DNA of 64,000 bases. It comes from a virus. The position numbers and the translations under genes were made by a program. The stretch lies in IMG/VR virus record IMGVR_UViG_3300031485_000046; one strand, written 5' to 3'. The notes beneath the pieces are model-generated. The model was not told the origin of the DNA. It was given only the letters and a program-made list of their open reading frames with translations, and made no database searches. Of the stretch, positions 1 to 64,000 are shown one piece after another; positions within the stretch are counted from its first letter, which is position 1; each line of letters begins with the position of its first letter.

Positions 1-1001
1 AGTGTTTTGACAGAAGGACTGTACTCTAGCCAAACAGCACCTCGTATTCTATCACAATTCCTACATGGTTTATACTCTGGATAATCTTGTTTTGCTTCCA
101 TCAGCATATCAAAGGTAATCTTCTTTTGTTCCATATCCGGATCAAACAAACGAATACCATATTGTTCTCTTGCTGATAGTTCACAATCATCCGTTTGGTT
201 ATACCAACAATCTACGCAAGGTATTTGTCGTTCTCCGCAATATCGCTCCCTATCACTTCTCTTCGCAAGATATACAGCCATCCTTCTTAACTGTTGTTTT
301 TCCGTCATATCGCCTGCTTGAAAAAAAGCTACGTTATTCCCGTTCATCATCGCCCGCATAGCGAATTCAAGGAGCCAAAATGTTTTTCCCCTCTTTTCCG
401 GGCCTGTAATCGCTATGAAAGCGCCTCTAGTAAGTTGGTCGTTCCAGAACTGTCCTAATGCTTTAGGAAATCGTATCAATGATTCGCTTTGTTCTGTGAA
501 GGCTTGCTTTATCAGCATAGGATCAGCAAATGGATCTATAACATGCGAAGATTCATCATCTCCTGACGGGACAAAAGACAAGGCTTCTTTTTCTGCTGAA
601 ACAATATCTCCTTCCTCCACATAATTCATTATGGATTCAGCGTATTGTTTCAACCGTTGGGTGCTGAAATACTGCTTAGTCTGGTCAATAAGATAATCAG
701 AATTGAAATTACCAGCATCCTCGTATTCTTCGTTCAAAGATTCTAGGATTTCGCTGATATACTCAATATCATCTTTCTGCATACCTTTCTTTATCTTCTC
801 CGTGAATATGCCTTCAATATCACGGAACGGAGCTTTATTATATTTCTTGAAGTAATCCACACACCAACTGGATAATAATTTAGCCGTAGATGCTTCCATG
901 TAATGGATTGACCATATCGGAGCGATAGCACGAATAAAATCATCGGACACGATTAAGCCAATAAGGATTTTTCGTTCTATGAATTTATCTGGCTTTTCCA
1001 T
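1..1001 (-). CDS. DnaB/gp4-family replicative DNA helicase, partial (C-terminus beyond window start)
   Basis: Minus-strand frame open from ATG 1001..999 to the window edge (own translation and stop scan; absent from ORF track because unterminated). Walker A 'AITGPEKRGKT' near 381..413 and DnaB-like 'FFQAGDMT'. SD AGGAGGG upstream; directly downstream of DnaC-like loader. Confidence 0.6.
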   Translation of the reverse strand, partial: MEKPDKFIERKILIGLIVSDDFIRAIAPIWSIHYMEASTAKLLSSWCVDYFKKYNKAPFRDIEGIFTEKIKKGMQKDDIEYISEILESLNEEYEDAGNFNSDYLIDQTKQYFSTQRLKQYAESIMNYVEEGDIVSAEKEALSFVPSGDDESSHVIDPFADPMLIKQAFTEQSESLIRFPKALGQFWNDQLTRGAFIAITGPEKRGKTFWLLEFAMRAMMNGNNVAFFQAGDMTEKQQLRRMAVYLAKRSDRERYCGERQIPCVDCWYNQTDDCELSAREQYGIRLFDPDMEQKKITFDMLMEAKQDYPEYKPCRNCDRIRGAVWLEYSPSVKT

Positions 1002-1011
1002 TTAGGCCCTC

Positions 1012-1662
1012 CTACTCGTTATTGTAATGGTACTTTATGATTTGTGAGCACATCCGTCCAATTCTAGATGGTATCCTAGCATCATCCATCATTTCAGACA
1101 ATCCTTCAATGGACACGTTGCTAGTAAATATGGTTGGGCGCAAATATTCATATCGGGTATTTATCAACTTGTATATTTTCTCATAATTAGCTGGATTGAA
1201 TATTCCCTTTTCCACTCCAAAATCATCTAATACTAATAATGGAATTTGAGATGCAACCTCTATGGGAGTGGCTAAAGCCCAGTCACGGTGATTGTGCTTA
1301 CTTTCTTTGTCCAGCAAATCTGCCATAGAAGTGAAAATAAAATTCCTAGATGTATTCTGGATATATGCTCTTTTCATTATTTCCACATATATGAACATGG
1401 CTAGTACAGTTTTGCCTGACCTGGGTTGATTATGCCATATGTATATCCCGCTACCTTCAGTAGCTGTCATGGCATCCGCAATCTTACTAACCTTTTGCTT
1501 GATAGATTTGGATGAATACGTTTCCAATTCTTTGAGCATTCTAGGAGTAAAATGCCCTCGCAAATGCATTTCAATAGGATGATTGTCCCATACATTTTCC
1601 CTTGCACAAAACTCGCATACTGTAAACTTATATTCTCTTCCGCATTTGTTGCACATACTCAT
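1012..1662 (-). CDS. DnaC/IstB-like AAA+ helicase loader
   Basis: 216 aa; N-terminal CxxC..CxxC zinc ribbon; Walker A 'QPRSGKT', Walker B 'LLVLDDFG', sensor-1 'FTSN', Arg-finger region 'RIPSRIGR'. Confidence 0.7.
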   Translation of the reverse strand: MSMCNKCGREYKFTVCEFCARENVWDNHPIEMHLRGHFTPRMLKELETYSSKSIKQKVSKIADAMTATEGSGIYIWHNQPRSGKTVLAMFIYVEIMKRAYIQNTSRNFIFTSMADLLDKESKHNHRDWALATPIEVASQIPLLVLDDFGVEKGIFNPANYEKIYKLINTRYEYLRPTIFTSNVSIEGLSEMMDDARIPSRIGRMCSQIIKYHYNNE

Positions 1663-1682
1663 AGGTATCCCTCCTTACAGGA

Positions 1683-3098
1683 TTATTCTGACTGAATCAC
1701 ATTACCCAACGCATCATAAAACACTATCTTTTCATCCACATGGAGTTTATTCTTTCCATTATGTCTTCGTATCCTGCTACGGAAATCTTCTATCATCCGA
1801 TATTTTTTTACGAATTCTTCCATATCTCGTACTACGGGCATATAATCCATAGTTTTGTTATGAATATGCCATGACAGCAAAGTAGATAAATTGGCGGGCG
1901 GAACCTCCTCAGACATACTGAATCGGTACAAAGAATTTGCCCATTTCAGTATTGGCGGATTCTTGGTTTTCAATGATTCTGCTAATTCTCTAGCCATTTC
2001 GACGAACGCCGGAGGCGTATTGTCGAGGGCTAATGAATAATAAAACCAGCTGAAAGCTGTTTTAGTACCTTCTTTATCTCTGGATGCAAACTCATTCCAA
2101 AGTAGGTTTGGAAGAGATACTTTTCCGGTTTCTTTAGATTTATTCCTACTTGTAACTGCTGTAAGCAGGAGATTCTTAATCTCTTCCGTTGTCCATTGTT
2201 TTCTCAGGTAAACCTGGTCGATCTTAAAGGTTTGGAAGAACTCTCGTAATTCTTTTCTTGGTTGATTGTTCTTCATGCTGACTATCGGTATTCCCTGCAA
2301 CAATGCTGAAAGCATCTTGCAGGCGGATTGTATCGTTTTACTCTTTGGATCAAGGTTATGCTTTGTCACATTTGGAAGAGTATTCCAATAAGAAATTATT
2401 TCTGAATTAATATCAGATAAAACACTGGCGGACACGCATGTGTCCGATAAAGTTTTTATTCTTGTATCTTCTTTAGAAGATACAGGAAGAATAACTTTAG
2501 TTATTCTTTTGTATTTGTTTATATGTTTATTAGGTTTATATTGTGCCTCGGTGTTAGGCGTAATGTTAGCATTGATGTTAGGAGTAATGCTGTGAGTGTC
2601 ATTTTCGATACTCTGGGCGAAAGCTGTTCGTACAACTGAATCGGTACGTTCATTGACCTTTTCTACGGGTTCTGTAGAAGGTGTAAATAGTTCTATCAGC
2701 TTCAACGGGTTTATTTTGTACCATTCTTTTGCAGGTAAACCTCTGAATTCCGATTGCATTACACCTTTTTGAATAAGGATCTTTTTTGCGTATATCACAA
2801 ATTGTCCAGAAAGGTGCCCTTTTTCATACAGGTCCTTCTTGGTATAGTAAAACCATCCTTTATGATTAGGGTACTTCTGCATGTTATACATACACATTTC
2901 AATATACATGGATACAAGTCCAGCAAACATCCATCCGTACTTTTTGACCAATTCTTTGTTAACGGTATAATAGCTGATTTTACATACCAGGCGATTCATT
3001 ATTTCGCATTCCTGTTCGTAAGTCAATTCTTTACATTTACCATATTTCTTTTGTAAAGATTCAATGGTTATTTTTTTATCTTTTTTTATTTTTTCCAT
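1683..3098 (-). CDS. hypothetical protein; possible replication initiation/organiser protein (start uncertain: 3098, 3122 or 3173)
   Basis: Long ORF (track 1683..3173) upstream of loader/helicase pair; no catalytic motif recognised; role inferred from gene order only. Confidence 0.45.
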   Translation of the reverse strand: MEKIKKDKKITIESLQKKYGKCKELTYEQECEIMNRLVCKISYYTVNKELVKKYGWMFAGLVSMYIEMCMYNMQKYPNHKGWFYYTKKDLYEKGHLSGQFVIYAKKILIQKGVMQSEFRGLPAKEWYKINPLKLIELFTPSTEPVEKVNERTDSVVRTAFAQSIENDTHSITPNINANITPNTEAQYKPNKHINKYKRITKVILPVSSKEDTRIKTLSDTCVSASVLSDINSEIISYWNTLPNVTKHNLDPKSKTIQSACKMLSALLQGIPIVSMKNNQPRKELREFFQTFKIDQVYLRKQWTTEEIKNLLLTAVTSRNKSKETGKVSLPNLLWNEFASRDKEGTKTAFSWFYYSLALDNTPPAFVEMARELAESLKTKNPPILKWANSLYRFSMSEEVPPANLSTLLSWHIHNKTMDYMPVVRDMEEFVKKYRMIEDFRSRIRRHNGKNKLHVDEKIVFYDALGNVIQSE

Positions 3099-3607
3099 GG
3101 CAATACATCTCTCGCTTTCCATGCACAATAATACAACATACTTGTACAAGATGCCGCAGGAATATAATACCATGTAACAGATTTTTTGAATCGTTTTTCC
3201 TTTTCAATCTTGATAAAGTTAATGGATTGTAGAAATTTAATAACCTCCCGTATCTTTTTAAGCGGGAATAGCGTTCTCTCTTGCATTTTTCGTAAAGGGT
3301 ACGTAAACCAGATATTTCCTTGTTTATCTTCATGGTACTTATCTATCTCATCTAATTTTCGTTCTGCTGGATATAAATAGTAATGATCATACCCGGAATT
3401 TCCGTATGTGTCTTCCGCTATTTGTTTGGCTTCTATCATTAGTGAAATGATTACTGCCGTTTCAGTACCCATTATTTTAAGGATATTTGAGTCAATCATA
3501 ATCCTATCCATCCCACATAGATTCCATGCTACTTTTTCACGAATATCGGAAGTTATTTCCTTTCCATATACTTTCATAAATGTTTCCATATTCGGTAAAC
3601 TTTCCAT
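3086..3607 (-). CDS. hypothetical protein
   Basis: 173 aa ORF with strong SD (GGAAGGAGG) before ATG at 3607; first gene of minus-strand replication cluster. Confidence 0.6.
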   Translation of the reverse strand: MESLPNMETFMKVYGKEITSDIREKVAWNLCGMDRIMIDSNILKIMGTETAVIISLMIEAKQIAEDTYGNSGYDHYYLYPAERKLDEIDKYHEDKQGNIWFTYPLRKMQERTLFPLKKIREVIKFLQSINFIKIEKEKRFKKSVTWYYIPAASCTSMLYYCAWKARDVLPWKK

Positions 3608-3647
3608 TTATGTACCTCCTTCCGAAAAACCTTCAGGCCCTCCATTG

Positions 3648-3688
3648 TTAAAAAAGAGCGGAGGTTTTCAAAATTTGGCAACCTCCGC
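3648..3688 (-). terminator. putative rho-independent terminator (minus strand)
   Basis: 9-bp stem GCGGAGGTT/AACCTCCGC (3658..3666 / 3680..3688) with 13-nt loop, followed on minus strand by T-run; loop is long so moderate support. Confidence 0.4.
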
Positions 3689-4081
3689 CCTTCCCACGCC
3701 CCTAATTCGTGTTTTTGTTTTTTGGAACAATGATGGTGAAACTTTTGCTTTATTTACTCGAAACCTTTGTTGCAAGAATGACTGTTTCTGCTTGTCAGGA
3801 AATGAAAATCGTCATCATTTTCACATCCAAACTAGGATGATTACAATTATAAAATAGAATGCTGTTGTGCCGCACCTAGATCGGCCTAAGATTTTTGGTG
3901 AGTACATTCTATTTTATTTTTGTAAAATCCAAGCAGGCGTGTTCACTCTTTTGGAGCAAAACTACAGCCTCCTTTCATGTGTTTCAAGATATGGAGCTAA
4001 TCTCGCTTCGTGCGAGAATGCATATTATCATACAATAGAAATTTGTCCTAGTAAAGTTGTCGAAATATTGATAGCAACGGC

Positions 4082-4150
4082 AGAGAAACGTATAGCGCCT
4101 TGCGTTGCATACGCATGGCGGAGAAACGGTCGGCGGAGAAACGGAGAAAC
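4082..4150. repeat. iteron cluster GGCGGAGAAAC (2 full copies at 4117..4127 and 4132..4142 plus partial GAGAAAC copies)
   Basis: Direct 11-mer repeats spaced 15 nt in the 3608..4319 intergenic region beside replication genes; same 11-mer recurs at 16411..16449. Confidence 0.6.
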
Positions 4151-4319
4151 TCCGCTCCTAAATCTCTGCATGGATCTCCGGAGTGCCTTCTGGATTCCTG
4201 AAAACGGTAATACTGCTTACCTCAGAAGTTATACCTGTTCCAGAATCGTATACCTTTAAGCGGTGCTGGAACAAAGGTATTGCCAAATTGAGAAGCCTTA
4301 CCGCGTCTTCTAATTCCAT

Positions 4320-4574
4320 TTACTGTTCCACCTTTGTCATAATTGTGGTACCGCCCATTTCTACAAACAGGATTGTATATTTACCTTCTGTTTTTTTGGC
4401 ATACTTGTCGAAAAAGGCCATAAACGTAACAAATTCCATACATATTGTCCGTACTACCGTAGGAACGCCTTCTGGAGTAGTTGCCCATTCCACATTAATG
4501 CTGATAATACCGTCTGGTAACTGGATTCTATCTGTTTTAGTTATCAATTTATAAATCTTAATCCTTTCGTCCAT
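4320..4574 (-). CDS. hypothetical protein
   Basis: 84 aa ORF, no recognisable motifs. Confidence 0.45.
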   Translation of the reverse strand: MDERIKIYKLITKTDRIQLPDGIISINVEWATTPEGVPTVVRTICMEFVTFMAFFDKYAKKTEGKYTILFVEMGGTTIMTKVEQ

Positions 4575-4859
4575 TTTTATACCTTCTCCTTTCTATTATG
4601 AAAAATAGACTGATAACCACACCTATTACTTCCACGGATTTCATGTTTCCTTGGTTGGTACGCTATAGCCTTTACTTTCAAGCTATAGTTTCATGTCTTT
4701 TTTGCTACCTAGTGATCCTGAGCGATTCTAGAGCCAAGGTTATACTTCTCGTTTACATCTATCCGATATATAATACACAGGTAATTCTTTTCCTTCAGAT
4801 GATGGAAAGAAAAAAAGTAGAATATATTAATCAGCTATATTTTTCACAAACGAATATGG

Positions 4860-4889
4860 GTAAAAAGAAGGCAAGGTACTGCCTTCTTC
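4860..4889 (-). terminator. rho-independent terminator after primase gene
   Basis: 8-bp stem AGAAGGCA/TGCCTTCT (4866..4873 / 4880..4887), 6-nt loop, T-run on minus strand, immediately 3' of primase stop (4890..4892). Confidence 0.55.
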
Positions 4890-5798
4890 CTAAATCCAAC
4901 CTAGCAATTCTTTCTTCAAGGCATCCGCGTCAGTTTGTGCCATATCACCGGGGTCACCTTGTATTTTTATAGAATAGGCATCCACGCCTCTAAGTATAAG
5001 TTCCGCAGTCAATTTTTCCGATTGTTTTATTGCCTGCGGATCATCATCGAATACCACAAATACTTTCTTGAACCTTTTGCTTATTTCCCTTACCTGATAT
5101 TTAGTGTATTTTATCCCAAAAGTAGCAATAGCACCGTACCCAAATCTCCATGCGTCTGTGACACCCTCCACACAAATGCAAGCATCATAATCCTTAATTG
5201 GTATCGCTTGGTAAAATACGTGCTTGTGTTTTACTATCTCTCGTTGTTCTGGACACGTTATATAGCGGAGGGAATGCTTGGCAGTAATATCCCTCGTCTG
5301 AAAAGACACAATACGATTTTCCCAATAGATGGGAATAACTAATCTGTGGGAGAATGATATTCCATCCATAAGACTGATAGGACCTGTGCCTTGTACATCC
5401 CATATCTTTTCGATTACCTCTGGATTAAACTTTCTTTTGGTAAGGTATCTTTTATGACGATCGTTCATTGGTGCAGTAGAAGGAGGCAGTCTGAATTTTT
5501 TCTGACCGACTCTTACTGTTACAGTAGATTTTACATGACTCTTACCTCCGTATTTCCTTGCTATTTCCTTTGCTTCTTTCTCTGATACGTGTATAAGTAG
5601 TGCTAGAGCTTTATGGGTCGCTTTCCAACCGCATCTCCAACAGACATAAAAATCATCCGCCATATTGTATCCTAAATGCATTCCTGGATTACCAATGCAA
5701 AAAGGGCAGGTCGTATTGACCCACCCTTCCCGACAATGTTTATGCCCTTCCGTAGCAAATGGTACGTTAAAATCCTTGTACAATTGGATTATATTCAC
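4890..5798 (-). CDS. DNA primase (zinc ribbon + TOPRIM)
   Basis: 302 aa; Cys4 zinc ribbon 'CPFC...CWRCG'; TOPRIM motifs 'EGVTDAW' and 'VVFDDDPQ', 'GDPGD'. Confidence 0.75.
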   Translation of the reverse strand: MNIIQLYKDFNVPFATEGHKHCREGWVNTTCPFCIGNPGMHLGYNMADDFYVCWRCGWKATHKALALLIHVSEKEAKEIARKYGGKSHVKSTVTVRVGQKKFRLPPSTAPMNDRHKRYLTKRKFNPEVIEKIWDVQGTGPISLMDGISFSHRLVIPIYWENRIVSFQTRDITAKHSLRYITCPEQREIVKHKHVFYQAIPIKDYDACICVEGVTDAWRFGYGAIATFGIKYTKYQVREISKRFKKVFVVFDDDPQAIKQSEKLTAELILRGVDAYSIKIQGDPGDMAQTDADALKKELLGWI

Positions 5799-6360
5799 GG
5801 CAATCCTCCTGCATTAGGGCTTTCAGTTCGTTTATCGTATCCCAAATTCTTTCGTGTGTCCAACCTTTCTCTCTGAGGATGTGGCGCAATTTCCCACGAA
5901 CTGCTCTACCGCTCATGCTACCATATTCTTCTTGTGCCTCTATAATCATATCATATACGATTTTGGCAGAAGGACTCATACGATCCATCTTTTCTTCCCA
6001 TTCTTCTTTAGCATCTACCGATTCAGGTGATGGTATAGTATATTCCATTTCTTCATCGAAAAAAGTACATGGAACCTTTTTCTGATGATACAGGTAATTG
6101 TTCAGTTTGGATTTTACGCACAAGGCAATCCAATTTATCAATGGTACGTTTTTATCCGCTTTGTATGTATTCAAGGCAACTGTATAGCCAACTGTAGCCT
6201 CAGAAAAAAGTTCCTCAAAATCTACTCCAGAGGTTTTATTGTACGACCAAGCTAATTTCCTTAGAAAGTTCTGGTACTTTTTATAGGTAGCGGTATCAGT
6301 CACAATATATTCCTCCTTTAGGATTTTCTGCTGTACTTGTGATGGTGTGGGCAGTAACAA
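5767..6360 (-). CDS. putative sigma-70-family-like transcription factor
   Basis: 197 aa; segment 'FLRKLAWSY..FEELFSEATVGYTVALNTYKADKNVPLINWIALCVKSKL' resembles sigma region 2; weak, motif-level only. Confidence 0.4.
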   Translation of the reverse strand: MLLPTPSQVQQKILKEEYIVTDTATYKKYQNFLRKLAWSYNKTSGVDFEELFSEATVGYTVALNTYKADKNVPLINWIALCVKSKLNNYLYHQKKVPCTFFDEEMEYTIPSPESVDAKEEWEEKMDRMSPSAKIVYDMIIEAQEEYGSMSGRAVRGKLRHILREKGWTHERIWDTINELKALMQEDCREYNPIVQGF

Positions 6361-6536
6361 CGCCTATCAGAACGTAACACCAACCAATCCGCTTTTTTAG
6401 CACGGAAGACGCATTCTTCAAACGTATCACCAACAAATATCGCCTTGCGTTTATACTTGTGGGAAGAGCAATATCTACAATCACATACCATTTCCATGTA
6501 GACTCTATCTCCCCACGTCACTCCCACAATAATCAT
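6318..6536 (-). CDS. small Cys/His-rich hypothetical protein
   Basis: 72 aa ORF between SNF2 helicase and sigma-like gene; CDC..C and CYCPHHH clusters; may be spurious. Confidence 0.3.
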   Translation of the reverse strand: MIIVGVTWGDRVYMEMVCDCRYCSSHKYKRKAIFVGDTFEECVFRAKKADWLVLRSDRRCYCPHHHKYSRKS

Positions 6537-6541
6537 AATAC

Positions 6542-8569
6542 CTACTCCGCATAGGAATTCAGCATCGCGGTAAGCATAGAGCCTTCAGGAACATCTTCCC
6601 CATCCAGTACCGCAGTAATCACCTTTCTCTTTTCATCTATCATTTCTGCCAACCTTTCTTCAATTGTGCCTCTGGGAAGAAGATACCAAATGTTGACAGC
6701 ATTTTTTTGTCCAATACGATTGCACCTGTCCTCCGCCTGATCTAGGAGCCCAGGTGTCCAAGGCAGTTCAAGGAAAGCTACGTTGTGGGAAGCGGTAAGT
6801 GTGATACCTACTCCAGCCGCCTTAATATTACCTACGAACAATCTTACGGAAGGGTCATTCTGAAATCTATCCACTATCTCTGCTCGTTTTTGGGCAGATA
6901 CAGACCCGTCTATTTTTACCGCAATCCCTGTATTGAATTCATCCATAATGGCTGATATGATTTCCTTGTGGACAGCAAACACTACAAGTTTATGGGAAGT
7001 ATCGTTCAGGAAATCTTTAATCCATTCAATCGCACCCTTTAATGCACCCTTAGCCGCCATAAACCTAAGAGCAGAAATCTGGGCAAGTGCTTCCGCATTA
7101 GAAGCCTTAGCCGCTGCCAACGCACCTTTATTTTCAGTAACCCAACCAATAAAATCTCTTTCTACCTTTCGATATTCCTTCTCATTAGACAAGGCTACAG
7201 GGATGACTGCTCTCTGCTTAGGTGGCAATTCTGTCAGGACTTCTTCTTTCCTTCTACGGATCATAACTCCCTGAAGTTTTTCGTACAATTCTTCGAGATT
7301 AGAAGCACCATTGTAATCCCAACCGAATCCATTGTGCTTGGCATCGCAGTACCGATTGGCAAAGTGCATGAAATTAGGAAAGAGATTAGGTTCTACCATG
7401 CGGATAGCATTGTATATCTCCTTAGGCCGATTGATTACGGGTGTTCCTGACATAGGAATAATATGAGGGATCCTTTTTGCCAATGCTTTCACGGCTTTGG
7501 TTCGGATAGTAGCATTGTTCATTATTGCCTGACATTCATCCAGTACCAGCACCTTAGGACTAAGGCTTGCAAGGTATTCTTGCCATCCTGCCACTATATC
7601 ATAATTAAGGATGATTATGTCAGGGTTATCAAGTTGGTATGCCTTTTTTCCTTCAAGTACAACTGCCTTTCTATCATCAGAAAGGCATCCTTTCACTTCT
7701 TTCAGCCAATTATATTTTACCACTGCTGGTGAAATGACAATAGTAGGCTTCAGTTCAGGATGGGCATGAATGTAGGCAAGGGCTTGAATAGTTTTGCCTA
7801 GTCCCATATCATCTCCAATTATTGCTTTACCATTCCGATGTTCCAAAAAAGCTACTCCCTGTGCTTGGAAAGGGTACAGCTTTTTCTTCAAACCTTCTAT
7901 ATTCGCTTCCTTCATATCATGGACAGATTTCTCTATCCTTGATATGATGTTCACCAGCCCTTCATCAATAGAGAAACCCCATTCTTTTACCTGTTTGATA
8001 GAGGCAGGCGAAGCAGAAGCAACCCAATACTTTTCGGTTTCCTTGCTGACAAATGACCTGTTAGGAAGCGATTTTACCTTCCCAAGCAGATCACCTGTAG
8101 GCTCGAAGGTTAGTTTCATCATATCGCCAGCGACTAATGTGGCGATACTTTTCTGAGGTTCCCGATTACCATCGTAGGATTTGTGAGTAGAAGGCACCTG
8201 AACAGTTCCCGCGTCCTCGTAGGCTATGAGAACAGATTTAGGGAACCAAGAATCAACAACCTTGCTTCTCGTAACACCTTTTGCCATCTCGATCTGTTCT
8301 GGCGTAAGGGATTCAAGAACAAGGTCACGCAAGCCCCAGTCCTTAAGACACTCAGGACCAATGCCAATGAGTTTAGAACCGGGATGGGTAAGTGCTCTTC
8401 CACATTTGGAACAACGAACTTCTGGATCAATCTCACCGTACCCGTATAGGTAAACTGCTCTTGCAGTTTCCCTAAGGATTGCGGCTTTGAAGTATATTGG
8501 TACACCTTTCTCTCTTGCTACTATGGGTCTGGTTCGATAGAACTTTGCAGGCAGCTCCATGAATGTCAT
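6542..8569 (-). CDS. SNF2-family DEAD-like helicase/ATPase with N-terminal zinc ribbon
   Basis: 675 aa; motif I 'DDMGLGKT', motif II 'VLVLDECQ', helicase C motif 'DQAEDRCNRIGQ'; N-terminal 'CSKCG...C' ribbon. Confidence 0.85.
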   Translation of the reverse strand: MTFMELPAKFYRTRPIVAREKGVPIYFKAAILRETARAVYLYGYGEIDPEVRCSKCGRALTHPGSKLIGIGPECLKDWGLRDLVLESLTPEQIEMAKGVTRSKVVDSWFPKSVLIAYEDAGTVQVPSTHKSYDGNREPQKSIATLVAGDMMKLTFEPTGDLLGKVKSLPNRSFVSKETEKYWVASASPASIKQVKEWGFSIDEGLVNIISRIEKSVHDMKEANIEGLKKKLYPFQAQGVAFLEHRNGKAIIGDDMGLGKTIQALAYIHAHPELKPTIVISPAVVKYNWLKEVKGCLSDDRKAVVLEGKKAYQLDNPDIIILNYDIVAGWQEYLASLSPKVLVLDECQAIMNNATIRTKAVKALAKRIPHIIPMSGTPVINRPKEIYNAIRMVEPNLFPNFMHFANRYCDAKHNGFGWDYNGASNLEELYEKLQGVMIRRRKEEVLTELPPKQRAVIPVALSNEKEYRKVERDFIGWVTENKGALAAAKASNAEALAQISALRFMAAKGALKGAIEWIKDFLNDTSHKLVVFAVHKEIISAIMDEFNTGIAVKIDGSVSAQKRAEIVDRFQNDPSVRLFVGNIKAAGVGITLTASHNVAFLELPWTPGLLDQAEDRCNRIGQKNAVNIWYLLPRGTIEERLAEMIDEKRKVITAVLDGEDVPEGSMLTAMLNSYAE

Positions 8570-8592
8570 GGTTTAATGCCCTCCTTTGGATT

Positions 8593-8904
8593 TTAGATGA
8601 GTTTCTGGTTCCTATTTAGCATTCCCTTCAGTTCATACTCCTTTTTTAACTTGTGGTAATACAAGTGCCAATCTGGAAGGGGATTCATGTGCAATTTCCC
8701 ATCCCCCGATTCTGAAATGAACCATACTGCAAATCCTAACTTTCCTGAATACCGAACGAGGAACTGGTCCCCGTTCTCGTTCATCCGCACCGCGTAACTC
8801 CAGCGGATGGTTTCTCCGCGGGCCTTCATATTCCGCATGGAAAAATGCTGATCGCCTTGTGATATAAAGGCCCTACGAAGTTCGTTTACCGTATACTTTT
8901 TCAC
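8593..8904 (-). CDS. hypothetical protein
   Basis: 103 aa ORF in tightly packed minus-strand operon. Confidence 0.5.
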   Translation of the reverse strand: MKKYTVNELRRAFISQGDQHFSMRNMKARGETIRWSYAVRMNENGDQFLVRYSGKLGFAVWFISESGDGKLHMNPLPDWHLYYHKLKKEYELKGMLNRNQKLI

Positions 8905-9246
8905 CTACATACCCTCCTTTATTCCGTATCTTTTTACTACCTCAAGTCTGCCACAAGGTATACCCCCTATTTCAAATTCTACATAATCCTCTTCCTTTAC
9001 CATAAATGTGATATTGGACAATCTTACGGTAGGTTTCAACAGGTATTTCTTTATAACCTTTTTAAGTAGTTTATCCGTAGTCCATGTTTCCTCGTCCATT
9101 GTTAAAGGGGAATCGTGTTTCCATTGATCATTGACTTCATATCCCTCTTTTTTGTTGCCCCATACATCATACAGCCATATCTGAACATCCATATACTTTT
9201 GTTCCATCTTTAGTCCCCCCTTCATATTGATAAGGTACAAGAGCAA
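8905..9246 (-). CDS. hypothetical protein
   Basis: 113 aa ORF; true start may be the internal Met near 9207. Confidence 0.5.
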   Translation of the reverse strand: MLLYLINMKGGLKMEQKYMDVQIWLYDVWGNKKEGYEVNDQWKHDSPLTMDEETWTTDKLLKKVIKKYLLKPTVRLSNITFMVKEEDYVEFEIGGIPCGRLEVVKRYGIKEGM

Positions 9247-9300
9247 GGTATGATACTATTTTATTTCATAGTGTAATAATATCATACCTTTTTTGTTATG

Positions 9301-10068
9301 TCAAACGCCAGTTGTGTCTGGCTTCATTATTTCATCAGCAATATACATACCATTTCTGGAAAACACTTCGCCTAATTTCACAAGCCCTTCAATAATTTCC
9401 TTTTCATCCGTTAGCTCCTCGTAAAAATCCCTAAGTTTTAGAAAGGTATACCTAGAAAGCATTTTTATATAATGAGTTAGCCGTTCCTCTAGCAAGGAAA
9501 TATTTCTCTGAATAGTATCCATTACCTCATCAGATACAGGTACAAGAATCCCCTCACCAATATCCGTTGAAGGAAATAGGGTGTTTTCATGGCAGTATAT
9601 ATTAGTGGAGCCGGAAATATAAATATCTAACTTTCCTAGATATTCAACCTTAGTATATTCCACATTAGGGAAGGGGTGTTCTACATACGAAAGTATCCTA
9701 TAAACCAAATCTGGATATGTTTGTTCAAGATGGTGCCAGAATGATCCAAACCCTCGAAAGGTACGGCAATCTTTCTCTACCGTTTTTTCAAACCATTCTT
9801 CATGCCAGCTACCAACTGCTTGAGGAATATCTGTATCCTTGAGGACACAAGTAATTCTAGCACCATCATTCTTACAAGGATACGTAAAATCAGAATGTTC
9901 AAAGCCAATAAATGTTATCCCTTGCAATTTAAGAAACAACCGTACCTCTGCATAAAAATGCTCGTCCCATTCCTCGGGAAGCTCTACCTTATATTCCGCA
10001 AGTGCCTTTCTCTGGATATTGGCGTCCAATTCATTATATCCGTACACTCGTATTTTCCTGATTTTCAT
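9301..10068 (-). CDS. hypothetical protein
   Basis: 255 aa ORF, no recognised motifs. Confidence 0.55.
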   Translation of the reverse strand: MKIRKIRVYGYNELDANIQRKALAEYKVELPEEWDEHFYAEVRLFLKLQGITFIGFEHSDFTYPCKNDGARITCVLKDTDIPQAVGSWHEEWFEKTVEKDCRTFRGFGSFWHHLEQTYPDLVYRILSYVEHPFPNVEYTKVEYLGKLDIYISGSTNIYCHENTLFPSTDIGEGILVPVSDEVMDTIQRNISLLEERLTHYIKMLSRYTFLKLRDFYEELTDEKEIIEGLVKLGEVFSRNGMYIADEIMKPDTTGV

Positions 10069-10231
10069 ATCCTACACCCTCCTATTCTGATATGGTGTAG
10101 GTTAATATTTTCTTTACCTGCATGTTCTTTTTCCTCCTTTGCTTTCTGGATAGCCTTTATAACCTCGTCAATGTCCTTATACAGGTATACCACATTATTT
10201 ATGGTTATTTTGTGTATCATACCTTTTCCTC

Positions 10232-10534
10232 CTATCCTTTGCAAAAAGAGTAAAATACCTTAGCGCATTCTCCATCCTTACTAAGGTGGATAAGGTTTGC
10301 CGTAAACATCGAAGAACAGGCAACGGCGTGTATTTCCATTCCGCATAGTGCCGATTCTTCCTTGAACCCATTTGGGCTTGTGGTAAATTCATCAAGCCAG
10401 ATTCTCTGATTCCTGTATCTAACATAGGGAGAAGATACATCCATATTACCATGCTCTTTGTTTACCGCATATTTGATTTCCTGCCAATGGTTACTGCCGA
10501 AGATCACCATTTTAGCATTTTCCCAATGTTTCAT
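10232..10534 (-). CDS. hypothetical protein
   Basis: 100 aa ORF whose start overlaps upstream stop (ATGA), typical operon coupling. Confidence 0.5.
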   Translation of the reverse strand: MKHWENAKMVIFGSNHWQEIKYAVNKEHGNMDVSSPYVRYRNQRIWLDEFTTSPNGFKEESALCGMEIHAVACSSMFTANLIHLSKDGECAKVFYSFCKG

Positions 10535-10824
10535 ACCTGCACCATCCTTTCTAGGATAGAAAACTCCTTCTCCAATACCTTTAGGGCCGTGTAAATATGG
10601 TCATCATTGTAATCCTTACTGTAAAACAAACTGGATATAGCAAAATCATTTTTCCTGTTTACAAAACCAAATATATCGAATAGTATTCTTCTCCTAAAAT
10701 CTTTGTAGTCACCCCGTTCCTTTATCCATTTGGCATACCCAATGGCTTCTTCTTCTGGCGTAGTAGCAAGAAATTTAGCCATTTCCTCTTTCAGGTACTG
10801 GTAGTCTTCAGGCGTGATTTTCAT
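10531..10824 (-). CDS. hypothetical protein
   Basis: 97 aa ORF, operon context. Confidence 0.55.
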   Translation of the reverse strand: MKITPEDYQYLKEEMAKFLATTPEEEAIGYAKWIKERGDYKDFRRRILFDIFGFVNRKNDFAISSLFYSKDYNDDHIYTALKVLEKEFSILERMVQV

Positions 10825-11076
10825 TTACCTTTCCTCCTGAGGATTATACGTATGATCGAAAATGGTGCAATGGTCCGCATTGTAAACCCTTATCCTAAGA
10901 GTCCCATCTTCCTGAGGAATGCAAGATATACGAAGTATCTTATTTGGCTCACCATTTTCCTTTACGAAAAGATCCGTGGCCATTTCCCCTGTTTTACTTC
11001 TGGGACCACCTGCAAGCAAAGTTTCCCTACCTTCAATTTCTGACCTGATCCAAAAATTTCTGATAGTCATACCCAA
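10825..11076 (-). CDS. hypothetical protein
   Basis: 83 aa ORF, operon context. Confidence 0.5.
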   Translation of the reverse strand: MGMTIRNFWIRSEIEGRETLLAGGPRSKTGEMATDLFVKENGEPNKILRISCIPQEDGTLRIRVYNADHCTIFDHTYNPQEER

Positions 11077-11471
11077 AGCTCTCCTTCGTCATTATCCACC
11101 TTGAGGTTTCCGTCTTCTTCAAGAATCCATTTCACGGGATGGTATTGAGGATTGATGTCCTTCATCATTACCATCCTTGTATCAGTAATCATGGCAACAT
11201 ATCCGCTTACTAGCTTCTGTCCTTTGGCGTTGCATAGGAAGAGTGTAGTGTTTCCTGCCGATCCTACGCCTAGTCCGAGGTAAATTGCGTCCTCATTTTC
11301 GTTGAATCCAACGAAAATGGGTGTAGGGGAGTGTGTGACTCCCCCCTCCGTGTCTACTTCTGGCTTCTGCAAACGGGTGACCTGAATATCATCACCCTCT
11401 GCCGTAATGCGGTACCGGTTTCCATCTATATTTACTATTTTCTTTGCCATTTTAGTTATCCTCCTCTTCAA
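11067..11471 (-). CDS. hypothetical protein
   Basis: 134 aa ORF, overlapping neighbours by 10-20 nt. Confidence 0.55.
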   Translation of the reverse strand: MKRRITKMAKKIVNIDGNRYRITAEGDDIQVTRLQKPEVDTEGGVTHSPTPIFVGFNENEDAIYLGLGVGSAGNTTLFLCNAKGQKLVSGYVAMITDTRMVMMKDINPQYHPVKWILEEDGNLKVDNDEGELWV

Positions 11472-11844
11472 AGTTTACCAACTCAGGCAGATACTTCCTG
11501 AGTGCGGGCAGACTGTAGAAAAACCTTGACGGTTTTCCTGTACCTGTTCTTGCCCTGAGGCATCCACCGCCTTCAGGGTAGAGGCTCATGGAGATCATGC
11601 GCCCGTTGGTGAAAGTGCCCTTCCAGGTAAGAGTTACCCTTCCAAAAATGTCTTCCTTAACTTCGATGTCAGGGTTGGGTTCCTCCCCTCTGACCTTTTC
11701 AAGTACCTCTACCCCTATTGAAAGGGGCCCGTAGGTGGTGATTTCTTTGCTGGGAGTGCCCCAGCAGTGGAGCATCCACCTGGCAAACTCGTGATATACC
11801 CTTTCTGCCTCCCTCGGGTCTTTTATGGTACGCCTTTCATCCAT
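11452..11844 (-). CDS. hypothetical protein
   Basis: 130 aa ORF, operon context. Confidence 0.55.
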   Translation of the reverse strand: MDERRTIKDPREAERVYHEFARWMLHCWGTPSKEITTYGPLSIGVEVLEKVRGEEPNPDIEVKEDIFGRVTLTWKGTFTNGRMISMSLYPEGGGCLRARTGTGKPSRFFYSLPALRKYLPELVNFEEEDN

Positions 11845-11845
11845 G

Positions 11846-12100
11846 TTAGTTATCCTCCTTTGCGGCTTTTCTGAAAACCGCCTTCAGCAGCTCGTGTCCT
11901 TCTTTTGAGATGCCTTTAATGTACTCTACCTTACCGCCGGGCTTCCTGGTATTTCTAGGGGCATCATGTATAATGAAGAGCCCTGCCCTTCCGTACATTA
12001 GCCTAGTTTCTTTGCGCGGATCATCCTCGCTTCTTTTCGAGGCGAGGATGATTTCAACTACCTGTTCGAGATGGTTTCTTACTGTCCTCATGGTACACAT
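11846..12100 (-). CDS. hypothetical protein (first gene of minus-strand early operon)
   Basis: 84 aa ORF adjacent to divergent promoter region 12101..12347. Confidence 0.5.
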   Translation of the reverse strand: MCTMRTVRNHLEQVVEIILASKRSEDDPRKETRLMYGRAGLFIIHDAPRNTRKPGGKVEYIKGISKEGHELLKAVFRKAAKEDN

Positions 12101-12238
12101 TCCTCCTTTGGTTTTCTGTACTAAGGATTAGGTTGTCAAGGGTCACGGGTTTGTGCTCACTTCGCTGTCTGATGCTATTCTCTCATACCATATTTGATAT
12201 GTCAAATGTCCAGTTTGTCAAACAATAGAGTCTTTTTA

Positions 12239-12267
12239 TTGACAGGATACGGTTAAGGATATATACT
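12239..12267 (+). promoter_or_regulatory. sigma70-like promoter TTGACA-N17-TATACT upstream of terminase genes
   Basis: TTGACA 12239..12244, 17-nt spacer, TATACT 12262..12267; SD GAAAGGAG and ATG 12348 downstream. Confidence 0.6.
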
Positions 12268-12347
12268 ATTTCAATCTACCTGTAATATTTTCATCTCGAA
12301 AAAATGTATATAATAGAAGCCAATTTTGAAAGGAGTGTTTCATACAC

Positions 12348-12914
12348 ATGGCATATCGAAAATCAGGGAGACCTTTAGCAGTAGCAGAACCGTGGAATGA
12401 ATCAATCCCAGAAAGGGCGTATGATCTTTGCCTTCTAGGATTGCGTGATGCCGATTTAGCCACGGCATTCGGAGTTTCTATATATACCATTGATAAATGG
12501 AAACAGACTCATCCAGAGTTTAGAGAAGCACTATCCAGAGGTAAAGAACAAGCTGACGCTAAAGTGGCAGACGCACTTTACCATAAGGCAGTAGGCTATG
12601 CCCATAAAGCTGTGGACATCAGAATAGTTGACGGCGAGGTAGTGAAAATACCATACACTAAAATCTATCCACCAGATACTACTGCCTGCATATTCTGGTT
12701 GAAGAATAGGCAAAGACAGTACTGGACGGATACCAAGCAAAATGTTCATACTGGTACAGTGGGTGTGGAACATACTATGAGACGTCAACTTGACCTTTCT
12801 GATTTCTCCAAAGAAGAACTTGCCCTAGCAGAAAAACTAGCCTCTAGGATGCTTCAGGAGGGTACTCAGGATGCAGAGTTTACAGAAGAGGGGGAGAATG
12901 ACGGGGATGAGTAA
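12348..12914 (+). CDS. terS: terminase small subunit
   Basis: 188 aa directly upstream of and overlapping large terminase; HTH-like N-terminus 'LATAFGVSIYTIDKW' and 'IFWLKNRQRQYW' segment typical of small terminases. Confidence 0.65.
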   Translation: MAYRKSGRPLAVAEPWNESIPERAYDLCLLGLRDADLATAFGVSIYTIDKWKQTHPEFREALSRGKEQADAKVADALYHKAVGYAHKAVDIRIVDGEVVKIPYTKIYPPDTTACIFWLKNRQRQYWTDTKQNVHTGTVGVEHTMRRQLDLSDFSKEELALAEKLASRMLQEGTQDAEFTEEGENDGDE

Positions 12915-14466
12915 ATATGAACGTAAGGACGCCTTAAAACGCCAAAGAGAAAACATCATCCCAAAATCAGATAGGTTCCAAGCATTACTTTTGAACCCAT
13001 TGCAGATAAAAGCAGAAAAATGCCGTAGGTCCCTATTTGAATTTATGAAAGAATTCTGGCCAGAAGTATCCACAAGTGACCCTACATGGAATTGGCATCT
13101 AGAATACCTAGCTAACGAACTGGAAAGGATGATGTATAGAGTAGCAAACAGACAACCAAAAGAATACGACCTCATAATAAACATAAGCCCCGGTACCACA
13201 AAGTCTACCCTATGTTCCATAATGCTGAATGCATGGGTGTGGGCTAAATGGCCTTGGCTCCGATTCATCAACGCATCCTATTCTGGAGCCCTATCTCTGG
13301 AACATTCAGAATTGTGTCGTGACCTTATACGGTCAGAACGATACAAAAGGTTATTCCCGTATTTGGAAATAAAGCAAGACAAGGATACCAAAACTAACTT
13401 TAAAATTTTATATGATGAAGAGCGTCTGGATTCCATAACAGGCGAAGCATCTACACTAAAAAAGAGTGGTGGTAACAGATACTCCACCTCCGTAGGCGGC
13501 ACCTTGACTGGATTCCATGCTGATGTACTGTTAGTAGACGATCCATTGGATCCGCAAAGAGCTGTATCCGACGTGGAAGTCCTTAAAGCCAACACATGGA
13601 TAGATCAGACACTATCTACCAGAAAGGTAGATAAAGCGGTAACACCAACCATAATCATAATGCAAAGGCTCCATCAGAATGACCCTACGGGTTATCTGCT
13701 ATCCAAGAAGAATAAAAAGATAAAGCATATCTGCCTACCAGGTGAAATACGGAATTACAGGAAAAATTTGAAACCTAAAGCCCTAGCCAAGTATTATAAG
13801 GATGATCTGTTCGACCCTATAAGAATGCCATGGAAAGTCCTTGACGACCTAAGAGTAGACCTTGGTGAATTCGGGTATGCTTCCCAGATCGGCCAATCCG
13901 CAGTATCAGACAAGGGCAACTTATTCAAGGTAGAACACTTTCAAATCATCCATAGTATGGTACCAGACCCAGACATAGTAAGATCCATACGATACTGGGA
14001 CAAAGCCGGTACAGCTGGAGCTGGAGCATACACGGTGGGGGTACGAATGCTTGCATTGAATAATGGAAAATTCCTTATCACGGATGTTAAAAGAGGGCGG
14101 TGGTCCACAGAACAACGGGAAGCCATCATCAGACAGACTGCAGAAGCCGACGGTACAGACACAATAATCTGGCATGAACAAGAACCAGGTTCAGGCGGAA
14201 AAGAATCCGCAGAAGGCACTATAAGAAACCTAGCTGGATACACCACGTATGCAGATAGGGTAACTAGAAACAAGGAAATGAGAGCGGATCCATATTCAGT
14301 CCAAGTAAATAATGGTAACGTACTGTTACTATATGCTCCGTGGAACCAAGACTTCATAGAAGAGCACAGATACTTCCCAAATTCAACATATAAGGATCAG
14401 GTAGACGCAGCCTCAGGAGCGTTCTCTAAGGCAGTACGGAAAAAGATAGCCGGTGCGATAGGATAA
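12907..14466 (+). CDS. terL: terminase large subunit
   Basis: ~520 aa; ATPase P-loop-like 'NISPGTTKST', acidic 'LLVDDPLD', C-terminal nuclease-like region; SD AGGGGGAG before ATG 12907 (track ORF starts 12871). Confidence 0.8.
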   Translation: MSKYERKDALKRQRENIIPKSDRFQALLLNPLQIKAEKCRRSLFEFMKEFWPEVSTSDPTWNWHLEYLANELERMMYRVANRQPKEYDLIINISPGTTKSTLCSIMLNAWVWAKWPWLRFINASYSGALSLEHSELCRDLIRSERYKRLFPYLEIKQDKDTKTNFKILYDEERLDSITGEASTLKKSGGNRYSTSVGGTLTGFHADVLLVDDPLDPQRAVSDVEVLKANTWIDQTLSTRKVDKAVTPTIIIMQRLHQNDPTGYLLSKKNKKIKHICLPGEIRNYRKNLKPKALAKYYKDDLFDPIRMPWKVLDDLRVDLGEFGYASQIGQSAVSDKGNLFKVEHFQIIHSMVPDPDIVRSIRYWDKAGTAGAGAYTVGVRMLALNNGKFLITDVKRGRWSTEQREAIIRQTAEADGTDTIIWHEQEPGSGGKESAEGTIRNLAGYTTYADRVTRNKEMRADPYSVQVNNGNVLLLYAPWNQDFIEEHRYFPNSTYKDQVDAASGAFSKAVRKKIAGAIG

Positions 14467-14522
14467 ACATATAAAGGTAACCAAACAGATAACCCGTTTA
14501 GCCGTAGGCTATAGGGATAAAT

Positions 14523-14568
14523 AATGATACAGATAGATATGGATTCACCTATCTGTATCATTTTTTTA
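14523..14568 (+). terminator. rho-independent terminator downstream of terL
   Basis: Perfect 11-14 bp stem GATACAGATAG/CTATCTGTATC (14526..14536 / 14549..14559), 12-nt loop, TTTTTTT run 14561..14567. Confidence 0.75.
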
Positions 14569-15078
14569 TGGTAAAATACTCATACCGTAAGGTAAGCTAT
14601 GATATAGTAAAAATTGGGTAGTTTGGTAGTTATAGAGGTAGTCAGATAGAATAGGAAAAAAACTATCCATAAAAATAACATAGATAGGTAGACTAATATG
14701 GTATAATCTATAGAAACCTATATATCAATACAATCCATACTTTTACTATCCAAATAAGCTAATAATCCAATATAATCCAGATAATCCTAAACAGGTACAT
14801 ATAGTCAATTATAATAAGATACAGAAGAGGCAATCCCAAATCATACTAAGATGGTATACCAATATATCTGATACACCATATAACCTATCTCATGTAACCA
14901 TACGAATATGCATATGGATAAACAGTAAGAACGACATAATACAAATATACACCAATTCAATCAAGCTAATAGGAACATACGCAATAAGCTAATATCCGAT
15001 AAGCCTAAACAGGTACATAGTCAATATCAATATCTAGTCAATAGTAAACTAACATGCGAGCCTCCCTAAGGTAGGTCC

Positions 15079-15104
15079 CATAAATTGGTACCATAAATTG
15101 GTAC
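15079..15104. repeat. tandem 13-bp repeat CATAAATTGGTAC x2 (contains GGTACC palindrome)
   Basis: Two adjacent identical 13-mers read directly. Confidence 0.6.
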
Positions 15105-15439
15105 CATATCCTGGTTTACCAGCATGTGGTAACCTTACCTCCATCCTTACCATCACCTATACCACCATTCATCTGGATCTAATCTGCCTATACCCATATT
15201 TAATCTATGGTATTTAATAAATGGACACCATATTTCATAAATGGATAGCCAAAACCATACAAGCCATATCCTATTCCGTATTCCAATCCAATATATAGAT
15301 ACCTATACCTCCACTTCACCATGTACTGGGAAACCCAGTAATTGGTATAAAAAAATGGGACCTAAGTGTGGTAACCTAGATTTATCTATGTATGATCGTT
15401 TATATAGTGAAACCGAGATTTATACCTATTATTTTGTCC

Positions 15440-15900
15440 TCCACTATACCAATACGGTGGTATGCTGGATTGTAATCAGGAAATTCAAATACGGAGTAGA
15501 CCTCGATGTTTTACTATGTATATATAGAACGTATCTTTATAACAGTACCTACCAACTATCCACTACGGTGGTGTGTTGGATTGTACTTATAAATATGTGG
15601 AAAATAGAAAATGGGAGGTATTTCGATGTTTTACTATGTAGAACCGACGGTCTGTTTTTGTCAGGAATCTTCCAACTATCCACTACGGTGGTATATTGGG
15701 AGATACTTACCGAAACGTGTATGATATGAAATGGGAGGTATTTCGATGTTTTACTATGCATATATAGAGATATTGATTGGTTCCCATTTACCCTATATCT
15801 TACCCAGTATCCACTACGGTGGTATGTTGGGTAGTATTAATCCGTAGTATGGGTAGGTACTGTCTAGATTGTTTATCTATATATAGAGAATGAATAAGGT
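15440..15900. repeat. ~110-130 bp tandem repeat array, 4 units, each with blocks 'CGATGTTTTACTATG' and 'TATCCACTACGGTGGT'
   Basis: Block A at 15504, 15624, 15744; block B at 15451, 15560, 15680, 15811; track ORFs 15241..15729(+) and 15549..15761(-) merely translate the repeats. Confidence 0.75.
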
Positions 15901-16410
15901 GTGTCCATTCCCAAAATACCTCAGGCCCTCCATTATCTAGAATTTTCCCCAATTATAAAAATTTGTCAACCTCTGGCAGCTAAATGGAGTATAAGTATCC
16001 TACGGATACATGTATAAAAATGAAATCTTGGACACGTATCCAACGGATTATTTTATAAAAATGGGATTGGATTATTTTTATTTATACAGGTTCAATTTGA
16101 GAAAATGCACCTGTTTGAGTTTTCGATGGGTAATTGGTATAACAATAGTTGGATTATATAAAAACGGTATGGGATAATACCAGACCCGTTTTGAAGGCAT
16201 AAATTGCATAAATCAGTTCCGTTTATTTTTTTATTTCCTATGGATGGTACCGAATATTTCGAGGAGAAAAGGAATCCATAAAAATCATACGAGGTTTTTC
16301 ATGCTACCTAATCCAAAATACGTGGCGAATTTTCGGCTCCGTAATCGTTTTTCTAGAGGTGAGCGGTGAATTCATACCGGTAGAAAATGAGCGCCTTCTA
16401 GCGCACCGCT

Positions 16411-16449
16411 GGCGGAGAAACTCATTGGCGGAGAAACTGGCGGAGAAAA
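16411..16449. repeat. iteron cluster GGCGGAGAAA(C) x3
   Basis: Copies at 16411..16421, 16427..16437, 16439..16449; same 11-mer as at 4117..4142. Confidence 0.65.
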
Positions 16450-16457
16450 TGGATGGA

Positions 16458-16548
16458 TTTTTCTGTTTTTCTGTTTTTCTGATTGTTGTACATCGTTTCT
16501 ACATTCTACATTCTACATTCTACATTCTACATTCTACATTCTGCATTT
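16458..16548. repeat. microsatellite-like tandem repeats: TTTTTCTG x3 then TACATTC x6-7
   Basis: 8-mer repeats about 16458..16482; heptamer array 16500..16541 with a degenerate seventh unit to 16548. Confidence 0.7.
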
Positions 16549-17060
16549 CAGAAGAATGCATGTGGTACTTTATAAGATGCATGTATGCAATGTCATATGC
16601 ATCCTTAATTGTCTCCTGATTACTATACAATTATACACTATTCCTATTCCTGTTTCAATCGTAACAGATATTTTACTATTATATAATAATCTATAGTATT
16701 GTGTCATATTGTAGAATATTCTTATATTCATGAATATCAGACAAGCATAATGCAGAATGCATATTATACAATGCATTATTCAGCTATATTTTTCACAAGC
16801 ATTTTTTAGTAGTACAATGCATAATGCAGAATGCATCATGCATTATTCAATGAAACATTTCACAAGTGTTCATACAGTGCATACAATACATTCTGCATCA
16901 TGCATCATGCATTATTCAGCTATATTTTTCACAAGCATTTTTTAGTAGTACAATACATTCTGCAATATGCATTGTATAGCATGTATTATTCAATGAAACA
17001 TTTCACAAGTGTTACTGTATCCGAAGAGTATACAATGCATTTTTCAATGAAATATTTCAC
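16540..17060. repeat. ATGCAT-dense region with ~126-140 bp direct repeats (units contain 'TCAGCTATATTTTTCACAAGC' and 'TTCAATGAAACATTTCACAAG')
   Basis: About a dozen ATGCAT hexamers in ~500 bp; 19-mer TCAGCTATATTTTTCACAA at 16780 and 16906 (also 4831); track ORFs here are repeat translations. Confidence 0.65.
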
Positions 17061-17191
17061 AAGCGATACTGTGATCGAATTGTATCTGAATGACTATACA
17101 ATTCACTATTATTTTATAAAACTCTATAGTATTGCAGAATACAGTAGAATTCAGTAGAATTATATTAAGTGTATAGTCTTTTCATGCATAG

Positions 17192-17219
17192 TTGACATTC
17201 TATCGTAGAGTGCTATACT
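17192..17219 (+). promoter_or_regulatory. sigma70-like promoter TTGACA-N16-TATACT
   Basis: TTGACA 17192..17197, TATACT 17214..17219, ~120 nt upstream of small gene start 17337. Confidence 0.55.
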
Positions 17220-17336
17220 GTACTCGTAGCAAGCGAGCGAGCAAGTTCTTTGACAACTGAAGAAGCAAGCTCATAACAGAGTAACACTTCTTCAGAACAT
17301 ACGCGCACAACGTTGCGCAGAAAGAGAGTGTGTAGC

Positions 17337-17675
17337 ATGACAACGAGCAGCAAGAAGAACGTAAACAGTAAGAAAGCTGAAATAGTCGAACAGAAAGCAG
17401 TTGAAGTAAAGAAAGAAGAAGTAAGAGAAGCAAAGAAGATTAGCAATACTCAGAAGTGTGCTGATATGATCATGCAACTTGCGAAAGACGCTAAGTATAC
17501 TCGCAGTGAAATTTGTAATGCTGTTTCAGATGCACTAACAGCATTAAGCATAGTCACAGTAAAGACTATGCTTTCAGACTTGCAGAACAGCAAGTATGCA
17601 AGACGTTATAGCACTCATACTATCGCAGTAAACAAAGAAACAAAGATTGTAACAGTAGCAAGTGAGATAAAATGA
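17337..17675 (+). CDS. hypothetical small protein
   Basis: ATG 17337 with SD AAAGAGAG 8 nt upstream (track ORF starts at TTG 17313); 112 aa, Lys/Glu-rich N-terminus. Confidence 0.5.
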   Translation: MTTSSKKNVNSKKAEIVEQKAVEVKKEEVREAKKISNTQKCADMIMQLAKDAKYTRSEICNAVSDALTALSIVTVKTMLSDLQNSKYARRYSTHTIAVNKETKIVTVASEIK

Positions 17676-17884
17676 AGTATCAGCATGTTGAACGTTCGCA
17701 AGCTCTCGCAGTAAGTGACGTTGAAACTTTGCAGAATATTGCAAAAAGACGTCTGATCGATTTGAAACAGCTTGCAAGAGAAGCAGACTCTTTACTTGTC
17801 TTTTCAGTAATAAGAAATACATGTATTCAAATCGATCGAAGCATCGATGATGCACTTGAAAACGCAAGAAAATTACTGAAGTAG
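17672..17884 (+). CDS. hypothetical small protein
   Basis: 70 aa; ATGA start/stop overlap with preceding gene; followed by strong terminator. Confidence 0.5.
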   Translation: MKYQHVERSQALAVSDVETLQNIAKRRLIDLKQLAREADSLLVFSVIRNTCIQIDRSIDDALENARKLLK

Positions 17885-17889
17885 TACAA

Positions 17890-17940
17890 AAAAAGATAGT
17901 CAAGTATCTACAATTCGATACTTGACTATCTTTTTATCTC
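17890..17940. terminator. strong (bidirectional-capable) rho-independent terminator
   Basis: Perfect 15-bp stem AGATAGTCAAGTATC/GATACTTGACTATCT (17894..17908 / 17917..17931), 8-nt loop, flanking A-run and T-run. Confidence 0.8.
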
Positions 17941-17960
17941 ATTTGAAAGAGAGTGATACT

Positions 17961-18284
17961 ATGTTAGATAATCAGTATGAATTACATCAAAAGATACAAA
18001 AAATAGAACACAAGCATATCAGATTACATGCAAGCAATTGTATGTACAAATTGATGAATATTCAATTGTTACTTGAAGAACAGATTAATCTACTCATTTC
18101 TGATATTGTAGCAAATGATGCTTCTGTTAGTGAAATATTGCTAACAGAACGTCAAAGTACATTTGATAATGAACTTTTTGCGATAACGACAAAAGAAGAT
18201 AGAAAAGCAATAGCAATACTGCATAATACTATAATCGATAGTATGAATGCAGTAAGAAAGACAATCATCTATACAGACGAATAA
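17961..18284 (+). CDS. hypothetical small protein
   Basis: ATG 17961 with SD GAAAGAGAG 7 nt upstream; track start (TTG 17922) lies inside the terminator stem so was moved. Confidence 0.5.
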   Translation: MLDNQYELHQKIQKIEHKHIRLHASNCMYKLMNIQLLLEEQINLLISDIVANDASVSEILLTERQSTFDNELFAITTKEDRKAIAILHNTIIDSMNAVRKTIIYTDE

Positions 18285-18323
18285 AATTACACAATAGAGC
18301 ATAATTGATAGCAATTGAATAGA

Positions 18324-18361
18324 AAAGAGTAGTCAATACTAGACTACTCTTTTCTTTTTTA
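18324..18361 (+). terminator. rho-independent terminator
   Basis: 11-bp stem AAAGAGTAGTC/GACTACTCTTT (18324..18334 / 18342..18352), 7-nt loop, T-run to 18360. Confidence 0.7.
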
Positions 18362-18745
18362 TTCATGCATACAATGCATGATGCATCCTGCACTATGCAT
18401 AGTATAAGCGTTCATAGTAGCATTTGATAACATAACACTACACTATTTATTACAATTAGACAATATACTACAATATGATAGTGTAGTGTGTATTGTCTAT
18501 TCTATACACTACAATATAGACAAGTATACACTACAATATAGACAAGTATAGAATAGAGTATAATAATCTATAGTATGCTACACTATATAGCAATATAATA
18601 TAATAATATATAATTGTATAGTAAAGCAGATACAATTCAATACAATGACTGCGCTAGTATACAATGCATGATGCATGATGCATCGTACACAATGCATAAT
18701 GTAAAATCGATTTTACACGTTGCAGAATGCATGCTGGCTCCTGGC

Positions 18746-18902
18746 CCCCTCTAAAATTGTGACAAATTTTTCTGGATATTAAAATGGGTAATCCATTATT
18801 TTCTAAAGCATATTCATTATTTATTCTACGTATCTTTCACACACCCCTCGTAAAATTGCTACTGATTTTTCCCAATACTAAAGTGGGTAATCCATTATTT
18901 TC
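18746..18902. repeat. two ~58-bp direct repeats sharing 'AAAATTG..TTTTTC..TAAA.TGGGTAATCCATTATTTTC'
   Basis: Copies at 18746..18803 and 18844..18902; inverted partial copy 'TAATGGATTA..ACCCA' near 18961; partial copy near 19110. Confidence 0.6.
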
Positions 18903-19426
18903 GATATATCTATTCTGTATGACTGTATAGATAGTATAAGATGCAGTATCCAATTTTAACTAATGGATTAATATACCCAATTTACTCATACTATACGTAT
19001 CTTCATGGATCCGTTTTCTTTCGTCTTTATTTTTACCATACCCCGTCATTCTGTATGAATTTATCCAAAAATAACCGCATAAATATTTTGTAAAAATTTA
19101 TATGGGAGTTAAAATGGGTTGATTAGATCAGTAGAGAGGTTAGATCACACTAGGGAGTTAGATACGATGCATCCTAGCCCGGATCCTGATAGGCTAGGAT
19201 GCATATAGAAACTATGTTTGTCGTAATATATCTTGAAAACGCATCAGATTCGTTTCATACTGTGCGATTTCCTTGCTTATGGAAGCTGTTCGTTCTGTTT
19301 CAGACGTTGTTTCTATCGTCTAGAGTGAAAAAGATCGAATACCGTGCAAGGATTTAACGTGTCATGCCATCCCATTCGGTTGTTCCCTCCGTCCTTGCGA
19401 CTTTCCTATAAGGGATGGAAACCGGG

Positions 19427-19645
19427 TCATTTCGCCCGCTCCTCCCAGAACCGTCTGCGTCGCTCCTCCCTGTGACGCTTGATATTCTCCCGCACCCTCT
19501 GCGTGCGGGGCGGGAACGTGTTCAGATGGGTCAGCACCGGCTCCACGCTGACAGCTCTGCCGAATTCCCTCTCCCATTCCTGGGCGTAGATTTCCTCGTA
19601 GGATAACATTTCGCGAAATCTGAGCCCCGTGCATCGTCCGCTCAT
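19427..19645 (-). CDS. small basic hypothetical protein inside a GC-rich islet
   Basis: 72 aa ORF starting 1 nt after kdsB stop; local GC visibly about 60% versus ~40% surroundings; no recognised motif. Confidence 0.3.
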   Translation of the reverse strand: MSGRCTGLRFREMLSYEEIYAQEWEREFGRAVSVEPVLTHLNTFPPRTQRVRENIKRHREERRRRFWEERAK

Positions 19646-20436
19646 TCCTTACCCTCCTTTTTTTCTATAATTTCATCATATTCATTTTCTTTACCAGAGT
19701 TTATTATACAACGAACAGCTTCCAAATCAGCAGGAGTATCTACACTAGGTCCAACTTTTTTTGCTCTTGTTATTTCTACTTTAATGGAAAAATCATGTTC
19801 TAATATTCTGAGCTGTTCCAGTGATTCTGCTGATGCCAAAGGTGTTTGTGGCATTTTGGCATAATAATGGATTAAGAAACGTCTAGTAAATCCATAAATT
19901 CCTATATGTCGGTAGATGGGATATACTTCTTCCGGATCTCTAATAAAAGGGATAGGAGACCTACTGAAATATAAAGCATCTCCATTTATTCTGAATGCCA
20001 CTTTTACTACCGATGGATCATTGATAGTAGCGGTATCTGTAATAAGGGCACATATCGTAGCAGATTCCGTAGCCCTATTTTCAGTTTTATAAAATAATGA
20101 TATTACTTCATCAATCATACAAGGATTAAGTAATGGTTCATCCCCTTGTATGTTTATCACTATATTATTATTAGAGAATTTTTTAGCTATTTCCACAACT
20201 CTACTAGTTCCGTTTGTATGATTTGGAGAAGTTAGCATAGCTTCTCCACCGAAATTATTTACAGCCTGCACGATTCTTTCATCGTCAGTAGCTACAATCA
20301 ACCGGTCAAGTAAAGTAGATCGTGAGGCTCGCTCGTACACTCTCTGGATCATTGTTTTTCCGCATATATCAGCTAGAGGTTTACCGGGGAGCCTTGTAGA
20401 ATTGTATCTAGCGGGGATAACTCCTAAAGTTATCAT
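19642..20436 (-). CDS. kdsB: 3-deoxy-manno-octulosonate cytidylyltransferase (CMP-Kdo synthetase)
   Basis: 264 aa; near-collinear with KdsB hallmark segments 'VIPARYNSTRLPGKPL', 'VATDDERI', 'QGDEPL', 'ALYFSRSPIP', 'HIGIYGF', 'EQLRILE', 'VDTPADLE' (compared from memory with E. coli KdsB). Confidence 0.85.
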   Translation of the reverse strand: MITLGVIPARYNSTRLPGKPLADICGKTMIQRVYERASRSTLLDRLIVATDDERIVQAVNNFGGEAMLTSPNHTNGTSRVVEIAKKFSNNNIVINIQGDEPLLNPCMIDEVISLFYKTENRATESATICALITDTATINDPSVVKVAFRINGDALYFSRSPIPFIRDPEEVYPIYRHIGIYGFTRRFLIHYYAKMPQTPLASAESLEQLRILEHDFSIKVEITRAKKVGPSVDTPADLEAVRCIINSGKENEYDEIIEKKEGKE

Positions 20437-20455
20437 TATTTATCACTTCCATTCA

Positions 20456-20602
20456 TTATTTAAGATTATGTGGTACTTTTTTGTCAAGTTCCAGTAATTT
20501 TGCATTAACTTTTTCTAGTTCAGCCATGAGAAATATTACCATATCGCATCTATCAGGTAGTATTTTTTCTTTACCTGTTACTTTCCTCCATAATTCTACC
20601 AT
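20456..20602 (-). CDS. small protein (48 aa), paralog of C-terminal domain of 21367..21669 product
   Basis: Own translation: MVELWRKVTGKEKILPDRCDMVIFLMAELEK... aligns with '...AVRLWRKTTGKDFIMPDRCDLVVYLMEELDK' (about 20/38 identical); below the ORF-track size cutoff. Confidence 0.4.
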   Translation of the reverse strand: MVELWRKVTGKEKILPDRCDMVIFLMAELEKVNAKLLELDKKVPHNLK

Positions 20603-20658
20603 CGGGATTTGTCCAAAGTTTCTTGTTATTGTCGTATTTCTATCCAGTTCTATAATAC

Positions 20659-21195
20659 TTATTCAGAAAGGTTGTCATGTTCACTTGCATTTTCCTCCTT
20701 TGTTGGAAGTGGTACCGGTAACTTTTCTTTTATGCAATTCATAAGGATTGTATATTTCCTTTCTTGCATCATTTCTAATGCTTTTACCATCGTTTTTCCC
20801 CAACCATTACATGAATATTTTCCTAAGTCTTTAATGTAGGCAACGTATCCTTTCATTCCGTTTAGTTCTGTAGTCATTGGCTGAATTGTAATGGAATACG
20901 GAATTTTCATCAATTCATCTATAGTGGGATCCTCGTTTCTGTTTATATTTTGTGAAATTACCGACATATTTATCATGTCAAACCTATTAGACATACGGTC
21001 AGGTACGTTAATCGTAGCACCACATCCGGAGCATCGCAAAATTAAGGAATCTAATTCTGCAATCATTTTATATGGATTTGGATACGCATACTGTATTTGG
21101 TCAAGAGTGTCAATTGGTTTAGCGCAAAGTGGGCAAATTATTTGTCTACCGTCACAAAACAATACATAACGCCCTTGTCCTATAGAAAGACTCAT
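20659..21195 (-). CDS. hypothetical protein with N-terminal zinc ribbon and HicB-like C-terminal region
   Basis: 178 aa; CxxC..CxxC; C-terminal 'YSITIQP..GYVAYIKDLGKYSCNGWGKTMVKALEMM' resembles HicB/UPF0150 pattern (weak). Confidence 0.5.
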   Translation of the reverse strand: MSLSIGQGRYVLFCDGRQIICPLCAKPIDTLDQIQYAYPNPYKMIAELDSLILRCSGCGATINVPDRMSNRFDMINMSVISQNINRNEDPTIDELMKIPYSITIQPMTTELNGMKGYVAYIKDLGKYSCNGWGKTMVKALEMMQERKYTILMNCIKEKLPVPLPTKEENASEHDNLSE

Positions 21196-21389
21196 TCTTC
21201 CATCTCCTTTTTAAGCAAAGCCTTCTGCATTTTCCCCAAAGCCGCAAACAACGTATCTTTACAACCCGTATAGATATACAGACTGCCCACAACTTTACCA
21301 TCAACGAGTACAGTATATGTAGGAGATTTGATTGGCCCATGGTTCTCTTCGAGTATTATCACTATTTCATTCCCCCTTTTCCATTTCAC
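21192..21389 (-). CDS. hypothetical small protein
   Basis: 65 aa ORF overlapping neighbours by 4 and 23 nt. Confidence 0.4.
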   Translation of the reverse strand: MKWKRGNEIVIILEENHGPIKSPTYTVLVDGKVVGSLYIYTGCKDTLFAALGKMQKALLKKEMEE

Positions 21390-21669
21390 GTATTCTACGT
21401 TTAGCTTTATCCAATTCCTCCATCAGATATACTACTAAATCACATCTGTCTGGCATGATAAAATCTTTCCCTGTTGTTTTTCGCCATAGTCTTACCGCTC
21501 TCATATCCGCTTTCCATACAATATCGAACACATTCTGGAGTTGTTTAGCGTCTTCTTTCAAGGAATCCACGAGCATTTTCATATTTTCTAACCGTTTTTT
21601 CAAGGAATCTCTCTCTTTAACCAGCTTTTCTAGTTCTTGCATGAGCAATTTTCGATCACTTTCCATCAA
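21367..21669 (-). CDS. hypothetical coiled-coil protein with C-terminal 'PDRCD' domain
   Basis: 100 aa; first gene of minus-strand operon divergent from portal gene. Confidence 0.5.
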   Translation of the reverse strand: MMESDRKLLMQELEKLVKERDSLKKRLENMKMLVDSLKEDAKQLQNVFDIVWKADMRAVRLWRKTTGKDFIMPDRCDLVVYLMEELDKAKRRIREMEKGE

Positions 21670-21796
21670 TGTCCCTCCTTATAAATTTGCGCTTCACTAT
21701 ATTATACAACACCATTTTTGCTCATTTATACATAGTTTTCCATGAAAATTGTGTTTAATTTGCAATTATAGTATACTGTATAGTTTTCTGTCATAG

Positions 21797-21825
21797 TAGA
21801 CAAAATTGAATTATGGGTATATAAT
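21797..21825 (+). promoter_or_regulatory. sigma70-like promoter TAGACA-N17-TATAAT for the late operon
   Basis: TAGACA 21797..21802, 17-nt spacer, TATAAT 21820..21825; SD AAGGAGG and portal start at 21848. Confidence 0.55.
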
Positions 21826-21847
21826 GTATTTATAATACGGTAAGGAG

Positions 21848-23308
21848 GTGAGTAGGATAGAAAATATCAGTACCAACGAATTGGTTGGGCAATTACAGCG
21901 GATTACAGCTATGGCTGAACTGGCTACAAGAATGAATGTCGGTGCTAGGATGGGAATGCAGTATGACGGCCAACGGGATATTGCAAAAGCTCTTGGCTAC
22001 CCACAAACAATACGGTACAACGACCTCCTTGCCGCATATACCCGTCAGGATATGGCGAAAGCCATTATAGATCGTCCCGTAAAATCTACTTGGCGTGGAG
22101 ATTTCAAGCTAGTAGAAACCCACAGGGACGATGATACGCAACTCGAAACAGCTTGGTCTACATTATATAGGAAATTGCACATAAAACAGAATTTCCTTAG
22201 AGTGGACAAGCTAGCCTGCCTCGGTAATTATGCTCTTCTTTTTCTTGGTTTCAATGATGTGAATAGTCCTGAAGAATTGATACGACCTGTTTCTGCTGGA
22301 GTAGGACGTGAATTGCTGTATTTGAAACCGTTTGGACAGAATGTCATTCAGATCAAAGATTGGGAAGATGATACAAGTTCACCTGAATATGGAATGCCGC
22401 TTATTTATGAAGTAGACATTGGAGAAGCATCATCTAAAAAGAGCCGAACTGTCAGCATCCATCGGTCAAGGATTGTTCATGTAGCTTTCGACCTACTTGA
22501 ATCAGAGTATGAAGGTGCTCCTGTTCTAGAAGTTGTTTTTAACCGTCTGAAAGACCTTGAAAAGCTAGTAGGCGGTTCTGCTGAAATGTTCTGGAGAGGT
22601 GCTAGACCTGGATATGCAGGTAAAATTGATCCAGAATACATGCTGACGAAAGATACGGAAGAGGGATTGAAACGCCAGCTGGATGAGTTTGAAAATAATC
22701 TGCGAAGGATACTCATGCTTGAAGGTGTTACACTCGATAGCCTTGAGCCGCAGGTAGTTGACCCGTCTATGCACGTTGATATCCAGATTCAGATGATTTC
22801 TGCTATTACTGGTATTCCTAAGAGAATTCTTACAGGAAGTGAGCGAGGTGATCTTGCTTCTACGCAAGACAAAGATAACTGGCTCGACCTTATCCAAATG
22901 CGACGGGAAGAATATGCTGAACCTAAGATCATTCGAGCAACCATTGACCGTTGTATTGAATTTGGTGTGCTTCCTAAGCCTGAAAAGGAAACATACAAAA
23001 TAAAATGGCAGGATCTTTATGCACCGTCTGTTAAGGATCAAGCGGACATTGGGCAGATACGTTCGCTTGCCTTGAAACATTATACGTACAATCCTGAAGC
23101 AGAGCAGTTTATCCCGTTTGAAGCGTTCCTTACATTCTTCCTTGGTTTGGAAGATGAGGAAGTGGAGTATATCAAAAAGCTCCAGCAAACAAGTGAAAGG
23201 ATATTGACGCCTGAATTAAAGGAACTTGCGAATGAAAATGCACCAACACGGAGAGAACGCCCTCCGCGGAGAGGAATACCTCGAGAGGATGAAGAACTAG
23301 AAAAGTGA
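21848..23308 (+). CDS. portal protein (DUF1073-like)
   Basis: 486 aa first gene of late operon, followed by head-morphogenesis and capsid genes; acidic C-terminus; family assignment from remembered patterns and gene order. Confidence 0.65.
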   Translation: MSRIENISTNELVGQLQRITAMAELATRMNVGARMGMQYDGQRDIAKALGYPQTIRYNDLLAAYTRQDMAKAIIDRPVKSTWRGDFKLVETHRDDDTQLETAWSTLYRKLHIKQNFLRVDKLACLGNYALLFLGFNDVNSPEELIRPVSAGVGRELLYLKPFGQNVIQIKDWEDDTSSPEYGMPLIYEVDIGEASSKKSRTVSIHRSRIVHVAFDLLESEYEGAPVLEVVFNRLKDLEKLVGGSAEMFWRGARPGYAGKIDPEYMLTKDTEEGLKRQLDEFENNLRRILMLEGVTLDSLEPQVVDPSMHVDIQIQMISAITGIPKRILTGSERGDLASTQDKDNWLDLIQMRREEYAEPKIIRATIDRCIEFGVLPKPEKETYKIKWQDLYAPSVKDQADIGQIRSLALKHYTYNPEAEQFIPFEAFLTFFLGLEDEEVEYIKKLQQTSERILTPELKELANENAPTRRERPPRRGIPREDEELEK

Positions 23309-23448
23309 GCAGGCTATTGGGGCAGACTAGGGAAATAACTACACTTACTTATAATGGGCAGGTTTATTTGCCCTAGTCTGCTTCTCCTGCTCCAGCTATT
23401 CTTCATTCTCCTGATAATATAGATTGCAAAGGAGGTGGTGATTAAACA

Positions 23449-24873
23449 ATGACAACCGCAGTAATCAGTATGTATCAGGTGCAGGCAAATAATTATGAAA
23501 TTCGTATGGAAACGTACATGGGAAGAAAGCATTTGATCGTTCCTGTAGTGATGATGGTAGAAGGTGTGCATTGTGGTAGTGCTGGCCCGTTGTTTCATTC
23601 AATAGAAGAGCTTGGTAAGTACCCTGATTCTTGGAATGGAATCCCTGTTTCTATTCAGCATCCCGAGCAAGATGGGCAGTATATTTCCGCAAACAGTCCT
23701 GAAGTTCTTGAACGGCAGACTGTTGGGCAGGTTTTCAATACGTTTGTTGATGGAAATAAGCTAAAAGCAGAGTGCTGGATTGACATTGAACGTATTACCA
23801 CTATTAGTCCAGAAGCATACGCATATCTCCAGAATAAACGACCTCTGGAAGTGAGTATTGGTGTGTTTTCAGATGATATTCCACAAGAAGGCGATTGGAA
23901 CGGAGAACATTATATAGCTGTTGCCACCAATCATCGTCCTGATCATCTTGCTCTTCTTCCTGGTGGCAGAGGTGCGTGTTCCTGGGCAGATGGAGCAGGT
24001 ATCAGAGCCAATTCTATGAAGAAAGGAGGAGAGCCGGTGGATATTACTGCAACGATAAAGGATCTTGTGTGTAAAGGATATGGAGTTCTATCGTATCAGA
24101 GTAATGAAGGTTTTCGTTCCATTATGTCGCAGATACAGGATGTGCTCAATGGGTACGATACGGGTCTAAAACTGCATTATCTGTCGGAAGTATACGAGGA
24201 TTTTTTCGTATATGAGGTGAATTCTCGTATCAATCCAGAAACCTACATTACATCCGTAAAGTATTACAAACGTCCGTATTCTGTTAATGAAGATGGAAAA
24301 GTTACGCTGGGAGATGTAGCTACGGAAGTGATGCGCAAAATTGTGTATGATGAGGTTAAAACTAATTCCAAGTATCGAAGAAAGGATGATGTGAAAGTGG
24401 ACAAAGCAAAAATGGATATTCTGGTCCAGAGCGGAGTGTTTTCCGAAGCTGACCAGGAGTGGCTTACGGGACTCGATGCCGAGCGCCTTGATAAGCTGGT
24501 TACTGCTTGCACTAAGAAAGTGGAAACTCCGCAGGCGAATGAGGCGAAAGTGGATATTCCCACAGTCATTCAGGCACTGGCTGAACAGTTTAAGACTCCT
24601 GAGCAGTACATCCAGCTGATGCCGGAAGAAATGCGTGATCAGATGGAATCGGGACTGAAACTGCACAGGGAACAGCGTCAGGCAGTCATTGACAAGATCA
24701 AGGCGTTCAATGTATTTTCGGAAGAAGAGCTTCAGAAAAAATCTATGGATGAACTGAACAAGATTTCTAAGCTGATTCCTGCGCCTAGGGATTATTCGCT
24801 TGCCGGAGCCAAATCTGTCAATACGAATACGGAAACTGAGGAAGTTCTGCTTCCTCTCGGGCTGAAAGCCTAA
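23449..24873 (+). CDS. head morphogenesis protein (putative prohead protease/scaffold, DUF2213-like)
   Basis: 474 aa between portal and capsid genes; SD AAAGGAGG; coiled-coil-rich C-terminal half consistent with scaffold function. Confidence 0.55.
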   Translation: MTTAVISMYQVQANNYEIRMETYMGRKHLIVPVVMMVEGVHCGSAGPLFHSIEELGKYPDSWNGIPVSIQHPEQDGQYISANSPEVLERQTVGQVFNTFVDGNKLKAECWIDIERITTISPEAYAYLQNKRPLEVSIGVFSDDIPQEGDWNGEHYIAVATNHRPDHLALLPGGRGACSWADGAGIRANSMKKGGEPVDITATIKDLVCKGYGVLSYQSNEGFRSIMSQIQDVLNGYDTGLKLHYLSEVYEDFFVYEVNSRINPETYITSVKYYKRPYSVNEDGKVTLGDVATEVMRKIVYDEVKTNSKYRRKDDVKVDKAKMDILVQSGVFSEADQEWLTGLDAERLDKLVTACTKKVETPQANEAKVDIPTVIQALAEQFKTPEQYIQLMPEEMRDQMESGLKLHREQRQAVIDKIKAFNVFSEEELQKKSMDELNKISKLIPAPRDYSLAGAKSVNTNTETEEVLLPLGLKA

Positions 24874-24894
24874 TAAAAAGGAGGGTAAAAGAAT

Positions 24895-25386
24895 ATGGCG
24901 TACAATACCATCAAAGTTAAGAAGTATTCGGATGTTATTGAGGAGAAAGTTGCCAGTGCGGCAATCACTCCGGGTATGCTTCTCATCATTGAAAGTGCAG
25001 GTACTGTGAAAGCGCACGATCAGGCGGATAAGGACGCATTTCCTATTTTCGCACTTGAGGACGAACTTCAGGGCAAAGGGATTGATGATGCGTATGCAGC
25101 GAATGACCCTGTCCAGTGCTGGATTCCCTATCGCGGAGATATTGTGAATGCTATTCTCGCTGACGGACAGAAGGTTGTTATTGGGGATCCTCTTACCAGT
25201 GATGGCTACGGTCGCCTGAAGAAGCATGTTACCGACGTTGGTGCGTCTGCGGCTGAACTTGTTTCCGTGTACCCGCTACAGATTGTTGGGTATGCCGCCG
25301 AAGCTCTTGACCTGTCTGGTTCTAGCGGAGCCGAAGTTTCAGGCCCTCTCGGCTATCACAAGCGCCTGCTCGTCAGGATTGCGTAA
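24895..25386 (+). CDS. hypothetical head structural/decoration protein
   Basis: 163 aa immediately upstream of major capsid gene; SD AAGGAGGG. Confidence 0.55.
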   Translation: MAYNTIKVKKYSDVIEEKVASAAITPGMLLIIESAGTVKAHDQADKDAFPIFALEDELQGKGIDDAYAANDPVQCWIPYRGDIVNAILADGQKVVIGDPLTSDGYGRLKKHVTDVGASAAELVSVYPLQIVGYAAEALDLSGSSGAEVSGPLGYHKRLLVRIA

Positions 25387-25413
25387 TCACAAACATAAGG
25401 AGGAGTGCTGAAT

Positions 25414-26535
25414 ATGGAACCCAATGTCTATATGGATTTTCTTGCTAACGGAGCGGCTCAGGGAGAAGTTGCCCAGAACCTTCAGGTGAATGGTCGGCTT
25501 GATCCTGCTATGCTTCGTCCGTATATTGGAAGGGATGGAGCATCCTACATCACCGTCTGCAAACACGGTGCTGATCCCAAGGATCCTAAGAGTTATCAGT
25601 CTATCCGCGTGAATTCTGGTGCAACTCTTCGCAGAGAAGAGTGGCAGTATCTGGACGAGGCTGTTCTCAATGTTTCTCGGTATCGTCTTGGCGGTATTGC
25701 TGACCTTGAGGCAAACGGACTTGTTTACAACCTCAACAATGCTATGGGAACCACCGTTCTTGAGTACCATGATGTATCTGACGCTTTCGAGGCAGAACTT
25801 ACGATGGATGGGGTTACTAGGAGCAAGGGAGACCGTGTGAATTTCGGTGCAAAGTACCTGCCCATTCCTATCATTCATGTGGACTACGAGATTAATGCTC
25901 GTGTTCTTGCCGCTTCTCGTAGCCTTGGTAATGCGCTCGATACGACTCAGGCAGAAGTTGCCGCTCGTAAGGTTATGGAGAAGCTAGAGAAAATGATGTT
26001 CACCAGCGAAACTTACTCGTTTGGTGGGGGAACAATCTATTCTCTTGTCAATCATCCTCATCGTAATCCTGTTACTCTCACGGTGAATTGGGATGATAGT
26101 ACGTCTACTTCTTCTGGTGATCCTGTCATTACAGGTGCAAAGATCATTCAGGATGTTCTTGCTATGAAGCAGGCAAGCATTGATGCTTACCACTATGGTC
26201 CCTGGATGCTATACATTCCGACCGCATACGAAACAGTCCTTGACTCGGATTATGATACCGTTACGCCTGGCACTACGATTCGGGAGAGGATTATGAAGAT
26301 CGAAGGTATCAAAGGTATCAAGGTTATTGATGTACTCGCTTCCAATAACGTGCTCCTTGTGCAGATGACCCCCGATGTGGTTCGCCTTGTGAAGGGCATG
26401 GCTATTCAGAACGTGGAATGGCAGACTGAGGGACGCTTCATCAATAAGTACAAAGTTATGACGATCCAGGTTCCTCAGGTTCGTTCTGACTACAACCAGA
26501 AGAGCGGCATCGTTCATCTCGCTCCTGCACCCTAA
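25414..26535 (+). CDS. major capsid protein (DUF2184-like)
   Basis: ATG 25414 with SD AAGGAGGA 9 nt upstream (track begins GTG 25405); ~373 aa; position after portal/scaffold. Confidence 0.7.
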   Translation: MEPNVYMDFLANGAAQGEVAQNLQVNGRLDPAMLRPYIGRDGASYITVCKHGADPKDPKSYQSIRVNSGATLRREEWQYLDEAVLNVSRYRLGGIADLEANGLVYNLNNAMGTTVLEYHDVSDAFEAELTMDGVTRSKGDRVNFGAKYLPIPIIHVDYEINARVLAASRSLGNALDTTQAEVAARKVMEKLEKMMFTSETYSFGGGTIYSLVNHPHRNPVTLTVNWDDSTSTSSGDPVITGAKIIQDVLAMKQASIDAYHYGPWMLYIPTAYETVLDSDYDTVTPGTTIRERIMKIEGIKGIKVIDVLASNNVLLVQMTPDVVRLVKGMAIQNVEWQTEGRFINKYKVMTIQVPQVRSDYNQKSGIVHLAPAP

Positions 26536-26582
26536 AGGTTAATATCAGGCTAATCACGCCTATATAAAGGAGGCATGTAAAA

Positions 26583-27011
26583 ATGGTTGAAAGTAAGGCA
26601 GTAAAGAAAAAGGTAGTAAAGAAAAAGGTTGTTGAAAAGAAAGAACCTGAAATTACTACTTCCAAAACTGAGGTGATTACTCCTCAGATTGTTGTTACCC
26701 CTCCGGGAATGTGTACATGGAGGAAAAAGGAAGGTGCTACATTCAGGCTTGGTAATGGTAAGAAAGTAAAGCCGAATGAAGTATTCAAGGCGTATCCTCG
26801 TGAAATTCCGCCTGCATTTCGTGACCTGTTTGAATTGCTTGAAGGTGATGAGAATGCTGTGGAACGAGTGATTACCGCTCCTTCTAAGTTTGCTATTGGT
26901 GAACGTGAAGACGGTATGTTTGATGTAGTTGATCCTGATGGTAAGTGTATCAATGATGTTCCGCTCGGTAAAGAGGATGCCGAAAAACTGCTTATAGCAC
27001 TCTCTACTTGA
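26583..27011 (+). CDS. hypothetical protein with Lys-rich N-terminus
   Basis: 142 aa; SD AAAGGAGG; 'KKKVVKKKVVEKK' tract; lies between capsid gene and transferase cassette. Confidence 0.55.
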   Translation: MVESKAVKKKVVKKKVVEKKEPEITTSKTEVITPQIVVTPPGMCTWRKKEGATFRLGNGKKVKPNEVFKAYPREIPPAFRDLFELLEGDENAVERVITAPSKFAIGEREDGMFDVVDPDGKCINDVPLGKEDAEKLLIALST

Positions 27012-27015
27012 TACA

Positions 27016-27729
27016 ATGCGGGCGTGGAATACTCCGAGGATATGGGATAAAGGTGAATGTTGGATAATAGGAGGAGGACCTTCTATTATGCGACAGTTCC
27101 ATATTCCTGAGAATGTGATTGAGGCGGTTAGAGAAAAAAGATTACCGCTTTCTGCATATTCTCCGTACATGGAAAGCATTCATTCTAAGCATATCATCGG
27201 AGTAAACATGGCATTCCAGCTAGGAAATTGGGTTGATTTTTGTTTCTTCGGAGACGATGGTTGGTTTCGGGACCATAGAAAAGAATTAGCCCAATTTACT
27301 GGTGTAAGGGTATCTTGCGCACCTATGTTCAGTAAAAATACGTACCATGCAGATAATGGGGAACGTATTAAGTACCTAGCGCAGGATCCTAAAAAATCAC
27401 ACGGTATTAGTGAAGTACCTTACACCGTATGTTGGAATGCAAATAGCGGAGCGGCGGCAATCAGCCTAGCTTCTCATCTAGGTGCTAAAAAGATTGTTCT
27501 GTTAGGATTCGATATGCAGTTAGATCCTAATGGAAATAGTCATTGGCACAAAGAGTATCAAATGAATCCAGCAAAACGATCCGTGTTTCCTCGACACCTT
27601 AGAGGGTTTCCAATTATCGCCGCGGATGCTAAACGGATGGGCATCGAAATACTAAATGCCTCACCTGAAAGCGTAATAGACGATTTTCCTAAAATGACAG
27701 TGGAGGCGATATTGAATGGTTCTCCATAA
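27016..27729 (+). CDS. CstII/Maf-like (GT42/DUF115-type) ulosonic-acid transferase-like protein
   Basis: 237 aa; 'IIGGGPS' N-terminus and 'NSGAAAISLASHLGAKKIVLLGFD' core resemble CstII 'IIAGNGPS' and 'SGVYMCAVAIALGYKEIYLSGIDF' (recalled, not searched). Confidence 0.55.
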   Translation: MRAWNTPRIWDKGECWIIGGGPSIMRQFHIPENVIEAVREKRLPLSAYSPYMESIHSKHIIGVNMAFQLGNWVDFCFFGDDGWFRDHRKELAQFTGVRVSCAPMFSKNTYHADNGERIKYLAQDPKKSHGISEVPYTVCWNANSGAAAISLASHLGAKKIVLLGFDMQLDPNGNSHWHKEYQMNPAKRSVFPRHLRGFPIIAADAKRMGIEILNASPESVIDDFPKMTVEAILNGSP

Positions 27730-28330
27730 AAACAATATCGCGGTTATAGGACACGGTCCTAGCACTCGTGGAAGGAAACTAGGCAGTTTCATTAACCTTT
27801 GTGATACGGTCATTCGCATGATCGAATGTGATTGGCAGGATGCAGAAGATTACGGTAGTAAATATACGATCGGTGTATATGCTACGGGAGGATCTGACGA
27901 TTTTACAAAGGTGATTGAACGAAAGCCTTCTCTTTGCTGGTGGGTGTACGTTGCGGCTGGAACCCGTCCTTCTACGGCGATGAATGATGATACAGTAGAT
28001 GCTCCAGGTGTTGCGGGTCGTCCGATACGGTGGTTACGAAGAACCGTATGGGATTGGATCGGTGATAATAAAAAGTTCTCTAGAGGTACTGCTGCCGCGA
28101 TTGCGTCTATGGCGATCCTAAAACCCACTACAGTTCATTTAGTTGGGTTTGATGATGTTGCAAGGGGTGGAATGCTGAAAGGAGCATATCATCCTCCTGA
28201 GTTGCAACAGTACCTCAAAGAACAAGGAAAGACACTTGCCAGAAGTGAAACAGACCATGATTGGAATAATGAAGGCACCGTACTCCAACGTGCCGCAGAC
28301 TATTACGGAGTTGAGGTGAATTTTCTATGA
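27716..28330 (+). CDS. CstII/Maf-like transferase-like protein (paralog of 27016..27729)
   Basis: 204 aa; 'IAVIGHGPS' and 'SRGTAAAIASMAILKPTTVHLVGFD' mirror the upstream paralog. Confidence 0.55.
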   Translation: MVLHKNNIAVIGHGPSTRGRKLGSFINLCDTVIRMIECDWQDAEDYGSKYTIGVYATGGSDDFTKVIERKPSLCWWVYVAAGTRPSTAMNDDTVDAPGVAGRPIRWLRRTVWDWIGDNKKFSRGTAAAIASMAILKPTTVHLVGFDDVARGGMLKGAYHPPELQQYLKEQGKTLARSETDHDWNNEGTVLQRAADYYGVEVNFL

Positions 28331-29565
28331 AGACAATATCAGAGGAATATATTCGCCTTAATTCTGAGGTACACAACCAGCGGAGAGGGTACGGTAATTC
28401 AGCCAATCGGTTTGCTAAGGACATTGGGCTTGTTTTGCATCAGTTCCACACAATGTCTTTTCTGGATTATGGATGCGGAAAAGAATCTTTGATCCGTTGT
28501 ATTACGAAGGACTATCCGTATCTTGCCCAGAGAGCAAAGTATGGAGCATACGATCCAGCTATACCGCACCGGTCCGTTAAGCCGGAAGAGCAGTATGATA
28601 TGGTTATTTCTACAGATGTTCTTGAACACATTGAACCTGAATATCTGTCAGCCGTGCTGGAAGAGATCAAAGGATATGCTAAAAAAGGCGTCTATCTGAA
28701 TATCTGTATGCGACCGTCAGGAGATATTCTACCTGATGGTCGAAATGCCCATCTGATCGTTAAAGATGCCCCGTGGTGGCGTGAAACACTATCCAAAGCG
28801 TTTGAAGGATGGGCACTGGAAGAACGGGATGTACTTGACTCTTGGCGCAATTATACAGTAGTATTGACACCACCTAAGATTCAAAAGCCATTAAATATCG
28901 TCTGTTTCTACTGGAAAGGTACGAGTAATCGGTACCCAGGATGGGACGATGTGGATTTGGCAAAGATTTATGTCAACAATCTGTATAATGGCGTCCGTCG
29001 AAATTTGAACAAGGATTACAAGTTCATCTTGTTTTCCAATGATATTGAAGATGGGCTGGATCCACATGTAGAGATACGAAAGTTCCAGCCTATCTCGTGG
29101 ACAGGGTGCAATCCTAAGTTGTATGTGCATAGCCCAGATGCAGGATTAGAGGGAAGGGTGCTTACGTTTGATATGGATACTATCATCGTAGGAGACCTTA
29201 CTAATTTTGCAGAATACGATGGGGCTTTCACTACACGGATGGAACCTGACCGAAGAAGAGTAACAGCAGGAGACCTGCTAGGATTTGAAGCAGGTGAAAC
29301 GTACCAGTTATGGGAGAATTATAAGAATATCTCCAAGTATGCTGAAAAGTATCAAGGAGATGAAAGGGAGATCTACAAACTTCTTTGGAAACATTTGCTG
29401 TACTGGCAAGAAGAAATACCCGGGCAGTTGGTTTCTTATAAAGGTGATGTTCGTCCTAATCAGAACAGACTGCCTAGAAATGCAAGAATTGTAAGTGCGC
29501 ACGGTAAGCCTCGTCCGCATGAGATCAATGCGGAATGGATTAAATCGTGTTGGTGGGGAAAATGA
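28327..29565 (+). CDS. class I SAM-dependent methyltransferase fused to a DxD-containing transferase-like domain
   Basis: 412 aa; MTase motif I 'FLDYGCGKES', motif II 'DMVISTDVLEHIEPE'; C-terminal 'LTFDMDTIIVGD' DxD-like region. Confidence 0.55.
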   Translation: MKTISEEYIRLNSEVHNQRRGYGNSANRFAKDIGLVLHQFHTMSFLDYGCGKESLIRCITKDYPYLAQRAKYGAYDPAIPHRSVKPEEQYDMVISTDVLEHIEPEYLSAVLEEIKGYAKKGVYLNICMRPSGDILPDGRNAHLIVKDAPWWRETLSKAFEGWALEERDVLDSWRNYTVVLTPPKIQKPLNIVCFYWKGTSNRYPGWDDVDLAKIYVNNLYNGVRRNLNKDYKFILFSNDIEDGLDPHVEIRKFQPISWTGCNPKLYVHSPDAGLEGRVLTFDMDTIIVGDLTNFAEYDGAFTTRMEPDRRRVTAGDLLGFEAGETYQLWENYKNISKYAEKYQGDEREIYKLLWKHLLYWQEEIPGQLVSYKGDVRPNQNRLPRNARIVSAHGKPRPHEINAEWIKSCWWGK

Positions 29566-30278
29566 AACCGTATGTAGAATCTCCCATTATCATAACAGGT
29601 TGTCCACGAAGCGGAACTAGCATCATTTCTGGGATGTTAGAAATATGTGGTGCATTTGCAGGAACTATTCCACAGCCTACGAAACACGAAACAAGAGGCA
29701 TGGGAGAGAATCGGGTTATATATGAGGATGTTGTTAAACCGTATATTCAGAGTTTGCAAGCGGATCCATCTGGACAATGGCCATTGATGGATTCTGAAAA
29801 ACTGATGATTCCTATCGACTGGGAATCAATGATTTCAGACGCCTTGCACAAGGATGGCTATATGGGAGGCAAATGGCTATATAAGAGTAATACTGCGGCT
29901 CTTATGTGGAAAGTGTGGTCCTACGCCTATCCTAGCGCCAAATGGGTCCTAGTACGCAGGCGTACAGGTGACATAGTTTCTTCATGTTTGCAGACCTCGT
30001 ATATGAAAGCATTCAAAAATCCTGCATATCGTAAGGAAATTGGAGCGGAAACAGAATCAGAAGCATGGATCCATTGGGTACATAAGTATGAAGAAGCCTT
30101 TGTAGGGATGTTGACTGCGGGAGTTAATTGTAAGGTTGTCTGGCCGGAAAGATTCGTAAGAAACGATTATCAACAGTTGTATGAAGTAATTGAATGGGTA
30201 GGGCTTGAATGGAAATCTTCTGTAGCAGATTATCTAGACCCAAAGCTATGGAAGAATGAACGGAAGGAGGAGTGCTGA
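29562..30278 (+). CDS. sulfotransferase (PAPS-dependent type)
   Basis: ATG 29562 overlapping upstream stop (ATGA); 5'-PSB-like 'IIITGCPRSGTS' and 3'-PB-like 'VRRRTGDIVSS'. Confidence 0.6.
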   Translation: MKPYVESPIIITGCPRSGTSIISGMLEICGAFAGTIPQPTKHETRGMGENRVIYEDVVKPYIQSLQADPSGQWPLMDSEKLMIPIDWESMISDALHKDGYMGGKWLYKSNTAALMWKVWSYAYPSAKWVLVRRRTGDIVSSCLQTSYMKAFKNPAYRKEIGAETESEAWIHWVHKYEEAFVGMLTAGVNCKVVWPERFVRNDYQQLYEVIEWVGLEWKSSVADYLDPKLWKNERKEEC

Positions 30279-30646
30279 TGGCTAGAGTAACTCCAGCGGA
30301 AGTAAAATTGATCCTTCCTGATTCTGAACTGACAGATCCTACGATCACTGCGTTTATCACCAGTGCGAATAATCTGGTAAATGCAGTGCTTACGGATTAC
30401 TTGACGGAGCCGTTGCTTACCGAAGTAGAAAAATGGCTGACCGCGCACATGATTGCTTCTACAGTTGAGAGAATGGCAACTAGGGAAGGTGCCGGCGGTG
30501 CAGAAATTTACTACACGGGTAAGTACGGACAGAATCTAACATCCACACCATACGGCCAGATGGTGCTGTCGTTAGATCCATCAGGAAGAATGGCGGCTCT
30601 CGGTGGCAAGACTGTCACCATGATTGCCATTAAGAATTTTGATTGA
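30278..30646 (+). CDS. putative head-tail connector/adaptor protein
   Basis: ATG 30278 with SD GGAAGGAGG 6 nt upstream; ~122 aa; first of four small genes preceding major tail gene. Confidence 0.5.
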   Translation: MARVTPAEVKLILPDSELTDPTITAFITSANNLVNAVLTDYLTEPLLTEVEKWLTAHMIASTVERMATREGAGGAEIYYTGKYGQNLTSTPYGQMVLSLDPSGRMAALGGKTVTMIAIKNFD

Positions 30647-31029
30647 TGGTTAGCGGGCTTATCAAGTTCATAAAAAAAGTGTGTGTTCAGCCTGCCGTTT
30701 ATTGGGGTGCTCCGAAGCCCGATGGATTTGGCGGAATGACATACGGCACTCCCGTAGAAATAAAATGTAGGTGGACAGATAAAGTGCAGGTAATAAAGTG
30801 GCAAAGTGCATACGTACCGACAAGTAATGAATTTATTTCTTATGCGGAAATACTGTTGTATTATGATGTGGAGCTTCAAGGTGTGTTATGGCTTGGTTCT
30901 CTTACATCCTTGTCTACCACACAAAAAGCCGCTCCACTTACAATACCTGGCGCACGGGAAATAAAGACATTGGAACGGGTTCCTTTGTTCAGATCGTCTA
31001 CGGAATTCGTAAAGAAGGTGTATCTGTAA
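30643..31029 (+). CDS. putative head-tail joining protein
   Basis: 128 aa, overlapping stop/start with neighbours. Confidence 0.5.
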   Translation: MMVSGLIKFIKKVCVQPAVYWGAPKPDGFGGMTYGTPVEIKCRWTDKVQVIKWQSAYVPTSNEFISYAEILLYYDVELQGVLWLGSLTSLSTTQKAAPLTIPGAREIKTLERVPLFRSSTEFVKKVYL

Positions 31030-31523
31030 TGGCATACGCGGTATGGAATGGTTTGCCAAAAGTGATTCAAAATCTAAATGCACAGATAATGAAAATTCAG
31101 GGACGAACACTACTTGGATTGATACGTGGTGCATCAATTATCAAAGATACGATGGATTCTATGCCTCCTGTTATACCTGTTGATACAGGAAATATGCGCC
31201 ATAGTTGGTTTGTTGTCACGAACAATGGTGGTGTTCGAGCTGGAAAGAATCCTAGTTTTCTGCCGGGTCCGCATAATGATCGAGATGTTGCAAAGCTAAA
31301 GAGTGACCACGCTAAGGCGATTTCAGTATCCGCTTCTATGATTAAAGGCAAAGAACCGGCGGTAGCATTAGGTTTTTCTGCCTATTATACGATGTGGGTA
31401 CATGAAAACGTAGGCGCACATTTTACAAAACCGGGTTCTGGTGCTAAGTTTTTTGAAGCAGGAATAAAAAATAGTACCAAACGAGTATTGATGGTGATAC
31501 AATCGGAGGCGAAAATACGATGA
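31029..31523 (+). CDS. putative neck/tail completion protein
   Basis: ATG 31029 overlapping upstream TAA (track ORF 30888..31523 uses an upstream in-frame start); ~164 aa. Confidence 0.5.
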   Translation: MAYAVWNGLPKVIQNLNAQIMKIQGRTLLGLIRGASIIKDTMDSMPPVIPVDTGNMRHSWFVVTNNGGVRAGKNPSFLPGPHNDRDVAKLKSDHAKAISVSASMIKGKEPAVALGFSAYYTMWVHENVGAHFTKPGSGAKFFEAGIKNSTKRVLMVIQSEAKIR

Positions 31524-31957
31524 ATGCTCCTTCTATTGATATAAAGGATATTTTAGCGTATATTCCTCCTTCCGAATCATCTAGTGGATACGATCCTGTT
31601 AATGAGTTTGGATTAACATTCGGATCAAATTTATTTGTAGGACGAGAGCCTGCACAACCAGACGAAACAGTTACAATTTTCGACGTTGTAGGATGGGAGC
31701 CTCAGCTTACCTTTAACAAAGAAGAGATATATGAGTACCCGGCTGTTCAAGTAAGAGTTCGTTCCAGATCGTATGTCACTGGTTGGAATCTTCTTGAACA
31801 GATTGTACGGAGGTTGCACGGAATTGCTCAGGAAACATGGAATGGGACATTGTATAGTGTAGTGCGGTGTTCCAGAGCACCGATGCTCTTGGATTGGGAT
31901 GAAAATGCAAGAGTGCGGTTAATTGCTAGTTTTGAAATTCAAAGGAGGAGTGCTTAA
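31520..31957 (+). CDS. putative tail terminator/completion protein
   Basis: 145 aa, immediately upstream of major tail gene. Confidence 0.5.
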   Translation: MNAPSIDIKDILAYIPPSESSSGYDPVNEFGLTFGSNLFVGREPAQPDETVTIFDVVGWEPQLTFNKEEIYEYPAVQVRVRSRSYVTGWNLLEQIVRRLHGIAQETWNGTLYSVVRCSRAPMLLDWDENARVRLIASFEIQRRSA

Positions 31958-31958
31958 T

Positions 31959-32393
31959 ATGGCAATTGCTGGTGTTGGAACAGTATTCAACCGTTGGGAC
32001 CCTACAGCGGGATCGTCGGGCGGATGGAAAAGAATTGCGGAGATTAACAATATCACTGGCCCGGGTATGTCGAGGGATACGATTGATACATCCACCCTTG
32101 ATACTGAGGGCGGATATCGGACATTCATCACAGGATTCAGAAATGCAGGCACCATGACCCTTGCGATGAATTTTACTCAGGCAACCTATCTTCAGATGAA
32201 GGCAGATTTTGAGAGTAATGATCCTGTTTCTTATCAGGTCATTCTTCCGGATGATGAAGAAACTGTGATCGAATTCGATGGACTTGTTACTGAAATTCCG
32301 TTGACGATTCCTACGGATGACAAGATTACTGCGGATGTTACGATTCAGATCAGCGGCCCTGTTGATGTATTCAAGGGCAGTAGTGGAATGTAA
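31959..32393 (+). CDS. major tail protein
   Basis: ATG 31959 with SD AAAGGAGGAG (track begins 31923); ~144 aa; precedes chaperone/frameshift/tape-measure trio. Confidence 0.6.
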   Translation: MAIAGVGTVFNRWDPTAGSSGGWKRIAEINNITGPGMSRDTIDTSTLDTEGGYRTFITGFRNAGTMTLAMNFTQATYLQMKADFESNDPVSYQVILPDDEETVIEFDGLVTEIPLTIPTDDKITADVTIQISGPVDVFKGSSGM

Positions 32394-32412
32394 TTAAGAG
32401 AGGAGCCTAATC

Positions 32413-32835
32413 ATGGCATTTTTGAACAGGGAAGAACTTCTGAAAAAAGCACCGTTTAGGGTGGAACGAGTAGATTTTCCTAATGGGGATTTTGTGTTCG
32501 TTCGCCAAATGTCTTCTAAGATGAAAGATCAGCTAGAAAATTCGGTTCTTAGGCGTAGTATTGACAAGAACGGACAGGTACAGTTTGAACAGGATCTTTC
32601 AGGATTCAATGCAAAAGTAGCGGCACTTTCTCTTTGTGATGAAGAAGGTAATCTGCTTCTTTCTTTGAAGGATGCAGACCTGCTTGCAGAGAACAAACCC
32701 GCAGAAATGATTGATACCATTTCTCTTAAAGCAGGTGAACTGAACGGCATTTCTGTCAATGCGAAAGAGGAAGCAGTAAAAAACTCCGAGAGCGGCACAC
32801 CCGAAGATTCCTCTTCAGGTTGTGTCGAGAATTAG
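32413..32835 (+). CDS. tail assembly chaperone (gpG-like, zero-frame product)
   Basis: 140 aa, acidic; SD AGAGAGGAG; contains A_AAA_AAC slippery heptamer near 3' end; precedes tape measure. Confidence 0.7.
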   Translation: MAFLNREELLKKAPFRVERVDFPNGDFVFVRQMSSKMKDQLENSVLRRSIDKNGQVQFEQDLSGFNAKVAALSLCDEEGNLLLSLKDADLLAENKPAEMIDTISLKAGELNGISVNAKEEAVKNSESGTPEDSSSGCVEN

Positions 32836-33185
32836 GATACACACACCCTAACGATCTGCTGGAATGCCTCTCACTTGAGGAACTCCAAGAATGGGAGGCA
32901 TTCGATTCCTTAGAGCCTGTGGGAAGATTAGAAGAACGAATGGAATATATGTTTGGGATGGTTTGCGCAGTTATCACAAACAATATTGCCGCCATATTCG
33001 GTAAGAAGGGTTCTAATCAGACTACAGTAACTCCAGCAGATTTCATGCCTAAATGGGGTGTGTTCCCTGAAGAAGTAAAAAAGGAAAAACAGATACAATC
33101 TGTTGAGGAAATGAAACAAATACTGCTTTCTATGGCTAAAGTACAGAATACCAAACATCCTAGAGAAAGGAGGCGAAGAAAATAA
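32413..33185 (+). CDS. tail assembly chaperone frameshift fusion product (gpGT-like)
   Basis: Joins 32413..32781 (frame 1) to 32784..33185 (frame 0) via -1 slip; both frames verified open. Confidence 0.6.
32778..32784 (+). other. -1 programmed ribosomal frameshift slippery heptamer A_AAA_AAC
   Basis: Zero-frame codons GTA AAA AAC (V K N) verified against ORF translation; -1 frame open from 32784 through track ORF 32820..33185, ending 1 nt before the tape-measure ATG. Confidence 0.7.
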
Positions 33186-35819
33186 ATGGCGATAGGTGGT
33201 ACTGCTAGTCTTGGAACACTTGTTACCACACTTGGTGTTAATTCAAAACCACTGTTGACTGCGGAAAAGCAGGTAGCCACATTTGCTAATAGAACGAATA
33301 CGTTGATGGCGTCTGTCCGTAGGACAATGATGACCGTATTCGCTACTGTTGGTGTGGGCCGTCTTGCTAAAGGATTTCTTGATGCCGCCGTATCTGTGGA
33401 AAATTACAAAGTATCTTTGAACGCCGTTATCAAGGACGCACAAAAAACGGAAGCTGTATTCCAAGACCTTTTCAAATGGGCGTCCATCAATCCTATTGAT
33501 ACGGATGATGCTATTAAATCATTTGTTCGTCTGAAAACAGCTGGTGTGGAAAATACAAAAGCCGCTGTTGTCGCCGCGGCAGATGCGGCAACAGTTATGC
33601 AGAAACCTGTTGAATACGTAGCAAATGCGATGGTTTCTACGAATAATAAGATGCTTCGGCAGATAGGTGTACAGCTTGACCGTACAGGTAAAACAGCTAT
33701 TATCCGAAGTGGTAAAGTACGAATTGAAGTTGAAAAAGATATAGACAAGATCCGTCAAGGCATTATCGAGGTTCTTCAAAAGAATTTCGGTGGTGCGATG
33801 GATGCTTTCAAAAATACCTGGAGAGGTTCTCTGAATACCATGAAAGGTCTTTGGTGGACTTTCATGGCGGAAGTTATGGGAACAAACAATTCAGGAGGTC
33901 CTTATGAAACATTGGTCAAAGGGATAAACAGGGTTCGGGATGCTTGGATAGAATGGAGAGAAACTACGGATTATACAGAATTTGTAGCAAATACCCAAGC
34001 AGTATTTTCAGCCATGATTGATGGGATGATAAAGGGTATTGAGATGTTAGTAAAAGGGTTTAAGTGGTTGCTTGATAATCTAGAGATGGTAAAAACAGCG
34101 ATTATTGTACTTGCAAGTGCGAGAGTGATGGGGCTTCTTATCCGTTCCTTTGCTCTCCTTCGTACTGAATTAATTGCAGGAAGTGCAGCCACTTCGTTAT
34201 TTATGAAGGCGATATATGCGCTCAGGCTTGCATTTCTTGAACTACGCACGGCAAATACAATTTTAGGAGGGCTAAAAGGGGCACTTGCCGCTTTGGGGCT
34301 AGGGCCGGGTGGTTTGTTAATCGGAGCAATCGGTGGTTTGGTACTCCTTGCGGAAAATTTGAAACCTCCGTTCCAAGTTGCGTATGATGAGATTCGCAGA
34401 TTCAAGCAGGAATTACGCACCATCCCTGTAGACAAGATTAAGGAGATTGTTGATCTTAGTTATTCCATGGGTGGGTTTGGGATGGGGGGAAATTATAAAG
34501 CCTCCATAGCGCAAGCAGTACAAAATGAAACAGGTAGAACATTGGCTGAAATAAAAACACAAGCTGGTAAAATGAAAGCTATGTGGAATTACATGAAGCA
34601 AAAAGGGTATGGGGATAAGATATATGTAGAGCCAGAAACAACAGATCAACCTAGTATGGGCGGCGGTGAATCTAAGTATAAAAAACTCATCCAGCAAATG
34701 AAGGATGAGGCAAAATATCTTGGTGCAAACGTACAAGCCTTTCTTCCTATACTGGATCAATGGGCATCTAAGATGAAACCTCTTTCTGAGGATTGGAAGC
34801 TGATTAAAGATTATGCTGTGGAAATAAGAACAGGAATGGCTAAAGAAGCTGGGAAAGAAGCCGCTGATACAATGAAACGGCTGGAAGAGCAAATAAAATT
34901 GCAAAAGGAAGCGAGAGAAGCGGCGGAACAAGGAGTAGAAAAGTTCTGGAGCACCGCGGCTAATGGATTTTCGCAAGGACTTATTAAAGGTCAAGAGTAT
35001 TTCCAGATGCTCACAAATGAATTTGAAAAATTGAAAGAAGCGGTAAATGCAGAAGCCGGTGGGTTTTTGAATATGGAAGATATATTCAATTGGACTGAAC
35101 CGATGTGGACTATATTTTCTGAATTGCAGAGTGTGGGAGGACATCTTGCTAATCTTGACCTTACTAGGCTCAACGAGCAGTTGGAAAAAGGGGTTCTTTC
35201 TCAAAAAGAGTGGAATGCGGCCGTACAGGAATTACTCGACAAATACTCCGCGCTTCCTTCTGTCGTGGAACAAGTAAACAACGCTCAGCAAAACACAAAG
35301 AAGACCTCCGACGAGTTCGGAATAAGCGCAAAACTCTGGGCGAACGACCTCTCACAAGGACTTGCACAAGCCATTGTCAACGCCGAAGACCTGGGTGACG
35401 CGCTGCGGAATATTGCCAAGTCCATAGCAGGGAGTTTTTTACAAAAGCTCATCGGTGGATGGATCGGCGGTTTATTCGCCGACGGCGCGGCCTTTCAAGG
35501 CGGGAGCGTCATCCCGTTCGCAAAAGGTGGTATCGTGGGCCGCCCGACAATCTTCCCTATGGCTCGCGGCATGGGCTTGATGGGGGAAGCTGGCCCGGAG
35601 GCGGTCATGCCGTTGACACGGACAGCAGGGGGCGAGCTTGGCGTTAAGGCAGAGGGTAACGGCAGCGGCGAGATGAATATCACCATGAATATCAACGCCG
35701 TTGATAGCCGCTCCTTCGTGGAGATGATGCGGTCGAACAGGGCGAGCGTTGAAAGCATCGTTGTGGAAAATATTATGAAAAACGGGGCTGTTAGGAGTGC
35801 TATGAGGGGGATGGCGTAA
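33186..35819 (+). CDS. tail tape measure protein
   Basis: 877 aa, alpha-helical/Gly-rich; lambda gpH-like C-terminus 'GGSVIPFAKGGIVGRPTIFPMARGMGLMGEAGPEAVMPLTR'; composition shifts AT-rich to GC-rich near 35200. Confidence 0.85.
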   Translation: MAIGGTASLGTLVTTLGVNSKPLLTAEKQVATFANRTNTLMASVRRTMMTVFATVGVGRLAKGFLDAAVSVENYKVSLNAVIKDAQKTEAVFQDLFKWASINPIDTDDAIKSFVRLKTAGVENTKAAVVAAADAATVMQKPVEYVANAMVSTNNKMLRQIGVQLDRTGKTAIIRSGKVRIEVEKDIDKIRQGIIEVLQKNFGGAMDAFKNTWRGSLNTMKGLWWTFMAEVMGTNNSGGPYETLVKGINRVRDAWIEWRETTDYTEFVANTQAVFSAMIDGMIKGIEMLVKGFKWLLDNLEMVKTAIIVLASARVMGLLIRSFALLRTELIAGSAATSLFMKAIYALRLAFLELRTANTILGGLKGALAALGLGPGGLLIGAIGGLVLLAENLKPPFQVAYDEIRRFKQELRTIPVDKIKEIVDLSYSMGGFGMGGNYKASIAQAVQNETGRTLAEIKTQAGKMKAMWNYMKQKGYGDKIYVEPETTDQPSMGGGESKYKKLIQQMKDEAKYLGANVQAFLPILDQWASKMKPLSEDWKLIKDYAVEIRTGMAKEAGKEAADTMKRLEEQIKLQKEAREAAEQGVEKFWSTAANGFSQGLIKGQEYFQMLTNEFEKLKEAVNAEAGGFLNMEDIFNWTEPMWTIFSELQSVGGHLANLDLTRLNEQLEKGVLSQKEWNAAVQELLDKYSALPSVVEQVNNAQQNTKKTSDEFGISAKLWANDLSQGLAQAIVNAEDLGDALRNIAKSIAGSFLQKLIGGWIGGLFADGAAFQGGSVIPFAKGGIVGRPTIFPMARGMGLMGEAGPEAVMPLTRTAGGELGVKAEGNGSGEMNITMNINAVDSRSFVEMMRSNRASVESIVVENIMKNGAVRSAMRGMA

Positions 35820-36151
35820 TGGCAGAGACATTTTCCTATTCGCCTCTCTATGCGTATCAAAGAGGATTAAATCATAATGTCCTGATAACGGAGTTTGAAT
35901 CAGGAAAAGAGCAACGTAAGTATTTAGGAGTTCGTGCTAGGACGTGGACACTCGGATTCCGAGCCGACGTTGCTACCATCCAGGGAATCGAGGATTTCTA
36001 CAATGCCCGTGGTGGTAATTACGAGGCGTTCAACTGGACACCTCCGGGAGGAAGCGCCATTTCCGTCCGGTTTGAGGAAGGGAGCCTGTCGGTCAGTTAT
36101 TACGGCTCTCAGTACGGCGAATGTGAAGTCACATTGAGGGAGATATTATGA
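35819..36151 (+). CDS. minor tail protein, lambda gpM-like
   Basis: 110 aa; 'FYNARGGNYEAFNWTPP' matches lambda M 'FLEEHGGWKSFLWTPP' pattern (from memory). Confidence 0.65.
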   Translation: MAETFSYSPLYAYQRGLNHNVLITEFESGKEQRKYLGVRARTWTLGFRADVATIQGIEDFYNARGGNYEAFNWTPPGGSAISVRFEEGSLSVSYYGSQYGECEVTLREIL

Positions 36152-36690
36152 GCAGGGCAGGAGCGGCATATATAGCAGAATCGGCGAATGACGAACTGAA
36201 GCCTATCCTGCTGGTGCGTGCGCTGGATATTCCACAGGTGCTCAATCCTTCGGTCAAGGTCAGTCTGTATTTGACCAATGCGCAAACGGACATATCCTTT
36301 TTTGACGAGAATGATAACACCCAATTGTACACTGCATGCGCCCTGTCCTATGACCAGGTGCAGGCGTCCACGGATAATGAGATCGGCACGGTAAACGTGC
36401 GGCTGGACAACGTATCAGGGACGTTTACCAGCCTTGCGAAGGACTACCTTTTACGCGGCGTGAGAATGCATCTGCTGGAGGCGTTCCAGGATACGTTATT
36501 GTCTCCTGCCGGGGCGCGGTGGATATTCCAGGGACATCTCGAAAAAGCGATTATAGGGATGTCAGCCATCGAGGTGATGGTCAAGGCGGATTTTTCTCTT
36601 TCGACGCGGGTTCCTCGCAGGCTCTACTGGGTGAAGGACTTCCCGCATCTCCCGTCTGCGAAAGACCCGCGGACGCTGGCGCTGAAATGA
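36148..36690 (+). CDS. minor tail protein, lambda gpL-like
   Basis: 180 aa between M-like and K-like genes; assignment mainly by synteny. Confidence 0.5.
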   Translation: MSRAGAAYIAESANDELKPILLVRALDIPQVLNPSVKVSLYLTNAQTDISFFDENDNTQLYTACALSYDQVQASTDNEIGTVNVRLDNVSGTFTSLAKDYLLRGVRMHLLEAFQDTLLSPAGARWIFQGHLEKAIIGMSAIEVMVKADFSLSTRVPRRLYWVKDFPHLPSAKDPRTLALK

Positions 36691-37073
36691 TCGGTATTCC
36701 GTGGAAGACGAAAGGGCGGGACCGGGACGGGATTGACTGCGTCGGTCTAGCCCTTCTCGCGCAAAAGGAGCTGTACGGGCGGGAGTATGACTTCCCATTT
36801 GACTACGACCCGGAGACGGGGGATGAGCGCGTTTTGCTCGACTGGCTGGAAGACATAGCTGATGAAGTGGACATACCGCAGAATGGAGACCTGGTGATTT
36901 ATCGGATGCCGGGAATTGACGGGATTGTAAAACATCACATCGGTACGGTCGTTGGCGAGGCATTGTTGCACATTTATCCGGGGAAGAGTTCTCGGAAGGT
37001 GAAAATCAGGATGAAACGGATCTACAAAATCTACCGGGCGAAGGAGGTGGAGACATGCCGGGAGCGGCAATAG
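36687..37073 (+). CDS. tail assembly protein with NlpC/P60 peptidase domain (lambda gpK-like)
   Basis: Start at ATG 36687 (ATGA overlap; track ORF begins upstream at 36519); Cys-His-His triad context 'DCVGL', 'KHHIGTV', 'LLHIYPG'. Confidence 0.65.
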   Translation: MIGIPWKTKGRDRDGIDCVGLALLAQKELYGREYDFPFDYDPETGDERVLLDWLEDIADEVDIPQNGDLVIYRMPGIDGIVKHHIGTVVGEALLHIYPGKSSRKVKIRMKRIYKIYRAKEVETCRERQ

Positions 37074-40000
37074 GGGCGCTGTTAGGATTTGCCTTGTCAG
37101 GAACTGGGCTTGGGATAGGACTTGCAGGATTCCTTGGCGTTTCAGCCGGTACCCTCTGGATGGTTGGGGCCTCCCTCGGTTCGTTGTTCGACGGACCGGA
37201 TATCGACCTTGGAGGTTCGACGCCTAATTACACATTCGGACAGCTGTCGAATACGAAGAGCCAAATGCTCCCCATCCCCATCGTATACGGGCGGTGCAGG
37301 GTCGGCGGGAATGTGTTCATGCAGACGTTTTACGACGATACCTTGCAGAAAATGGATATGCTGGTCGGTGTTTCCGAAGGGCCAATCCAGTCCATAAAAT
37401 CCATTTACGCCAGCGACACGGAACTGACGGATGTAAACGGTGATATTACCCACGAATTGGAAGAGGTGACGCTGAACGTCCACCTCGGTGAACCAGGCCA
37501 GGTTGCTGACAGCCGAGACCCCAGCGGGAGCACATATGCGAATGTGGCTTATGTGGGGCTGACGCTGAAGGCGCAGGACGGGCTATCAGGCAACCCTACC
37601 ATATCGTCCATAGTGGAAGGGCGGAAGATATGGACGCCTGCTGGTACGATGTTTTCAAGGAACCCAGCGTGGATCGTCTATGACTTCCTGACCAATACCC
37701 GCTACGGCGTCGGCATTCCAACAGACCTGATCGACCTCGACTCATTCATGGCGTCCGCCGACTATTGTGACGCTCTGGTTGAGGGTGAACCTCGTTTCAC
37801 ACTGGATTATATCATCGACACTCAGCGACCGGCGGTGGACCATCTGCAATCCATGCTGGCTTGTTTTAGAGGGTATTTCCTCGCCCGGGACAAGATCGAA
37901 TTGCACGTGGAGCAGGCCGGGAGTGTGTACAAGGCCCTTGGGCCGGATAATTTCGTGAAGGACAGCTTCACCTGGTGGCAGAAGAGCGGCGACGATTCAC
38001 CGAACAGAATCACCCTGGAGTGGATCGACCCGGACAACCATTACGAGCAGTCCTCGGCTGTGTTTGAGTATCAGGAGGATATGCAGGCTCGTGGTGTTTT
38101 TGAAAAATCATTCTCCGTGCTCGGAGTAACCCGCTCGTCCCAGGTAGGTCGGTTGGGTAATTACCTGATGGAAACAGCAAAGCGGGTACAGAATTTCTGC
38201 TCGTTCCAGGTGGGACTCCAAGATGCCGACATCGAGGCAGGGGAAATCATATCCCTGACATATCCCGATTTTACGGGGTGGGATTCGAAACCCTTCCGGG
38301 TTGTGGCGGTGCAGGACCACGGTGATTCGGGTTTAGTTACAATCACCTGTGCGGAATATGATGCGACGGTATACGGTGATGATGCGCTGCCTGTGCAGAC
38401 ACCCATAGTAGACCCGACGCCCGTTACCTATGACGATGTGTACTCCCTCGCTCTTGAGGATATGGGGCATATCGCCGATGACGGGACATGGTTCCCGGTA
38501 ATTCGTGCTACGTGGCAGAACCCGTCCGACTACACGCCCGCTGCACTTAACATCCGCTGGCGATATAGCGGCGATACGGTATGGAACCTGCATCTGAACA
38601 CGTCCCGGCTGACCACGCAGACCAACATTACCGGGCTGACTACCGGAGAGGATCTGGAAGTTTGGGTTAATTGCGTTAAGCCAAATAATGGCAGGGAGAC
38701 AACCGGGGCGACGGCAACGCTGTCCGTAGGACGGGATGTTACCCCTCCGGCGGCCCCAACTTCCCTTACTGCAACGGGATGGTTTGGAAGCATTAATCTG
38801 GAATGGGTGAATCCTGCTGACAGGGACCTTAGTCATATCGAGGTATGGGAAAATGCCATTGATAACAGGGCAACCGCAGTAAAAATTGCCGAGACAAAAG
38901 GGACATCATACCAGCGGTATGTAGGGTCGTTCATTACTCGTTACTACTGGGTGCGGGCGGTTGATTTCTCAGGCAACGTGGGCGCATGGAACGCTACGGC
39001 AGGCACGGCTGGCAACTCTGACCAGAAGAACCATCAGGATTTTGTAGATTTGGTGCTACAGGAAAATCCGTATCTCGCAGAAGTACAGACAGACCTCAAC
39101 TCAGCGATAGTTTTAGGCGACACAAACATTAAGACAATTGACCTGCCTGGCTATGAGCAGAGGATAGCCAACCGCATTGATGAGGTCAACGATGACATAA
39201 TGACGCAGGTCAACACGTATGCTGACGGAACTATCGATGCGATGCTTGACGCTTCCGAAGCAATAAGTGCAGTAAGAGATGCGGGGATTATTACCGATCC
39301 TGTTACGGGATTGACAAGCATTTTCGCCCTTGATGCATACAAGACAGCAAATGACGCAAGAGTATCAAACGTTGAGATTGACCTTGATGCAGTCGAATCC
39401 ACTCTTACATCTAAGGTCACTCTGGCACAGGTGGACGAGCGGATCGCAGGGGCTGTCTTCGGCGATGCAGGGGAATTGCTCCTGTCCGGCGTGGATGCAC
39501 GGGTGTCGCTGGTAGAGGAGACCCTTGACGGTGTTGAGGCCGAACTTCTCGAAAAGGCAACATACGTGGAGGTGAACGAACTCGGCGGGCGAATCGGCAC
39601 AGCAGAGTCAAGGTTAGACGGTCATGATGCGGAGATTGCCATGCTTGCCACGTCACAGGAACTTGACGAGGTAGAGAGCCGTGTGACAACGGCAGAGCTT
39701 AATATCGATGCCCTTGAAGGATCAATTGTCAATAAGGTTGCCAGCACGGTAACGATTACACAAGACCAAGAGGAGCTAATAGCACAGGGCCTGGTTGATG
39801 CGATGCTAAACGACCGTGAGGCACAGACCGATGCTAAGGCAAAAACGCAGAGTGCATTAGCAATAGCGGAGTCTGAACTGTACGCCCATGTCAATGATGA
39901 GATGGAAGCAGAGGCGGGGCAGAGATTGTTGTTGGCGGCGAAAGTTGACAATAATCAAGCGACTATCCAGAGTGAGTCTGTCGCACGAGCAAATGCTGAT

Positions 40001-40525
40001 TCCGCCATAGCCTCTAATGTATCAACATTGTCAACCACCGTAGGGAACAACACATCAGCGATACAGACAATTGACAGTTCAGTAGACGGGATTCAATCAA
40101 AACACGCCGTTAAAATCGATACAAACGGATATGTCACAGGCTATGAACTTATCGGCACAGGCGCATCAAGCTCCATGGTGTTCCACGTTGATAATTTCCT
40201 AGTCGGCAAGCCGGGTACAACCAACAAATATCCGTTTGTAATCGGCACGGTAGACGGTGTATCGCGGGTTTCTATGGACTCGGCGTTTATACAGGATGCG
40301 GCAATCGAGAATGTGAAGATTGCAAATGCAACAATAACAAGGTTAAAAATTGAAGGACACACTCTGACTGAGGTCGCATCGTATTACGTTGCAGCAGCGA
40401 AGGATATGTTAGAGGACGCAACGTGGACTTACTACACGGATATCGACCAAATAACAATTACAACAGAAGCGGGTTATCCAGCACCGATAACGTGGACGGC
40501 AGTGCTCAATACAGGAGCAGGGTGA
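37055..40525 (+). CDS. host specificity/central tail fibre protein, lambda gpJ-like
   Basis: 1156 aa; 'NPAWIVYDFLTNTRYGVGIP' matches lambda J 'NMAWCLWDMLTHPRYGMG' region; coiled C-terminal region; SD AGGAGGTGGAG. Confidence 0.8.
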   Translation: MPGAAIGALLGFALSGTGLGIGLAGFLGVSAGTLWMVGASLGSLFDGPDIDLGGSTPNYTFGQLSNTKSQMLPIPIVYGRCRVGGNVFMQTFYDDTLQKMDMLVGVSEGPIQSIKSIYASDTELTDVNGDITHELEEVTLNVHLGEPGQVADSRDPSGSTYANVAYVGLTLKAQDGLSGNPTISSIVEGRKIWTPAGTMFSRNPAWIVYDFLTNTRYGVGIPTDLIDLDSFMASADYCDALVEGEPRFTLDYIIDTQRPAVDHLQSMLACFRGYFLARDKIELHVEQAGSVYKALGPDNFVKDSFTWWQKSGDDSPNRITLEWIDPDNHYEQSSAVFEYQEDMQARGVFEKSFSVLGVTRSSQVGRLGNYLMETAKRVQNFCSFQVGLQDADIEAGEIISLTYPDFTGWDSKPFRVVAVQDHGDSGLVTITCAEYDATVYGDDALPVQTPIVDPTPVTYDDVYSLALEDMGHIADDGTWFPVIRATWQNPSDYTPAALNIRWRYSGDTVWNLHLNTSRLTTQTNITGLTTGEDLEVWVNCVKPNNGRETTGATATLSVGRDVTPPAAPTSLTATGWFGSINLEWVNPADRDLSHIEVWENAIDNRATAVKIAETKGTSYQRYVGSFITRYYWVRAVDFSGNVGAWNATAGTAGNSDQKNHQDFVDLVLQENPYLAEVQTDLNSAIVLGDTNIKTIDLPGYEQRIANRIDEVNDDIMTQVNTYADGTIDAMLDASEAISAVRDAGIITDPVTGLTSIFALDAYKTANDARVSNVEIDLDAVESTLTSKVTLAQVDERIAGAVFGDAGELLLSGVDARVSLVEETLDGVEAELLEKATYVEVNELGGRIGTAESRLDGHDAEIAMLATSQELDEVESRVTTAELNIDALEGSIVNKVASTVTITQDQEELIAQGLVDAMLNDREAQTDAKAKTQSALAIAESELYAHVNDEMEAEAGQRLLLAAKVDNNQATIQSESVARANADSAIASNVSTLSTTVGNNTSAIQTIDSSVDGIQSKHAVKIDTNGYVTGYELIGTGASSSMVFHVDNFLVGKPGTTNKYPFVIGTVDGVSRVSMDSAFIQDAAIENVKIANATITRLKIEGHTLTEVASYYVAAAKDMLEDATWTYYTDIDQITITTEAGYPAPITWTAVLNTGAG

Positions 40526-40742
40526 AACGTTACTTTCGGGGCAAGGTTGCTCCGTAACGGTGTAGTAATCAACACAAGGGACGCTTTTTATTACTCTTTA
40601 TATCAAGGGATGTCTCCGGTTGTTTTTAGTTTTGTTGATACAGGGGCATCGACAGGATCAACTACTTATAAGATACAGGTTAAGCGGGTTCGGTCTCTGG
40701 ACTGTCATGTTTCGGCATCGGAGAGGACGATGGTGGTTCATT

Positions 40743-41102
40743 ATGCCTACAGATAGGGGAACATGGTTTACGTATTATTCTCAAAACGGGGAGATTTACG
40801 GGAGCTATTCAAATACACGCGAGAACATGCTGATTGACCTAGCTGACAAGTCATACATCGAAGCACCCGACAATGACATTGACATCAGCAATAAATATGT
40901 AGACAACGGAGAAGTTAAAATCAGACCTAACATGAACCTTGCCATTATTGGAGGGGTAATCACGGGCATACCGCAGGGCGCAACGGTCACACTGGGCGAG
41001 CAGTCTTTTACTGTCGATGATGGGGAAGCTGACATCGAGGGATATACAGGGATAGTTAAAATAACATGCTGGCCCTATCTTGATGCGGAGGTGACGCTAT
41101 GA
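40743..41102 (+). CDS. hypothetical tail-associated protein (start uncertain)
   Basis: Track ORF 40620..41102; internal ATG at 40743 preferred because upstream part is low-complexity; weak RBS. Confidence 0.35.
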   Translation: MPTDRGTWFTYYSQNGEIYGSYSNTRENMLIDLADKSYIEAPDNDIDISNKYVDNGEVKIRPNMNLAIIGGVITGIPQGATVTLGEQSFTVDDGEADIEGYTGIVKITCWPYLDAEVTL

Positions 41103-41293
41103 AAATAAACTACAAGCCGACCTCTGCGGAGGTGCGGAAAAAACGCAAAGAGGACTATCTGCAACGCTTCCCGGTTGAACGGCAGTTGGAAGCCCTCACG
41201 GAAGCGGCATCGGGCAGACCGGAAAAACTGAATGAACTCATGCAGGGCCTCGCTGAAATACGCAGGGCCTTGCCATTTGCGAAGGAGGAATGA
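41099..41293 (+). CDS. hypothetical small protein
   Basis: 64 aa, overlapping start/stop with neighbours in tail-fibre region. Confidence 0.45.
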   Translation: MKINYKPTSAEVRKKRKEDYLQRFPVERQLEALTEAASGRPEKLNELMQGLAEIRRALPFAKEE

Positions 41294-42699
41294 ATTTGAG
41301 CTGGTATAGAACAGGTACCGTAGCCGTAACAAACGGAAGTAAGACAGTCACAGGAGTAGGTACGTTGTGGACAACGGCAGTCAATGCTGGTGACGCTTTC
41401 GCCCTTGTTGACGCAAATCTAAACCCGACTGATGCATGGTATGAGGTGGAGTCCGTCACGAACAATACGACTCTGGTGCTGAAGCAGAGTTACGCCGGGA
41501 CAACCGGGAGCAATAATCAATATTGTGTATTTAACATGGTCGGCAACATGACCACGCCGTCATTTGCTCAGAGGTTGGCTACGTTCTTCGCATCCTTCCA
41601 GAGTTTGATCGACAAGCCGACGACCACACCTACGGCATCCAGCATCCCGGTTGCGGACTCCGGCGGGAAAATCGCCGACGGATGGGTTCCTGACACTATA
41701 GCACGTCTCGCCTCACCAGCACTCACTGGCTCCCCCACAGCCCCCACGCAGTCAGCGAGCGATGATAGCACGAAGATTGCCACGACTGCGTTTGTGAAGG
41801 ATCAGGTGGCATCGGAGACTGTTGCCGGAATGGTTGAACTCGCCACGTCAGCAGAGGTTTTAGCAGGGGAGGATACAGAAAGGGCGGTAACACCTGCGGG
41901 CTTAAAAGCGGGATTAGAAGCATCTTACGCTATCTTTGACTCTGACCGCATTTATGATGGCGTGAACCTCGAAACCAAGTTTGCCGCTGAGATAGCGGGA
42001 TATACAGATGTTTGGGCATGGATAAAGGCACGTATTGCAGCAGGAGATTACAGTGGTCTGCATGTCGGTGATTACGTCCAGTTTACGGTAGGGTCTGATA
42101 CGGTTCAAGCTCAGATTGCAGGAATGGATACGTATTATAGGACTGGAGACTCCCCACTCGGTCACCACATTGATTTTATCTCTAGGGATTGCCTGACGGC
42201 AACATATCAATGGAATACAACAGGCAACAACAACGGCAACTCATCTAATCCATCTCCGTGGATGGTGTCTGCACTCAAAGCAAGCCTTGACGGACTTGTA
42301 ACAAGCCTCCCAGCGGGGTTGCAGTCTGTTGTGGTTACAAAACGAGCATTTATTGAAACACGATATACAAGTGGGTCAACGTTGATTGACTCGACATCGT
42401 GGGCTTGGAACAACATGGGCAAGTTGTGGGTTCCGTCTGAGTTCGAGGTTTTTGGCACTATAGTTTGGGGGACACGTGGATACAGTAATAACGGCGGGGT
42501 GCAGTATCCTATTTTTGGGAACTCATGGAAAAACAGGATGAAAGGCGCAGGGCATAACGGGGAGCGCACCGTCTGGTGGTTGTCTTCCGTCTATAGTGGC
42601 AATTCTGAGTCATGTTGCAATGTCGGCAACGGCGGGATTATCGGCCGCAGTAACGCATCCGACGCTTATAGGGTGCCGCTCTGCTTCCGAATATCGTAG
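41290..42699 (+). CDS. tail fibre protein (side fibre/receptor-binding)
   Basis: 469 aa; contains phage tail-fibre repeat-like segment 'SPALTGSPTAPTQSASDDSTKIATTAFV'; Gly/Asn/Ser-rich C-terminus. Confidence 0.7.
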   Translation: MNLSWYRTGTVAVTNGSKTVTGVGTLWTTAVNAGDAFALVDANLNPTDAWYEVESVTNNTTLVLKQSYAGTTGSNNQYCVFNMVGNMTTPSFAQRLATFFASFQSLIDKPTTTPTASSIPVADSGGKIADGWVPDTIARLASPALTGSPTAPTQSASDDSTKIATTAFVKDQVASETVAGMVELATSAEVLAGEDTERAVTPAGLKAGLEASYAIFDSDRIYDGVNLETKFAAEIAGYTDVWAWIKARIAAGDYSGLHVGDYVQFTVGSDTVQAQIAGMDTYYRTGDSPLGHHIDFISRDCLTATYQWNTTGNNNGNSSNPSPWMVSALKASLDGLVTSLPAGLQSVVVTKRAFIETRYTSGSTLIDSTSWAWNNMGKLWVPSEFEVFGTIVWGTRGYSNNGGVQYPIFGNSWKNRMKGAGHNGERTVWWLSSVYSGNSESCCNVGNGGIIGRSNASDAYRVPLCFRIS

Positions 42700-42702
42700 G
42701 AG

Positions 42703-43230
42703 GTGATGGATATGAACGACATGGAGTACAACAATGCTGTACAGATACTGCGACAAACGGATTATGTCGCGCTGAAGCTCGCAGAGGGCGCAGACCCTCT
42801 CGAATATGCCGAGGTCTTAAAACTCCGTCAATCGTGCCGAGATAAAATTAACGATTGGAACGGAGAAGATTTCATCGCACCGACATTTGAGGATTTGAGA
42901 AACAGAAAATATCGGGAAATCTCACAGGCCCACAAGGAGCATGTGGCAGGAAGCATCATGACATCCCTCGGCTTCCCCATGCAGTTCGACATGAAGGACA
43001 ATCTCATGGTGGAAGGAACCATAAAACTGGCACAGGCAAGCGGAGCAACTACAATTTACCTGACTGACGCAGAGGATGTCACTCATTACGACATCCCTCT
43101 TGCAGACGCACAGGCCGTGTTGCTTGAGATGAGTACTGCATTTGCACAGGCTCATGCTAAAAAACAGACGCTTCGGGAGCGGACAGCAGAAGCACAGACC
43201 CAGAGCGATCTGGACAAGATAAGCTGGTAG
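42703..43230 (+). CDS. putative tail fibre assembly protein
   Basis: 175 aa immediately downstream of tail fibre gene; assignment by position. Confidence 0.45.
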   Translation: MMDMNDMEYNNAVQILRQTDYVALKLAEGADPLEYAEVLKLRQSCRDKINDWNGEDFIAPTFEDLRNRKYREISQAHKEHVAGSIMTSLGFPMQFDMKDNLMVEGTIKLAQASGATTIYLTDAEDVTHYDIPLADAQAVLLEMSTAFAQAHAKKQTLRERTAEAQTQSDLDKISW

Positions 43231-43333
43231 GAGGGGGATCGTGTGGTAGTGATTCAGTGTCAGGATTTCTGGCCGATTGTTCTTGGCGGTGCGATCATCT
43301 TTATATTGGTGATGATGCTAAGGAGGTGAAAAA

Positions 43334-43720
43334 ATGGGAAATCTTTCCAAAAACTTTTCTAGTTCAGAATTTGAATGTCCACATTGTCATCAATCTCCAA
43401 TGGATCCGTTGCTGATTTCTATATTGCAGATAATTAGAAACTATGTGAAATTGCCTATTGTTGTAAATTCAGGGTATCGTTGCCCTGAACATAACAAAAG
43501 GGTGGGAGGTGTTGCCAACTCCCAACATATCTTTGGTAAAGCGGCGGATATTTATGTTGAAGGCTGGTCAAATAAACAGTTGTTAGATGTAATCCGCGCC
43601 CTGACTGTAGCGAAAAAGATTTATGTAGGGTATGCGTACATTATAAAAAACTCGAATCGTGCCGTACATATTGATGTTCGTATACCCGAATCCAATACAG
43701 TCAGGGGGTGGATGAAATAG
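43334..43720 (+). CDS. endolysin, peptidase M15 family (zinc D-Ala-D-Ala carboxypeptidase-like)
   Basis: 128 aa; 'SGYRCPEHNKRVGG', 'SQHIFGKAAD', 'VHIDV' zinc-ligand pattern; SD AAGGAGGTG. Confidence 0.75.
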   Translation: MGNLSKNFSSSEFECPHCHQSPMDPLLISILQIIRNYVKLPIVVNSGYRCPEHNKRVGGVANSQHIFGKAADIYVEGWSNKQLLDVIRALTVAKKIYVGYAYIIKNSNRAVHIDVRIPESNTVRGWMK

Positions 43721-44097
43721 AGTCCCAGAACATAGAACTTCGTGAACTTCGGGACGATATAAAAGAGATCAAGGATACGATGAAAGAACTGGCAAAGGTA
43801 GCAAGTACCCAAGCCCTTCAAAATCAACGCCTTGACATGGTAGAAAGGGATATGTCCAATATTAAAGATGATTTGCTTTCAATCCATCGAGAACTTGTTA
43901 TTATTGATAAACGATGCCTTGAACGATCACCTGTTATAGAGTTTGGGAAAAAACGAATGGATAGTCCGGATAAGTATATGTCTAATGATACGTGGTGGAC
44001 AATGTTTATCGGTAGTGCAGTTCGGAATGGGGTATGGATCGTTTTAACGGGTTTGATTGTTCCGTTGATTCTTTATTTAACGGGGGTGAAAAAATGA
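43708..44097 (+). CDS. lysis-associated membrane protein (holin/spanin candidate)
   Basis: 129 aa, coiled N-terminal region and single C-terminal hydrophobic segment 'VWIVLTGLIVPLILYL'. Confidence 0.45.
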   Translation: MDEIESQNIELRELRDDIKEIKDTMKELAKVASTQALQNQRLDMVERDMSNIKDDLLSIHRELVIIDKRCLERSPVIEFGKKRMDSPDKYMSNDTWWTMFIGSAVRNGVWIVLTGLIVPLILYLTGVKK

Positions 44098-44633
44098 ATC
44101 TCCTGGAAGTGGTACCTGCACTTGATTCAATTATTGGTAAGATCATTCAAGATCCAAATCAAGCAGGGAATCTAAAACTGGAACTAGAAAAATTGGATGT
44201 TCAAAAAGATATTGAACGGTATAAAGTACAGCAGAGTTGGTTGAGCAATAAATCCGTATACGTTGCGGGAGCAATCCCTACAATCCTATGGCTTCTGTCA
44301 GTAGTGGTAGCATTCAACCACATCATCGCTCCACTACTTATAGGAATGGGCATGAATATTCCTGTTCTGGAACTACCTTCGTATTATACTGATCTTGCTG
44401 GTACGATTGTTCTTGGTTTGTTTGCGAAGAAGGCGTGGGATGGTAGCACTATTGAGAAGTTAGGTAAAAAACCTAAAGAAGAAAAGGCTGTAGAAGTAAA
44501 GGTAGTAGAAAAAGTAAAAGTTCCTGTTGTGGACGAATCTGGAGAAGAGCCTGTTTCTGAAATACCGAAAGATGATCCAGACTATTACAATAAGCGGTAT
44601 GAGGAACTTATCAAGAAATTTAACAAGACATAA
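44094..44633 (+). CDS. holin-like membrane protein
   Basis: ATG 44094 overlapping upstream stop; two hydrophobic segments then charged Lys/Glu-rich tail; track ORF 44034..44633. Confidence 0.45.
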   Translation: MNLLEVVPALDSIIGKIIQDPNQAGNLKLELEKLDVQKDIERYKVQQSWLSNKSVYVAGAIPTILWLLSVVVAFNHIIAPLLIGMGMNIPVLELPSYYTDLAGTIVLGLFAKKAWDGSTIEKLGKKPKEEKAVEVKVVEKVKVPVVDESGEEPVSEIPKDDPDYYNKRYEELIKKFNKT

Positions 44634-44640
44634 AGTTAAA

Positions 44641-44681
44641 ACAAAAAGGGAGGGTCAAACTTCGACCACTCCCTTTTTTTG
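44641..44681. terminator. bidirectional rho-independent terminator between convergent late and DNA-metabolism operons
   Basis: Stem GGGAGGGTC/GACCACTCCC (44648..44656 / 44664..44673, one bulge), 7-nt loop, A-run 44642..44647 and T-run 44674..44680. Confidence 0.7.
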
Positions 44682-44682
44682 T

Positions 44683-45363
44683 TTATTCTGCTACAAGAAT
44701 TTCTGCAAGAGATTCATCTAGTTTATATACCGCGTCCCATAACGCATTACAAAAATCATTGAATTCCTTCATAGCGGGAGGGTTCCCTCTAAGTTTGTAA
44801 ATATGTCGCCATTCTCGCATATTACCTGTAACAAGCATTTTTGTTGGAGTACATTCAGGCAATAGGTATTTAGCTGTATCATTCCCGTGCTTTTCTTGAA
44901 TCTTTTTTACAAGCTGGGTTCCTTTATACAACCAATCCAATACTTCTGCATCTTGTTCAATAGCTTCAGGAAGTATGAACCCAATAGGATTCTTAATGAT
45001 GGATTTAAGTGACCATCGTGTGCTTTGTACGGAAAAGGAAAGCAACCTATGCCGTGCAAATTGCTGAAGAAGAGCCCTAGAGATGTTAGAAACTTCCACG
45101 ACGAGGACAATGTGTTCTATCACACTTTCATGACCGTCTTTGATTCGTTTAAGGACATACTGTTTTGCTGTTTCCGTATCATACCCATCTTCTTTCCAGA
45201 ATACAATTAGGTCTTCATACTCATCAGTTATTGCAGGAAAAGCCTCTTGATTCACACAAATCTTAGATCCATGTAAAGCGTTTTGCAAAACAGTGGCATC
45301 TAACACTTTTACAGTCACAGGAAACTCTCTCATAAAATCATCACTCCTCTTACGTAAATACAT
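44683..45363 (-). CDS. thyX: FAD-dependent thymidylate synthase
   Basis: 226 aa; ThyX signature 'RHRLLSFSVQSTRW' (RHRxxSxxxxSxR). Confidence 0.85.
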   Translation of the reverse strand: MYLRKRSDDFMREFPVTVKVLDATVLQNALHGSKICVNQEAFPAITDEYEDLIVFWKEDGYDTETAKQYVLKRIKDGHESVIEHIVLVVEVSNISRALLQQFARHRLLSFSVQSTRWSLKSIIKNPIGFILPEAIEQDAEVLDWLYKGTQLVKKIQEKHGNDTAKYLLPECTPTKMLVTGNMREWRHIYKLRGNPPAMKEFNDFCNALWDAVYKLDESLAEILVAE

Positions 45364-45501
45364 ACGTATCCTTGGCGAATCCTTGCGTCAGGATCGCATT
45401 CTTTTAGAAAAGAGATATAGAATCATGTCTAAACTGTTTTTTATTGCAGGAAAGCGTATTATCCGTCAGAATGACGTGTGCCCATCCTGCGATGTTAAAT
45501 C

Positions 45502-46017
45502 CTAATAAGCACCCGACGTAAAACAGGAAGAAGCTATGCATATCAAATCTCCTATTGTTCCAGAGTTTTCTATAATATGGTCAAAACAGAATCCATCTAA
45601 TTCCGTTTCTGACGGATGATTCTTCTGTTCTTCTGTAAGACCATTATCATAGTTAGGACGTTCGATACGAACCGTAATCACTTTGTATCCATTCTTTTTT
45701 CCCCATTGTCGCATAATCTGGATCTCATTCAAATACCGGCAGTCTGTTATTGCTATTTGATTTGGATAACTGTTAGTCTCCAGCATGCGACAGACAAGAT
45801 TCACCCAAGTATCTCGATTATATTCCCTTACGGTAGAAGCAAGATCCTGTAGAAATTTACGACCTCGTTCATCTTTGTGCCCATTCCAACCCAACTTGAT
45901 AGCAAAATCCTTAAGCCGACCAGCAAAGGAATATTTATTGTACCCATCTAATCCTAACGCAAATGTATCTTTACCGGCTCTAGCTTTACCAGATATAAGA
46001 ATGATCGTTTTATTCAT
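45502..46017 (-). CDS. deoxynucleoside monophosphate kinase-like P-loop kinase
   Basis: 171 aa; P-loop 'ISGKARAGKDT'; size and context with thyX/dut. Confidence 0.55.
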   Translation of the reverse strand: MNKTIILISGKARAGKDTFALGLDGYNKYSFAGRLKDFAIKLGWNGHKDERGRKFLQDLASTVREYNRDTWVNLVCRMLETNSYPNQIAITDCRYLNEIQIMRQWGKKNGYKVITVRIERPNYDNGLTEEQKNHPSETELDGFCFDHIIENSGTIGDLICIASSCFTSGAY

Positions 46018-46252
46018 CCGAAGTATTACCTTTTTCTACAGAAGGTAAGGGTTCATTTGTTTGTGCTGGACTAAAACATTTAGCCAATGTGGGTAGTCCA
46101 TCTTCTTCTGCTACTTGCCGCATAATTTCCCGCAATTTCTGAGGCATGATTCTTGCCATGCTGATTACCTCACTTTCGTCAATAACATAGGAATATATAC
46201 TTTTACTTTTCTTCTTCCCCACCGTAGTGCCTCTTGCCGAGTATGGAAACAA
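46010..46252 (-). CDS. hypothetical small protein (likely starts at internal Met near 46159)
   Basis: Track ORF overlaps 3D-domain gene by 88 nt; internal start avoids the overlap. Confidence 0.3.
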   Translation of the reverse strand: MFPYSARGTTVGKKKSKSIYSYVIDESEVISMARIMPQKLREIMRQVAEEDGLPTLAKCFSPAQTNEPLPSVEKGNTSDE

Positions 46253-46581
46253 ATATCTATCTTGTTTCCAGTTATTCTTTTTCCTCTATCATCTACCCTG
46301 CGCCATCCAATGCCTTGCAAATGTACCCATGTACCAAATGGAATATATTTTGGTGCGGCAATTGTAACATCAGGTGTCGTTCGATTCCCGCTTGCTGTTA
46401 CTGTAGGATCTCCAGAATAACACATACCTTTAATTGCTTTAGGATCTAATGGAGCGTATCCTGTGGCAACCATTTCAATTGTCTTAGATAAAGGATACGA
46501 AAAAACGGGATGTACTGAAAGTAACATCCCGAAACCAAACATCATACTACCGAGAAGGAGGATCTTCTTTATCGACATCAT
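46165..46581 (-). CDS. secreted 3D-domain protein (MltA/RlpA-like fold)
   Basis: 138 aa; N-terminal signal-peptide-like hydrophobic segment; conserved Asp-containing 'ATGYAP', 'DPTVTASG', 'RVDDRG' pattern typical of 3D domains. Confidence 0.55.
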   Translation of the reverse strand: MMSIKKILLLGSMMFGFGMLLSVHPVFSYPLSKTIEMVATGYAPLDPKAIKGMCYSGDPTVTASGNRTTPDVTIAAPKYIPFGTWVHLQGIGWRRVDDRGKRITGNKIDICFHTRQEALRWGRRKVKVYIPMLLTKVR

Positions 46582-46708
46582 TCCAAAACTGGGTCATTTT
46601 CTTACCTACCCAAATGTACATTACGATAAGAGCAATAATGTACAATCCGATAAGTGTGCCGATAACCGTCAACAACCAAAATATCCACATAGGTAGATAT
46701 ATTGTCAT
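46547..46708 (-). CDS. small membrane protein
   Basis: Internal ATG at 46708 just after dut stop gives 53 aa with one transmembrane segment; track ORF 46547..46741. Confidence 0.35.
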   Translation of the reverse strand: MTIYLPMWIFWLLTVIGTLIGLYIIALIVMYIWVGKKMTQFWNDVDKEDPPSR

Positions 46709-46709
46709 A

Positions 46710-47180
46710 TCAGACACCTGTACTTCCAAAACCACCCGCACCTCTATCAGTATCCGTGAGGGAATTTACATACTCATTAAGCGCATGAACTACTGGAACC
46801 ACAACAGCTTGGGCGATTCTGTCACCATGCTCAATAATAATGTCTGGATCAGTTATCCACCCCGCATGTTCAATCAATACCTTTATTTCACCGCGGTAAT
46901 CAGAATCAATAGTGCCTGGGGCGTTTGGAATCCTTAGTTTTGTAGTAAATGACAGTCCTGATCTTGGGCGTATTTGCATTTCACAGCCTTCAGGTATTTC
47001 TACTGCAAGTCCTGTGGGAATAGCTTTAATCTGCCCAGGTTTTACCGTTATATTCCCGTCAGGGTACAGGAAAGGATCTGCTAGACATGCTTTTAGATCC
47101 ATCCCGCTTGCTCCTACAGACATATACTTAGGTGAAGTAGCTGCAGGGTCAAGCAGTTTCCACTTCAGGATAACAGTCAT
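46710..47180 (-). CDS. dut: dUTP diphosphatase
   Basis: 156 aa; dUTPase motifs 'GASGMDL', 'GTIDSDYRGEI', 'RIAQ'. Confidence 0.9.
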   Translation of the reverse strand: MTVILKWKLLDPAATSPKYMSVGASGMDLKACLADPFLYPDGNITVKPGQIKAIPTGLAVEIPEGCEMQIRPRSGLSFTTKLRIPNAPGTIDSDYRGEIKVLIEHAGWITDPDIIIEHGDRIAQAVVVPVVHALNEYVNSLTDTDRGAGGFGSTGV

Positions 47181-47191
47181 TATACTCCTCC

Positions 47192-47842
47192 TTATCTAAT
47201 CTGGAATGTTTTTGTAAATCCGTTTCTACTTTTGCACCATCCTACTAGCCAATAACAAAATGGTGTATCACTCAATGCGATCAATATTTTAACAACCCAC
47301 TGGCTCATTATCATGGAAAATAAAACAGGCATGGGCATAATTCCATAAAATGCAATAACGATAAAGATTACCGTATCGAAAAACTGGCTAGATATGGTAC
47401 CTACGTTATTTCTAAGCCACAAATGTTTTCCATGTGTTAAATCCTTTAGCTTATGAAATACCCATACATCATTCAGCTGGCTGACAAGATAAGCAGTCAA
47501 TGAAGCTCCAGTAATCCTACCAACTCTTCCAAAGAGTTCTGTAAAGAATTCCTGCCTCTCATAGAAAGGAGCGGCGGGAAGCATAACAGCGATAAACCCT
47601 AGTGACATAGCAAGCAGACTACAAAAGAATCCTGCCCATACAACCCTTGTAACTACTTTCTTACCCCATACCTCTCCAATCACATCAGTCATAAGAAAAG
47701 TAATTGGGTATGCGATAACACCTGCTGGTAGAATGAAATCCCCAAACATAAACAGTTTTGTTGCCAATACGTTTGCAGTTACCAACGATGTCACAAATAC
47801 TGCAACCAGTGTGATGAATGTTCTTGGAATCTTGAGTTCCAT
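47192..47842 (-). CDS. yhhQ: queuosine-precursor transporter, YhhQ/DUF165 family
   Basis: 216 aa polytopic membrane protein; segments 'MTDVIGEVWG', 'ASLTAYLVSQLNDVWVFHKLKD', 'SQFFDTVIFIVIAF' align with E. coli YhhQ (from memory). Confidence 0.7.
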   Translation of the reverse strand: MELKIPRTFITLVAVFVTSLVTANVLATKLFMFGDFILPAGVIAYPITFLMTDVIGEVWGKKVVTRVVWAGFFCSLLAMSLGFIAVMLPAAPFYERQEFFTELFGRVGRITGASLTAYLVSQLNDVWVFHKLKDLTHGKHLWLRNNVGTISSQFFDTVIFIVIAFYGIMPMPVLFSMIMSQWVVKILIALSDTPFCYWLVGWCKSRNGFTKTFQIR

Positions 47843-47857
47843 GCTGATACTCCTCCC

Positions 47858-48466
47858 TTAGATTACGGTACTTCGTCTTTTTCTGTTCTGTATCTGAAAT
47901 ACTTTATCCGCCGATTCAATCAAAGCATCAGAATGGGTAATCATGATAATTTGTAATCCGAGTTTGTCTGATACCTGTTTTAGCATCTCACTTGCTTTAG
48001 GTAGCAATCCTTCAGAAAGATTCTTGAATGGTTCATCCAGTAACAGCACATTCCGAGTTTTTGGCCGTTGCATAGACCATGATGCAACCCTAAGCGCAAA
48101 ACTAGCTACATCTACTGCACCACCTCCAGACGCTGATAAAGGATCTATCACCTGCTTTCCTCGTTGAAACATCAGATCACATTCAGTCTTACCTCTCCTT
48201 TGCACAAATTCTACCAACATACTGTATGGATCATCAAATACAGAATCAAGTGCCATCGAAACCGTATCTGCTATATGGTACTGCAACGATTGTTGTGTTT
48301 TCAATCCTACTTCCTTTACTACCGCTATCGCTTGTTCGTGCTTTCTTATTTCTCGGTGTGTTTCTGCTAATCCTTGTTTGGCAGTTTCTAATGACTGTTC
48401 AAGCTGTTCTTTCTGCCCTTTCAATCGTTCAAGCTGGATTCGCAATTGCCTTATCTCATTTTTCAT
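47858..48466 (-). CDS. Rad50/SbcC-like ATPase, C-terminal half (signature, Walker B, H-loop)
   Basis: 202 aa; coiled-coil N-terminus; 'LSASGGG' signature-like, Walker B 'VLLLDEP', H-loop 'ITHSD'. Confidence 0.7.
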   Translation of the reverse strand: MKNEIRQLRIQLERLKGQKEQLEQSLETAKQGLAETHREIRKHEQAIAVVKEVGLKTQQSLQYHIADTVSMALDSVFDDPYSMLVEFVQRRGKTECDLMFQRGKQVIDPLSASGGGAVDVASFALRVASWSMQRPKTRNVLLLDEPFKNLSEGLLPKASEMLKQVSDKLGLQIIMITHSDALIESADKVFQIQNRKRRSTVI

Positions 48467-48734
48467 TGTCTGAATATGATTGCGCTATTTCTTCAAGAAG
48501 CGAATCCAGTTTAGAGGAAACAGTATCCAAATTACTCTGGATTTTTGCAAGAGTTTTTTCCGCTTCTTCTAAATCCTTACAACCCCATTTTTCCGCTAGT
48601 TCTTTCAACATATAGTCTTTCTTGCCTTTTAATTCAGCTATTTTTGCTTTACCGTCTTCAATCTTCTTCTTTAGTACAAATAGTTCCTTTTCTGTCAGTT
48701 TAGAGGAGCGAATTGCCATCTTTATCACATCCAT
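48456..48734 (-). CDS. coiled-coil protein, probable part of split Rad50 C-terminal half
   Basis: 92 aa heptad-rich ORF overlapping the downstream ATPase ORF by 11 nt in a different frame. Confidence 0.45.
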   Translation of the reverse strand: MDVIKMAIRSSKLTEKELFVLKKKIEDGKAKIAELKGKKDYMLKELAEKWGCKDLEEAEKTLAKIQSNLDTVSSKLDSLLEEIAQSYSDNEK

Positions 48735-49023
48735 TCATATAGTTTTGGTACCGCCTACAATGGTCCTTTTTAACACAAGTATGGAAGCATATTTGAGCCG
48801 CAACCATACATTCTCTTGCAGTACACCACAAGAATTCTGTTTCATGCAAAGCAGCCAATTCCTCGAATCGTTTCATTCTGTTTCTGCTCAATACTTTAGG
48901 TTTTTCCCCGAATACCCACTGTCGAATCATAGGAGGATTAATTGTGCCGTTTACGGGAACTTCAACAATTCCTTTAGGTTTTTTTAGGAATTTACGAGTT
49001 TTCTTCTTAGCATACTTTTTCAT
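48700..49023 (-). CDS. hypothetical basic Cys-rich protein
   Basis: 107 aa; Lys-rich N-terminus and scattered Cys/His. Confidence 0.45.
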   Translation of the reverse strand: MKKYAKKKTRKFLKKPKGIVEVPVNGTINPPMIRQWVFGEKPKVLSRNRMKRFEELAALHETEFLWCTARECMVAAQICFHTCVKKDHCRRYQNYMNGCDKDGNSLL

Positions 49024-49922
49024 AGCACTTCACCATCCATCGCTTTATGGATAAGTGATATAACTGATTTTCTTAGTTTATTGGTTGAAAGAAATTCCCT
49101 TAGATTGTCTTCGAATGACAATGACACATTCCAGTCCTCCTTCAGGCGTGATATAAATGCTTCCATCCGCATATCTCTTTCTGCCTTTACCTCAAGATGT
49201 TCCTTTGTAATCACATCTGTCTTTATTGGTAGATATTCTGCGGTTACACTATTTGTTTCAGCAAACCATAAATATACCCTAGGTTTGTGTTCCGCCTGAT
49301 CCGCAGTTTGTCTTGTGATAGATCCAGGATTTACTAGCAATCTATCTTTATATTTTACCACAAAAGGTGTATGGTTGTCACCTGTCAATATTAATTTATA
49401 CTTAGAAAATTTTCTAAGTATTTGCTCCGCAGTAGGATCTGTACATCCTAGCCATGGTTTATTGCCTGTATATGTAAACTTGTGCCATACAGCAACATTT
49501 TCAAATGCACTACCTGCTAGTAGTTCTGAAATAGCCTCATTGGGTTTTTCTTCCCCCCAATGCCCATTTCTTAAAACTGTAATGTTATGTGCTGTACTTA
49601 AAGTATACATCCCAGACCGTTGTGCAAGTTCCATATTATGTTGTGGCAAATCGTGATTCCCGTATACCGTTAAAAAAGCAGGACCATTTTTGAATTCAGA
49701 AAACTGGTTGAAAAATGATATTGATGCAGAGAGTAAATAGGGTGATGTTTTCCATGTATGGAATAAATCTCCAGCATGGATAACAGGGCAACCATACTTT
49801 CTTTGCAATTCCATAATATAGTTCGCTTTTATCCATTGGGATTCCCAAAAATTATCAGTACGGCAGATTGGTTGTGTGTCTCTCAAATGCCAATCTGCCG
49901 TAAGAATTGCCGTAGGTTTCAT
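49020..49922 (-). CDS. sbcD: Mre11/SbcD-like nuclease (calcineurin-like phosphoesterase)
   Basis: 300 aa; metallophosphatase motifs 'DWHL', 'GDLFH', 'GNHD', 'GDNH'. Confidence 0.8.
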   Translation of the reverse strand: MKPTAILTADWHLRDTQPICRTDNFWESQWIKANYIMELQRKYGCPVIHAGDLFHTWKTSPYLLSASISFFNQFSEFKNGPAFLTVYGNHDLPQHNMELAQRSGMYTLSTAHNITVLRNGHWGEEKPNEAISELLAGSAFENVAVWHKFTYTGNKPWLGCTDPTAEQILRKFSKYKLILTGDNHTPFVVKYKDRLLVNPGSITRQTADQAEHKPRVYLWFAETNSVTAEYLPIKTDVITKEHLEVKAERDMRMEAFISRLKEDWNVSLSFEDNLREFLSTNKLRKSVISLIHKAMDGEVL

Positions 49923-50971
49923 TTCTTACCTCCTTTTTTACTGCCGCATAAAGGACAAGTATCTGGAAATAGCGCATCAAACTTTTCCTGAAGTTTATTA
50001 GTTTCTTGCACTATATTATACATATCCTCGTCATTTTCCTTTATGTTTGTGAAAAGAAGGTATACATCTTTTTTATTATCGTAAAGTGTTCTTAGGTTTT
50101 GAAACAATTCAATAGCATTGTCTACTTGCGTTTCCTTAATAGGAAATGCTTCAAGTTTTTTTAATGCTTGTGATACTGCTTTTATTTCTGAAACAATGTC
50201 TGAAGCTCGAAGGAAAGTGTGTTCCAGTTGCGTTTTTTCTTCACGCAAAGTAAAATACTCCGTTACTTTTTTATCTATAGCAAAAAGAGGTTCAAATTCT
50301 TCCATTTGTAAATCAACCTCTTCTATGACATCAATAATCCTACTCAATTCCATCAGGTCTTTGTCAAGTTTCTCTATCCTATTTTGAAGTTTCTCCGCAC
50401 GGATAATTTTCTTTTCCATTTCAGAAATATGATTAAACTTAATAAGGGAATTTTCATATTCCTCTATTTTGCTTTCGTATACCCGTACATCCTGATTTAA
50501 TTGCCTTTGCCACGATGCAAGTGTTTTCATTGTAGCATCAATAATGTCTAGGTGTGCGATCCTATTAAAATGAGCCGCTACCTCACCTGCACTAGAATCA
50601 AGTAAAAAGGGTCGGTCAAACTGCTGTTGCAGATTTACCTCGTCAATATTAAGGATTCGCACAACATCATCGGGAACATCTGTTTTGATAGCAGTCAGCT
50701 TGCTACCGTTTATTGTGTACCCATGTCCGCTATCATGTTTCCAACGGGTAATCTCGTTATCAGGTACTTGAATAGTAACAGAAGTATCTCCGCCCCAGTC
50801 AGAACGAAAAGCATCTCCTAAGGGTCTATTCCAAATAACCCATCGTAATGCTCTTAGGATAGCAGTCTTGCCAGAGTCTGAGGGGCCAATGATAGCATTG
50901 ACCCCTGCTTCAAACTCGAATTGGCTTTTCGTATGTGACTGGAAATTTCTTAGCTCCACTCGCTCAATCAT
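49919..50971 (-). CDS. Rad50/SbcC-like ATPase, N-terminal half (Walker A, coiled coil, CxxC zinc hook)
   Basis: 350 aa; Walker A 'GPSDSGKT'; long coiled coil; ends with 'CPLCGSKK' hook-like CxxC. Confidence 0.75.
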   Translation of the reverse strand: MIERVELRNFQSHTKSQFEFEAGVNAIIGPSDSGKTAILRALRWVIWNRPLGDAFRSDWGGDTSVTIQVPDNEITRWKHDSGHGYTINGSKLTAIKTDVPDDVVRILNIDEVNLQQQFDRPFLLDSSAGEVAAHFNRIAHLDIIDATMKTLASWQRQLNQDVRVYESKIEEYENSLIKFNHISEMEKKIIRAEKLQNRIEKLDKDLMELSRIIDVIEEVDLQMEEFEPLFAIDKKVTEYFTLREEKTQLEHTFLRASDIVSEIKAVSQALKKLEAFPIKETQVDNAIELFQNLRTLYDNKKDVYLLFTNIKENDEDMYNIVQETNKLQEKFDALFPDTCPLCGSKKGGKK

Positions 50972-50973
50972 AA

Positions 50974-51342
50974 TTATTTACCTTTGTTTTTCTGCAAAAG
51001 CTGAAAGAATACTTTTGCATCCATAATTACGATAGGATCTTTTCGACTTTTTTTCGCAAACAGCAACCATTCTGTTCCTGGAATGGTATTGGTTTGCGCT
51101 TGCTCTATCCAAGATGGGATAGACCAATTTTCCTGTGCTTTACACTCAACAGAGTATGGAAATTCTTTCAGCACTTTTGCTTCCATGCGAACATCTACGC
51201 CATTCTGCCCCATACCTCTAGATTCGATAGGGCAATCGTGGCCCCATTCATACCCAGTTAGATTCGATATTTGTTCACAAACCCATTTCTGTAGCCTGCG
51301 ACCTTTATCCTTAGCAGATGCAACAGATATCCGTTTTTTCAT
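50974..51342 (-). CDS. putative PD-(D/E)xK nuclease (possible Holliday junction resolvase)
   Basis: 122 aa; 'GVDVRM...VECKAQE' resembles D...ExK; located beside RecA-like gene. Confidence 0.4.
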   Translation of the reverse strand: MKKRISVASAKDKGRRLQKWVCEQISNLTGYEWGHDCPIESRGMGQNGVDVRMEAKVLKEFPYSVECKAQENWSIPSWIEQAQTNTIPGTEWLLFAKKSRKDPIVIMDAKVFFQLLQKNKGK

Positions 51343-52403
51343 ACCAATACCCTGCGTTTCCTATTGGAATCGAATTGTGATTCAACTTCTTCCCATAAAT
51401 CAATTACAGCATCTTCCAATTTCTTTTCAAGCCCGTCTTCTTCAATCATCCGAATAGATTCTTCTAATGATTTGCCTAGTTTCGTATCTCCAAGCGCATA
51501 AACAGTATTACCGCTCATCTTCTTCAGGTATTGCAGATTCTCTCGAATATTATCAATACCATAATCAAAGATTATAGTTAAAGGAGCAGAACGATACGGC
51601 TTCCATACAGAATTCTTGTATACTTCCACTTCTGTAGTTACGCCAATTACTCGTTCCACTTCCTTTTTGTTGATAGTTTTTACAACCTTTATCTTTTTAG
51701 GACTACTGAATTTCAGTCGAGTGGATGCATAAAATCCAATTGCAAATCCACCTGCGGCAGAAGTTTTTTCAGCATAAGGAGAAGAATCTCCTGAACTCCT
51801 TACCTGATTAGAACAGACCACAAGAAACTTCTTTTCCGTAATGACACGGCAGGTTTTTCGTAGCTGTTCCGAAAACTCCTTTGCCCTTCTCATTCCCATT
51901 TTGTCGCCTTCTTTTCCCTCTAATTCAAGGTTGGTAGAAAGAGCGGCTAGAGAATCCACAAATACTCCGTGCAAATTTCCTTCAGGTTCTGGTGCCCATT
52001 TACGAATAGGTTCAAACACTTCAGGTACAGTATCAGGGTGGTCTATCTCCATTTCCTCTACATCAAGATCGAACATCGTAGCAAATTGCCTATTCAACCT
52101 TGCTTCGGGATCACGAAAGAAAATAGAACCACCCTGCCTTTGTATTGCACCTGCTATCTGACATAACACAACTGTCTTACCACTGCCTGATGGGCCAAAT
52201 GCTTCTACGAGCACTCCACCCGGCAACCCACCACCTCTTACCCTTCCACCTGATATAGCAAGGTCAAGCAACGTAGAACCCGTAGATACTTTGTGCGTAA
52301 AATCACCATCATACTCCTTTTTCTTTGCAGGTGGTTCACTCATTCTTTGCTTTATCTGGGTAGTTAATTTACTTGGCGTCAGCTTTTTCTTTCTTACCAC
52401 CAT
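51339..52403 (-). CDS. RecA/UvsX-family recombinase
   Basis: 354 aa; 'VSTGSTLLDLAISGG..GGLPGGVLVEAFGPSGSGKT' matches RecA N-terminal/Walker A region. Confidence 0.75.
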   Translation of the reverse strand: MVVRKKKLTPSKLTTQIKQRMSEPPAKKKEYDGDFTHKVSTGSTLLDLAISGGRVRGGGLPGGVLVEAFGPSGSGKTVVLCQIAGAIQRQGGSIFFRDPEARLNRQFATMFDLDVEEMEIDHPDTVPEVFEPIRKWAPEPEGNLHGVFVDSLAALSTNLELEGKEGDKMGMRRAKEFSEQLRKTCRVITEKKFLVVCSNQVRSSGDSSPYAEKTSAAGGFAIGFYASTRLKFSSPKKIKVVKTINKKEVERVIGVTTEVEVYKNSVWKPYRSAPLTIIFDYGIDNIRENLQYLKKMSGNTVYALGDTKLGKSLEESIRMIEEDGLEKKLEDAVIDLWEEVESQFDSNRKRRVLV

Positions 52404-52779
52404 TCTCTATCTCCTCCATGCGTTTGATGATAGCTTCAATCTGGTCTACTGTAAGTTTCTTTTTATTCAGTAGACCACTGGCAGTAATCTTATACCGATC
52501 CATTGGTATATTATCAGCCTTAAGGAGTAAGAGCCGTTTTGCAATATCATTCACCATTGTAGGCGTTGAAGGAGCTTCCTTGCTTAGTTCCTTCTCCACT
52601 AAATCACATATAACATGTGATCTGGACAGACCTTTGTACACCGTATATAGGCTAAACTTGTCGGCAAGGGCAGGGGGAAGATACCCCCCTGCCATCTTGT
52701 TCCGATCAAGAAGAGCCTTAGGCTTTTTTTCTACAGGAGCAATCACTTCAGCCTTTTTCTTCTTAATCGTCTTCGCCAT
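52369..52779 (-). CDS. hypothetical Lys-rich protein
   Basis: 136 aa, basic termini. Confidence 0.5.
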   Translation of the reverse strand: MAKTIKKKKAEVIAPVEKKPKALLDRNKMAGGYLPPALADKFSLYTVYKGLSRSHVICDLVEKELSKEAPSTPTMVNDIAKRLLLLKADNIPMDRYKITASGLLNKKKLTVDQIEAIIKRMEEIENGGKKEKADAK

Positions 52780-52781
52780 AA

Positions 52782-54056
52782 TTAATCCTCCTTAGCATCC
52801 ATACAATCGTCCCATTTCGCACAATCATCACATTCATCATATTCTTCACAATCTTTTCCGAATACATGACCGTGCGGACACTTGTTCTTTCCAGCTTTCT
52901 TATTTACCTTTTCTTCTTTCTTTCCCTTTTTAGCAGGTTCTTCTTTCAGTTTCTTTCTACCAGTACCATCACAGGGATTGCATACGCCCCCTCTAGAATT
53001 CTTACCAGTACCCTTGCAAGCCACACATTTTTCCTTTTCCGGAATATCTTCCTCTTCTTCCTCTTCTTCTACTTCATCATCATCTTCATCATCGTCCGTA
53101 TCCTCTTCATCCTCCTCTTCTTCATCTTCGTCATCCGTATCTTCATCCTCATCTTCGTCAGAGATGTCGTCCTCGTCCTCGTCATCCTCGTCAGAAGAAT
53201 CATCAGCATCGTCTTCATCCTCTTCGTCAGGATCAGCCTCTTTCTTTTTCTTGGATTTCATCATACTACGGACAGAAGTTCCATCTTCTTCTTCGTCATC
53301 CTCAGTTTCATACTCAAAGAATTTAGCTTCCAGCTCATTATACGTAAGCACCTGAAGAATCTCATCCAGATTAGGAACATCTTTCAGATCCTTTTCCTTA
53401 TATGGCTTTTCACGTTCTTCAAAATCAATTCTGGAGGTAGCGGCGTACTTATTCTTACCAAACTGTTCCTCGCTGAAACGAATCTTGAGAGTAAGCCCTT
53501 CATCAGGATCAGGGAATACAGCATTCGTATCATCTTCTTCAAGTTCCTCATTCAGCTTATCCTGAAAAAGATACTGCGAAATATCCCAAATATGAGGTTT
53601 CTTTTCGTGATCCTTTGAATTCAGAGGCACCACTACGTACAAGTTCCGAAGAGAAGGCTTGAGTGCCTTCAGTTCATCGTCTTCCGCATCTCCATCTTTC
53701 ACTCGCTTAGCTCGATGTTCGCAGATAGGACATTTCTTACCGAAAGTTGTGAGGCAGACAAAGGTTTCCTTATTTGCCCCTATTCCGCGATGTACTTTAT
53801 ACGGCTTCTTATACCACTGCTCTCCAACAGTAGCAATACCAAGATCCACATTCTTATCCATATGCTTTGGGTCTGTAACAGTATATGGAAGAATGTCGAG
53901 TGATACTCTAGAACCCGGCTCTTCTTTGAATACTCGAATATTTTTAGGCAGATTCAGATATCCGTATTTAGAACCTTGTGCTTTCTGCTGTTTCACATTA
54001 CCAGCAACTGCCGCCCTGAATTTGCTGTTACTGCCCTTTTTTCCAAGTTTAGCCAT
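52782..54056 (-). CDS. putative gp32-like ssDNA-binding protein with long poly-acidic tract and C-terminal DnaJ-type CxxCxGxG zinc finger
   Basis: 424 aa; His/Cys spacing 'VHRG..FVCLTTFGKKCPICE' resembles T4 gp32 zinc site; ~100-residue D/E tract; 'CVACKGTG','CNPCDGTG'. Confidence 0.45.
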   Translation of the reverse strand: MAKLGKKGSNSKFRAAVAGNVKQQKAQGSKYGYLNLPKNIRVFKEEPGSRVSLDILPYTVTDPKHMDKNVDLGIATVGEQWYKKPYKVHRGIGANKETFVCLTTFGKKCPICEHRAKRVKDGDAEDDELKALKPSLRNLYVVVPLNSKDHEKKPHIWDISQYLFQDKLNEELEEDDTNAVFPDPDEGLTLKIRFSEEQFGKNKYAATSRIDFEEREKPYKEKDLKDVPNLDEILQVLTYNELEAKFFEYETEDDEEEDGTSVRSMMKSKKKKEADPDEEDEDDADDSSDEDDEDEDDISDEDEDEDTDDEDEEEEDEEDTDDDEDDDEVEEEEEEEDIPEKEKCVACKGTGKNSRGGVCNPCDGTGRKKLKEEPAKKGKKEEKVNKKAGKNKCPHGHVFGKDCEEYDECDDCAKWDDCMDAKED

Positions 54057-54058
54057 AT

Positions 54059-54211
54059 TTACTTTTCCTCCTTATGATTTATAATGTGAATTGGCCCTTC
54101 ACAATCAGGATCCACACATTCTTTACAACCGATAGTTCGTCTTGCCTGCGTAATATGCTCACAATGCACACAACCCTCTTCAGGGTAGTTTCTGCACTGG
54201 AACCAAGGCAT
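54059..54211 (-). CDS. small zinc-ribbon protein (50 aa)
   Basis: Own translation MPWFQCRNYPEEGCVHCEHITQARRTIGCKECVDPDCEGPIHIINHKEEK; strong SD GAGGAGG 7 nt upstream; below track cutoff. Confidence 0.4.
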   Translation of the reverse strand: MPWFQCRNYPEEGCVHCEHITQARRTIGCKECVDPDCEGPIHIINHKEEK

Positions 54212-54375
54212 GTTTTATTCCTCCTCTTCTTCTTCGTTCTCTCCTGCTTTCTTTTTAAGAAAATCATCAAATGCATTTAGCCATGCAGTCATTTGAAGCC
54301 TGCTGAAAAGATATACAAAGAATGGTATGATAAATGCACAAAGGACGCTGATAATAAGGATTTGGGTAAATGACA

Positions 54376-54870
54376 CTATGATTTCCTCGCTTTCTTTTTC
54401 TTCACCATAGAAGCGGCAACGGTTTCATTCACTTTCTCATTTTTCCGCGTCCTCTCTTCTGAAAGATTTCTAGGAATAGACGGCCCTGCAAAATACTGCA
54501 TACCATGTAGCTTGATTAACCCATCAAGTGTATCTTTTCTGGAAGCGATCGCATCGAATGCTGATTTAGCCATACCGTACCTATACTGTGCTTCGATTAC
54601 TTCCTCCGCGGCTTTCTTGTAAGAATCTTGAAGGATGATTGTATCTGCTACAAGATTCTCGGTTATCTTGCCCAAACCAAATGCATCAGGATCTGCTCGT
54701 ATCTCTTTACTCAACTCAGCCTTAACAGCGTCAAACTGTTCCTTCATATAGTCAAGTTCCTTCCTAGCTTCACTTACTACATCTCCGTATTTCTTCATCA
54801 GGATCGGCTGTTCAAGCAATTCTACATCAAGGGCAGTTTCGTCAATGTTTACATCAAGATTGTACTCCAT
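54376..54870 (-). CDS. hypothetical protein
   Basis: 164 aa, coiled/acidic. Confidence 0.55.
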   Translation of the reverse strand: MEYNLDVNIDETALDVELLEQPILMKKYGDVVSEARKELDYMKEQFDAVKAELSKEIRADPDAFGLGKITENLVADTIILQDSYKKAAEEVIEAQYRYGMAKSAFDAIASRKDTLDGLIKLHGMQYFAGPSIPRNLSEERTRKNEKVNETVAASMVKKKKARKS

Positions 54871-54941
54871 TATAATTCTCCTTTCTTAATTTATTTTCGT
54901 TGCTACACTATATAATACAACCTGCTTTTATCCTATTTAGA

Positions 54942-55856
54942 TCAATTTTCTCCGCAAACAATAGAAAAACATGCAAACGTAAGTCCTGGAAATCCCGTAT
55001 TGTAGAACGGTTCTATGAACTGTTCCATAACTAGCCCTGCTTGCATGTTCTCTCCCTTAAGGAGAATCGTGTTGCAGTAGCTAAGAACCAGCCTGCGAAT
55101 TGACTCAGGATCTTGGTCTTTCAACTTAGTAAGAATTCCTGCCACTTTCTTCCAAGGTGCTTTTTGCATAAGAACACGGCATAATTCAATAGCATCTGAT
55201 TGTACCTCAGCCGCTCTCTTTGCAACTTCTATCCGCATTTCAGCGGGCACACCAAGCACCTGATCCAATATCTGCAACGCATTTCTTGGATGACCCTGAC
55301 TATCCATAATAATCTGTTCATACACTTCTTTAGTCAATTTATGTCCTTCTGTTTTTACAACAGAACGAAGCAAGGTCATCATTTCTGAATCTGTTAACTG
55401 TTTCACCTGATACTGTGAACATCTTCCTTTTATCGTAGCAATCAATTTCTGTGGATCTGTCGTAGCCAATATATAGTAAACATGTGGTGGTGTATCTTCC
55501 AACGCTTTTAGTAGTGCGGACTGGGCATCATTGGTTAGTCGATGAACTTCATCCAGTAACCACACTCTACATTTACCTGATAAAGGTTTATACTGCGATT
55601 GCCTGCGTATTTCCCTTACAGTTTCAATGCCTCGAAAATCAGCACTATCCACTTCCTTAAAATCATCTTCTGAACAACCAAGTTCCGTAGCGATGATTCT
55701 ACCAAGGGTAGTCTTACCACAACCGGTAGGGCCGTGCAGAAGATATGCATGAGGATGATCTTCTTTAGCCAGATCCGATTTGAGTGCCGCTACCACTTCT
55801 ACGTTGCCAACAACCTCGTCAAAAGTAGCTGGACGATATTTATGATAAAGGGACAT
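54942..55856 (-). CDS. clamp loader ATPase (DNA polymerase III gamma/tau / RFC-like)
   Basis: 304 aa; 'YRP..F.EVVGN', Walker A 'GPTGCGKTT', Walker B 'VWLLDEVH', sensor 'TT', 'GRC' box. Confidence 0.8.
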   Translation of the reverse strand: MSLYHKYRPATFDEVVGNVEVVAALKSDLAKEDHPHAYLLHGPTGCGKTTLGRIIATELGCSEDDFKEVDSADFRGIETVREIRRQSQYKPLSGKCRVWLLDEVHRLTNDAQSALLKALEDTPPHVYYILATTDPQKLIATIKGRCSQYQVKQLTDSEMMTLLRSVVKTEGHKLTKEVYEQIIMDSQGHPRNALQILDQVLGVPAEMRIEVAKRAAEVQSDAIELCRVLMQKAPWKKVAGILTKLKDQDPESIRRLVLSYCNTILLKGENMQAGLVMEQFIEPFYNTGFPGLTFACFSIVCGEN

Positions 55857-55861
55857 AGTAA

Positions 55862-56068
55862 TTACTCCCTAAACGGAATACACATTTGTCCTTTTGCAGG
55901 TGCACCAGATAGAGATACATTCGTACACATTCCGAGTACCTGTTTCATATCATCCACAGCACATTCCTCGATCATTCCCACAATTTCTCCATCACGAATT
56001 CTAACCAGAAGATAATTGAACCCAATCTCGCTGAACTTACTAGGATACGCCACTATTGTGAATTTCAT
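55862..56068 (-). CDS. hypothetical small protein
   Basis: 68 aa between polymerase and clamp loader. Confidence 0.45.
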   Translation of the reverse strand: MKFTIVAYPSKFSEIGFNYLLVRIRDGEIVGMIEECAVDDMKQVLGMCTNVSLSGAPAKGQMCIPFRE

Positions 56069-56250
56069 AATTTACCCTCCTTCTCAATGCATTCAGTACA
56101 CCTGACAGGTTTTCTGTTATGGCAGAACAACCTGATCCCATACATCAGACAACCGTAGCATGTGTCCATATAATCATACGTAGTTGTGTCAAGGTACTCA
56201 CATGATTCACAATACTTGTTCTTAGGCTTTGCTACTTTTATAATTGCCAA
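56065..56250 (-). CDS. small Cys-rich zinc-finger protein
   Basis: 61 aa; 'CESCEY...CYGC...C..C' Cys pattern. Confidence 0.45.
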   Translation of the reverse strand: MAIIKVAKPKNKYCESCEYLDTTTYDYMDTCYGCLMYGIRLFCHNRKPVRCTECIEKEGKL

Positions 56251-56262
56251 TCCTACCCCTCC

Positions 56263-58080
56263 TTATTTGAAATGGTAATCTCCCTTCTCATTCCAAGAAC
56301 AATCAACAGGACACACTTCTGCTTCTACTTCCAAGGGTACATTTATCCAGCTCCAGTGCTTAGGTAAATCTTCACAAGTAATCCTATGAACAGTAGACGC
56401 AACCATATCTAATTCGTCAGGATGCACATCCAACACCATTGCGTCATGTATCTGTCCGATCAATCTGGATTTCCAGTTCTGTTCTCTGGATATCTTGTCA
56501 ACCTGAATGAACGACCATAACAGACAATGAAATGCACTTCCCTGAATAGGAATATTTATGCATTCATTCCTACGCATGATACCAGAACATCTGAATCCTG
56601 TGTACATGCTCACATACCCGTTTTTTTGATACCCTTCCCACCACTTGTCTTTCCAACGATTATACACTTTGAATCGCCTATTCCAAAAATCATCTTCAAT
56701 TTTCTTGATATGGTCCGTAAACTTATCGAAGGAATCTAGCTTGTTTGCAATCAAGTGGTCGGAAATATGACCTCCGTCATGCTCAATGCCTTCACCTTTC
56801 TTCCATTTGCCTTTAGATAATCCGCACCATTTACAAGCAATATTTTCGGCGCAGTTTACATAATAGTCACCATAGAACTGCGGAAATACAAATCCGTTCT
56901 TTGCCGCTTGCCTCATCATTTTATGCGATGGTATACTCTTGTCTAACTTATCAAGTACAAATATCTGACAAGCCATATCACCGTGCATATCCGATGAAGG
57001 ATCTTCAATGTACTTTCTCATAACAGGGTCATGATGGTAACACTCGCTGATTCTTACTTCCACTCCTGAATAGTCTATTTCAAGTAGCTGGTGACCTGGC
57101 TTAGGAAATATCGCTTTGCGAGTAATCTCCATAGCCTCTTTATCTCGCTTGGGAATATTTTGGAAGTTTATCCGCTCCGATGAATTATGTACGCATATTT
57201 GGTTCACGATAAAATTATGATATTTTTCCACTTCAATATCGTACACATCTACCGGCTCATCAAGGTACTCTATTGTGTGGTCTGTATGATTAGACAATAC
57301 CTTATTAGAAAGACGTGTATCTGATAACGCCCTCGCTTGCACGTATGTTCCATCTATTAGACGGATTTTGTGCTCAGGTGTCACATCTAAGTATCCTTTC
57401 CCACCTCCACCGTTTATAGAGTAATGGATTCGCACAACTTTCTTATGTCCTGTTTTGCCAGCCCATATAACTTTTTGAATAGAAGGGCGGAGTTTATCGT
57501 CAAAACAATACACATAATCACCCTTCTTTACATTTTCAATAGGGGTCCCTTCTGGTTGTGCTTCAAAATCTTTCATTACCAATACTTTAGATCCTTTAGC
57601 TACACAAGAGCGAAATGTCTTTACTGTATGCAAATTAAAGAAAGGATGCAAGTATCCGCCTACTTGTTCTCTTATGAAAGCATCCAGATACGTATCTCGC
57701 ACCTTTTTCAATTTGCGCATTTCCAAAATCCACTTTATCTCAGGAATATCAATCTGGGAAAGTGCTTCATCGTCTGTTGCACCCTTGCCAGATGGTGTCA
57801 ACTTTGCAGGGGTGATTTTCCTAACATTGTACAAAAGGTGTGCTAACTGCCAATTAGAATCAGGGTTAGCCTTAGCACCATACACCTTCGTCCAATGCAT
57901 ATAGAATTTAGTATCCCTGAGTTTTCTATCCAATCGTGCTATTTTTTTGTCAAGGTACTCTTTTTTCTTTAAGCAGTAATCAACATCAATCCGCATTCCT
58001 TCTTGTTCTGCCCTCGCAAAAGCAAGGATGCCATCTTGCAATAGCTGATATGCTTCAGGAAGATTAGGTGTCAGTTGCAT
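56263..58080 (-). CDS. polA: family A DNA polymerase, polymerase-domain subunit (intein-containing)
   Basis: Motif A 'LLEIDYSGVEVR', motif B 'RQAAKNGFVFPQFYG', motif C 'QIHDAMVLD'; SD AAGGAGGG 8 nt before ATG 58080 (track start 58107). Confidence 0.85.
   Translation of the reverse strand: MQLTPNLPEAYQLLQDGILAFARAEQEGMRIDVDYCLKKKEYLDKKIARLDRKLRDTKFYMHWTKVYGAKANPDSNWQLAHLLYNVRKITPAKLTPSGKGATDDEALSQIDIPEIKWILEMRKLKKVRDTYLDAFIREQVGGYLHPFFNLHTVKTFRSCVAKGSKVLVMKDFEAQPEGTPIENVKKGDYVYCFDDKLRPSIQKVIWAGKTGHKKVVRIHYSINGGGGKGYLDVTPEHKIRLIDGTYVQARALSDTRLSNKVLSNHTDHTIEYLDEPVDVYDIEVEKYHNFIVNQICVHNSSERINFQNIPKRDKEAMEITRKAIFPKPGHQLLEIDYSGVEVRISECYHHDPVMRKYIEDPSSDMHGDMACQIFVLDKLDKSIPSHKMMRQAAKNGFVFPQFYGDYYVNCAENIACKWCGLSKGKWKKGEGIEHDGGHISDHLIANKLDSFDKFTDHIKKIEDDFWNRRFKVYNRWKDKWWEGYQKNGYVSMYTGFRCSGIMRRNECINIPIQGSAFHCLLWSFIQVDKISREQNWKSRLIGQIHDAMVLDVHPDELDMVASTVHRITCEDLPKHWSWINVPLEVEAEVCPVDCSWNEKGDYHFK
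57184..57606 (-). other. mini-intein (141 aa, Hint domain only) in the 'TxRxSS' motif of the polymerase
   Basis: Residues C168..N308 of track ORF: block A 'CVAKGSKVLV', block B 'TPEH', block F 'VYDIEVEKYHNFIVN', block G 'CVHN' followed by Ser; flanks join to 'TFRS|SSERINFQNIP' like Pol I 'TGRLSSTDPNLQNIP'. Confidence 0.8.
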
Positions 58081-59342
58081 CCTATGTACCCTCCTTGCTG
58101 AATCCATCGCATTTGTTTAGATGCTAACCGGTAAGTGAACAAACTATCCATACCACAGTATATCAATAGTTTATTCCAAATATCAGATCCTACAGGAACA
58201 TCAAGCAATTTGTTCATGGAATTGCTATCTTTATCATCCGCCCCTTTAAGATATGGAGCGACCTCATCATCATACCCTGCTACACCAAAATTGATATAGG
58301 TTTGTATCTTCAATCCTGTGATGTCTGGTCTGTTATCAAGAATGTGTGTAGCCAACATAGTATCCCATATCCAGTTTTTTACTTCATACCCCAGAATATT
58401 TTGTGTCCATGTGTGTTCAAACTTCAGATTTTGGGCAATCTTTCCTATCTTGTCTGATTGCAAAATTTCCTTAAGCAGTCTATTTCCTTTCTTACTTTTA
58501 GGCATCCCAAAAACTATTGCATCTTCAGGATTACTACACATGGACATGCAGATGATTTTGTGCTTGCTTGTATCATGCGGTTTAAGGCCCGTCGTTTCAT
58601 AATCAATAGCAATAGAAAACGGAAACTTTCTAGAAAGAAACTCTTCAAAAATTCCTACTAGCTCACTTTCTGATTTTACTATCTTGATAGCCGTCATTTC
58701 ATCTGGATATGTTTGCATAGACATGTCCACTGTATTTAATGCCCTGTCAAGGTCCTGTTTCCATACTGTTCGATATTCCTGTGCATCTTGTTTTTCTACA
58801 AACTCTGGATGAAATATCGGGCAGATCCACGTATTGTATTTCCTATCTGGAATAGTAAATCCTCTCCATTTATTCATTCCACCTAAATTCTTTGTCCAGA
58901 TAGAACCTATCACGGAGTTTAATGCTAGTTCACCTACAAGAATTATCACTTTAGGTTTATACTGCTCAATAGTAGATAGCACTCTTCGTCGGCAACATTG
59001 AACTTCTTTTGTCCACGGATTGGTGGTTTCCTTGGACCCTGAAGCATAGCAAGACAAAGCAAAGAGATTCAGACAGTCTTTGAACAAATCAACGCCTCTA
59101 CGTTCAAATTCTCGCCTAAGCGTTGTTCCAAATCTGTCTTGCCACGGTTTGCCTACTCGATCATCTCTACTGCTTGGCATATCACCAATGACCATTATTT
59201 TCTTTTCAAATTCCCCGAATGGTGCCATTCTAGGAGACGAAATATCTTTATACAACCCACAAGAAGCGCAAGAGAAAGCCTTATTACCACTAGGCCTAGT
59301 TTTAGATTTAGTTTCTTCTACTGAAAAGAATCCACTAGCCAT
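58071..59342 (-). CDS. DNA polymerase N-terminal subunit: UDG-like (family 4-type) domain + 3'-5' exonuclease domain
   Basis: 423 aa; 'CASCGL' and 'FHPEF' UDG-family-4-like elements with degenerate motif A ('GDMPS'); Exo I 'IAIDYETTGL', Exo II 'NLKFEH', Exo III 'YCGMDSLFTY'. Confidence 0.75.
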   Translation of the reverse strand: MASGFFSVEETKSKTRPSGNKAFSCASCGLYKDISSPRMAPFGEFEKKIMVIGDMPSSRDDRVGKPWQDRFGTTLRREFERRGVDLFKDCLNLFALSCYASGSKETTNPWTKEVQCCRRRVLSTIEQYKPKVIILVGELALNSVIGSIWTKNLGGMNKWRGFTIPDRKYNTWICPIFHPEFVEKQDAQEYRTVWKQDLDRALNTVDMSMQTYPDEMTAIKIVKSESELVGIFEEFLSRKFPFSIAIDYETTGLKPHDTSKHKIICMSMCSNPEDAIVFGMPKSKKGNRLLKEILQSDKIGKIAQNLKFEHTWTQNILGYEVKNWIWDTMLATHILDNRPDITGLKIQTYINFGVAGYDDEVAPYLKGADDKDSNSMNKLLDVPVGSDIWNKLLIYCGMDSLFTYRLASKQMRWIQQGGYIGCN

Positions 59343-59346
59343 CTTA

Positions 59347-60354
59347 CTAACCTTTCATTTCTAGAACGCCAACATACTCCCAATTATCTCCTATGAACTT
59401 GATAGCGTTTTCACCAAGAATGCATTTTTTAAGCATTTTACTTACATCCTTAAGAAGTTCAGGACGAATAGTAAATTTCTTTTCCTCACCTTTATATTTC
59501 AGATTCATCTCTTCTTCAAACCAGCCAACTTCAGACTGACCACGAATAATCATGCGTTTGGGCTTGATAGTTATTGTTACAGCATTACTTTCTGCTTCAC
59601 TGGAAAAGATAGACGCACGGTCTAACACCTCTTCAATAGCTCTAGGCAATTCAAAATCCGCACCCTGCACATCCATATATTTCGACACATCTGGAAATGT
59701 ATCTCCGAAGAAAGTTCGGCAAGAATACTCCGTACCTTTCTCAGTCTTGAAATGAATCCACCCGTGCCCTTCTGCAATATGTGTGGGTACACATCCATTC
59801 AATCTCTTTATAGTGCTTGCTGGCAAAAGAAACGTAGACACAGGCATCTTTTCAGTTAACTTGTACACCATTATTCTATAACTGTCAGACGCTTCAACGG
59901 AACCTTTTTCTGTCACATTTACACAAGTAATGATCGGACGGCTCATATCATTGGAACAAGCAAAGGAAACAAATTTAAGCGCCTTCATAAGACCTTCAGG
60001 TACTTTCTTCCATTTGCTTTTCTCACCAATCGCTTCTAGAGGCATCCGTATCTTTTCTTGAAGAGTAAGTCCTGCTTTAGCTTTACCTGCTTTCATGCGA
60101 ACCTCAGAACCATTTGCCTCTATTTCTACATCATTGGTTTTCATTTTGCACAGCACCTGATAAAACTCGTCAGCCTTGATAGCACCCTCAAGCCCATCTA
60201 ATCCTTCCACAGGATGGGACACACTTATTTCGTCATTGAATGTCATTACTTTCCCATCCTTAAAAGCAAAGCAGGTAGACTGTTCAATGTGCTCCTTAGA
60301 CGCAAGACCGGGCTTCACTATTTCAAGAGCTTCCAGAATATCTTCCCTATTCAT
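59347..60354 (-). CDS. DNA sliding clamp (DnaN/beta-like)
   Basis: 335 aa; 'SRPIITCVNVTEKGSVEASDSYRIMVYKL' resembles DnaN domain-2 'RYYLNGM..VATDGHRLAV'; adjacent to polymerase. Confidence 0.6.
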   Translation of the reverse strand: MNREDILEALEIVKPGLASKEHIEQSTCFAFKDGKVMTFNDEISVSHPVEGLDGLEGAIKADEFYQVLCKMKTNDVEIEANGSEVRMKAGKAKAGLTLQEKIRMPLEAIGEKSKWKKVPEGLMKALKFVSFACSNDMSRPIITCVNVTEKGSVEASDSYRIMVYKLTEKMPVSTFLLPASTIKRLNGCVPTHIAEGHGWIHFKTEKGTEYSCRTFFGDTFPDVSKYMDVQGADFELPRAIEEVLDRASIFSSEAESNAVTITIKPKRMIIRGQSEVGWFEEEMNLKYKGEEKKFTIRPELLKDVSKMLKKCILGENAIKFIGDNWEYVGVLEMKG

Positions 60355-60941
60355 ATTATATCCACCCCTTTTGCCCTATTTCGTTTTACCTGCCGATGTA
60401 TAAGAAATGCAAACTGTTTATACATGTTAATAAAATTATACCCAACATGCTTTAGTTTGCCTTTCTGTATTTCCCACGGAGTGCATATCCTATCTGCTTT
60501 CTCCCATCGCATGTCAAGTACATATTTATCAAAAGGAATAAAATCGTATCGTTCCGCCCAATAAGAAGACATAAGCCCATTATTCAGAACAAGTACACAA
60601 AAATGGATGTCGTATTTACTGCATTTATTATACAATTCCTCACAACTATGCATTGTCTTGGGCAGATGCAGTCTAGGGTAATTACGAAGCTGGGAGTAAG
60701 ACTGCCTTATCCAGAATTTTACTGGAATTGTTGTCTGTTCATTTTTTAGTCCTACATCCACAATTAAACCAATCCCTGAGAACATGTTTTGCGTCTTACC
60801 GGGTAATTCACACCGCAACGGACTCATAGGCATATTAACTAATTTTTCAACATACCTGAGAACCATGCCGTTGTACTTATTTATATCTTCCTGCGGATTT
60901 CTTCCCTTAGTGTCTGATTCTACCTTGAACATCGGTTCCAT
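60351..60941 (-). CDS. hypothetical protein (between clamp and DpdA-like gene)
   Basis: 196 aa; no QueD/QueE/FolE signature recognised. Confidence 0.55.
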   Translation of the reverse strand: MEPMFKVESDTKGRNPQEDINKYNGMVLRYVEKLVNMPMSPLRCELPGKTQNMFSGIGLIVDVGLKNEQTTIPVKFWIRQSYSQLRNYPRLHLPKTMHSCEELYNKCSKYDIHFCVLVLNNGLMSSYWAERYDFIPFDKYVLDMRWEKADRICTPWEIQKGKLKHVGYNFINMYKQFAFLIHRQVKRNRAKGVDII

Positions 60942-60956
60942 ATTATGTTTCCCTCC

Positions 60957-61928
60957 TTATATAGTGAATAATCCTTTGCTTACTTGGAATTGAACTCCTT
61001 TGCGATATTCATTCACCCATTGCTCTAATCCTAGAATGTATCGGATGTTAATTTCACAACGAACATCAAAGGATTGAATCTCATCATACGTGTACCCATC
61101 ATCTTCAATCTGTTTTAATTTCCGAGGTGTAAGTACACCCATTCCTTTACTAGACCGTTGCTTCGATACACAAAACACCATCGGTTGCTTTGAATAATCA
61201 GGATTCTTGAATCCACCGATAGGGTACATGATAGAACCCCACGCGGCAACTATTCTCCAAGTAGCGGCATCAGCACTAGTAAAAGGTAGCGTTTTCAGCA
61301 CGGGCAACATCCATACTGCAAATCCGTGTGTTTTAACACGGATTCTATTTATATGGATGTAAGAAAATACTGACCGCATCCAAGATAGCCTAGATTGGAC
61401 ACTCATATCGTTTGCAGGTGACACTCCGATATAGTCAGTAAGTTCTACCATTTTGTGCAACCATTCCCAATCTTCTCCTTGATGGAAGACATGAATAGGA
61501 GTGATCCCTGCATCTTTCATCCTAAGAAGATTTTCGTATCCTTTCGCGGCCGCTGTATTGATAATTTTCTTATTCTCCGCAGTCTTCACTCGATTGAGAT
61601 GTGTAGAAGTACCAGGAGAACCGGGGATCACATCGAGGTTGACTACCCTCAACTTTTTATTATCATCCGCCGCTATTTGGATTGCCTCTTTAGCATAACT
61701 AATGTAGGCGTCAATGGGAATAGAATGACCTTTAGCCCATGCTGAAAACGCACCTGAATCAAGAATGATGTTTCCATTTAATGTAGGAACTTGTCTGCAC
61801 CATTCTTTAAGCTGTTTTGGATAGAGATAAGAAACCAGTCTGTTCGTAATCCGCCTGTTGAGTTCCTTACCGCGTTCTTCCTTAGGATTAAAAACAGGAC
61901 CGGCAAAATACAAACGGACTGGCTTCAT
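60957..61928 (-). CDS. dpdA: DpdA-like tRNA-guanine-transglycosylase-family DNA 7-deazaguanine transglycosylase
   Basis: 323 aa; 'ILDSGAFSAW' resembles TGT 'DSGGFQ' catalytic motif; adjacent to queF and queC. Confidence 0.65.
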   Translation of the reverse strand: MKPVRLYFAGPVFNPKEERGKELNRRITNRLVSYLYPKQLKEWCRQVPTLNGNIILDSGAFSAWAKGHSIPIDAYISYAKEAIQIAADDNKKLRVVNLDVIPGSPGTSTHLNRVKTAENKKIINTAAAKGYENLLRMKDAGITPIHVFHQGEDWEWLHKMVELTDYIGVSPANDMSVQSRLSWMRSVFSYIHINRIRVKTHGFAVWMLPVLKTLPFTSADAATWRIVAAWGSIMYPIGGFKNPDYSKQPMVFCVSKQRSSKGMGVLTPRKLKQIEDDGYTYDEIQSFDVRCEINIRYILGLEQWVNEYRKGVQFQVSKGLFTI

Positions 61929-61930
61929 TT

Positions 61931-62374
61931 TCAGTTACCTGTTCCGTCGTACTCGGCAATCACCGAAATATCAGTACCACCTCTGCGATTGAAATTAGCC
62001 TCTATTCGCATGTGGTACGGTTTGCAAGCGTTCGACAGATCGTCCAGTATTTTGTTTGTAACAGACTCCATAAACGCTCCGTGCTGACGATATGCTCCCA
62101 TGTATATCTTGAGTGCTTTCGTTTCCAAACAAAAATCCTTTGGAAAGTATCGAATCGTGATAGTGCCAAAATCAGGATTTCCTGTACGCGGACACAGACT
62201 GGAAAATTCCGTGAATACGAACTCCGTGGCGTATTGCCTGTCTTTGCACGGATTATCAAATACTTCAAGAAGAGCTGGATCTGGATTATTGTACCTGTCG
62301 TACGGTACGACTGTTCCGAGGTTTTTCAGATGGTCTACATTCACTTTTCTATCCATTGTTTGCACCCTCCTCAT
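61931..62374 (-). CDS. queF: NADPH-dependent 7-cyano-7-deazaguanine reductase (unimodular QueF)
   Basis: ~145 aa; catalytic-Cys region 'FSSLCPRTGNPDFGTITIRY' and QueF motif-like 'ETKALKIY'. Confidence 0.8.
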   Translation of the reverse strand: MRRVQTMDRKVNVDHLKNLGTVVPYDRYNNPDPALLEVFDNPCKDRQYATEFVFTEFSSLCPRTGNPDFGTITIRYFPKDFCLETKALKIYMGAYRQHGAFMESVTNKILDDLSNACKPYHMRIEANFNRRGGTDISVIAEYDGTGN

Positions 62375-63044
62375 AGAATACTGGGTCGATCAGATTGTTT
62401 TCTGCAAAGGCCTCAAGGCGTTCATAACAACTTCCACATTTTCCGCAAGGATTCGGTTGGTTCTTGTAACAAGTTCTTGTAAGGTGATATGGTGCGTTAT
62501 TTGCAATACCATACTGCACTATCTGACTTTTAGACATGTGAAGGAACGGTGCAAGTATATTCACATTTCTATCCGTACCAAGATAAATCGCTGTATCCAT
62601 TGCTTTATGAAATTCTGGGCGACAATCAGGGTAAATAGCATGATCGCCTCTATGAATTCCTATAGCAATATTCTCTATACCTTTTGACCACGCCATACCG
62701 GCTAGGATCGACAGGAACACTAGATTACGAGCAGGTACCACCGTCTGACTCATATTCGATGATTCATAGTGTCCTTCCGGTATTTCTCCACCGCTTAGAA
62801 GCAGACTAGATTCCATTCCAGTAAATGCTCCGGACAGGTCTACAACTTCGTAGGTCAATTCGCAAGGAACGGCAGACACATAATATTTCAATACTGCGTC
62901 TGCCGCTCTTCGTTCGTACACATTGTGTTTGCTACCGTACTGGAAATTTACACAATGGATTTTCTTGAATTCCTTGCGAATAAGCCAAGCAAGAACTGTT
63001 GCAGAATCCAGTCCTCCTGAGAAAGAAAGGACTGCGGAACGCAT
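62349..63044 (-). CDS. queC: 7-cyano-7-deazaguanine synthase
   Basis: Start at ATG 63044 (track ORF 62349..63188 carries an implausible Arg/Lys-rich extension); PP-loop 'SFSGGLDS'; zinc site 'CYKNQPNPCGKCGSC'. Confidence 0.85.
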   Translation of the reverse strand: MRSAVLSFSGGLDSATVLAWLIRKEFKKIHCVNFQYGSKHNVYERRAADAVLKYYVSAVPCELTYEVVDLSGAFTGMESSLLLSGGEIPEGHYESSNMSQTVVPARNLVFLSILAGMAWSKGIENIAIGIHRGDHAIYPDCRPEFHKAMDTAIYLGTDRNVNILAPFLHMSKSQIVQYGIANNAPYHLTRTCYKNQPNPCGKCGSCYERLEAFAENNLIDPVFYEEGANNG

Positions 63045-63045
63045 C

Positions 63046-63963
63046 TTACTTCTTCTTTCCAGCCTTCTTGCCAGCTTTCGCTTCCTTAGCCGGAGCGGTC
63101 TTTGCAGGCGCTTCCTTCTTTGCAGAAGCTTTCTTTTCCGCCATTTCTGCCTTCGCCTCCTTCTTTTTAGAAGATTTACTACCACCATCGTGCTTCACGA
63201 TTTCCTTAGTGATCTTACTGCCTTTCTCACACTTGATATCCGTGAACTTCACGATGTTGCCATCTTCCTTGTCAATGTAGATAAGCACAGGGAAGCGGCA
63301 ATATTTAGGATTAGTCCCATCAGAAAGAATTGTAGAAAGAGCGGCGATGGTTGCGTCGGGGAACTGCTTTGCCGCAAGTTCGATCAGATCCTTTTTGCTG
63401 TACCGACCCTCATTGATAAGGTCGATAAAAAATTCGATCCTTTTGGCAGTCTTATTGCCACCAAATATCTCATCCTTCGTTTTCGTGGGCTTATCAGATT
63501 TTGCAGGCTTTTCTGCCTTCGGAGCCTTAGCAGGCTTTTCTTCCTTGGCTTTACTCTTGCCCTTCTTAGGAATAGGAAGTACCTCTATTTCGTCTTCCTC
63601 TTCTTCCTCTACATCGTCACCGTCTTCGACATCTTCGTCCTCATCGCTTTCGTCCCCATCTTCCCCTTCCTCGTTGACCCCTTCATCGTCTTCGTCTTCA
63701 TCGTCAGCTTCTTCGTCCCCTTCGACTTCTTCCTCATCCGCATCCTCCTCGTCGGCATCCTCTTCCTCTTCATCAGCATACTTAGCCTGAATCTGTGCAA
63801 GAATATCCATCGTTTCCTCGGAAAGTCCATCCTCTTCGCTTACAGCTTCAGAAGCCTCAAGCAGTTCAGCTTCCAGTTCGTCAGTACCGAGCTTTACATC
63901 AATGGGAGGCTCGATAATAGTATTAATCTCCTTAGCCGCCTTAACCAGTTCACTTTTCTTCAT
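63046..63963 (-). CDS. hypothetical protein with ~70-residue poly-acidic tract and Lys/Ala-rich histone-H1-like C-terminus
   Basis: 305 aa; D/E run about 63560..63780; C-terminal 'KKEAKAEMAEKKASAKKEAPAKTAPAKEAKAGKKAGKKK'. Confidence 0.6.
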   Translation of the reverse strand: MKKSELVKAAKEINTIIEPPIDVKLGTDELEAELLEASEAVSEEDGLSEETMDILAQIQAKYADEEEEDADEEDADEEEVEGDEEADDEDEDDEGVNEEGEDGDESDEDEDVEDGDDVEEEEEDEIEVLPIPKKGKSKAKEEKPAKAPKAEKPAKSDKPTKTKDEIFGGNKTAKRIEFFIDLINEGRYSKKDLIELAAKQFPDATIAALSTILSDGTNPKYCRFPVLIYIDKEDGNIVKFTDIKCEKGSKITKEIVKHDGGSKSSKKKEAKAEMAEKKASAKKEAPAKTAPAKEAKAGKKAGKKK

Positions 63964-64000
63964 AATCTTTGTTCCCTCCTAAATAGATTTTTGTGGATCG

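Follow-up and report, generated by a model that had tools for sequence, protein, structure and literature searches.

The window, the whole stretch of 64,000 nucleotides that was analysed, is almost the complete genome of a phage of ~64.6 kb, which probably has a lytic lifestyle. The circular map comprises a 60,630-bp contig and a 3,981-bp gap (64,611 bp), and the source contig measures 64,752 bp. A replisome and 7-deazaguanine genes are both encoded by the phage; this lineage of 7-deazaguanine-encoding phages comes from metagenomes of the anaerobic-digester type. No nucleotide similarity to deposited phages was found, and the TerL and portal proteins are less than 60% identical to any deposited protein. 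The strong ribosome-binding sites (AGGAGG) and the Firmicute-like character of a sigma factor argue against Bacteroidota, despite the affinities of TerL. Promoters of the Bacteroidota type (TAnnTTTG) were also searched for and gave no signal.

The terminase genes occupy positions 12348-14466 (TerS, 12348-12914). Between the large terminase and portal genes lies the sole large non-coding, repeat-rich block of the genome, located in a broad minimum of the cumulative GC skew, where gene orientation diverges (12-22 kb). Nearly every short-read assembly of these phages is fragmented at this block. It surrounds a cassette of three small genes on the plus strand: gp1 (17337-17675; 112 aa), the first gene of a small operon that is predicted, from the consensus match of its promoter, to be strongly promoted; gp2 (17672-17884; 70 aa), followed by a terminator hairpin (17890-17935); and gp3 (17961-18284; 107 aa), followed by another (18321-18355). 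Searches for Rfam RNA families and tRNAs found none, and no perfect DnaA box is present within the block. Among the ~50 ORFs of the window that were scanned, there was no match to DNA methyltransferase, restriction-enzyme or ribbon-helix-helix families, nor to ParA/CbiA-type proteins in a scan that covered the small ORFs only in part.

ATGCAT clusters in the block

The palindromic hexamer ATGCAT occurs 43 times in the whole window, versus 26 ± 5 in dinucleotide shuffles. An earlier note, made from the sequence alone, had described about a dozen sites within ~500 bp and further clusters downstream; counting gave 12 sites in 16556-17040, four in 18365-18400 and five in 18664-18732, with additional sites at 17184, 19167 and 19199. 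The remaining 59.1 kb of the genome hold 17 sites, a rate that predicts 0.15 sites for 16540-17060 (Poisson P = 2e-19) and 0.69 for 16400-18800, where 22 are found. Dinucleotide shuffles of these two regions gave means of 2.5 and 3.4 sites and maxima of 8 and 11 in 1000 shuffles, and ATGCAT ranks first among the hexamers of 16400-18800, followed by TACAAT.

The clustering was checked in two ways. When the second copy of a 136-bp duplication was deleted, 19 sites were left in 2.27 kb, versus 0.65 expected. The genome-wide count outside the block (17 sites) was compared with Markov models of different orders, which predict 18-30, so that the hexamer is neither enriched nor clearly avoided there. 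This confirms that the ATGCAT clustering is real. The clusters had also been placed in ~130-bp direct repeats, which is correct for the first one (16749-16836 and 16885-16972, 83% identical and made of alternating 67-69-bp units), whereas the clusters at 18365 and 18664 lie outside such repeats.

The sites keep a 7-bp register: of the 21 pairs of sites no more than 42 bp apart, 16 show a spacing that is a multiple of 7. They belong to heptads with the consensus A-T-G-C-A-T-N, arranged in runs of 3-7, many of which are headed by rTAyACAATrCAT. Eight phased runs, starting at 16499, 16743, 16817, 16886, 16953, 18374, 18664 and 18692, were detected in the 2.4 kb of the block, versus seven in the other 59 kb. 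Exact ATGCAT sites are often 14 bp apart, and this may be the true repeat unit.

Four arrays were delimited. Array I has a left boundary sequence, GATTGTTGTACATCGTTTCTAC, which is kept in relatives. Its degenerate part (16497-16547, minus strand) consists of (TTCTACA)x7.3, that is, AATGTAG/AATGCAG heptads on the minus strand (TRF period 7, 7.3 copies, 97% matches; a phased run of seven heptads), and is oriented opposite to arrays II-IV. The ATGCAT part (16541-16602) carries sites at 16556, 16577 and 16597 together with the inverted motif CTGCATTTCAGAAGAATGCAT. Array II (16743-17041, plus strand) is built of five 67-69-bp units, each with TTTCACAAG, 14-24 nt, TACAAT, a heptad run and ATTCAAT or ATTCAGC; its runs start at 16743 (three heptads), 16817 (five), 16886 (five) and 16953 (three), and a single site is found at 17035. 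Array III (18365-18400, plus strand; ATGCATACAATGCATGATGCATCCTGCACTATGCAT), with a run of four heptads from 18374, directly follows the gp3 terminator. Array IV (18657-18733, plus strand) reads GTATACAATGCATGATGCATGATGCATCGTACACAATGCATAATG, then the 16-bp palindrome GTAAAATCGATTTTAC (18701-18716), then GTTGCAGAATGCAT, and maintains a single 7-bp register throughout 18664-18727. The arrays have a modest tendency to form hairpins (z = -1.3 to -2.7).

Promoters and other repeats around the arrays

Arrays I and II are separated by an AT-rich spacer (16600-16745) which, like that at 18400-18660, has 24-30% GC. In it lie two sigma-70-like promoters on the minus strand (16630-16707), TTGAAA-17-TATAAT and ATGACA-18-TATAAT, each matching the consensus at 11/12 positions. 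Transcripts from this promoter-like pair would run leftward through array I to a hairpin at 16391-16404. The putative promoter of the gp1 operon, TTGACA-16-TGcTATACT (17192-17219, plus strand; 11/12, extended -10), is preceded by the single ATGCAT at 17184-17189, which ends 2 bp upstream of its -35 element. A further promoter-like element, TTGTGA-17-TAAAAT (18757-18785, plus strand), follows array IV by 24 bp, is preceded by the conserved GC-rich GGCTCCTGGCCCCC and has similar units at ~18856 and ~19088. Among the sites that match the sigma-70 consensus at 11/12 positions or more are the genome's true divergent intergenic ones as well as those adjacent to the arrays. The other promoters of the genome have no heptad arrays.

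The gp1 operon and array III are enclosed by the arms of a 75-nt inverted repeat (17074-17148 and 18567-18641; 71% complementary), to which direct repeat families are related. The right arm lies in the 24-30% GC stretch that also contains 2.7 copies of TATACACTACAATATAGACAAG (18503-18562). Further downstream, a hairpin at 19167-19204 with a perfect 13-bp stem (ATGCATCCTAGCC...GGCTAGGATGCAT) bears an ATGCAT at each outer end (DNA fold of -14 kcal/mol, z = -5.4) and is conserved in L032.

Conservation of the arrays and of gp1

Phased ATGCAT arrays on both sides of gp1 recur, together with gp1 itself, in more than 20 related metagenomic loci, whose downstream cargo varies. Arrays on both sides were seen in nearly all loci with enough flanking DNA (L032-L040, L063-L065, L046 and L052), and arrays on the downstream side in L029-L031, L044 and L045. 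The other phage DNA of gp1-bearing loci (up to 12 kb) has nearly none (0-1). The nearest phages without gp1 (L003; TerL 59% identical) also lack the arrays, a co-absence that extends to the entire block.

The relatives fall into two gp1 clades. Periodicity of 7, 14, 21 and 28 bp is present in both, and the heptad consensus is identical, although the DNA of the arrays cannot be aligned between clades; the flanks of the arrays align at 76-95%. This suggests that selection acts on motif and phase and not on the array sequence itself. A switch of specificity between the clades (SDLQN versus SDLHN) was rejected: the hexamer ranks differ, but the phased-heptad consensus does not.

Several details of the layout are also conserved. 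Array III keeps its position after the terminator in L029, L032 and L038; the ATGCAT part of array I is expanded in L051, L054 and L065 to up to 11 ATGCAT-bearing repeats of ~37 bp; and the symmetry of the array IV palindrome is preserved in L029 by paired changes (GCAAAATCGATTTTGC). The gp1 operon promoter is conserved in L029, L032, L043 and L065, the TTGAAA-17-TATAAT element in L065, and the 18757 element in L029 and L032. The ATGCAT abutting the -35 is conserved in the SDLQN clade only and is missing in the SDLHN clade. Nearer the gp1 promoter, one clade carries (AGAATTCAGT)n and the other (CTATCGTTTGCTAGTGTATT)3, clade-specific repeats that could be the real gp1 operators.

Comparison was extended to unrelated viral contigs. 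In the phage contig L016, TTATGCA heptad arrays lie in intergenic positions that precede an S24 LexA/CI-like gene and the capsid gene. A binder common to the unrelated contigs carrying ATGCATNATGCATNATGCAT (L010-L025) was sought and not found, the sole match in the array region being translated repeats; the comparison gave two other matches, neither of them a candidate DNA-binding protein. A literature search for ATGCAT heptamers in phages returned nothing relevant.

The only cassette gene conserved in all relatives is gp1. For gp2 the sole homolog is that of L029; L029, L032 and L036 lack one of gp3 and have other small genes in its place. The gp1 protein has a disordered, basic, Lys/Glu-rich N-terminal tail of ~35 residues followed by a C-terminal domain modelled by AF2 with pLDDT above 90 for residues 37-110 (topology H-H-H-beta-beta). 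The best Foldseek matches, all weak (E ~0.2), were winged helices of the Fur/Mur/PerR and SarX/MarR types, and on this model a winged-helix fold is assigned with confidence at the generic fold level. No sequence match was obtained in Pfam, NCBIfam, PHROG or PDB, nor to Rep_3 or any other initiator family, and the remote relatives of gp1 likewise gave no match in Pfam, NCBIfam or PHROG. There are 114 homologs (60-100% identity). In the winged-helix domain lie 27 invariant columns, with helix 3 and the wing nearly invariant. The family is lineage-restricted: it has only 15 representatives among 1.84 billion proteins and is absent from IMG/VR and GTDB genomes, the only exception being a small contig in the bin of a Methanolobus MAG. 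The distant homologs P0115, P0117 and P0118, on contigs of less than 1 kb, have other short repeats upstream.

Discussion

The earlier note had explained the clusters either as cooperative sites for a regulator or as targets of a nuclease or methyltransferase. The first half fits, indirectly, with the 7-bp phasing, the runs of 3-7, the conserved motif and phase, the adjoining sigma-70-like promoters and the position of the arrays around a winged-helix gene; the second half found no support. We propose, with a probability of about 0.4, that these are omega-like arrays to which a phage protein, probably gp1, binds cooperatively and that control the neighbouring promoters. The arrays, with their phasing and conservation, the company of gp1 and its winged-helix fold are results of the analysis; protein binding, the identity of the binder as gp1 and a transcriptional outcome are all three inferred. 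A sequence-specific DNA-binding protein of the phage would coat the ATGCATN heptads cooperatively, with nucleation often at rTAyACAATrCAT, and the likeliest binder would be gp1, encoded between the arrays. Arrays I and II on the left and III and IV on the right bracket the gp1 operon, beside or between P16658/P16707 (leftward) and P17192 and P18757 (rightward). The resulting higher-order complex, possibly with looping between left and right arrays, would most probably set promoter activity, either by autoregulation or by shutting off the small early cassette together with the non-coding transcripts beside it, much as the omega protein employs its heptad arrays on pSM19035. Also in favour are the enrichment that outlasts removal of the duplicate copy, gp1 as the one constant gene of the cassette, the ATGCAT abutting the -35 of its promoter, the joint absence of gp1 and arrays from L003 and the heptad arrays of L016.

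Some observations weigh against parts of this model. The major arrays lie 130-700 bp from the gp1 promoter and not over it, and the ATGCAT abutting its -35 is missing in the SDLHN clade. The heptad consensus does not co-vary with the gp1 clade, and gp1 is thus not singled out over TerS, a host factor or another conserved protein. One winged-helix protein per heptad needs an unusual geometry, because the stretch of DNA occupied by such a monomer exceeds 7 bp. Finally, since there are no arrays at other promoters, a cis-acting site such as an origin or a packaging site would suit as well as a local regulator. A fuller version, in which gp1 represents an undescribed winged-helix family that reads ATGCATN heptads, nucleates and spreads as a convergent counterpart of omega without a ribbon-helix-helix fold, and in which the arrays form a looped switch or insulator of a swappable early cassette, seems to us rather doubtful as a whole.

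The first rival reading is that the arrays are iterons of a replication origin, where an initiator (gp1 or another phage protein) is bound beside its own gene as in P1 (oriR-repA-incA) or F. The stretches of 24-27% GC that separate the arrays would be unwinding elements, and the neighbouring promoters would provide transcriptional activation. A phage with its own replisome needs an origin, and the flanking of a winged-helix gene, the AT-rich spacers (24-30% GC) and the status of the block as the only large non-coding repeat-rich one would suit this function. So would its position in the cumulative GC skew minimum, with gene orientation diverging at 12-22 kb, although the direction of transcription explains the skew equally well. 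Typical Rep iterons, however, are 17-22 bp long and phased at ~22 bp, versus the 7 bp of these units; the 112 aa of gp1 hold one winged-helix domain and match no initiator family; a helicase-loader-like gene and its large uncharacterised neighbour lie 15 kb away from the arrays; and the block is devoid of perfect DnaA boxes. We consider an origin unlikely.

Less likely still is a packaging or terminus signal, with the arrays serving as recognition sites of the small terminase or adjoining a terminal repeat, and gp1-3 as the first early genes to be injected. The block begins right after TerS/TerL, and its order (terminase, repeats, strong host-type promoter, small low-GC genes) resembles the circularised map of T7. 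In a relative with 59% identity in TerL, the end of a contig bears a different block of repeats, immediately adjacent to TerS. Assemblies also break or gap at the block of arrays. Yet 2-4 kb separate the arrays from the terminase genes, and instead of framing a single cut they extend over 2.2 kb. The assembly breaks are accounted for by repeats longer than the k-mer and by strain-variable neighbours, and the circular map (64,611 bp) is uninformative on ends. A methylation-gated signal of the P1 pac type is conceivable, in which the methyltransferase might be a host enzyme.

Function as promoter or RNA appears improbable. The TACAAT-led arrays would then be tandem early promoters, or would act within non-coding transcripts such as a predicted leftward RNA of ~230 nt (~16622 to ~16390) containing (AAUGUAG)7. 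Three units do match TTCACA/TTTTCA-17-TACAAT, and the leftward promoters with the hairpin downstream suggest a non-coding transcript across array I; against this, the distance between TTCACA and TACAAT ranges over 15-41 nt, Rfam gave no match, hairpin potential is modest and arrays III and IV stand downstream of terminators. Tandem promoters in the style of T7 A1-A3, as a reading of TACAATGCAT, were rejected: in the 53 distinct TACAAT- or CACAAT-led arrays of the window and its relatives, a -35 element with at least 4/6 matches was found 16-18 nt upstream in only seven.

Most improbable of all are slippage or tandem duplication of a microsatellite with no sequence-specific function, which the widely varying copy number and arrangement among relatives would suit, and a cluster of restriction or methylation targets, for which ATGCAT is a type II restriction site of the NsiI class and L031 has an N6/N4 methyltransferase gene nearby: motif, 7-bp phase and both-sides position persist at 60-70% gp1 identity though the array DNA is unalignable, the enrichment survives collapse of the duplication, ATGCAT is not depleted elsewhere, no enzyme family was matched among the ORFs scanned, and a restriction-modification target leaves 7-bp phasing confined to one non-coding block unexplained.

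As regulatory sites or as an origin or packaging site alike, the arrays are a well-defined cis element and not a new kind of biology. If they were an origin or a packaging site, they would provide a landmark to orient these genomes. If gp1 does bind the heptads, a control module would be defined for the sole large non-coding block of an uncultured phage lineage, a conserved block that carries swappable small early genes, candidates for host takeover or anti-defence.

Comparison with known systems

The P1 pac site contains clusters of the palindromic hexamer TGATCA/G, which are bound by PacA and gated by Dam methylation; it lies within pacA, measures ~160 bp and has 4 + 3 hexamers on the two sides of its cut. 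T7 has short repeat arrays beside its terminal repeat. The phage block resembles both in its palindromic hexamer clusters near terminase genes, at a non-coding repeat-rich junction. It differs from P1 pac in having more than 20 sites over 2.2 kb, 2-4 kb from TerL, and no methyltransferase among the scanned ORFs.

The iteron replicons of P1 and F (oriR-repA-incA; oriS-repE-incC) share with it the arrays that flank a winged-helix gene next to AT-rich DNA, and a tolerance of rapid copy-number change. Their iterons are, however, 19-22 bp long and placed at about two helical turns, whereas the phage units measure 7 bp. The Rep proteins of P1 and F contain two such domains in 250-290 aa, whereas gp1, with one winged-helix domain in 112 aa, has no Rep match.

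Fur polymerises along arrays of 6-bp repeats. Fur/Mur/PerR and SarX/MarR-type proteins are the best, if weak, structural neighbours of gp1, which differs from them in having neither sequence homology nor a dimerisation or metal domain.

The omega heptad of the inc18 plasmid pSM19035, whose arrays serve as operator and parS, has the consensus 5'-WATCACW-3', whereas that of the phage is ATGCATN. The omega protein has a ribbon-helix-helix fold and is carried by a plasmid; gp1 is a winged helix, with no ParA/delta partner among the phage ORFs scanned, its carrier is a probably lytic phage of ~64.6 kb, and its binding is a prediction. Omega/ParB of pSM19035 requires at least four contiguous 7-bp heptads, in either orientation, which it coats cooperatively (PMC9499535). 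The phage arrays are alike in their contiguous 7-bp units, in runs of at least four and in either orientation, and several of them are dispersed around a small regulator gene, beside promoters. They are thus omega-like in their working and not members of the omega family. If the 7-bp heptads are indeed coated by gp1, the problem that omega solves with its ribbon-helix-helix fold would have a second solution of unrelated structure, which would give insight into the cooperative reading of short phased repeats.

Clustering and phasing of the ATGCAT sites

The window contains 43 ATGCAT sites, against 26 +/- 5 in dinucleotide shuffles, and 26 of them fall in the 4.9-kb block 14467-19361, which is the sole large non-coding, repeat-rich region of the genome. 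Twelve sites lie in 16556-17040, four in 18365-18400 and five in 18664-18732; others occur at 14908, 15756, 17184, 19167 and 19199. At the density of the remaining genome, which has 17 sites in 59.1 kb, the interval 16540-17060 would be expected to contain 0.15 sites (P = 2e-19), and local dinucleotide shuffles gave a mean of 2.5 and a maximum of 8 (n = 1000). This confirms the clustering described in the earlier note for this interval and for the regions around 18365 and 18664. A genome-wide count had been set beforehand as a test, and the hexamer was not equally frequent elsewhere: outside the block the 17 observed sites are near the 18-30 expected (the range reflects the Markov order). This frequency, together with the lack of a corresponding enzyme family among the scanned ORFs, lends no support to the proposed restriction or methylation target. 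The clusters also persisted when the tandem duplication was collapsed, since 19 sites remained in 2.27 kb without the second 136-bp copy, against 0.65 expected. The statement that the clusters sit in ~130-bp direct repeats holds for the first cluster only (16749-16836 / 16885-16972), where the repeat is composed of alternating 67-69-bp units, and not for the others.

The true regularity of the sites is a 7-bp register rather than the ~130-bp repeat. Sixteen of the 21 pairs of sites lying up to 42 bp apart are spaced by 7, 14, 21, 28 or 35 bp. Runs of heptads (at least 4 of 6 positions matching ATGCAT at consecutive 7-bp steps; 3-7 heptads per run) start at 16499, 16743, 16817, 16886, 16953, 18374, 18664 and 18692, which amounts to eight phased runs in 2.4 kb versus seven in the other 59 kb. 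Most of them are opened by rTAyACAATrCAT (repeat family D1).

Organization of the locus

Four arrays of phased heptads surround a cassette of three small genes. Array I (16497-16602) includes a degenerate array in the opposite orientation, (TTCTACA)x7.3, at 16497-16547, and is followed by an AT-rich spacer with two leftward sigma-70-like promoters (16658 and 16707, minus strand), each matching 11 of 12 consensus positions. Array II (16743-17041) is followed by the left arm (17074-17148) of a 75-nt inverted repeat and by the gp1 promoter, TTGACA-16-TGcTATACT (17192-17219), whose -35 is separated from a single ATGCAT by 2 bp. The genes gp1 (17337-17675) and gp2 (17672-17884) precede a terminator, and gp3 (17961-18284) precedes a second one (18321-18355). 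Between array III (18365-18400) and array IV (18657-18733) the GC content drops to 24-30% in a stretch where the inverted repeat has its right arm (18567-18641) and where 22-mer repeats also occur. Array IV contains, in register, the 16-bp palindrome GTAAAATCGATTTTAC (18701-18716), which reads GCAAAATCGATTTTGC in the related contig L029, where paired changes keep the symmetry. This array is followed by GGCTCCTGGCCCCC and, at 18757, by a promoter-like TTGTGA-17-TAAAAT.

Other repeats and candidate transcripts were noted in and next to the block. Neither Rfam families nor tRNAs are present. Tandem units of ~120 bp at 15440-15840 (4-5 copies) each carry the palindromic core ATCCACTACGGTGGTATGTTGG. 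Three tandem mini-ORFs of 28-33 codons, starting at 15506, 15626 and 15746, all have MFYY at the N-terminus, the last two with GGGAGG 6 nt upstream; they may be non-coding, since the peptide of the third copy is not conserved. A candidate leftward non-coding RNA of ~230 nt (16390-16625, minus strand) would extend from a TTGAAA-17-TATAAT promoter to a GCGC hairpin (16391-16404) and would hold (AAUGUAG)7, (CAGAAAAA)3 and three UUUCUCCGCC motifs, which look like anti-Shine-Dalgarno sequences; its three CUCC-type motifs are found again in the relative L032. Rightward promoter-like units CCCCTCnTAAAATTGnnAC...TAAAATGGGTAATCCATTATTTTC, repeated at 18745-18902 and 19094-19119 with no convincing ORF downstream, may mark further non-coding transcripts. 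The hairpin at 19167-19204, with a perfect 13-bp stem, ATGCATCCTAGCC(N12)GGCTAGGATGCAT (DNA fold z = -5.4), is kept in L032. An island of 58-62% GC (19362-19645) within an AT-rich region contains an ORF of 72 aa on the minus strand, and the start of this ORF and the stop of KdsB share 4 nt. Since relatives are homologous only as far as ~19354, the island forms the boundary of a set of strain-variable genes.

Genomic context

The source of the window is a phage. TerS (12348-12914) and TerL (12871-14466) adjoin the block, the portal gene lies at 21848-23308 and the structural module extends to ~44.6 kb. Leftward replication and nucleotide-metabolism genes encode a DnaC/IstB-like ATPase, primase, SNF2 helicase, clamp, clamp loader, RecA, SbcCD, ThyX, dUTPase, QueC, a QueF-like protein and YhhQ. 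The leftward set also encodes a family A PolA interrupted by an intein (56263-58107) and a sigma factor nearest to Firmicute sporulation sigmas (5767-6360). KdsB, a phage-carried CMP-KDO synthetase (19642-20436), is present as well. QueC, the QueF-like protein and the YhhQ/Vut_1 transporter (61931-63188, 47192-47842) suggest that the phage DNA is 7-deazaguanine-modified; among the scanned ORFs of the window no DpdA/TGT was identified, nor any integrase or partition gene. Strong AGGAGG ribosome-binding sites, and several top sigma-70 consensus matches at true divergent intergenic regions (12205-/12239+ and 21794-/21797+), indicate a host with classical promoters.

A 60,630-bp Logan contig spans the window except 15638-19620, and a 2,545-bp contig covers 16925-19469. 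The 60,630-bp contig and the gap in it add up to 64,611 bp, which fits the 64,752-bp source contig given an inferred terminal overlap of ~141 bp, and the window is therefore nearly the entire circular map. A nucleotide-level search of the phage database gave zero matches to the window, and TerL and portal are less than 60% identical to those of every deposited phage.

The gp1 protein and related loci

The 112-aa gp1 protein had no match to Pfam, PHROG, NCBIfam or PDB sequences. AlphaFold2 modelling with an alignment of 38 homologs predicted a disordered Lys/Glu-rich tail of ~35 residues followed by helix-helix-helix-beta-beta, with pLDDT above 90 for residues 37-110. Its Foldseek neighbours are generic winged-helix proteins only (Fur/Mur/PerR, SarX, MarR; E ~0.2). 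The family is narrow (114 homologs, 60-100% identity): a set of 1.84 billion proteins yielded only 15 representatives at E <= 1e-3, and no known domain was found when remote relatives were searched.

Nearly all gp1 homologs lie on contigs shorter than 5 kb, as fits assemblies breaking in the surrounding repeats, and L029 shows an N-gap at the expected place of array I/II. On longer contigs the order is constant: TerS and TerL are separated from the gp1 cassette by 2.7-3 kb of non-coding DNA, and another 1-2 kb of such DNA leads from the cassette to variable minus-strand genes, which are followed by portal. Within the cassette gp1 is the sole conserved gene, the small genes downstream being swapped among relatives. 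In L003 (TerL 59% identical) the portal gene lies directly 3' of TerL, without gp1 and without arrays, and a different repeat block is found upstream of TerS. Two CRISPR-like repeats GTTCCCCCGCGTGCGCGGGGATAGACCC, 33 nt apart, lie upstream of the divergent gp1 homolog P0118 (L071, 30-120).

Twenty-eight further loci contain 2.7 ATGCAT per kb versus a phage background of ~0.3 per kb. Phased arrays occur on both sides of gp1 given sufficient flank, whereas at most one (0-1) is seen in the other DNA of these loci, which amounts to up to 12 kb; the exceptions are L048, L053 and L066, with zero phased arrays in 1.3-1.9 kb downstream of gp1. The 7/14/21/28-bp periodicity and the heptad consensus are identical in both gp1 clades, which differ in helix 3 (SDLQN or SDLHN). 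The array II interval itself gave one 44-bp match in L029 and zero in the other compared relatives. Motif and phase are thus kept while sequence turns over, which points to a recurrent recognition element under selection; the simplest candidate would be a cooperative protein-binding array.

Identity to relatives is 77-90% in 18290-19354, and in 14000-16410 it is 84-95% to L029 and ~76% to L032 and L038; the gp1-3 coding region reaches only 66-75%. The apparently non-coding stretch of ~2 kb that follows TerL (14467-16410) is thus better conserved than the cassette, which implies that it probably holds unrecognised functional elements.

Interpretation of the arrays

The ATGCAT system is real, conserved and 7-bp-phased, with an orphan winged-helix partner. 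A protein would bind cooperatively along the heptads, and gp1 is the leading candidate because it is the sole conserved gene within the array bracket and has a DNA-binding fold. Transcriptional control would be the most economical outcome, since the arrays lie near four sigma-70-like promoters. This joint model, comprising protein-bound arrays, gp1 as binder and a transcriptional outcome, is tentatively assigned a probability of about 0.4; the distance of the main arrays from the gp1 promoter (130-700 bp) weighs against it. TerS or a host factor could be the binder instead, since the heptad consensus stays the same from one gp1 clade to the other.

Clade-specific tandem repeats of 10 and 20 bp were observed directly upstream of the gp1 promoter, nearer than the main arrays: (AGAATTCAGT)x2.6 in the window (17136-17161), x3 in L065, and (CTATCGTTTGCTAGTGTATT)x3 in the SDLHN clade (L032, 7830-7890), where additional GTTTGCTAGTG copies flank the cassette on both sides. 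These repeats, a second candidate operator family co-varying with the gp1 clade, may be the true operators of gp1.

The remaining probability is spread over origin, packaging and RNA-level readings. That the arrays form a replication origin would agree with a winged-helix gene flanked by arrays, the AT-rich spacers between them, and the location of a block unique in the genome inside a broad GC-skew minimum (12-22 kb), although the unit is only 7 bp, gp1 is small and single-domain, the block has zero perfect DnaA boxes and the replication genes are 15 kb distant. Restriction of the arrays to one locus, as for a cis-acting site, would suit an origin and equally a packaging site, for which the adjoining terminase genes also speak and P1 pac and the T7 junction are precedents. 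A tandem-promoter reading fails, with a usable -35 in only 7 of 53 arrays.

Comparison with known systems

An unrelated phage contig (L016) has intergenic TTATGCA heptad arrays at 820-910, 2597-2685 and 6250-6300, upstream of S24 LexA/CI-like and major capsid genes; ATGCAT heptads therefore occupy operator-like positions elsewhere. Multi-cluster TTATGCA/ATGCATT heptad arrays were also seen in the unrelated viral contigs L021 and L012. No protein common to these array-bearing contigs and the window was found.

The nearest mechanistic precedent for the arrays of the window is omega/ParB of pSM19035, with its multiple heptad arrays near promoters. At least four contiguous 7-bp heptads, in either orientation, are required by this protein (PMC9499535). 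Membership of the omega/ParB family fails on heptad sequence, protein fold and the lack of a ParA among the scanned ORFs, so that the likeness is no more than a mechanistic analogy. The ATGCAT arrays would belong to the heptad or iteron kind of binding array.

Follow-up and report, generated by a model that had tools for sequence, protein, structure and literature searches.

A predicted KdsB-type cytidylyltransferase gene in an exchangeable island of a siphovirus-like phage, and a candidate transferase cassette beside its capsid gene

The kdsB gene and its predicted product

The window, the whole 64,000-nucleotide stretch of DNA analysed here (IMG/VR virus record IMGVR_UViG_3300031485_000046), carries an intact open reading frame of 264 aa that runs from ATG to TGA at exactly 19642–20436 on the minus strand. 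The position and length bear out the original prediction of a kdsB homolog, which gave no strand. The ATG is preceded, at a distance of a few bases, by a Shine-Dalgarno-like stretch, GGAAGTGA, and the gene has a GC content of 36% and a GC3 of 23%. All KdsB hallmark segments that had been read from the sequence are found in the frame, namely PARYNSTRLPGKPL, VATDD, QGDEPL, ALYFSRS, GIYG, LEQLR, and VDTPADLE.

Profile comparisons place the product firmly within the KdsB family. It matches Pfam CTP_transf_3 (192 bits, E 1.5e-56) and exceeds the cut-offs of NCBIfam KdsB NF003952 (287 bits, cut-off 193), NF003950 (273, cut-off 234), NF009905 (269, cut-off 255), and TIGR00466 (212, cut-off 155), while remaining below that of the E. 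coli-type equivalog model NF003948 (211, cut-off 281). The 13 best PDB matches are all KdsB or KpsU, headed by E. coli K-CKS 1GQ9 (195 bits, E 9e-57, residues 6–245 aligned), and the match is far beyond chance. The profile check proposed earlier, which sets KdsB against the sister cytidylyltransferases NeuA, PseF, and LegF, thus falls on the KdsB side: PseF TIGR03584 reaches 46.5 bits (cut-off 205.7) over the N-terminal half only, and in the PDB the NeuA match reaches 32 bits, the KdsB match 195. CMP-sialic or pseudaminic acid synthetases, which the original prediction had named as the best homologs that would speak against it, do not take that place.

The nucleotide-binding loop is VIPARYNSTRLPGKPL (pattern PARxxSxRLPGKPL), and its residues R10, R15, and K19 are invariant in 44/44 aligned sequences. 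Both active-site aspartates are present, D99 within QGDEP corresponding to K-CKS D98 and D233 within VDTP aligning with K-CKS D225; the two conserved KdsB aspartates serve as metal-A ligands in a two-metal mechanism (PMC3149649). Among 87 family-conserved positions, defined as alignment columns at least 85% conserved, 84 are kept, including R10, R15, K19, D99, and D233. The departures are A81V and V147A, which are conservative, and G215D, which adjoins the ESLEQLR sugar-binding segment and replaces a glycine present in 43/43 homologs and in the sister copy of the related genome L069. The protein resembles bacterial KdsB/L-CKS, KpsU/K-CKS (1GQ9), and Aquifex KdsB (2Y6P) in fold family and length class, and it keeps the bacterial motifs PARYxSxRLPGKPL, QGDEP, VDTP, ALYFSRSPIP, HxGIY, and ESLEQLR. 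Unlike its bacterial counterparts, it stands alone, with no kdsA, kdsC, kdsD, or waaA neighbours, and bears G215D and a C-terminal extension of ~18 aa that is acidic and lysine-rich. By family, the product is almost certainly a KdsB-type cytidylyltransferase (CMP-Kdo synthetase, 3-deoxy-manno-octulosonate cytidylyltransferase, EC 2.7.7.38), and it is probably an active enzyme.

The nearest homologs share 61–64% identity and are chromosomal genes of Synergistota (named Aminivibrio/Synergistaceae), located in msbA-lpxK-kdsA-kdsD-waaA-X-kdsB clusters for lipid A and Kdo; the phage gene thus encodes a cellular metabolic enzyme whose closest relatives are of host type. Those homologs have a GC3 of 76% against 23% for the phage gene, which means that it was not recently captured from these Synergistota. 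Moreover, the codon composition has shifted completely while the conserved residues were retained, which implies long purifying selection, and together these features suggest a long residence away from Synergistota genomes. Relatives are scarce elsewhere: a KdsB match occurs in 7 of 50,697 phage records, no PHROG family covers the gene, IMG/VR holds no close relative, and the best match among JGI metagenome contigs reaches 52% identity, with none of 80 JGI kdsB loci carrying the enzyme cassette described below or phage hallmark genes. The copy in L069 differs at six codon positions (one in the core, the others in a replaced 3' end), all non-synonymous, and a dN/dS ratio is not computable for this pair, which has no synonymous differences.

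The island between terminase and portal

The gene is flanked by viral genes on either side, terminase upstream and portal downstream, an arrangement that an independent Logan contig repeats at 100% identity, and the gene itself is present in at least three sequencing runs. The small terminase (12348–12914, phrog_309 TerS) precedes the large terminase (12871–14466, plus strand, Terminase_6C), which in relatives normally abuts the portal gene, as it does directly in L011, L018, and L019. Here a low-coding stretch at 14.5–19.3 kb and the island follow. Stop-codon recoding was considered for the low-coding stretch and rejected, since confident genes end in each of the three stop codons and long frames do not appear under any recoding.

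The island spans 2.4 kb (19355–21792) and contains orf100, orf65, a HicB-like gene, orf48, kdsB, and orf72, all on the minus strand. Its borders are defined by L016, which shows 89–93% nucleotide identity over the structural genes; its match to the window breaks off at 19354 and resumes at 21793, with 2.8 kb of unrelated genes, and no kdsB, in place of the island. In L007 short flank matches are kept and leave no room for kdsB. The gene is therefore not conserved among related phages, being missing from both L016 and L007 between conserved flanks. Homology of L069 and L070 to the window ends at 19651, 9 nt before the kdsB stop codon; this differing 3' junction marks the island junctions, by sequence comparison, as recombinationally active.

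Downstream of kdsB, orf72 (19427–19645, minus strand, 72 aa) is GC-rich (GC 60%, GC3 75%), overlaps the kdsB stop with its own ATG (ATGA), has no Pfam or PHROG match, and is missing from L069 and L070. Because no Rfam family reaches the gathering score, this GC-rich patch is read as a small ORF rather than a known RNA; no tRNAs are present. Upstream of kdsB by 19 nt lies orf48 (20456–20602, minus strand), called as a gene in L071 and lacking a PHROG match. It is followed by a gene for a 178-aa zinc-ribbon and HicB-like, antitoxin-like protein (20659–21195, minus strand; phrog_497 HicB-like, E 1.1e-5, and a weak Zn-ribbon Pfam match) and by orf65 (21192–21389, minus strand), whose counterparts in L013 and L007 are 95% and 49% identical. 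At the right border, a sigma-70-like promoter candidate (21765–21794, minus strand, ATGACA-18-TATAAT, 11/12) faces the island genes, back-to-back with a plus-strand candidate (21797–21825) facing the portal; both are consensus matches in a region whose total number of such sites is not above shuffled expectation.

The phage genome and its capsid-adjacent enzyme cassette

The source is a tailed, siphovirus-like phage whose genome closes to a circular map of ~64.6 kb, of which the window omits just 611 bp, all within a DnaB-like helicase gene. The original prediction held that kdsA and kdsC are absent from the window, and this extends to nearly the whole genome, all but those 611 bp: a Pfam search of ~50 ORFs, among them all that are long enough to encode such proteins, yields no DAHP_synth_1, SIS/CBS, Hydrolase_3, or NeuB-type protein, and neither kdsA, kdsC, kdsD, nor any nonulosonate gene is found. 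Kdo must therefore come from the host. NeuA, PseF, and NeuB are likewise not found in the genome, nor is any other LPS or capsule gene, which makes kdsB its sole detected sugar-nucleotide synthetase. The scanned ORFs include a full replication set and no integrase, and by this gene content the phage looks virulent. Megablast of 24 kb of the window against the 50,697 phage records returns no match. A crude spanin scan of the lysis module, used as a diderm marker, shows no canonical pair. Phage-like contigs carry MAG labels that range from Mariniphaga and Omnitrophota to Bathyarchaeia, and these were rejected for host assignment as unreliable binning.

On the plus strand, the head module (21848–26535) encodes portal (Phage_portal_3, 130 bits), protease/scaffold, decoration protein, and major capsid protein (DUF6260/phrog_771). 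A cassette of enzyme genes, also on the plus strand, adjoins the capsid gene, and kdsB lies isolated 6.6 kb away. The cassette comprises a 237-aa sialyltransferase/Maf/MptE-fold protein (27016–27729), a candidate CMP-ulosonic-acid transferase; a second sialyltransferase-fold protein, of 204 aa, which carries the motifs GHGPS and GTAAAIA...LVGFDD (27716–28330); a 412-aa fusion of an N-terminal SAM methyltransferase with a C-terminal glycosyltransferase-like part (28327–29565; Methyltransf_23, E 2.3e-7; phrog_24759 methyltransferase and phrog_1962 glycosyltransferase); and a 243-aa sulfotransferase (29547–30278; Sulfotransfer_3, E 2.5e-11, full length).

Both the 237-aa and the 204-aa protein adopt the sialyltransferase/Maf (MptE-like) fold and thereby share, at the level of fold, the architecture of CMP-sugar-dependent transferases. 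This fold is common to the Maf flagellin glycosyltransferases and to CstII/Cst-I (GT42), and the two proteins also display GxGPS and (S/T)xAAAI...GFD elements, which we take to be CstII motifs. Compared with Maf, they are far shorter (237 and 204 vs 632 aa), are encoded in a phage head module, and show no significant sequence match. A sequence-level GT42/Maf assignment was rejected: no Pfam model is exceeded (MptE-like PF01973, 19.8 bits, cut-off 34.6), no NCBIfam match is significant (PseD NF050051, 15 bits, cut-off 670), and the PDB returns no sequence match. The pyrophosphokinases MptE and TPK have this fold as well, and the two proteins may have pyrophosphokinase activity instead.

Homologs of the 237-aa type occur in many phage head modules, among them P1 PmgO/PmgP, Pseudomonas phage D3 orf7, and those of Caulobacter jumbo phages. 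The P1 and D3 proteins are about 28–30% identical to the 237-aa protein, and D3 orf7 likewise lies between the genes for the major capsid protein and the head-tail adaptor. Among phage records, nearly all members of the family come from phages that infect Gram-negative bacteria, P1 on E. coli among them. P1 pmgO and pmgP are non-essential (PMC10695390). Neither P1 nor D3 belongs to the seven phage records with a KdsB match, and none of 58 loci links the transferase family in cis to a cytidylyltransferase, so a dedicated operon-type partnership was rejected. Thecae of Tetraselmis are rich in Kdo, and Tetraselmis viridis virus records also match the family; these records, ~39 kb in length, could stem from phages of accompanying bacteria and were given no weight as a pointer to Kdo.

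Possible uses of CMP-Kdo

In the reading we favour, to which we give a probability of roughly 40% as a complete chain, an active phage KdsB would convert host-made Kdo and CTP into CMP-Kdo, so that more of this short-lived donor would be available during infection of the diderm host. The sialyltransferase/Maf-fold pair, encoded together with the methyltransferase–glycosyltransferase fusion and the sulfotransferase, would be its consumer, and these enzymes would transfer Kdo, which may also be methylated or sulfated, onto proteins of the virion or other proteins. CMP-Kdo is a donor that Maf enzymes can use, and they O-glycosylate Ser and Thr residues (PMC11339370). That the phage transferases form the main sink of CMP-Kdo is itself a tentative proposal, and the link between kdsB and the cassette is one that we infer. 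The occurrence of the transferase family in P1 fits this reading, because E. coli K-12 is not known to make nonulosonic acid and CMP-Kdo would be the donor left there. In related phages the host's CMP-sugar suffices for this cassette, and kdsB would therefore act as an optional donor booster rather than as an obligatory partner. The original prediction had envisaged either a diderm host whose Kdo is redirected or a supply of CMP-ulosonic acid to CstII/Maf-like transferases of the phage, and it is supported.

Alternatively, an active KdsB could serve the host envelope, sustaining or boosting host use of CMP-Kdo in lipid A-core or a Kdo capsule, and so keep the envelope intact until the cell lyses or change the surface against superinfection, with the phage transferases uninvolved. 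This is the usual literature reading of viral kdsB (PMC9529941; PMC12801897; PMC10653327), and it fits the kinship with housekeeping LPS kdsB beside waaA, kdsA, and kdsD, the moron-type setting with its own sigma-70-like promoter candidate apart from the structural operon, and the lack of cis-linkage to the transferase family. The genome, however, offers no further LPS or capsule gene, the host's own enzyme should last through a lytic cycle, related phages manage without kdsB, and the full replication set with no integrase in the scanned ORFs makes lysogenic conversion unlikely; on balance we regard such a role as possible but rather unlikely. Still less probable is that kdsB arrived with the mobile island and is now neutral, perhaps impaired by G215D at an otherwise invariant glycine. 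Its confinement to one island variant (missing in L016 and L007), the recombining junctions, with the L069/L070 breakpoint 9 nt before the stop and GC-rich orf72 fused onto that stop, and the exclusively non-synonymous differences from the sister copy point in this direction. Against it stand the intact frame, the retention of every catalytic residue and of 84 of the 87 conserved positions through the codon shift, as expected under long purifying selection, and the recurrence of the same kdsB in at least three sequencing runs. A shifted role, in which the KdsB fold activates another 2-keto-3-deoxy acid (such as a derivative of Kdo or a sugar resembling Kdn) or mainly consumes CTP, appears improbable: all KdsB-specific motifs are conserved, KdsB-specific models are exceeded, and no synthase for an alternative sugar is encoded, although the methyl- and sulfotransferases hint at unusual sugar chemistry, and the C-terminal extension and G215D beside ESLEQLR could alter specificity.

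Extended to its furthest form, the donor-booster reading would have the phage place Kdo, possibly methylated or sulfated, on its own virion proteins through the head-module Maf-fold pair, with kdsB acquired to boost the donor, and would make the PmgO/PmgP/D3-orf7 family protein Kdo- or ulosonic-acid transferases drawing on the CMP-Kdo pool of every LPS-making host. We consider this extension unlikely. We know of no phage virion that carries Kdo. Precedents exist in virion glycosylation of mycobacteriophages, where virus glycosyltransferases lie beside capsid genes, and in the Kdo pathway of the giant virus CroV, a case of virus-encoded Kdo metabolism; both differ from the present phage in enzyme families, hosts, and sugars. 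If the sialyltransferase-fold proteins do use CMP-Kdo, phage particles would carry Kdo as a virion modification of a new type, one that bears on phage immunogenicity, receptor interactions, and glyco-engineering and is directly testable in P1 and E. coli. The larger potential value of the locus is as a pointer to this little-characterised head-module family, which spans P1 PmgO/PmgP, D3 orf7, and Caulobacter jumbo phages.

Viral kdsB is already known as an auxiliary gene from viromes, and the gene described here, though real, is an optional passenger that varies between strains and adds one well-documented case to a short list of kdsB phages. It shows such a gene in a precisely bounded exchangeable island, missing in sister genomes and unlike its nearest bacterial relatives in codon composition, a setting useful in weighing 'AMG' calls in viromes. 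Elsewhere, viral kdsB genes, as in cyanomyovirus S-SCSM2R and virome AMG catalogues, have been read as envelope or LPS AMGs (PMC12801897; PMC9529941; PMC10653327). The S-SCSM2R protein is 29% identical to the phage KdsB and is paired with KdsA in a 244-kb T4-like genome, whereas the present phage is siphovirus-like, 64.6 kb, and carries KdsB alone in a strain-variable island. In the uncultured 462-kb megaphage LR756500.1, a 45% identical KdsB forms part of a self-contained Kdo pathway with contiguous kdsB, comprising KdsA-KdsB-SIS isomerase, a KpsS/KpsC-type Capsule_synth protein, a pyruvyl transferase, two methyltransferases, a sulfotransferase, and a GT2. This cluster shares its methyl-, sulfo-, and glycosyltransferase classes with the cassette of the window, and a homolog of the 237-aa protein is encoded elsewhere in the same megaphage genome.

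Family assignment, conserved residues and ancestry of the phage KdsB

The minus-strand ORF at exactly 19642-20436 runs from ATG to TGA, encodes 264 aa and has a Shine-Dalgarno-like GGAAGTGA a short distance upstream. Its product gives a full-length match to Pfam CTP_transf_3 (192 bits, E 1.5e-56), and four NCBIfam models specific for KdsB score above their curated cut-offs (score/cut-off: NF003952 287/193, NF003950 273/234, NF009905 269/255, TIGR00466 212/155). The model for PseF, an enzyme of pseudaminic acid, yields only 46.5 bits where 205.7 is the cut-off, and its match covers just the N-terminal half. In a comparison with all PDB sequences, KdsB/KpsU proteins take the first 13 places, led by E. 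coli K-CKS 1GQ9 (195 bits, residues 6-245), and the NeuA enzymes score 22-32 bits. These profiles and homologs bear out the original prediction of a KdsB homolog at this site and clearly separate it from the sialic and pseudaminic acid synthetases, so that membership of the KdsB family is close to certain.

Alignment to K-CKS shows that the P-loop VIPARYNSTRLPGKPL with R10, R15 and K19, both active-site aspartates (window D99 = K-CKS D98, D233 = D225) and the ALYFSRSPIP, HIGIYG and ESLEQLR segments are all kept; the two conserved aspartates have a role in the two-metal mechanism (PMC3149649). When the phage ORF is aligned with 43 bacterial homologs of 50-66% identity, conservation among these homologs reaches 85% or more in 87 columns, and the phage protein departs from the family at three of them. 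Two of the changes, A81V and V147A, are conservative, and the third, G215D (codon 215, window 19792-19794), replaces a glycine found in 43/43 bacterial homologs. The sister kdsB copy in L069 and L070, contigs from two other sequencing runs, is 99.3% identical and keeps G215, and G215D is possibly a deleterious private mutation. For this reason full activity of the window allele, although probable from its sequence, is rated below the family assignment.

After this near-identical phage copy, the closest proteins share 61-64% identity, and the named members of their clusters are Aminivibrio and Synergistaceae. The nearest bacterial homologs are chromosomal: P0004 lies in the order msbA-lpxK-kdsA-kdsD-waaA-X-kdsB, followed by glycosyltransferases, and P0003 is surrounded by ordinary bacterial genes. 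This chromosomal, LPS-type context marks the phage kdsB as a captured housekeeping-type LPS gene, closest in sequence to Synergistota. Synergistota is a diderm phylum, and the affinity of the protein points to a Synergistota host. GC content is 36% in the phage gene versus 62-63% in the bacterial homologs, and GC3 is 23% versus 76-77%; the gene is therefore no recent capture from the sampled Synergistota genomes, and either an unsampled low-GC donor lineage or a long stay in AT-rich phage DNA accounts for its composition. Under both origins, the retention of 84/87 conserved residues implies long purifying selection.

Viral kdsB is a kind of gene already known, to which this one adds a member. 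The giant virus CroV also encodes Kdo metabolism. Phage kdsB has been reported together with kdsA in the cyanomyovirus S-SCSM2R (PMC12801897), and the gene already figures in virome AMG lists (PMC9529941; PMC10653327). It is rare among sequenced phages: a kdsB match occurs in 7 of 50,697 phage records, each at no more than 49% identity; no PHROG family exists for kdsB, and the phage collection holds no nucleotide-level relative of this phage.

The terminase-portal island

The gene belongs to a 2.4-kb accessory island (window 19355..21792), in which a minus-strand run of orf100, orf65, a HicB-like 178-aa protein, orf48, kdsB and orf72 is flanked by the terminase and portal genes on the plus strand; these two genes are directly adjacent in the more distant relatives L011, L018 and L019. 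The related phage L016, with 89-93% nucleotide identity over 11.5 kb of structural genes, matches the window to 19354 and resumes at 21793, the 2.4 kb being swapped for 2.8 kb of unrelated small genes. In L007 (~73% nucleotide identity), short matches to window 18698-18789 and 20631-20702 lie only ~390 bp apart, and this phage therefore also lacks kdsB. Homology of L069/L070 to the window ends at 19651, nine bases before the kdsB stop, with different small ORFs beyond. orf72 (19427-19645, minus strand; 72 aa, GC3 75%), whose start overlaps the kdsB stop (ATGA), is absent from L069/L070, has no family match and was apparently inserted recently from a genome of high GC content. Overall, kdsB is an accessory gene that varies between strains and belongs to a recombinationally active, moron-type island.

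Exactly at the right border of the island, two 11/12 matches to the sigma-70 consensus stand back-to-back, one directed toward the island and the other toward the portal; since promoter-like sites are not enriched over shuffled sequence, these promoter candidates are suggestive only. Between the terminase and the island lies an AT-rich (29-40% GC), low-coding, repeat-dense stretch of 4.8 kb (14500-19350), with five ~53-nt ATGCAT-rich copies at 16751-17067, inverted copies at 18366-18716 and four more repeats at 15439-15841 at ~120 nt spacing. None of its small ORFs has a PHROG match, and stop-codon recoding did not rescue coding there. This stretch, which could serve as an origin, in packaging or in regulation, is exactly where a Logan contig of the same phage breaks, without window 15639-19619.

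Genome content and the source of Kdo

That independent contig, SRR34859213_1977 (60,630 bp), is 100% identical to the window, and 611 bp of it join the two window ends inside the gene of a 512-aa DnaB-like helicase (L155/L156); the window is therefore a circularly permuted, nearly complete genome of ~64.6 kb. Its products include both terminase subunits, small and large, the portal, protease/scaffold, a decoration protein and an HK97-like major capsid protein, together with a tail terminator and tube region, tape measure, lambda-J-like tip protein, M15 endolysin and holin-like protein; a crude scan found no canonical spanin pair. The replication and nucleotide set is full (PolA with an intein, UDG-exonuclease, clamp, clamp loader, RecA-like, SbcCD-like, primase, SNF2 helicase, the DnaB-like helicase, ThyX, dUTPase, dNMP kinase and a sigma-70-like factor), and no integrase occurs among the scanned ORFs. 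KdsA (DAHP_synth_1), KdsD (SIS+CBS), KdsC, NeuB and a second cytidylyltransferase were all missing from Pfam scans of ~50 ORFs, a set that took in every ORF of sufficient size. The expectation that kdsA and kdsC are missing holds, and because no Kdo-synthesis gene turned up in this near-complete genome, the host must supply Kdo, as originally predicted.

The intein interrupts the family A DNA polymerase at 56263-58107 (minus strand), with Intein_splicing and PT-HINT at ~residues 189-308 and DNA_pol_A on both sides. A 7-deazaguanine pathway at 61931-63188, 47192-47842 and 60957-61928 (all minus strand), comprising QueC (189 bits), a QueF-like protein (101 bits) and a YhhQ/Vut_1-type queuosine-precursor transporter (181 bits), suggests preQ0/preQ1-type DNA modification, and an adjoining 323-aa ORF with no Pfam, NCBIfam or PDB match could be its candidate transglycosylase. 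A sigma-70 region-2 protein (5767-6360, minus strand) and an SNF2-family helicase with an N-terminal DUF6011 (6542-8569, minus strand) are also encoded; the sigma factor implies that the phage directs its own late transcription, a point relevant to the expression timing of the kdsB island and the head cassette.

The post-capsid cassette and the possible role of kdsB

The major capsid gene is immediately followed by a small 142-aa ORF and then, ahead of the head-tail connector genes, by four plus-strand genes encoding a 237-aa protein (27016-27729; phrog_4603, labelled 'alpha-2,3-sialyltransferase', E 3.7e-34), a 204-aa protein without a family match (27716..28330), a 412-aa methyltransferase-glycosyltransferase fusion (28327..29565) and a sulfotransferase (29547..30278). 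Synteny of this cassette is kept in every relative examined (L007, L008, L010, L012, L013, L016, L021), and the cassette is enlarged in L011 by GT-D, GT2 and several methyltransferases. The expected 'CstII/Maf-like transferases' hold at the level of fold and fail at the level of sequence models, as neither transferase-like protein reaches any cut-off; that the sialyltransferase-fold proteins are pyrophosphokinases is conceivable. Members of the 237-aa family are present in 68 phage records, and almost all of these phages have Gram-negative hosts (Pseudomonas, Escherichia, Caulobacter, Brevundimonas, Stenotrophomonas, Salmonella, Cronobacter); Caulobacter and Brevundimonas jumbo phages are among them. 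The family contains P1 PmgO/PmgP ('putative morphogenetic function', H64-H66) and Pseudomonas phage D3 orf7 (L152, 5031-5489), the latter in the same capsid-to-adaptor position; P1 pmgO and pmgP are non-essential (PMC10695390).

What this phage carries on its variable island is a KdsB-type gene with bacterial LPS ancestry, unaccompanied by other genes of the Kdo pathway. KdsB probably converts host Kdo and CTP to CMP-Kdo. In the reading tentatively favoured here, at a probability of about 0.4, this CMP-Kdo would be supplied to the phage's own sialyltransferase-fold enzymes. In favour of such a link, no sugar-nucleotide synthetase other than KdsB was found in a near-complete genome that encodes two such enzymes. 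The occurrence of the 237-aa family almost entirely in phages of Gram-negative hosts and the position of D3 orf7 also count in its favour. Maf glycosyltransferases from Clostridium botulinum and Geobacillus can use CMP-Kdo and, when expressed in E. coli, place Kdo onto Ser/Thr of their flagellin (PMC11339370; bioRxiv 10.1101/2020.06.03.131540). The 462-kb uncultured phage LR756500.1 (L153, 123143-137814) has a cluster in the order Capsule_synth (KpsS/KpsC-type), methyltransferase, sulfotransferase, GT2, polysaccharide pyruvyl transferase, methyltransferase, KdsA, KdsB and SIS-domain isomerase, then a GIY-YIG homing-endonuclease-like ORF, and it encodes a homolog of the 237-aa protein at another locus. 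This cluster shows that Kdo activation by a phage can be coupled to the enzyme classes of the window cassette. Against the link, kdsB is a separate unit 6.6 kb from the cassette and on the opposite strand, L016 and L007 have the cassette without kdsB, and none of 58 loci of the transferase family has a KdsB- or NeuA-like ORF within 10 kb. By our rough estimate, virion glycosylation would demand far less CMP-Kdo than LPS synthesis already supplies. Given these points and the dispensability of pmgO/pmgP, kdsB is at most an optional donor booster. A more novel possibility, virion Kdo glycosylation by the PmgO/PmgP-type family, is conceivable from fold similarity and analogy.

That kdsB is instead a host-directed LPS/capsule auxiliary gene is somewhat less likely and the nearest competitor, favoured by its LPS ancestry and its separation from the cassette. 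A neutral or decaying passenger, favoured by G215D but not by the otherwise retained conserved columns, is less likely still, and an enzyme with an altered substrate or role, favoured by G215D but not by the KdsB-specific scores, is very improbable.

Returning to the exchange history of this phage, the tail-tip and fibre region (window 36000-42000) has 49-55% GC versus 42% overall, a sign that host-recognition genes may have been exchanged, in mosaic fashion, with a gene pool of higher GC; orf72 and the tail genes, both GC-rich, are a hint of exchange with a high-GC genome. The MAG labels that related contigs carry were dropped as a host clue, being too scattered to trust. A shortened head-module relative (L009; GCA_900198705.1 FZPS01000013.1, 708667-729371) begins with the portal, runs through the 204-aa protein and takes in a portion of the methyltransferase-glycosyltransferase gene, at 50-81% aa identity. 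Lying within a bacterial contig of 2.4 Mb, this relative resembles a prophage remnant and could reveal the host lineage of this phage group.

Follow-up and report, generated by a model that had tools for sequence, protein, structure and literature searches.

To our knowledge, glycosylation of phage virions has been shown so far only for some mycobacteriophages, is regarded as exceptional and has never involved sulfate. Che8 and other cluster F1 phages are reportedly the mycobacteriophages treated in this context by Freeman et al. in 2023. According to two articles that cite this work, capsid and tail-tube subunits of mycobacteriophages bear glycans, and in Che8 and other cluster F1 phages the glycosyltransferase genes lie outside the head operon, close to the 3' end of the genome (PMC12619734, PMC11256854). 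A second related system is the O-glycosylation of flagellin by Maf enzymes with pseudaminic acid, legionaminic acid, Neu5Ac or Kdo (5MU5). Maf enzymes are able to move Kdo from CMP-Kdo to serine or threonine (preprint 10.1101/2020.06.03.131540).

The locus described here is part of a window of 64,000 nucleotides, the whole stretch of DNA analysed from the virus record IMGVR_UViG_3300031485_000046. An earlier note had described four enzyme genes between the capsid gene and the head-tail connector genes as a sugar-modification cassette. In contrast to Maf systems, this uncultivated phage has no flagellin, and the candidate substrates are HK97-type head proteins. We lean towards a late, cytoplasmic modification of head proteins, either by direct sulfation of the protein or through a glycan that is acidic, methylated and sulfated.

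A cassette between the capsid and adaptor genes

All four enzyme ORFs are present on the plus strand with the neighbours that had been described: A (27016-27729, 237 aa), B (27716-28330, 204 aa), C (28327-29565, 412 aa) and D (29547-30278, 243 aa). The preceding genes code for a portal (21848-23308), a DUF2213 protease/scaffold (23449-24873), a head decoration protein (24895-25386, plus strand; phrog_766, 5e-16), an HK97-type major capsid protein (25405-26535, plus strand; Pfam DUF6260, 8e-23) and, directly 5' of A, a small protein of 142 aa, named sm142 (26583-27011, plus strand). The right boundary of the slot is a DUF4054 head-tail adaptor (30272-30646, plus strand; Pfam DUF4054, 4e-5, 24.2 bits with a cut-off of 23.9). 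A divergent pair of candidate sigma-70-like promoters at 21765-21825, each with an 11/12 match to a sigma-70 consensus that may not be the host's, separates leftward genes, including a CMP-Kdo synthetase gene (KdsB), from the rightward portal-head-tail operon with the cassette. A to D overlap and run in the direction of the head genes. Junctions along the cassette are +4, −14, −4, −19 and −7 nt, and a sequence scan found no terminator-like sites on the plus strand inside the cassette. From the gene order alone, the cassette would be expressed late.

The slot is conserved. A cassette was present in the same slot in 58 of 58 viral contigs picked by capsid similarity alone, so the arrangement is more than chance. 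Relatives of A are encoded by 285 viral contigs, and the same slot was also filled in the loci found through A, for which the best 80 of the 285 were fetched for comparison. These data strengthen the link between cassette and head that had been drawn from the placement in the head operon. The DUF4054 adaptor follows the cassette in every locus reaching that far. The content is hypervariable: complete slots in 47 relatives found via A hold 2-12 ORFs, and the slots of relatives include methyltransferases, GT2, GT11, GDP-mannose dehydratase/epimerases, DegT aminotransferases, GT47 and APS kinase. The capsid type is common to more than 567 IMG/VR contigs.

No cassette is present in the cultured phage whose capsid protein is most closely related (34% identity). 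Cultured Pseudomonas phages with an A-like gene in the same slot exist. In Pseudomonas phage vB_Pae_U7, an A-like gene is located between the adaptor and a capsid gene that did not match the one described here; CcrColossus has an A-like gene beside tail genes.

Predicted enzymes of the cassette

The interpretation in the earlier note is supported in part. Profile or structure searches gave no sign of an unrelated structural family for any of the four ORFs and supported the view of A as a Maf/CstII-like protein. A is predicted to be a minimal Maf-like glycosyltransferase (DUF115/MptE-like fold; GT42/GT29-related) and the first enzyme of the cassette, putatively with a CMP-ulosonic acid as donor. 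The motifs quoted for A, WIIGGGPS and GAAAISLASHLGAKKIVLLGFD, are real, and the fold of the Maf catalytic domain, a sialyltransferase-like Rossmann variant, is present. The PF01973 (MptE-like) score of A is 19.8 bits, under the gathering cut-off of 34.6, and a few homologues carry a precomputed PF01973 match. It is highly improbable that A and B are MptE-like small-molecule pyrophosphokinases instead of glycosyltransferases and that the cassette makes or modifies a metabolite.

The DUF115-domain profile aligns with residues 275-416 of 5MU5 (E 5.4e-4). Activity of the Maf of M. magneticum requires E324 and D415, and A has predicted equivalents of both acidic residues. In a two-step sequence mapping, 'DFQMLLE(324)' of 5MU5 corresponds to 'D74-FCFFG-D80' of A and 'GVD(415)' to 'GFD166'. 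All of 45 sequences share D80 and D166. Only the central domain of 5MU5 (632-666 aa versus 237 aa for A) aligns. A comprises the catalytic core without the N- and C-terminal flanking domains of Maf, so its likeness to Maf does not imply that the acceptor is a protein.

B appears to be a second protein of the fold class of A, strongly diverged and lineage-restricted, with an N-terminus weakly resembling the GT29 sialylmotif L. Its quoted motifs, AVIGHGPS and TAAAIASMAILKPTTVHLVGFD, are present as well. The paralogy of A and B was recovered in a profile-profile comparison (hhalign, E = 1.3e-4, probability 54%), but it is weaker than the earlier note implied: pairwise BLASTP gave E = 0.10, and the profiles reach E = 7e-16 only with the help of an intermediate sequence taken from a relative. 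For the view of B as a CstII/Maf-type protein, the searches gave only weak matches, to GT29 and to the profile of A. Pfam GT29 (PF00777) scored 14.6 bits (E 0.022), below the cut-off of 23, and the four best PDB matches of the B profile are all GT29 sialyltransferases, with E of 0.8-1.7 for residues 8-57. A Pfam scan yielded no PF01973 match for B, and a profile search with the C-terminal half yielded chance-level matches only. Homologues of B form only 14 clusters among 5.8 billion proteins.

C is a fusion of a methyltransferase and a DxD-containing GT-A domain, as had been proposed. The N-terminal domain (28327-28881, plus strand; residues 1-185) is a class-I SAM-dependent methyltransferase with a Pfam methyltransferase score over the threshold and a Rossmann methyltransferase fold. 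The C-terminal domain (28882-29565, plus strand; residues about 186-412) is a GT8-like glycosyltransferase. Its GT-A fold is nearest to GT8 and related families, and the conserved DxD is D282-M283-D284. Phage glycosyltransferases and methyltransferases commonly modify DNA, and the closeness to packaging and head genes could in principle fit a decoration of modified bases of the phage DNA around packaging. Such DNA hypermodification is nevertheless very unlikely: the replication arm already encodes a separate 7-deazaguanine pathway (QueC, a QueF-like protein and a YhhQ-type transporter), and neither the cassette nor the 25 commonest cassette families of the relatives include a hydroxymethylase, TET or similar base-activating enzyme. 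We also know of no DNA substrates of Maf/GT29-type and TPST-like enzymes.

By family, D is a PAPS-type, TPST-like sulfotransferase. In agreement with the earlier assignment, it matches Pfam Sulfotransfer_3 (PF13469) with 44.7 bits (2.5e-11; cut-off 27 bits), and the match spans positions 1-215 of the 216 in the profile. Its true start is probably the ATG at 29562 rather than 29547. R21, G23, K113, R138 and S146 do not vary among the homologues, and 42 of the 43 also have S22. These residues align with the PRSGT loop (5'-PSB), the catalytic lysine of NKD and the VRD...S motif (3'-PB arginine and serine) of TPST. The best PDB matches of the D profile are TPST1 (8.6e-7) and TPST2 (2.4e-5) over positions 8-222. 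The alignment is full length, but the E-values are modest (1e-6 to 1e-5), and D differs from TPST in being cytoplasmic and phage-encoded. No homologue of D was detected in 50,697 GenBank phage records. Four relatives have APS-kinase genes in or beside the cassette.

D may act on protein instead of tailoring a sugar, because its nearest solved relatives are protein-tyrosine sulfotransferases and because one relative (L143) has sm142 and D as sole cassette genes and D as its only enzyme. Two further relatives (L167 and L173) have D without A. RaxST, a bacterial protein-tyrosine sulfotransferase, sulfates protein directly, like TPST. These observations would fit two separate protein modifications, with D sulfating a tyrosine (or serine/threonine) of a head protein as TPST and RaxST do, and A, B and C glycosylating separately or on a different protein. 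This sub-variant of head-protein modification, compatible with the main reading, is rather unlikely. A conserved acidic tyrosine motif in the capsid protein, D-x-D-Y-D, agrees with it and reads K-D-Y-K in a cassette-less relative, but it was compared with this single outgroup and could be purely structural. Solved bacterial PF13469 structures are few, which makes 'closest solved' a biased measure. D is usually the last cassette gene, ending a series of sugar enzymes and adjoining the methyltransferase-GT8 gene. Given this position and a cytoplasmic, phage-encoded enzyme, a carbohydrate acceptor is equally possible.

Head proteins or host envelope as possible targets

The earlier note had listed the sm142 product among the possible acceptors. 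It behaves as part of the enzyme module, not as an obvious acceptor. In nearly all loci the gene immediately precedes A, and its stop lies within −8 to +13 nt of the A start in 144 of 150 locus records, indicating translational coupling to A. In two loci (L091 and L089), the N-terminal motif of sm142 occurs as a fusion with GT8 and methyltransferase domains. The closest cultured capsid relative, which has no cassette, lacks sm142 too. Of the 596 representative clusters that make up the family, the best 150 are small proteins of 87-200 aa. Overall, sm142 is not enriched in serine and threonine. We propose that sm142 serves the modification enzymes as an adaptor or specificity subunit.

Candidate acceptors in the head are the decoration protein and the major capsid protein. 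The decoration protein has a serine-rich loop at residues 138-150 (nt 25306-25344). Among 68 homologues, this loop, 'DLSGSSGxExSG', has a mean serine/threonine fraction of 0.45 versus 0.126 for the whole protein. The capsid protein has a motif LDxDYDTTTPGTTIRER at residues 279-295 (nt 26239-26289), which is highly conserved in 68 sequences (Y283 in 67, D282 in 67, D280 in 63 and T291 in 68), and a lineage-specific serine/threonine insertion, DDSTSTSS, at residues 230-237 (nt 26092-26115). The cassette-less phage MaInes has LSKDYKTQS-DKSIISR where the capsid motif stands; it is the only cassette-less relative with which the serine/threonine- or acid-rich loops of both proteins were compared.

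The CMP-Kdo synthetase KdsB (19642-20436, minus strand) is encoded among the leftward genes diverging from the head operon. It scores 287.3 bits with NCBIfam NF003952 (cut-off 193) and 212.3 bits with TIGR00466 kdsB (cut-off 155.2), and only 46.5 bits with the PseF model (cut-off 205.7). It had been grouped with the cassette as a set for donor activation, transfer and tailoring. The enzyme is genuine, but in no relative was a KdsB found at a distance of up to 10 kb from the cassette, with the contigs of the closest relatives ending short of that distance. The grouping for donor activation could thus be a peculiarity of this phage, for which KdsB is a possible donor-activating enzyme. KdsB occurs in only 7 of the 50,697 phage records. 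E. coli makes CMP-Kdo and PAPS.

KdsB also directs attention to the host envelope. The late genes might alter nascent LPS core, capsule or another surface glycan, for example against re-adsorption of progeny to lysing cells and debris or for superinfection exclusion, with the head operon as a convenient site for late expression. GT8, GT9 and KdsB also belong to the toolkit that builds the LPS core at the inner membrane, on its cytoplasmic side, which counts against a head-protein target. KdsB, the GT8-like enzymes and a weak match to GT9 (24.6 bits, cut-off 22) are typical of this assembly by peripheral, soluble transferases. The cassette content of relatives resembles O-antigen or capsule loci, and seroconverting phage glycosyltransferases are well established. 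Still, envelope remodelling is unlikely. The cassette proteins are soluble: each of 304 cassette ORFs has at most two 19-residue windows that are weakly hydrophobic, compared with five in a membrane-transporter control, and none looks like a multi-pass membrane protein. Flippase, polymerase, ligase and polyprenyl-phosphate transferase families are absent from the 25 commonest cassette families of the relatives. Together with the similarity of D to protein-tyrosine sulfotransferases, this favours a cytoplasmic protein target. The phage appears to be lytic, since it encodes a replication machinery of its own and the ORFs scanned showed no lysogeny genes; late genes would have little time to rebuild the outer surface. 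Envelope remodelling also leaves unexplained the strict placement between capsid and adaptor in every capsid-selected relative and the coupling of sm142.

For the favoured modification of head proteins, the data show the enzyme families, conserved catalytic and cofactor motifs, the solubility of the proteins, the place in the operon and a slot that is both conserved and variable; we infer acceptor, donor sugars, order of steps and the role of sm142 as follows. sm142 would be made in step with A and serve as an adaptor or specificity subunit. A would prime serine or threonine of a head protein, decoration and/or capsid, with a CMP-activated ulosonic acid, in this phage probably Kdo, the supply of which the phage KdsB would raise. 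B may attach a second residue derived from a CMP-sugar or serve another site. The GT8-like domain of C would add a hexose from a UDP-sugar, and the methyltransferase domain would O-methylate the glycan. The TPST-like D would use PAPS to sulfate the glycan or, directly, a protein tyrosine. The outcome would be a surface coat that is acidic, methylated and sulfated. As the central part of the cassette is exchanged in the manner of an O-antigen locus, related phages would differ in the chemistry of this coat.

Comparison with described systems

As a more tentative proposal, held with less than even confidence, a large clade of uncultivated tailed phages may have a hypervariable, O-antigen-like 'virion serotype' locus in a fixed place between capsid and adaptor genes, coating the capsid with acidic Kdo-type, methylated, sulfated glycans and/or sulfotyrosine. 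If true, this would be the first sulfated phage particle and a previously unrecognised route for phages to diversify their own surface chemistry. Self-modification of the particle would be a conserved, fast-diversifying trait of a large, environmentally widespread phage clade, with enzyme families new to phage particles, a Maf-like CMP-ulosonic-acid-type transferase and a TPST-like sulfotransferase. It would bear on contacts of the phage surface with hosts, decoys, predators and immune systems, and on the interpretation of 'auxiliary metabolic' sugar genes in viromes. The enzymes would offer compact, soluble tools for glyco- and sulfo-engineering of proteins.

Virus-encoded cytoplasmic glycosyltransferases (e.g., A64R, PDB 2P6W) also glycosylate the capsid of chlorovirus PBCV-1. 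This is a eukaryotic giant virus with N-linked glycans and, unlike this phage, without ulosonic-acid transferase, sulfotransferase or a conserved genomic slot. O-antigen, LPS-core and capsule clusters and seroconverting phage enzymes likewise present modular, hypervariable glycosyltransferases, methyltransferases, sugar-nucleotide enzymes and sulfation genes between conserved flanks. The cassette differs by its location in the late structural operon of an apparently lytic phage, and neither Wzx/Wzy/WaaL-type membrane components nor an initiating polyprenyl-phosphate transferase were detected in it.

There is also a likeness to mycobacteriophages, in which, according to the two articles, phage-encoded glycosyltransferases are thought or shown to glycosylate the phage's own capsid and tail-tube subunits and so to give a surface coat of glycans. 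The host of the phage described here is probably not an actinobacterium. The predicted system of this phage is anchored by a Maf-like CMP-ulosonic-acid-type transferase and a TPST-like sulfotransferase, and differs from the mycobacteriophages by a hypervariable island in a fixed slot with a dedicated small partner, sm142.

Gene order in the head operon and its relatives

The arms of the window, around a tailed-phage morphogenesis operon, carry genes for replication and nucleotide metabolism. They encode a primase, an SNF2 helicase, a sigma-factor-like protein, a family-A DNA polymerase with an intein, a clamp and clamp loader, RecA, an SbcCD-like nuclease, ThyX, dUTPase, QueC and a QueF-like protein. 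In the polymerase (56263-58107, minus strand), the intein-splicing/HINT domain is inserted at residues ~189-308. The morphogenesis operon runs rightward from the portal gene (21848) into the tail genes. Portal, DUF2213 protease/scaffold, phrog_766 head decoration protein and HK97-type capsid protein (DUF6260; 25405-26535) are followed by a 142-aa protein, sm142 (26583-27011), the cassette proteins A (27016-27729), B (27716-28330), C (28327-29565) and D (29547-30278), a DUF4054 head-tail adaptor (30272-30646) and more connector, tail-terminator and tail-tube proteins. From sm142 on, the successive gene junctions up to the adaptor are +4, -14, -4, -19 and -7 nt, the four cassette ORFs overlapping or abutting, and a scan of the region found no terminator-like site on their strand. 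Tight packing, the terminator-free strand and the gene order confirm, as written, the observation of an earlier note that four ORFs are embedded in the head operon. The best promoter-like sites of the region, defined by consensus match, form a divergent pair (21765-21825), one directed towards the portal gene and the other towards leftward genes including KdsB, a predicted CMP-Kdo synthetase gene. The DNA of 25405-30278 had no match in GenBank phages. Further downstream, 36001-40000 has a G+C content of 0.52-0.55 versus 0.36-0.46 elsewhere in the window. This stretch covers small ORFs (36148-37073) and most of a large tail protein with Phage-tail_3 and tail-tip fibre domains (37055-40525) and may be an imported host-recognition module.

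Loci of relatives were found through A (best 80 of 285 contigs). Essentially all fetched loci have the order portal, protease, decoration, capsid, sm142, A, a variable stretch, D, adaptor and tail genes. The slot between capsid gene and adaptor was complete in 47 loci, with cassettes of 1.9-9.6 kb and 2-12 tightly packed co-directional ORFs that fall into 71 sequence families. The variable middle encodes several methyltransferase families, GT2, GT11, GT8 and GT47 glycosyltransferases, a GDP-mannose dehydratase and epimerases, DegT aminotransferases and radical-SAM enzymes. As an unbiased check, a capsid-protein profile scan yielded at least 567 viral contigs; among the best 80, 58 loci extended 1.5 kb or more beyond the capsid gene. 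A was present there in 55. The remaining three had sm142 together with D, accompanied by a C-like gene or not; the cassette was thus found in one form or another in 58/58.

Among cultured phages, Brevundimonas phage MaInes has the most similar capsid protein (34% identity). Homologues of the decoration protein and the adaptor can be recognised in it, but it has neither cassette nor sm142. A comparison of the decoration protein with cultured phages for more cassette-less comparators gave one weak match. A-like genes of cultured phages share 27-31% identity. Pseudomonas phage vB_Pae_U7 (PP003919.1, 5771-8551) has a small ORF and an A-like 'alpha-2,3-sialyltransferase' between the capsid gene and adaptor Ad1, and a methyltransferase and a 275-aa protein between head-closure and tail-terminator genes. 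This cultured phage is a possible experimental proxy for the cassette. Pseudomonas phage phPA-G likewise has an A-like gene in the capsid-adaptor slot. In Caulobacter phage CcrColossus, the A-like gene adjoins tail genes and other glycosyltransferases; in a P1-like phage, it lies among the 'pmg' morphogenetic genes. A related portal-to-C part of the head operon, with an A of 65% identity, is located at 5077-12525 of a bacterial-size contig (GCA_900198705.1, 2.4 Mb). Unrelated genes follow its C-like ORF, for which no gene was called. The locus resembles what is left of a truncated prophage and might identify a host.

Cassette enzymes, small partner and possible donor supply

Protein A matches phrog_4603, annotated as 'alpha-2,3-sialyltransferase', at 3.7e-34 and Pfam PF01973 weakly; a sequence search of the PDB found nothing. 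An AlphaFold2 model based on 45 homologues was confident (pLDDT 94.3, pTM 0.92). In the M. magneticum flagellin glycosyltransferase Maf (PDB 5MU5), the acidic residues E324 and D415 were reported as essential. The canonical DUF115-domain profile aligns to 5MU5 residues 275-416 (E 5.4e-4), and shared motifs relate 'DFQMLLE324' to 'D74-FCFFG-D80' of A and 'GVD415' to 'GFD166', a motif correspondence through an intermediate profile rather than a structural superposition. Neither D80 nor D166 varies among 45 homologues of the family. Together, the model, the motif correspondence and the invariant pair make A a plausible active transferase of the predicted Maf/GT42/GT29 fold class, into which the CstII/Maf pattern of the earlier note fits. 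Characterised members of this class use CMP-activated ulosonic acids. In contrast to Maf, A consists of the catalytic core only and is missing the flanking domains. Homologues form 365 clusters, and a relative is encoded on 285 IMG/VR contigs. That A and B are instead MptE-like kinases is highly improbable, since the Maf score is higher, the catalytic pair is conserved and the neighbouring genes also speak against it.

Protein B has the GxGPS and AAAI...LVGFD motifs in common with A. A profile from close B homologues alone matched A with an E value of 4e-4 (probability 34%), and 7e-16 was reached only with one intermediate sequence, from locus L004. As the strong score hangs on this single sequence, we do not claim a firm paralogy: the shared motifs behind the proposed paralogous pair stand, while the statistical support is modest. 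The N-terminus of B weakly resembles the GT29 sialylmotif L. A candidate GT29 'VS' motif (GAYHP) in the C-terminal half was dropped, a PDB search giving chance matches to beta-2-microglobulin only. B is restricted to 14 protein clusters, all from close relatives of this phage.

The stop codon of sm142 lies within -8 to +13 nt of the A start in 144 of 150 locus records (some contigs counted twice), with ATGA-type overlaps predominating. In the window, A is without its own Shine-Dalgarno motif, and the neighbouring structural genes have GGAGG. The conserved N-terminal motif of sm142 also occurs inside giant cassette proteins of 1,072 and 1,084 aa (L091:10678-13893 and L089:11916-15167), at the N-terminus of one and internally in the other; both proteins also contain a Methyltransf_24 domain and a pair of GT8 domains. 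The family comprises 596 representative clusters, the best 150 of which are 87-200 aa long and include no long fusion protein. The general idea of a mucin-like acceptor was rejected because of the low Ser/Thr content (0.05-0.14) and the variable composition of the tails. Thus sm142 is part of the enzyme module. We interpret it as an adaptor or specificity subunit that could stand in for the absent Maf flanking domains.

The model of C has two domains (pLDDT 93.5). Metagenomic proteins (P0150-P0240) very often combine this type of methyltransferase domain with a DUF115/Maf-like or GT-D glycosyltransferase domain, which ties the predicted methyltransferase to glycan work. These fusions point to a recurrent 'transfer and methylate' unit.

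Over its full length, protein D (probable start 29562) matches Sulfotransfer_3 with a score that exceeds the Pfam threshold. Across 43 homologues, its PAPS-binding residues and catalytic lysine show no or almost no variation. With a profile of 34 homologues, the best solved matches were the protein-tyrosine sulfotransferases TPST1 (8.6e-7) and TPST2 (2.4e-5) over nearly the full length, a closest structure bounded by what has been crystallised. No D homologue was found among 50,697 GenBank phage records. Sulfation, if confirmed, would be without precedent. The slot of locus L143 (8151-9094) holds only a 75-aa sm142 and a sulfotransferase between capsid gene and adaptor. This minimal cassette argues that D can function independently of any phage glycosyltransferase. 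Loci L167 and L173 also have A-less cassettes. An APS kinase (family 14 of the slot ORFs) is encoded in or adjoining the cassette in four loci, in three of them directly after D. Family 13 was ruled out as APS kinase by an HTH_48 match.

KdsB (19642-20436, minus strand) scores above the NCBIfam cut-offs for KdsB and is clearly not a match to PseF. Hence the earlier calls of a CMP-Kdo synthetase and, for D with its conserved PAPS-binding residues, of a PAPS-type sulfotransferase are both upheld. KdsB was found by tblastn in none of the fetched loci; in the closest relatives, the contigs begin with the portal gene. Among the GenBank phage records, 7 of 50,697 have KdsB. At 130143-130814 and 212319-212894, the record of an uncultured 462-kb phage (LR756500.1) encodes homologues of both KdsB (45% identical) and A (25% identical). 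CMP-Kdo is accepted by Maf enzymes (preprint 10.1101/2020.06.03.131540).

Proposed modification and candidate acceptors

The best-supported reading, somewhat favoured overall, is that head proteins are modified late and in the cytoplasm; each individual step is rated lower. Acceptor, donor and timing are deduced from gene content and position. A together with sm142 would prime a head protein with a CMP-activated ulosonic acid, probably Kdo, since Maf enzymes accept CMP-Kdo and the phage brings KdsB. B may make a further transfer. C would add a hexose and O-methylate, and D may sulfate the glycan or a tyrosine directly. Direct protein sulfation, independent of a glycan, is a variant that we consider equally probable to glycan sulfation.

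The GT8 and GT9 assignments and KdsB would also suit a remodelling of the envelope or LPS core. No multi-pass membrane protein was found among 304 cassette ORFs, with a transporter control from the same window recognised, and no flippase, polymerase or initiating transferase among the 25 commonest slot families. Envelope remodelling is unlikely, as it leaves the absent membrane components, the fixed head slot and the lytic gene set unexplained. DNA hypermodification by the cassette enzymes deserves very little credence, because the genome has a separate 7-deazaguanine pathway elsewhere and neither the cassette nor the 25 commonest slot families of relatives include a base-activating enzyme. 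QueC (1e-55), a QueF-like protein (4.5e-29) and a Vut_1/YhhQ-family transporter (1.7e-53) are encoded at 61931-63188 and 47192-47842 (minus strand). This set suggests that the replication arm encodes a preQ0-type DNA modification pathway of its own, apart from the cassette.

For the favoured head modification, three candidate acceptor sites can be inferred. In the decoration protein, residues 138-150 form a semi-conserved loop rich in Ser, 'DLSGSSGxExSG', with a mean Ser/Thr content of 0.45 versus 0.126 in the whole protein (68 homologues). The capsid protein has a lineage-specific DDSTSTSS insertion (residues 230-237) and a strongly conserved motif, L-D-x-D-Y-D-T-T-T-P-G-T-T-I-R-E-R (residues 279-295), with Y283 and D282 in 67/68 and T291 in 68/68 sequences. 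The cassette-less MaInes has LSKDYKTQS-DKSIISR at the same place. Tyrosine sulfotransferases prefer an acidic tyrosine context. With one outgroup only, the tyrosine motif is a lead for mass spectrometry, not evidence.

Host hints and comparison with known systems

A host is hinted at only by a 21-kb contig (L086) of 98% identity, which is binned with a Mariniphaga (Bacteroidota) MAG. Strong GGAGG Shine-Dalgarno motifs precede the structural genes (gene starts, 21820-30280), whereas Bacteroidota generally make little use of such ribosome-binding motifs; hence the binning may be wrong. Contigs of 97-99% identity come from the IMG samples 3300038675, 3300038674, 3300033166, 3300009690 and 3300009588. 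Cassette-bearing relatives were also observed in archaea-binned contigs, one in a Bathyarchaeia MAG (L095) and two in a Nanohaloarchaea MAG (L100 and L101), and haloarchaeal tailed viruses (H33, H42-H44) have capsid homologues. Possibly the capsid type crosses domains, perhaps together with the cassette; another explanation would be unreliable binning.

Literature searches on the cassette, on phage sulfotransferases near capsid genes and on Maf-like genes in phage structural modules found no description, and cryo-EM papers on HFTV1 and Jabs contained nothing relevant to the cassette. Virion glycosylation by virus-encoded enzymes is known in chloroviruses. It is also described for mycobacteriophages with phage-encoded enzymes, whose glycosyltransferase genes are near the 3' end of the genome and not, as here, in a head-operon slot (PMC12619734, PMC11256854). 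New is the enzyme set of a Maf-like core, a GT29-like relative, a methyltransferase-GT8 fusion and a TPST-like sulfotransferase. Also new are the dedicated small partner protein, the fixed capsid-adaptor slot with its O-antigen-like variability and the breadth, which comprises hundreds of uncultivated phages.
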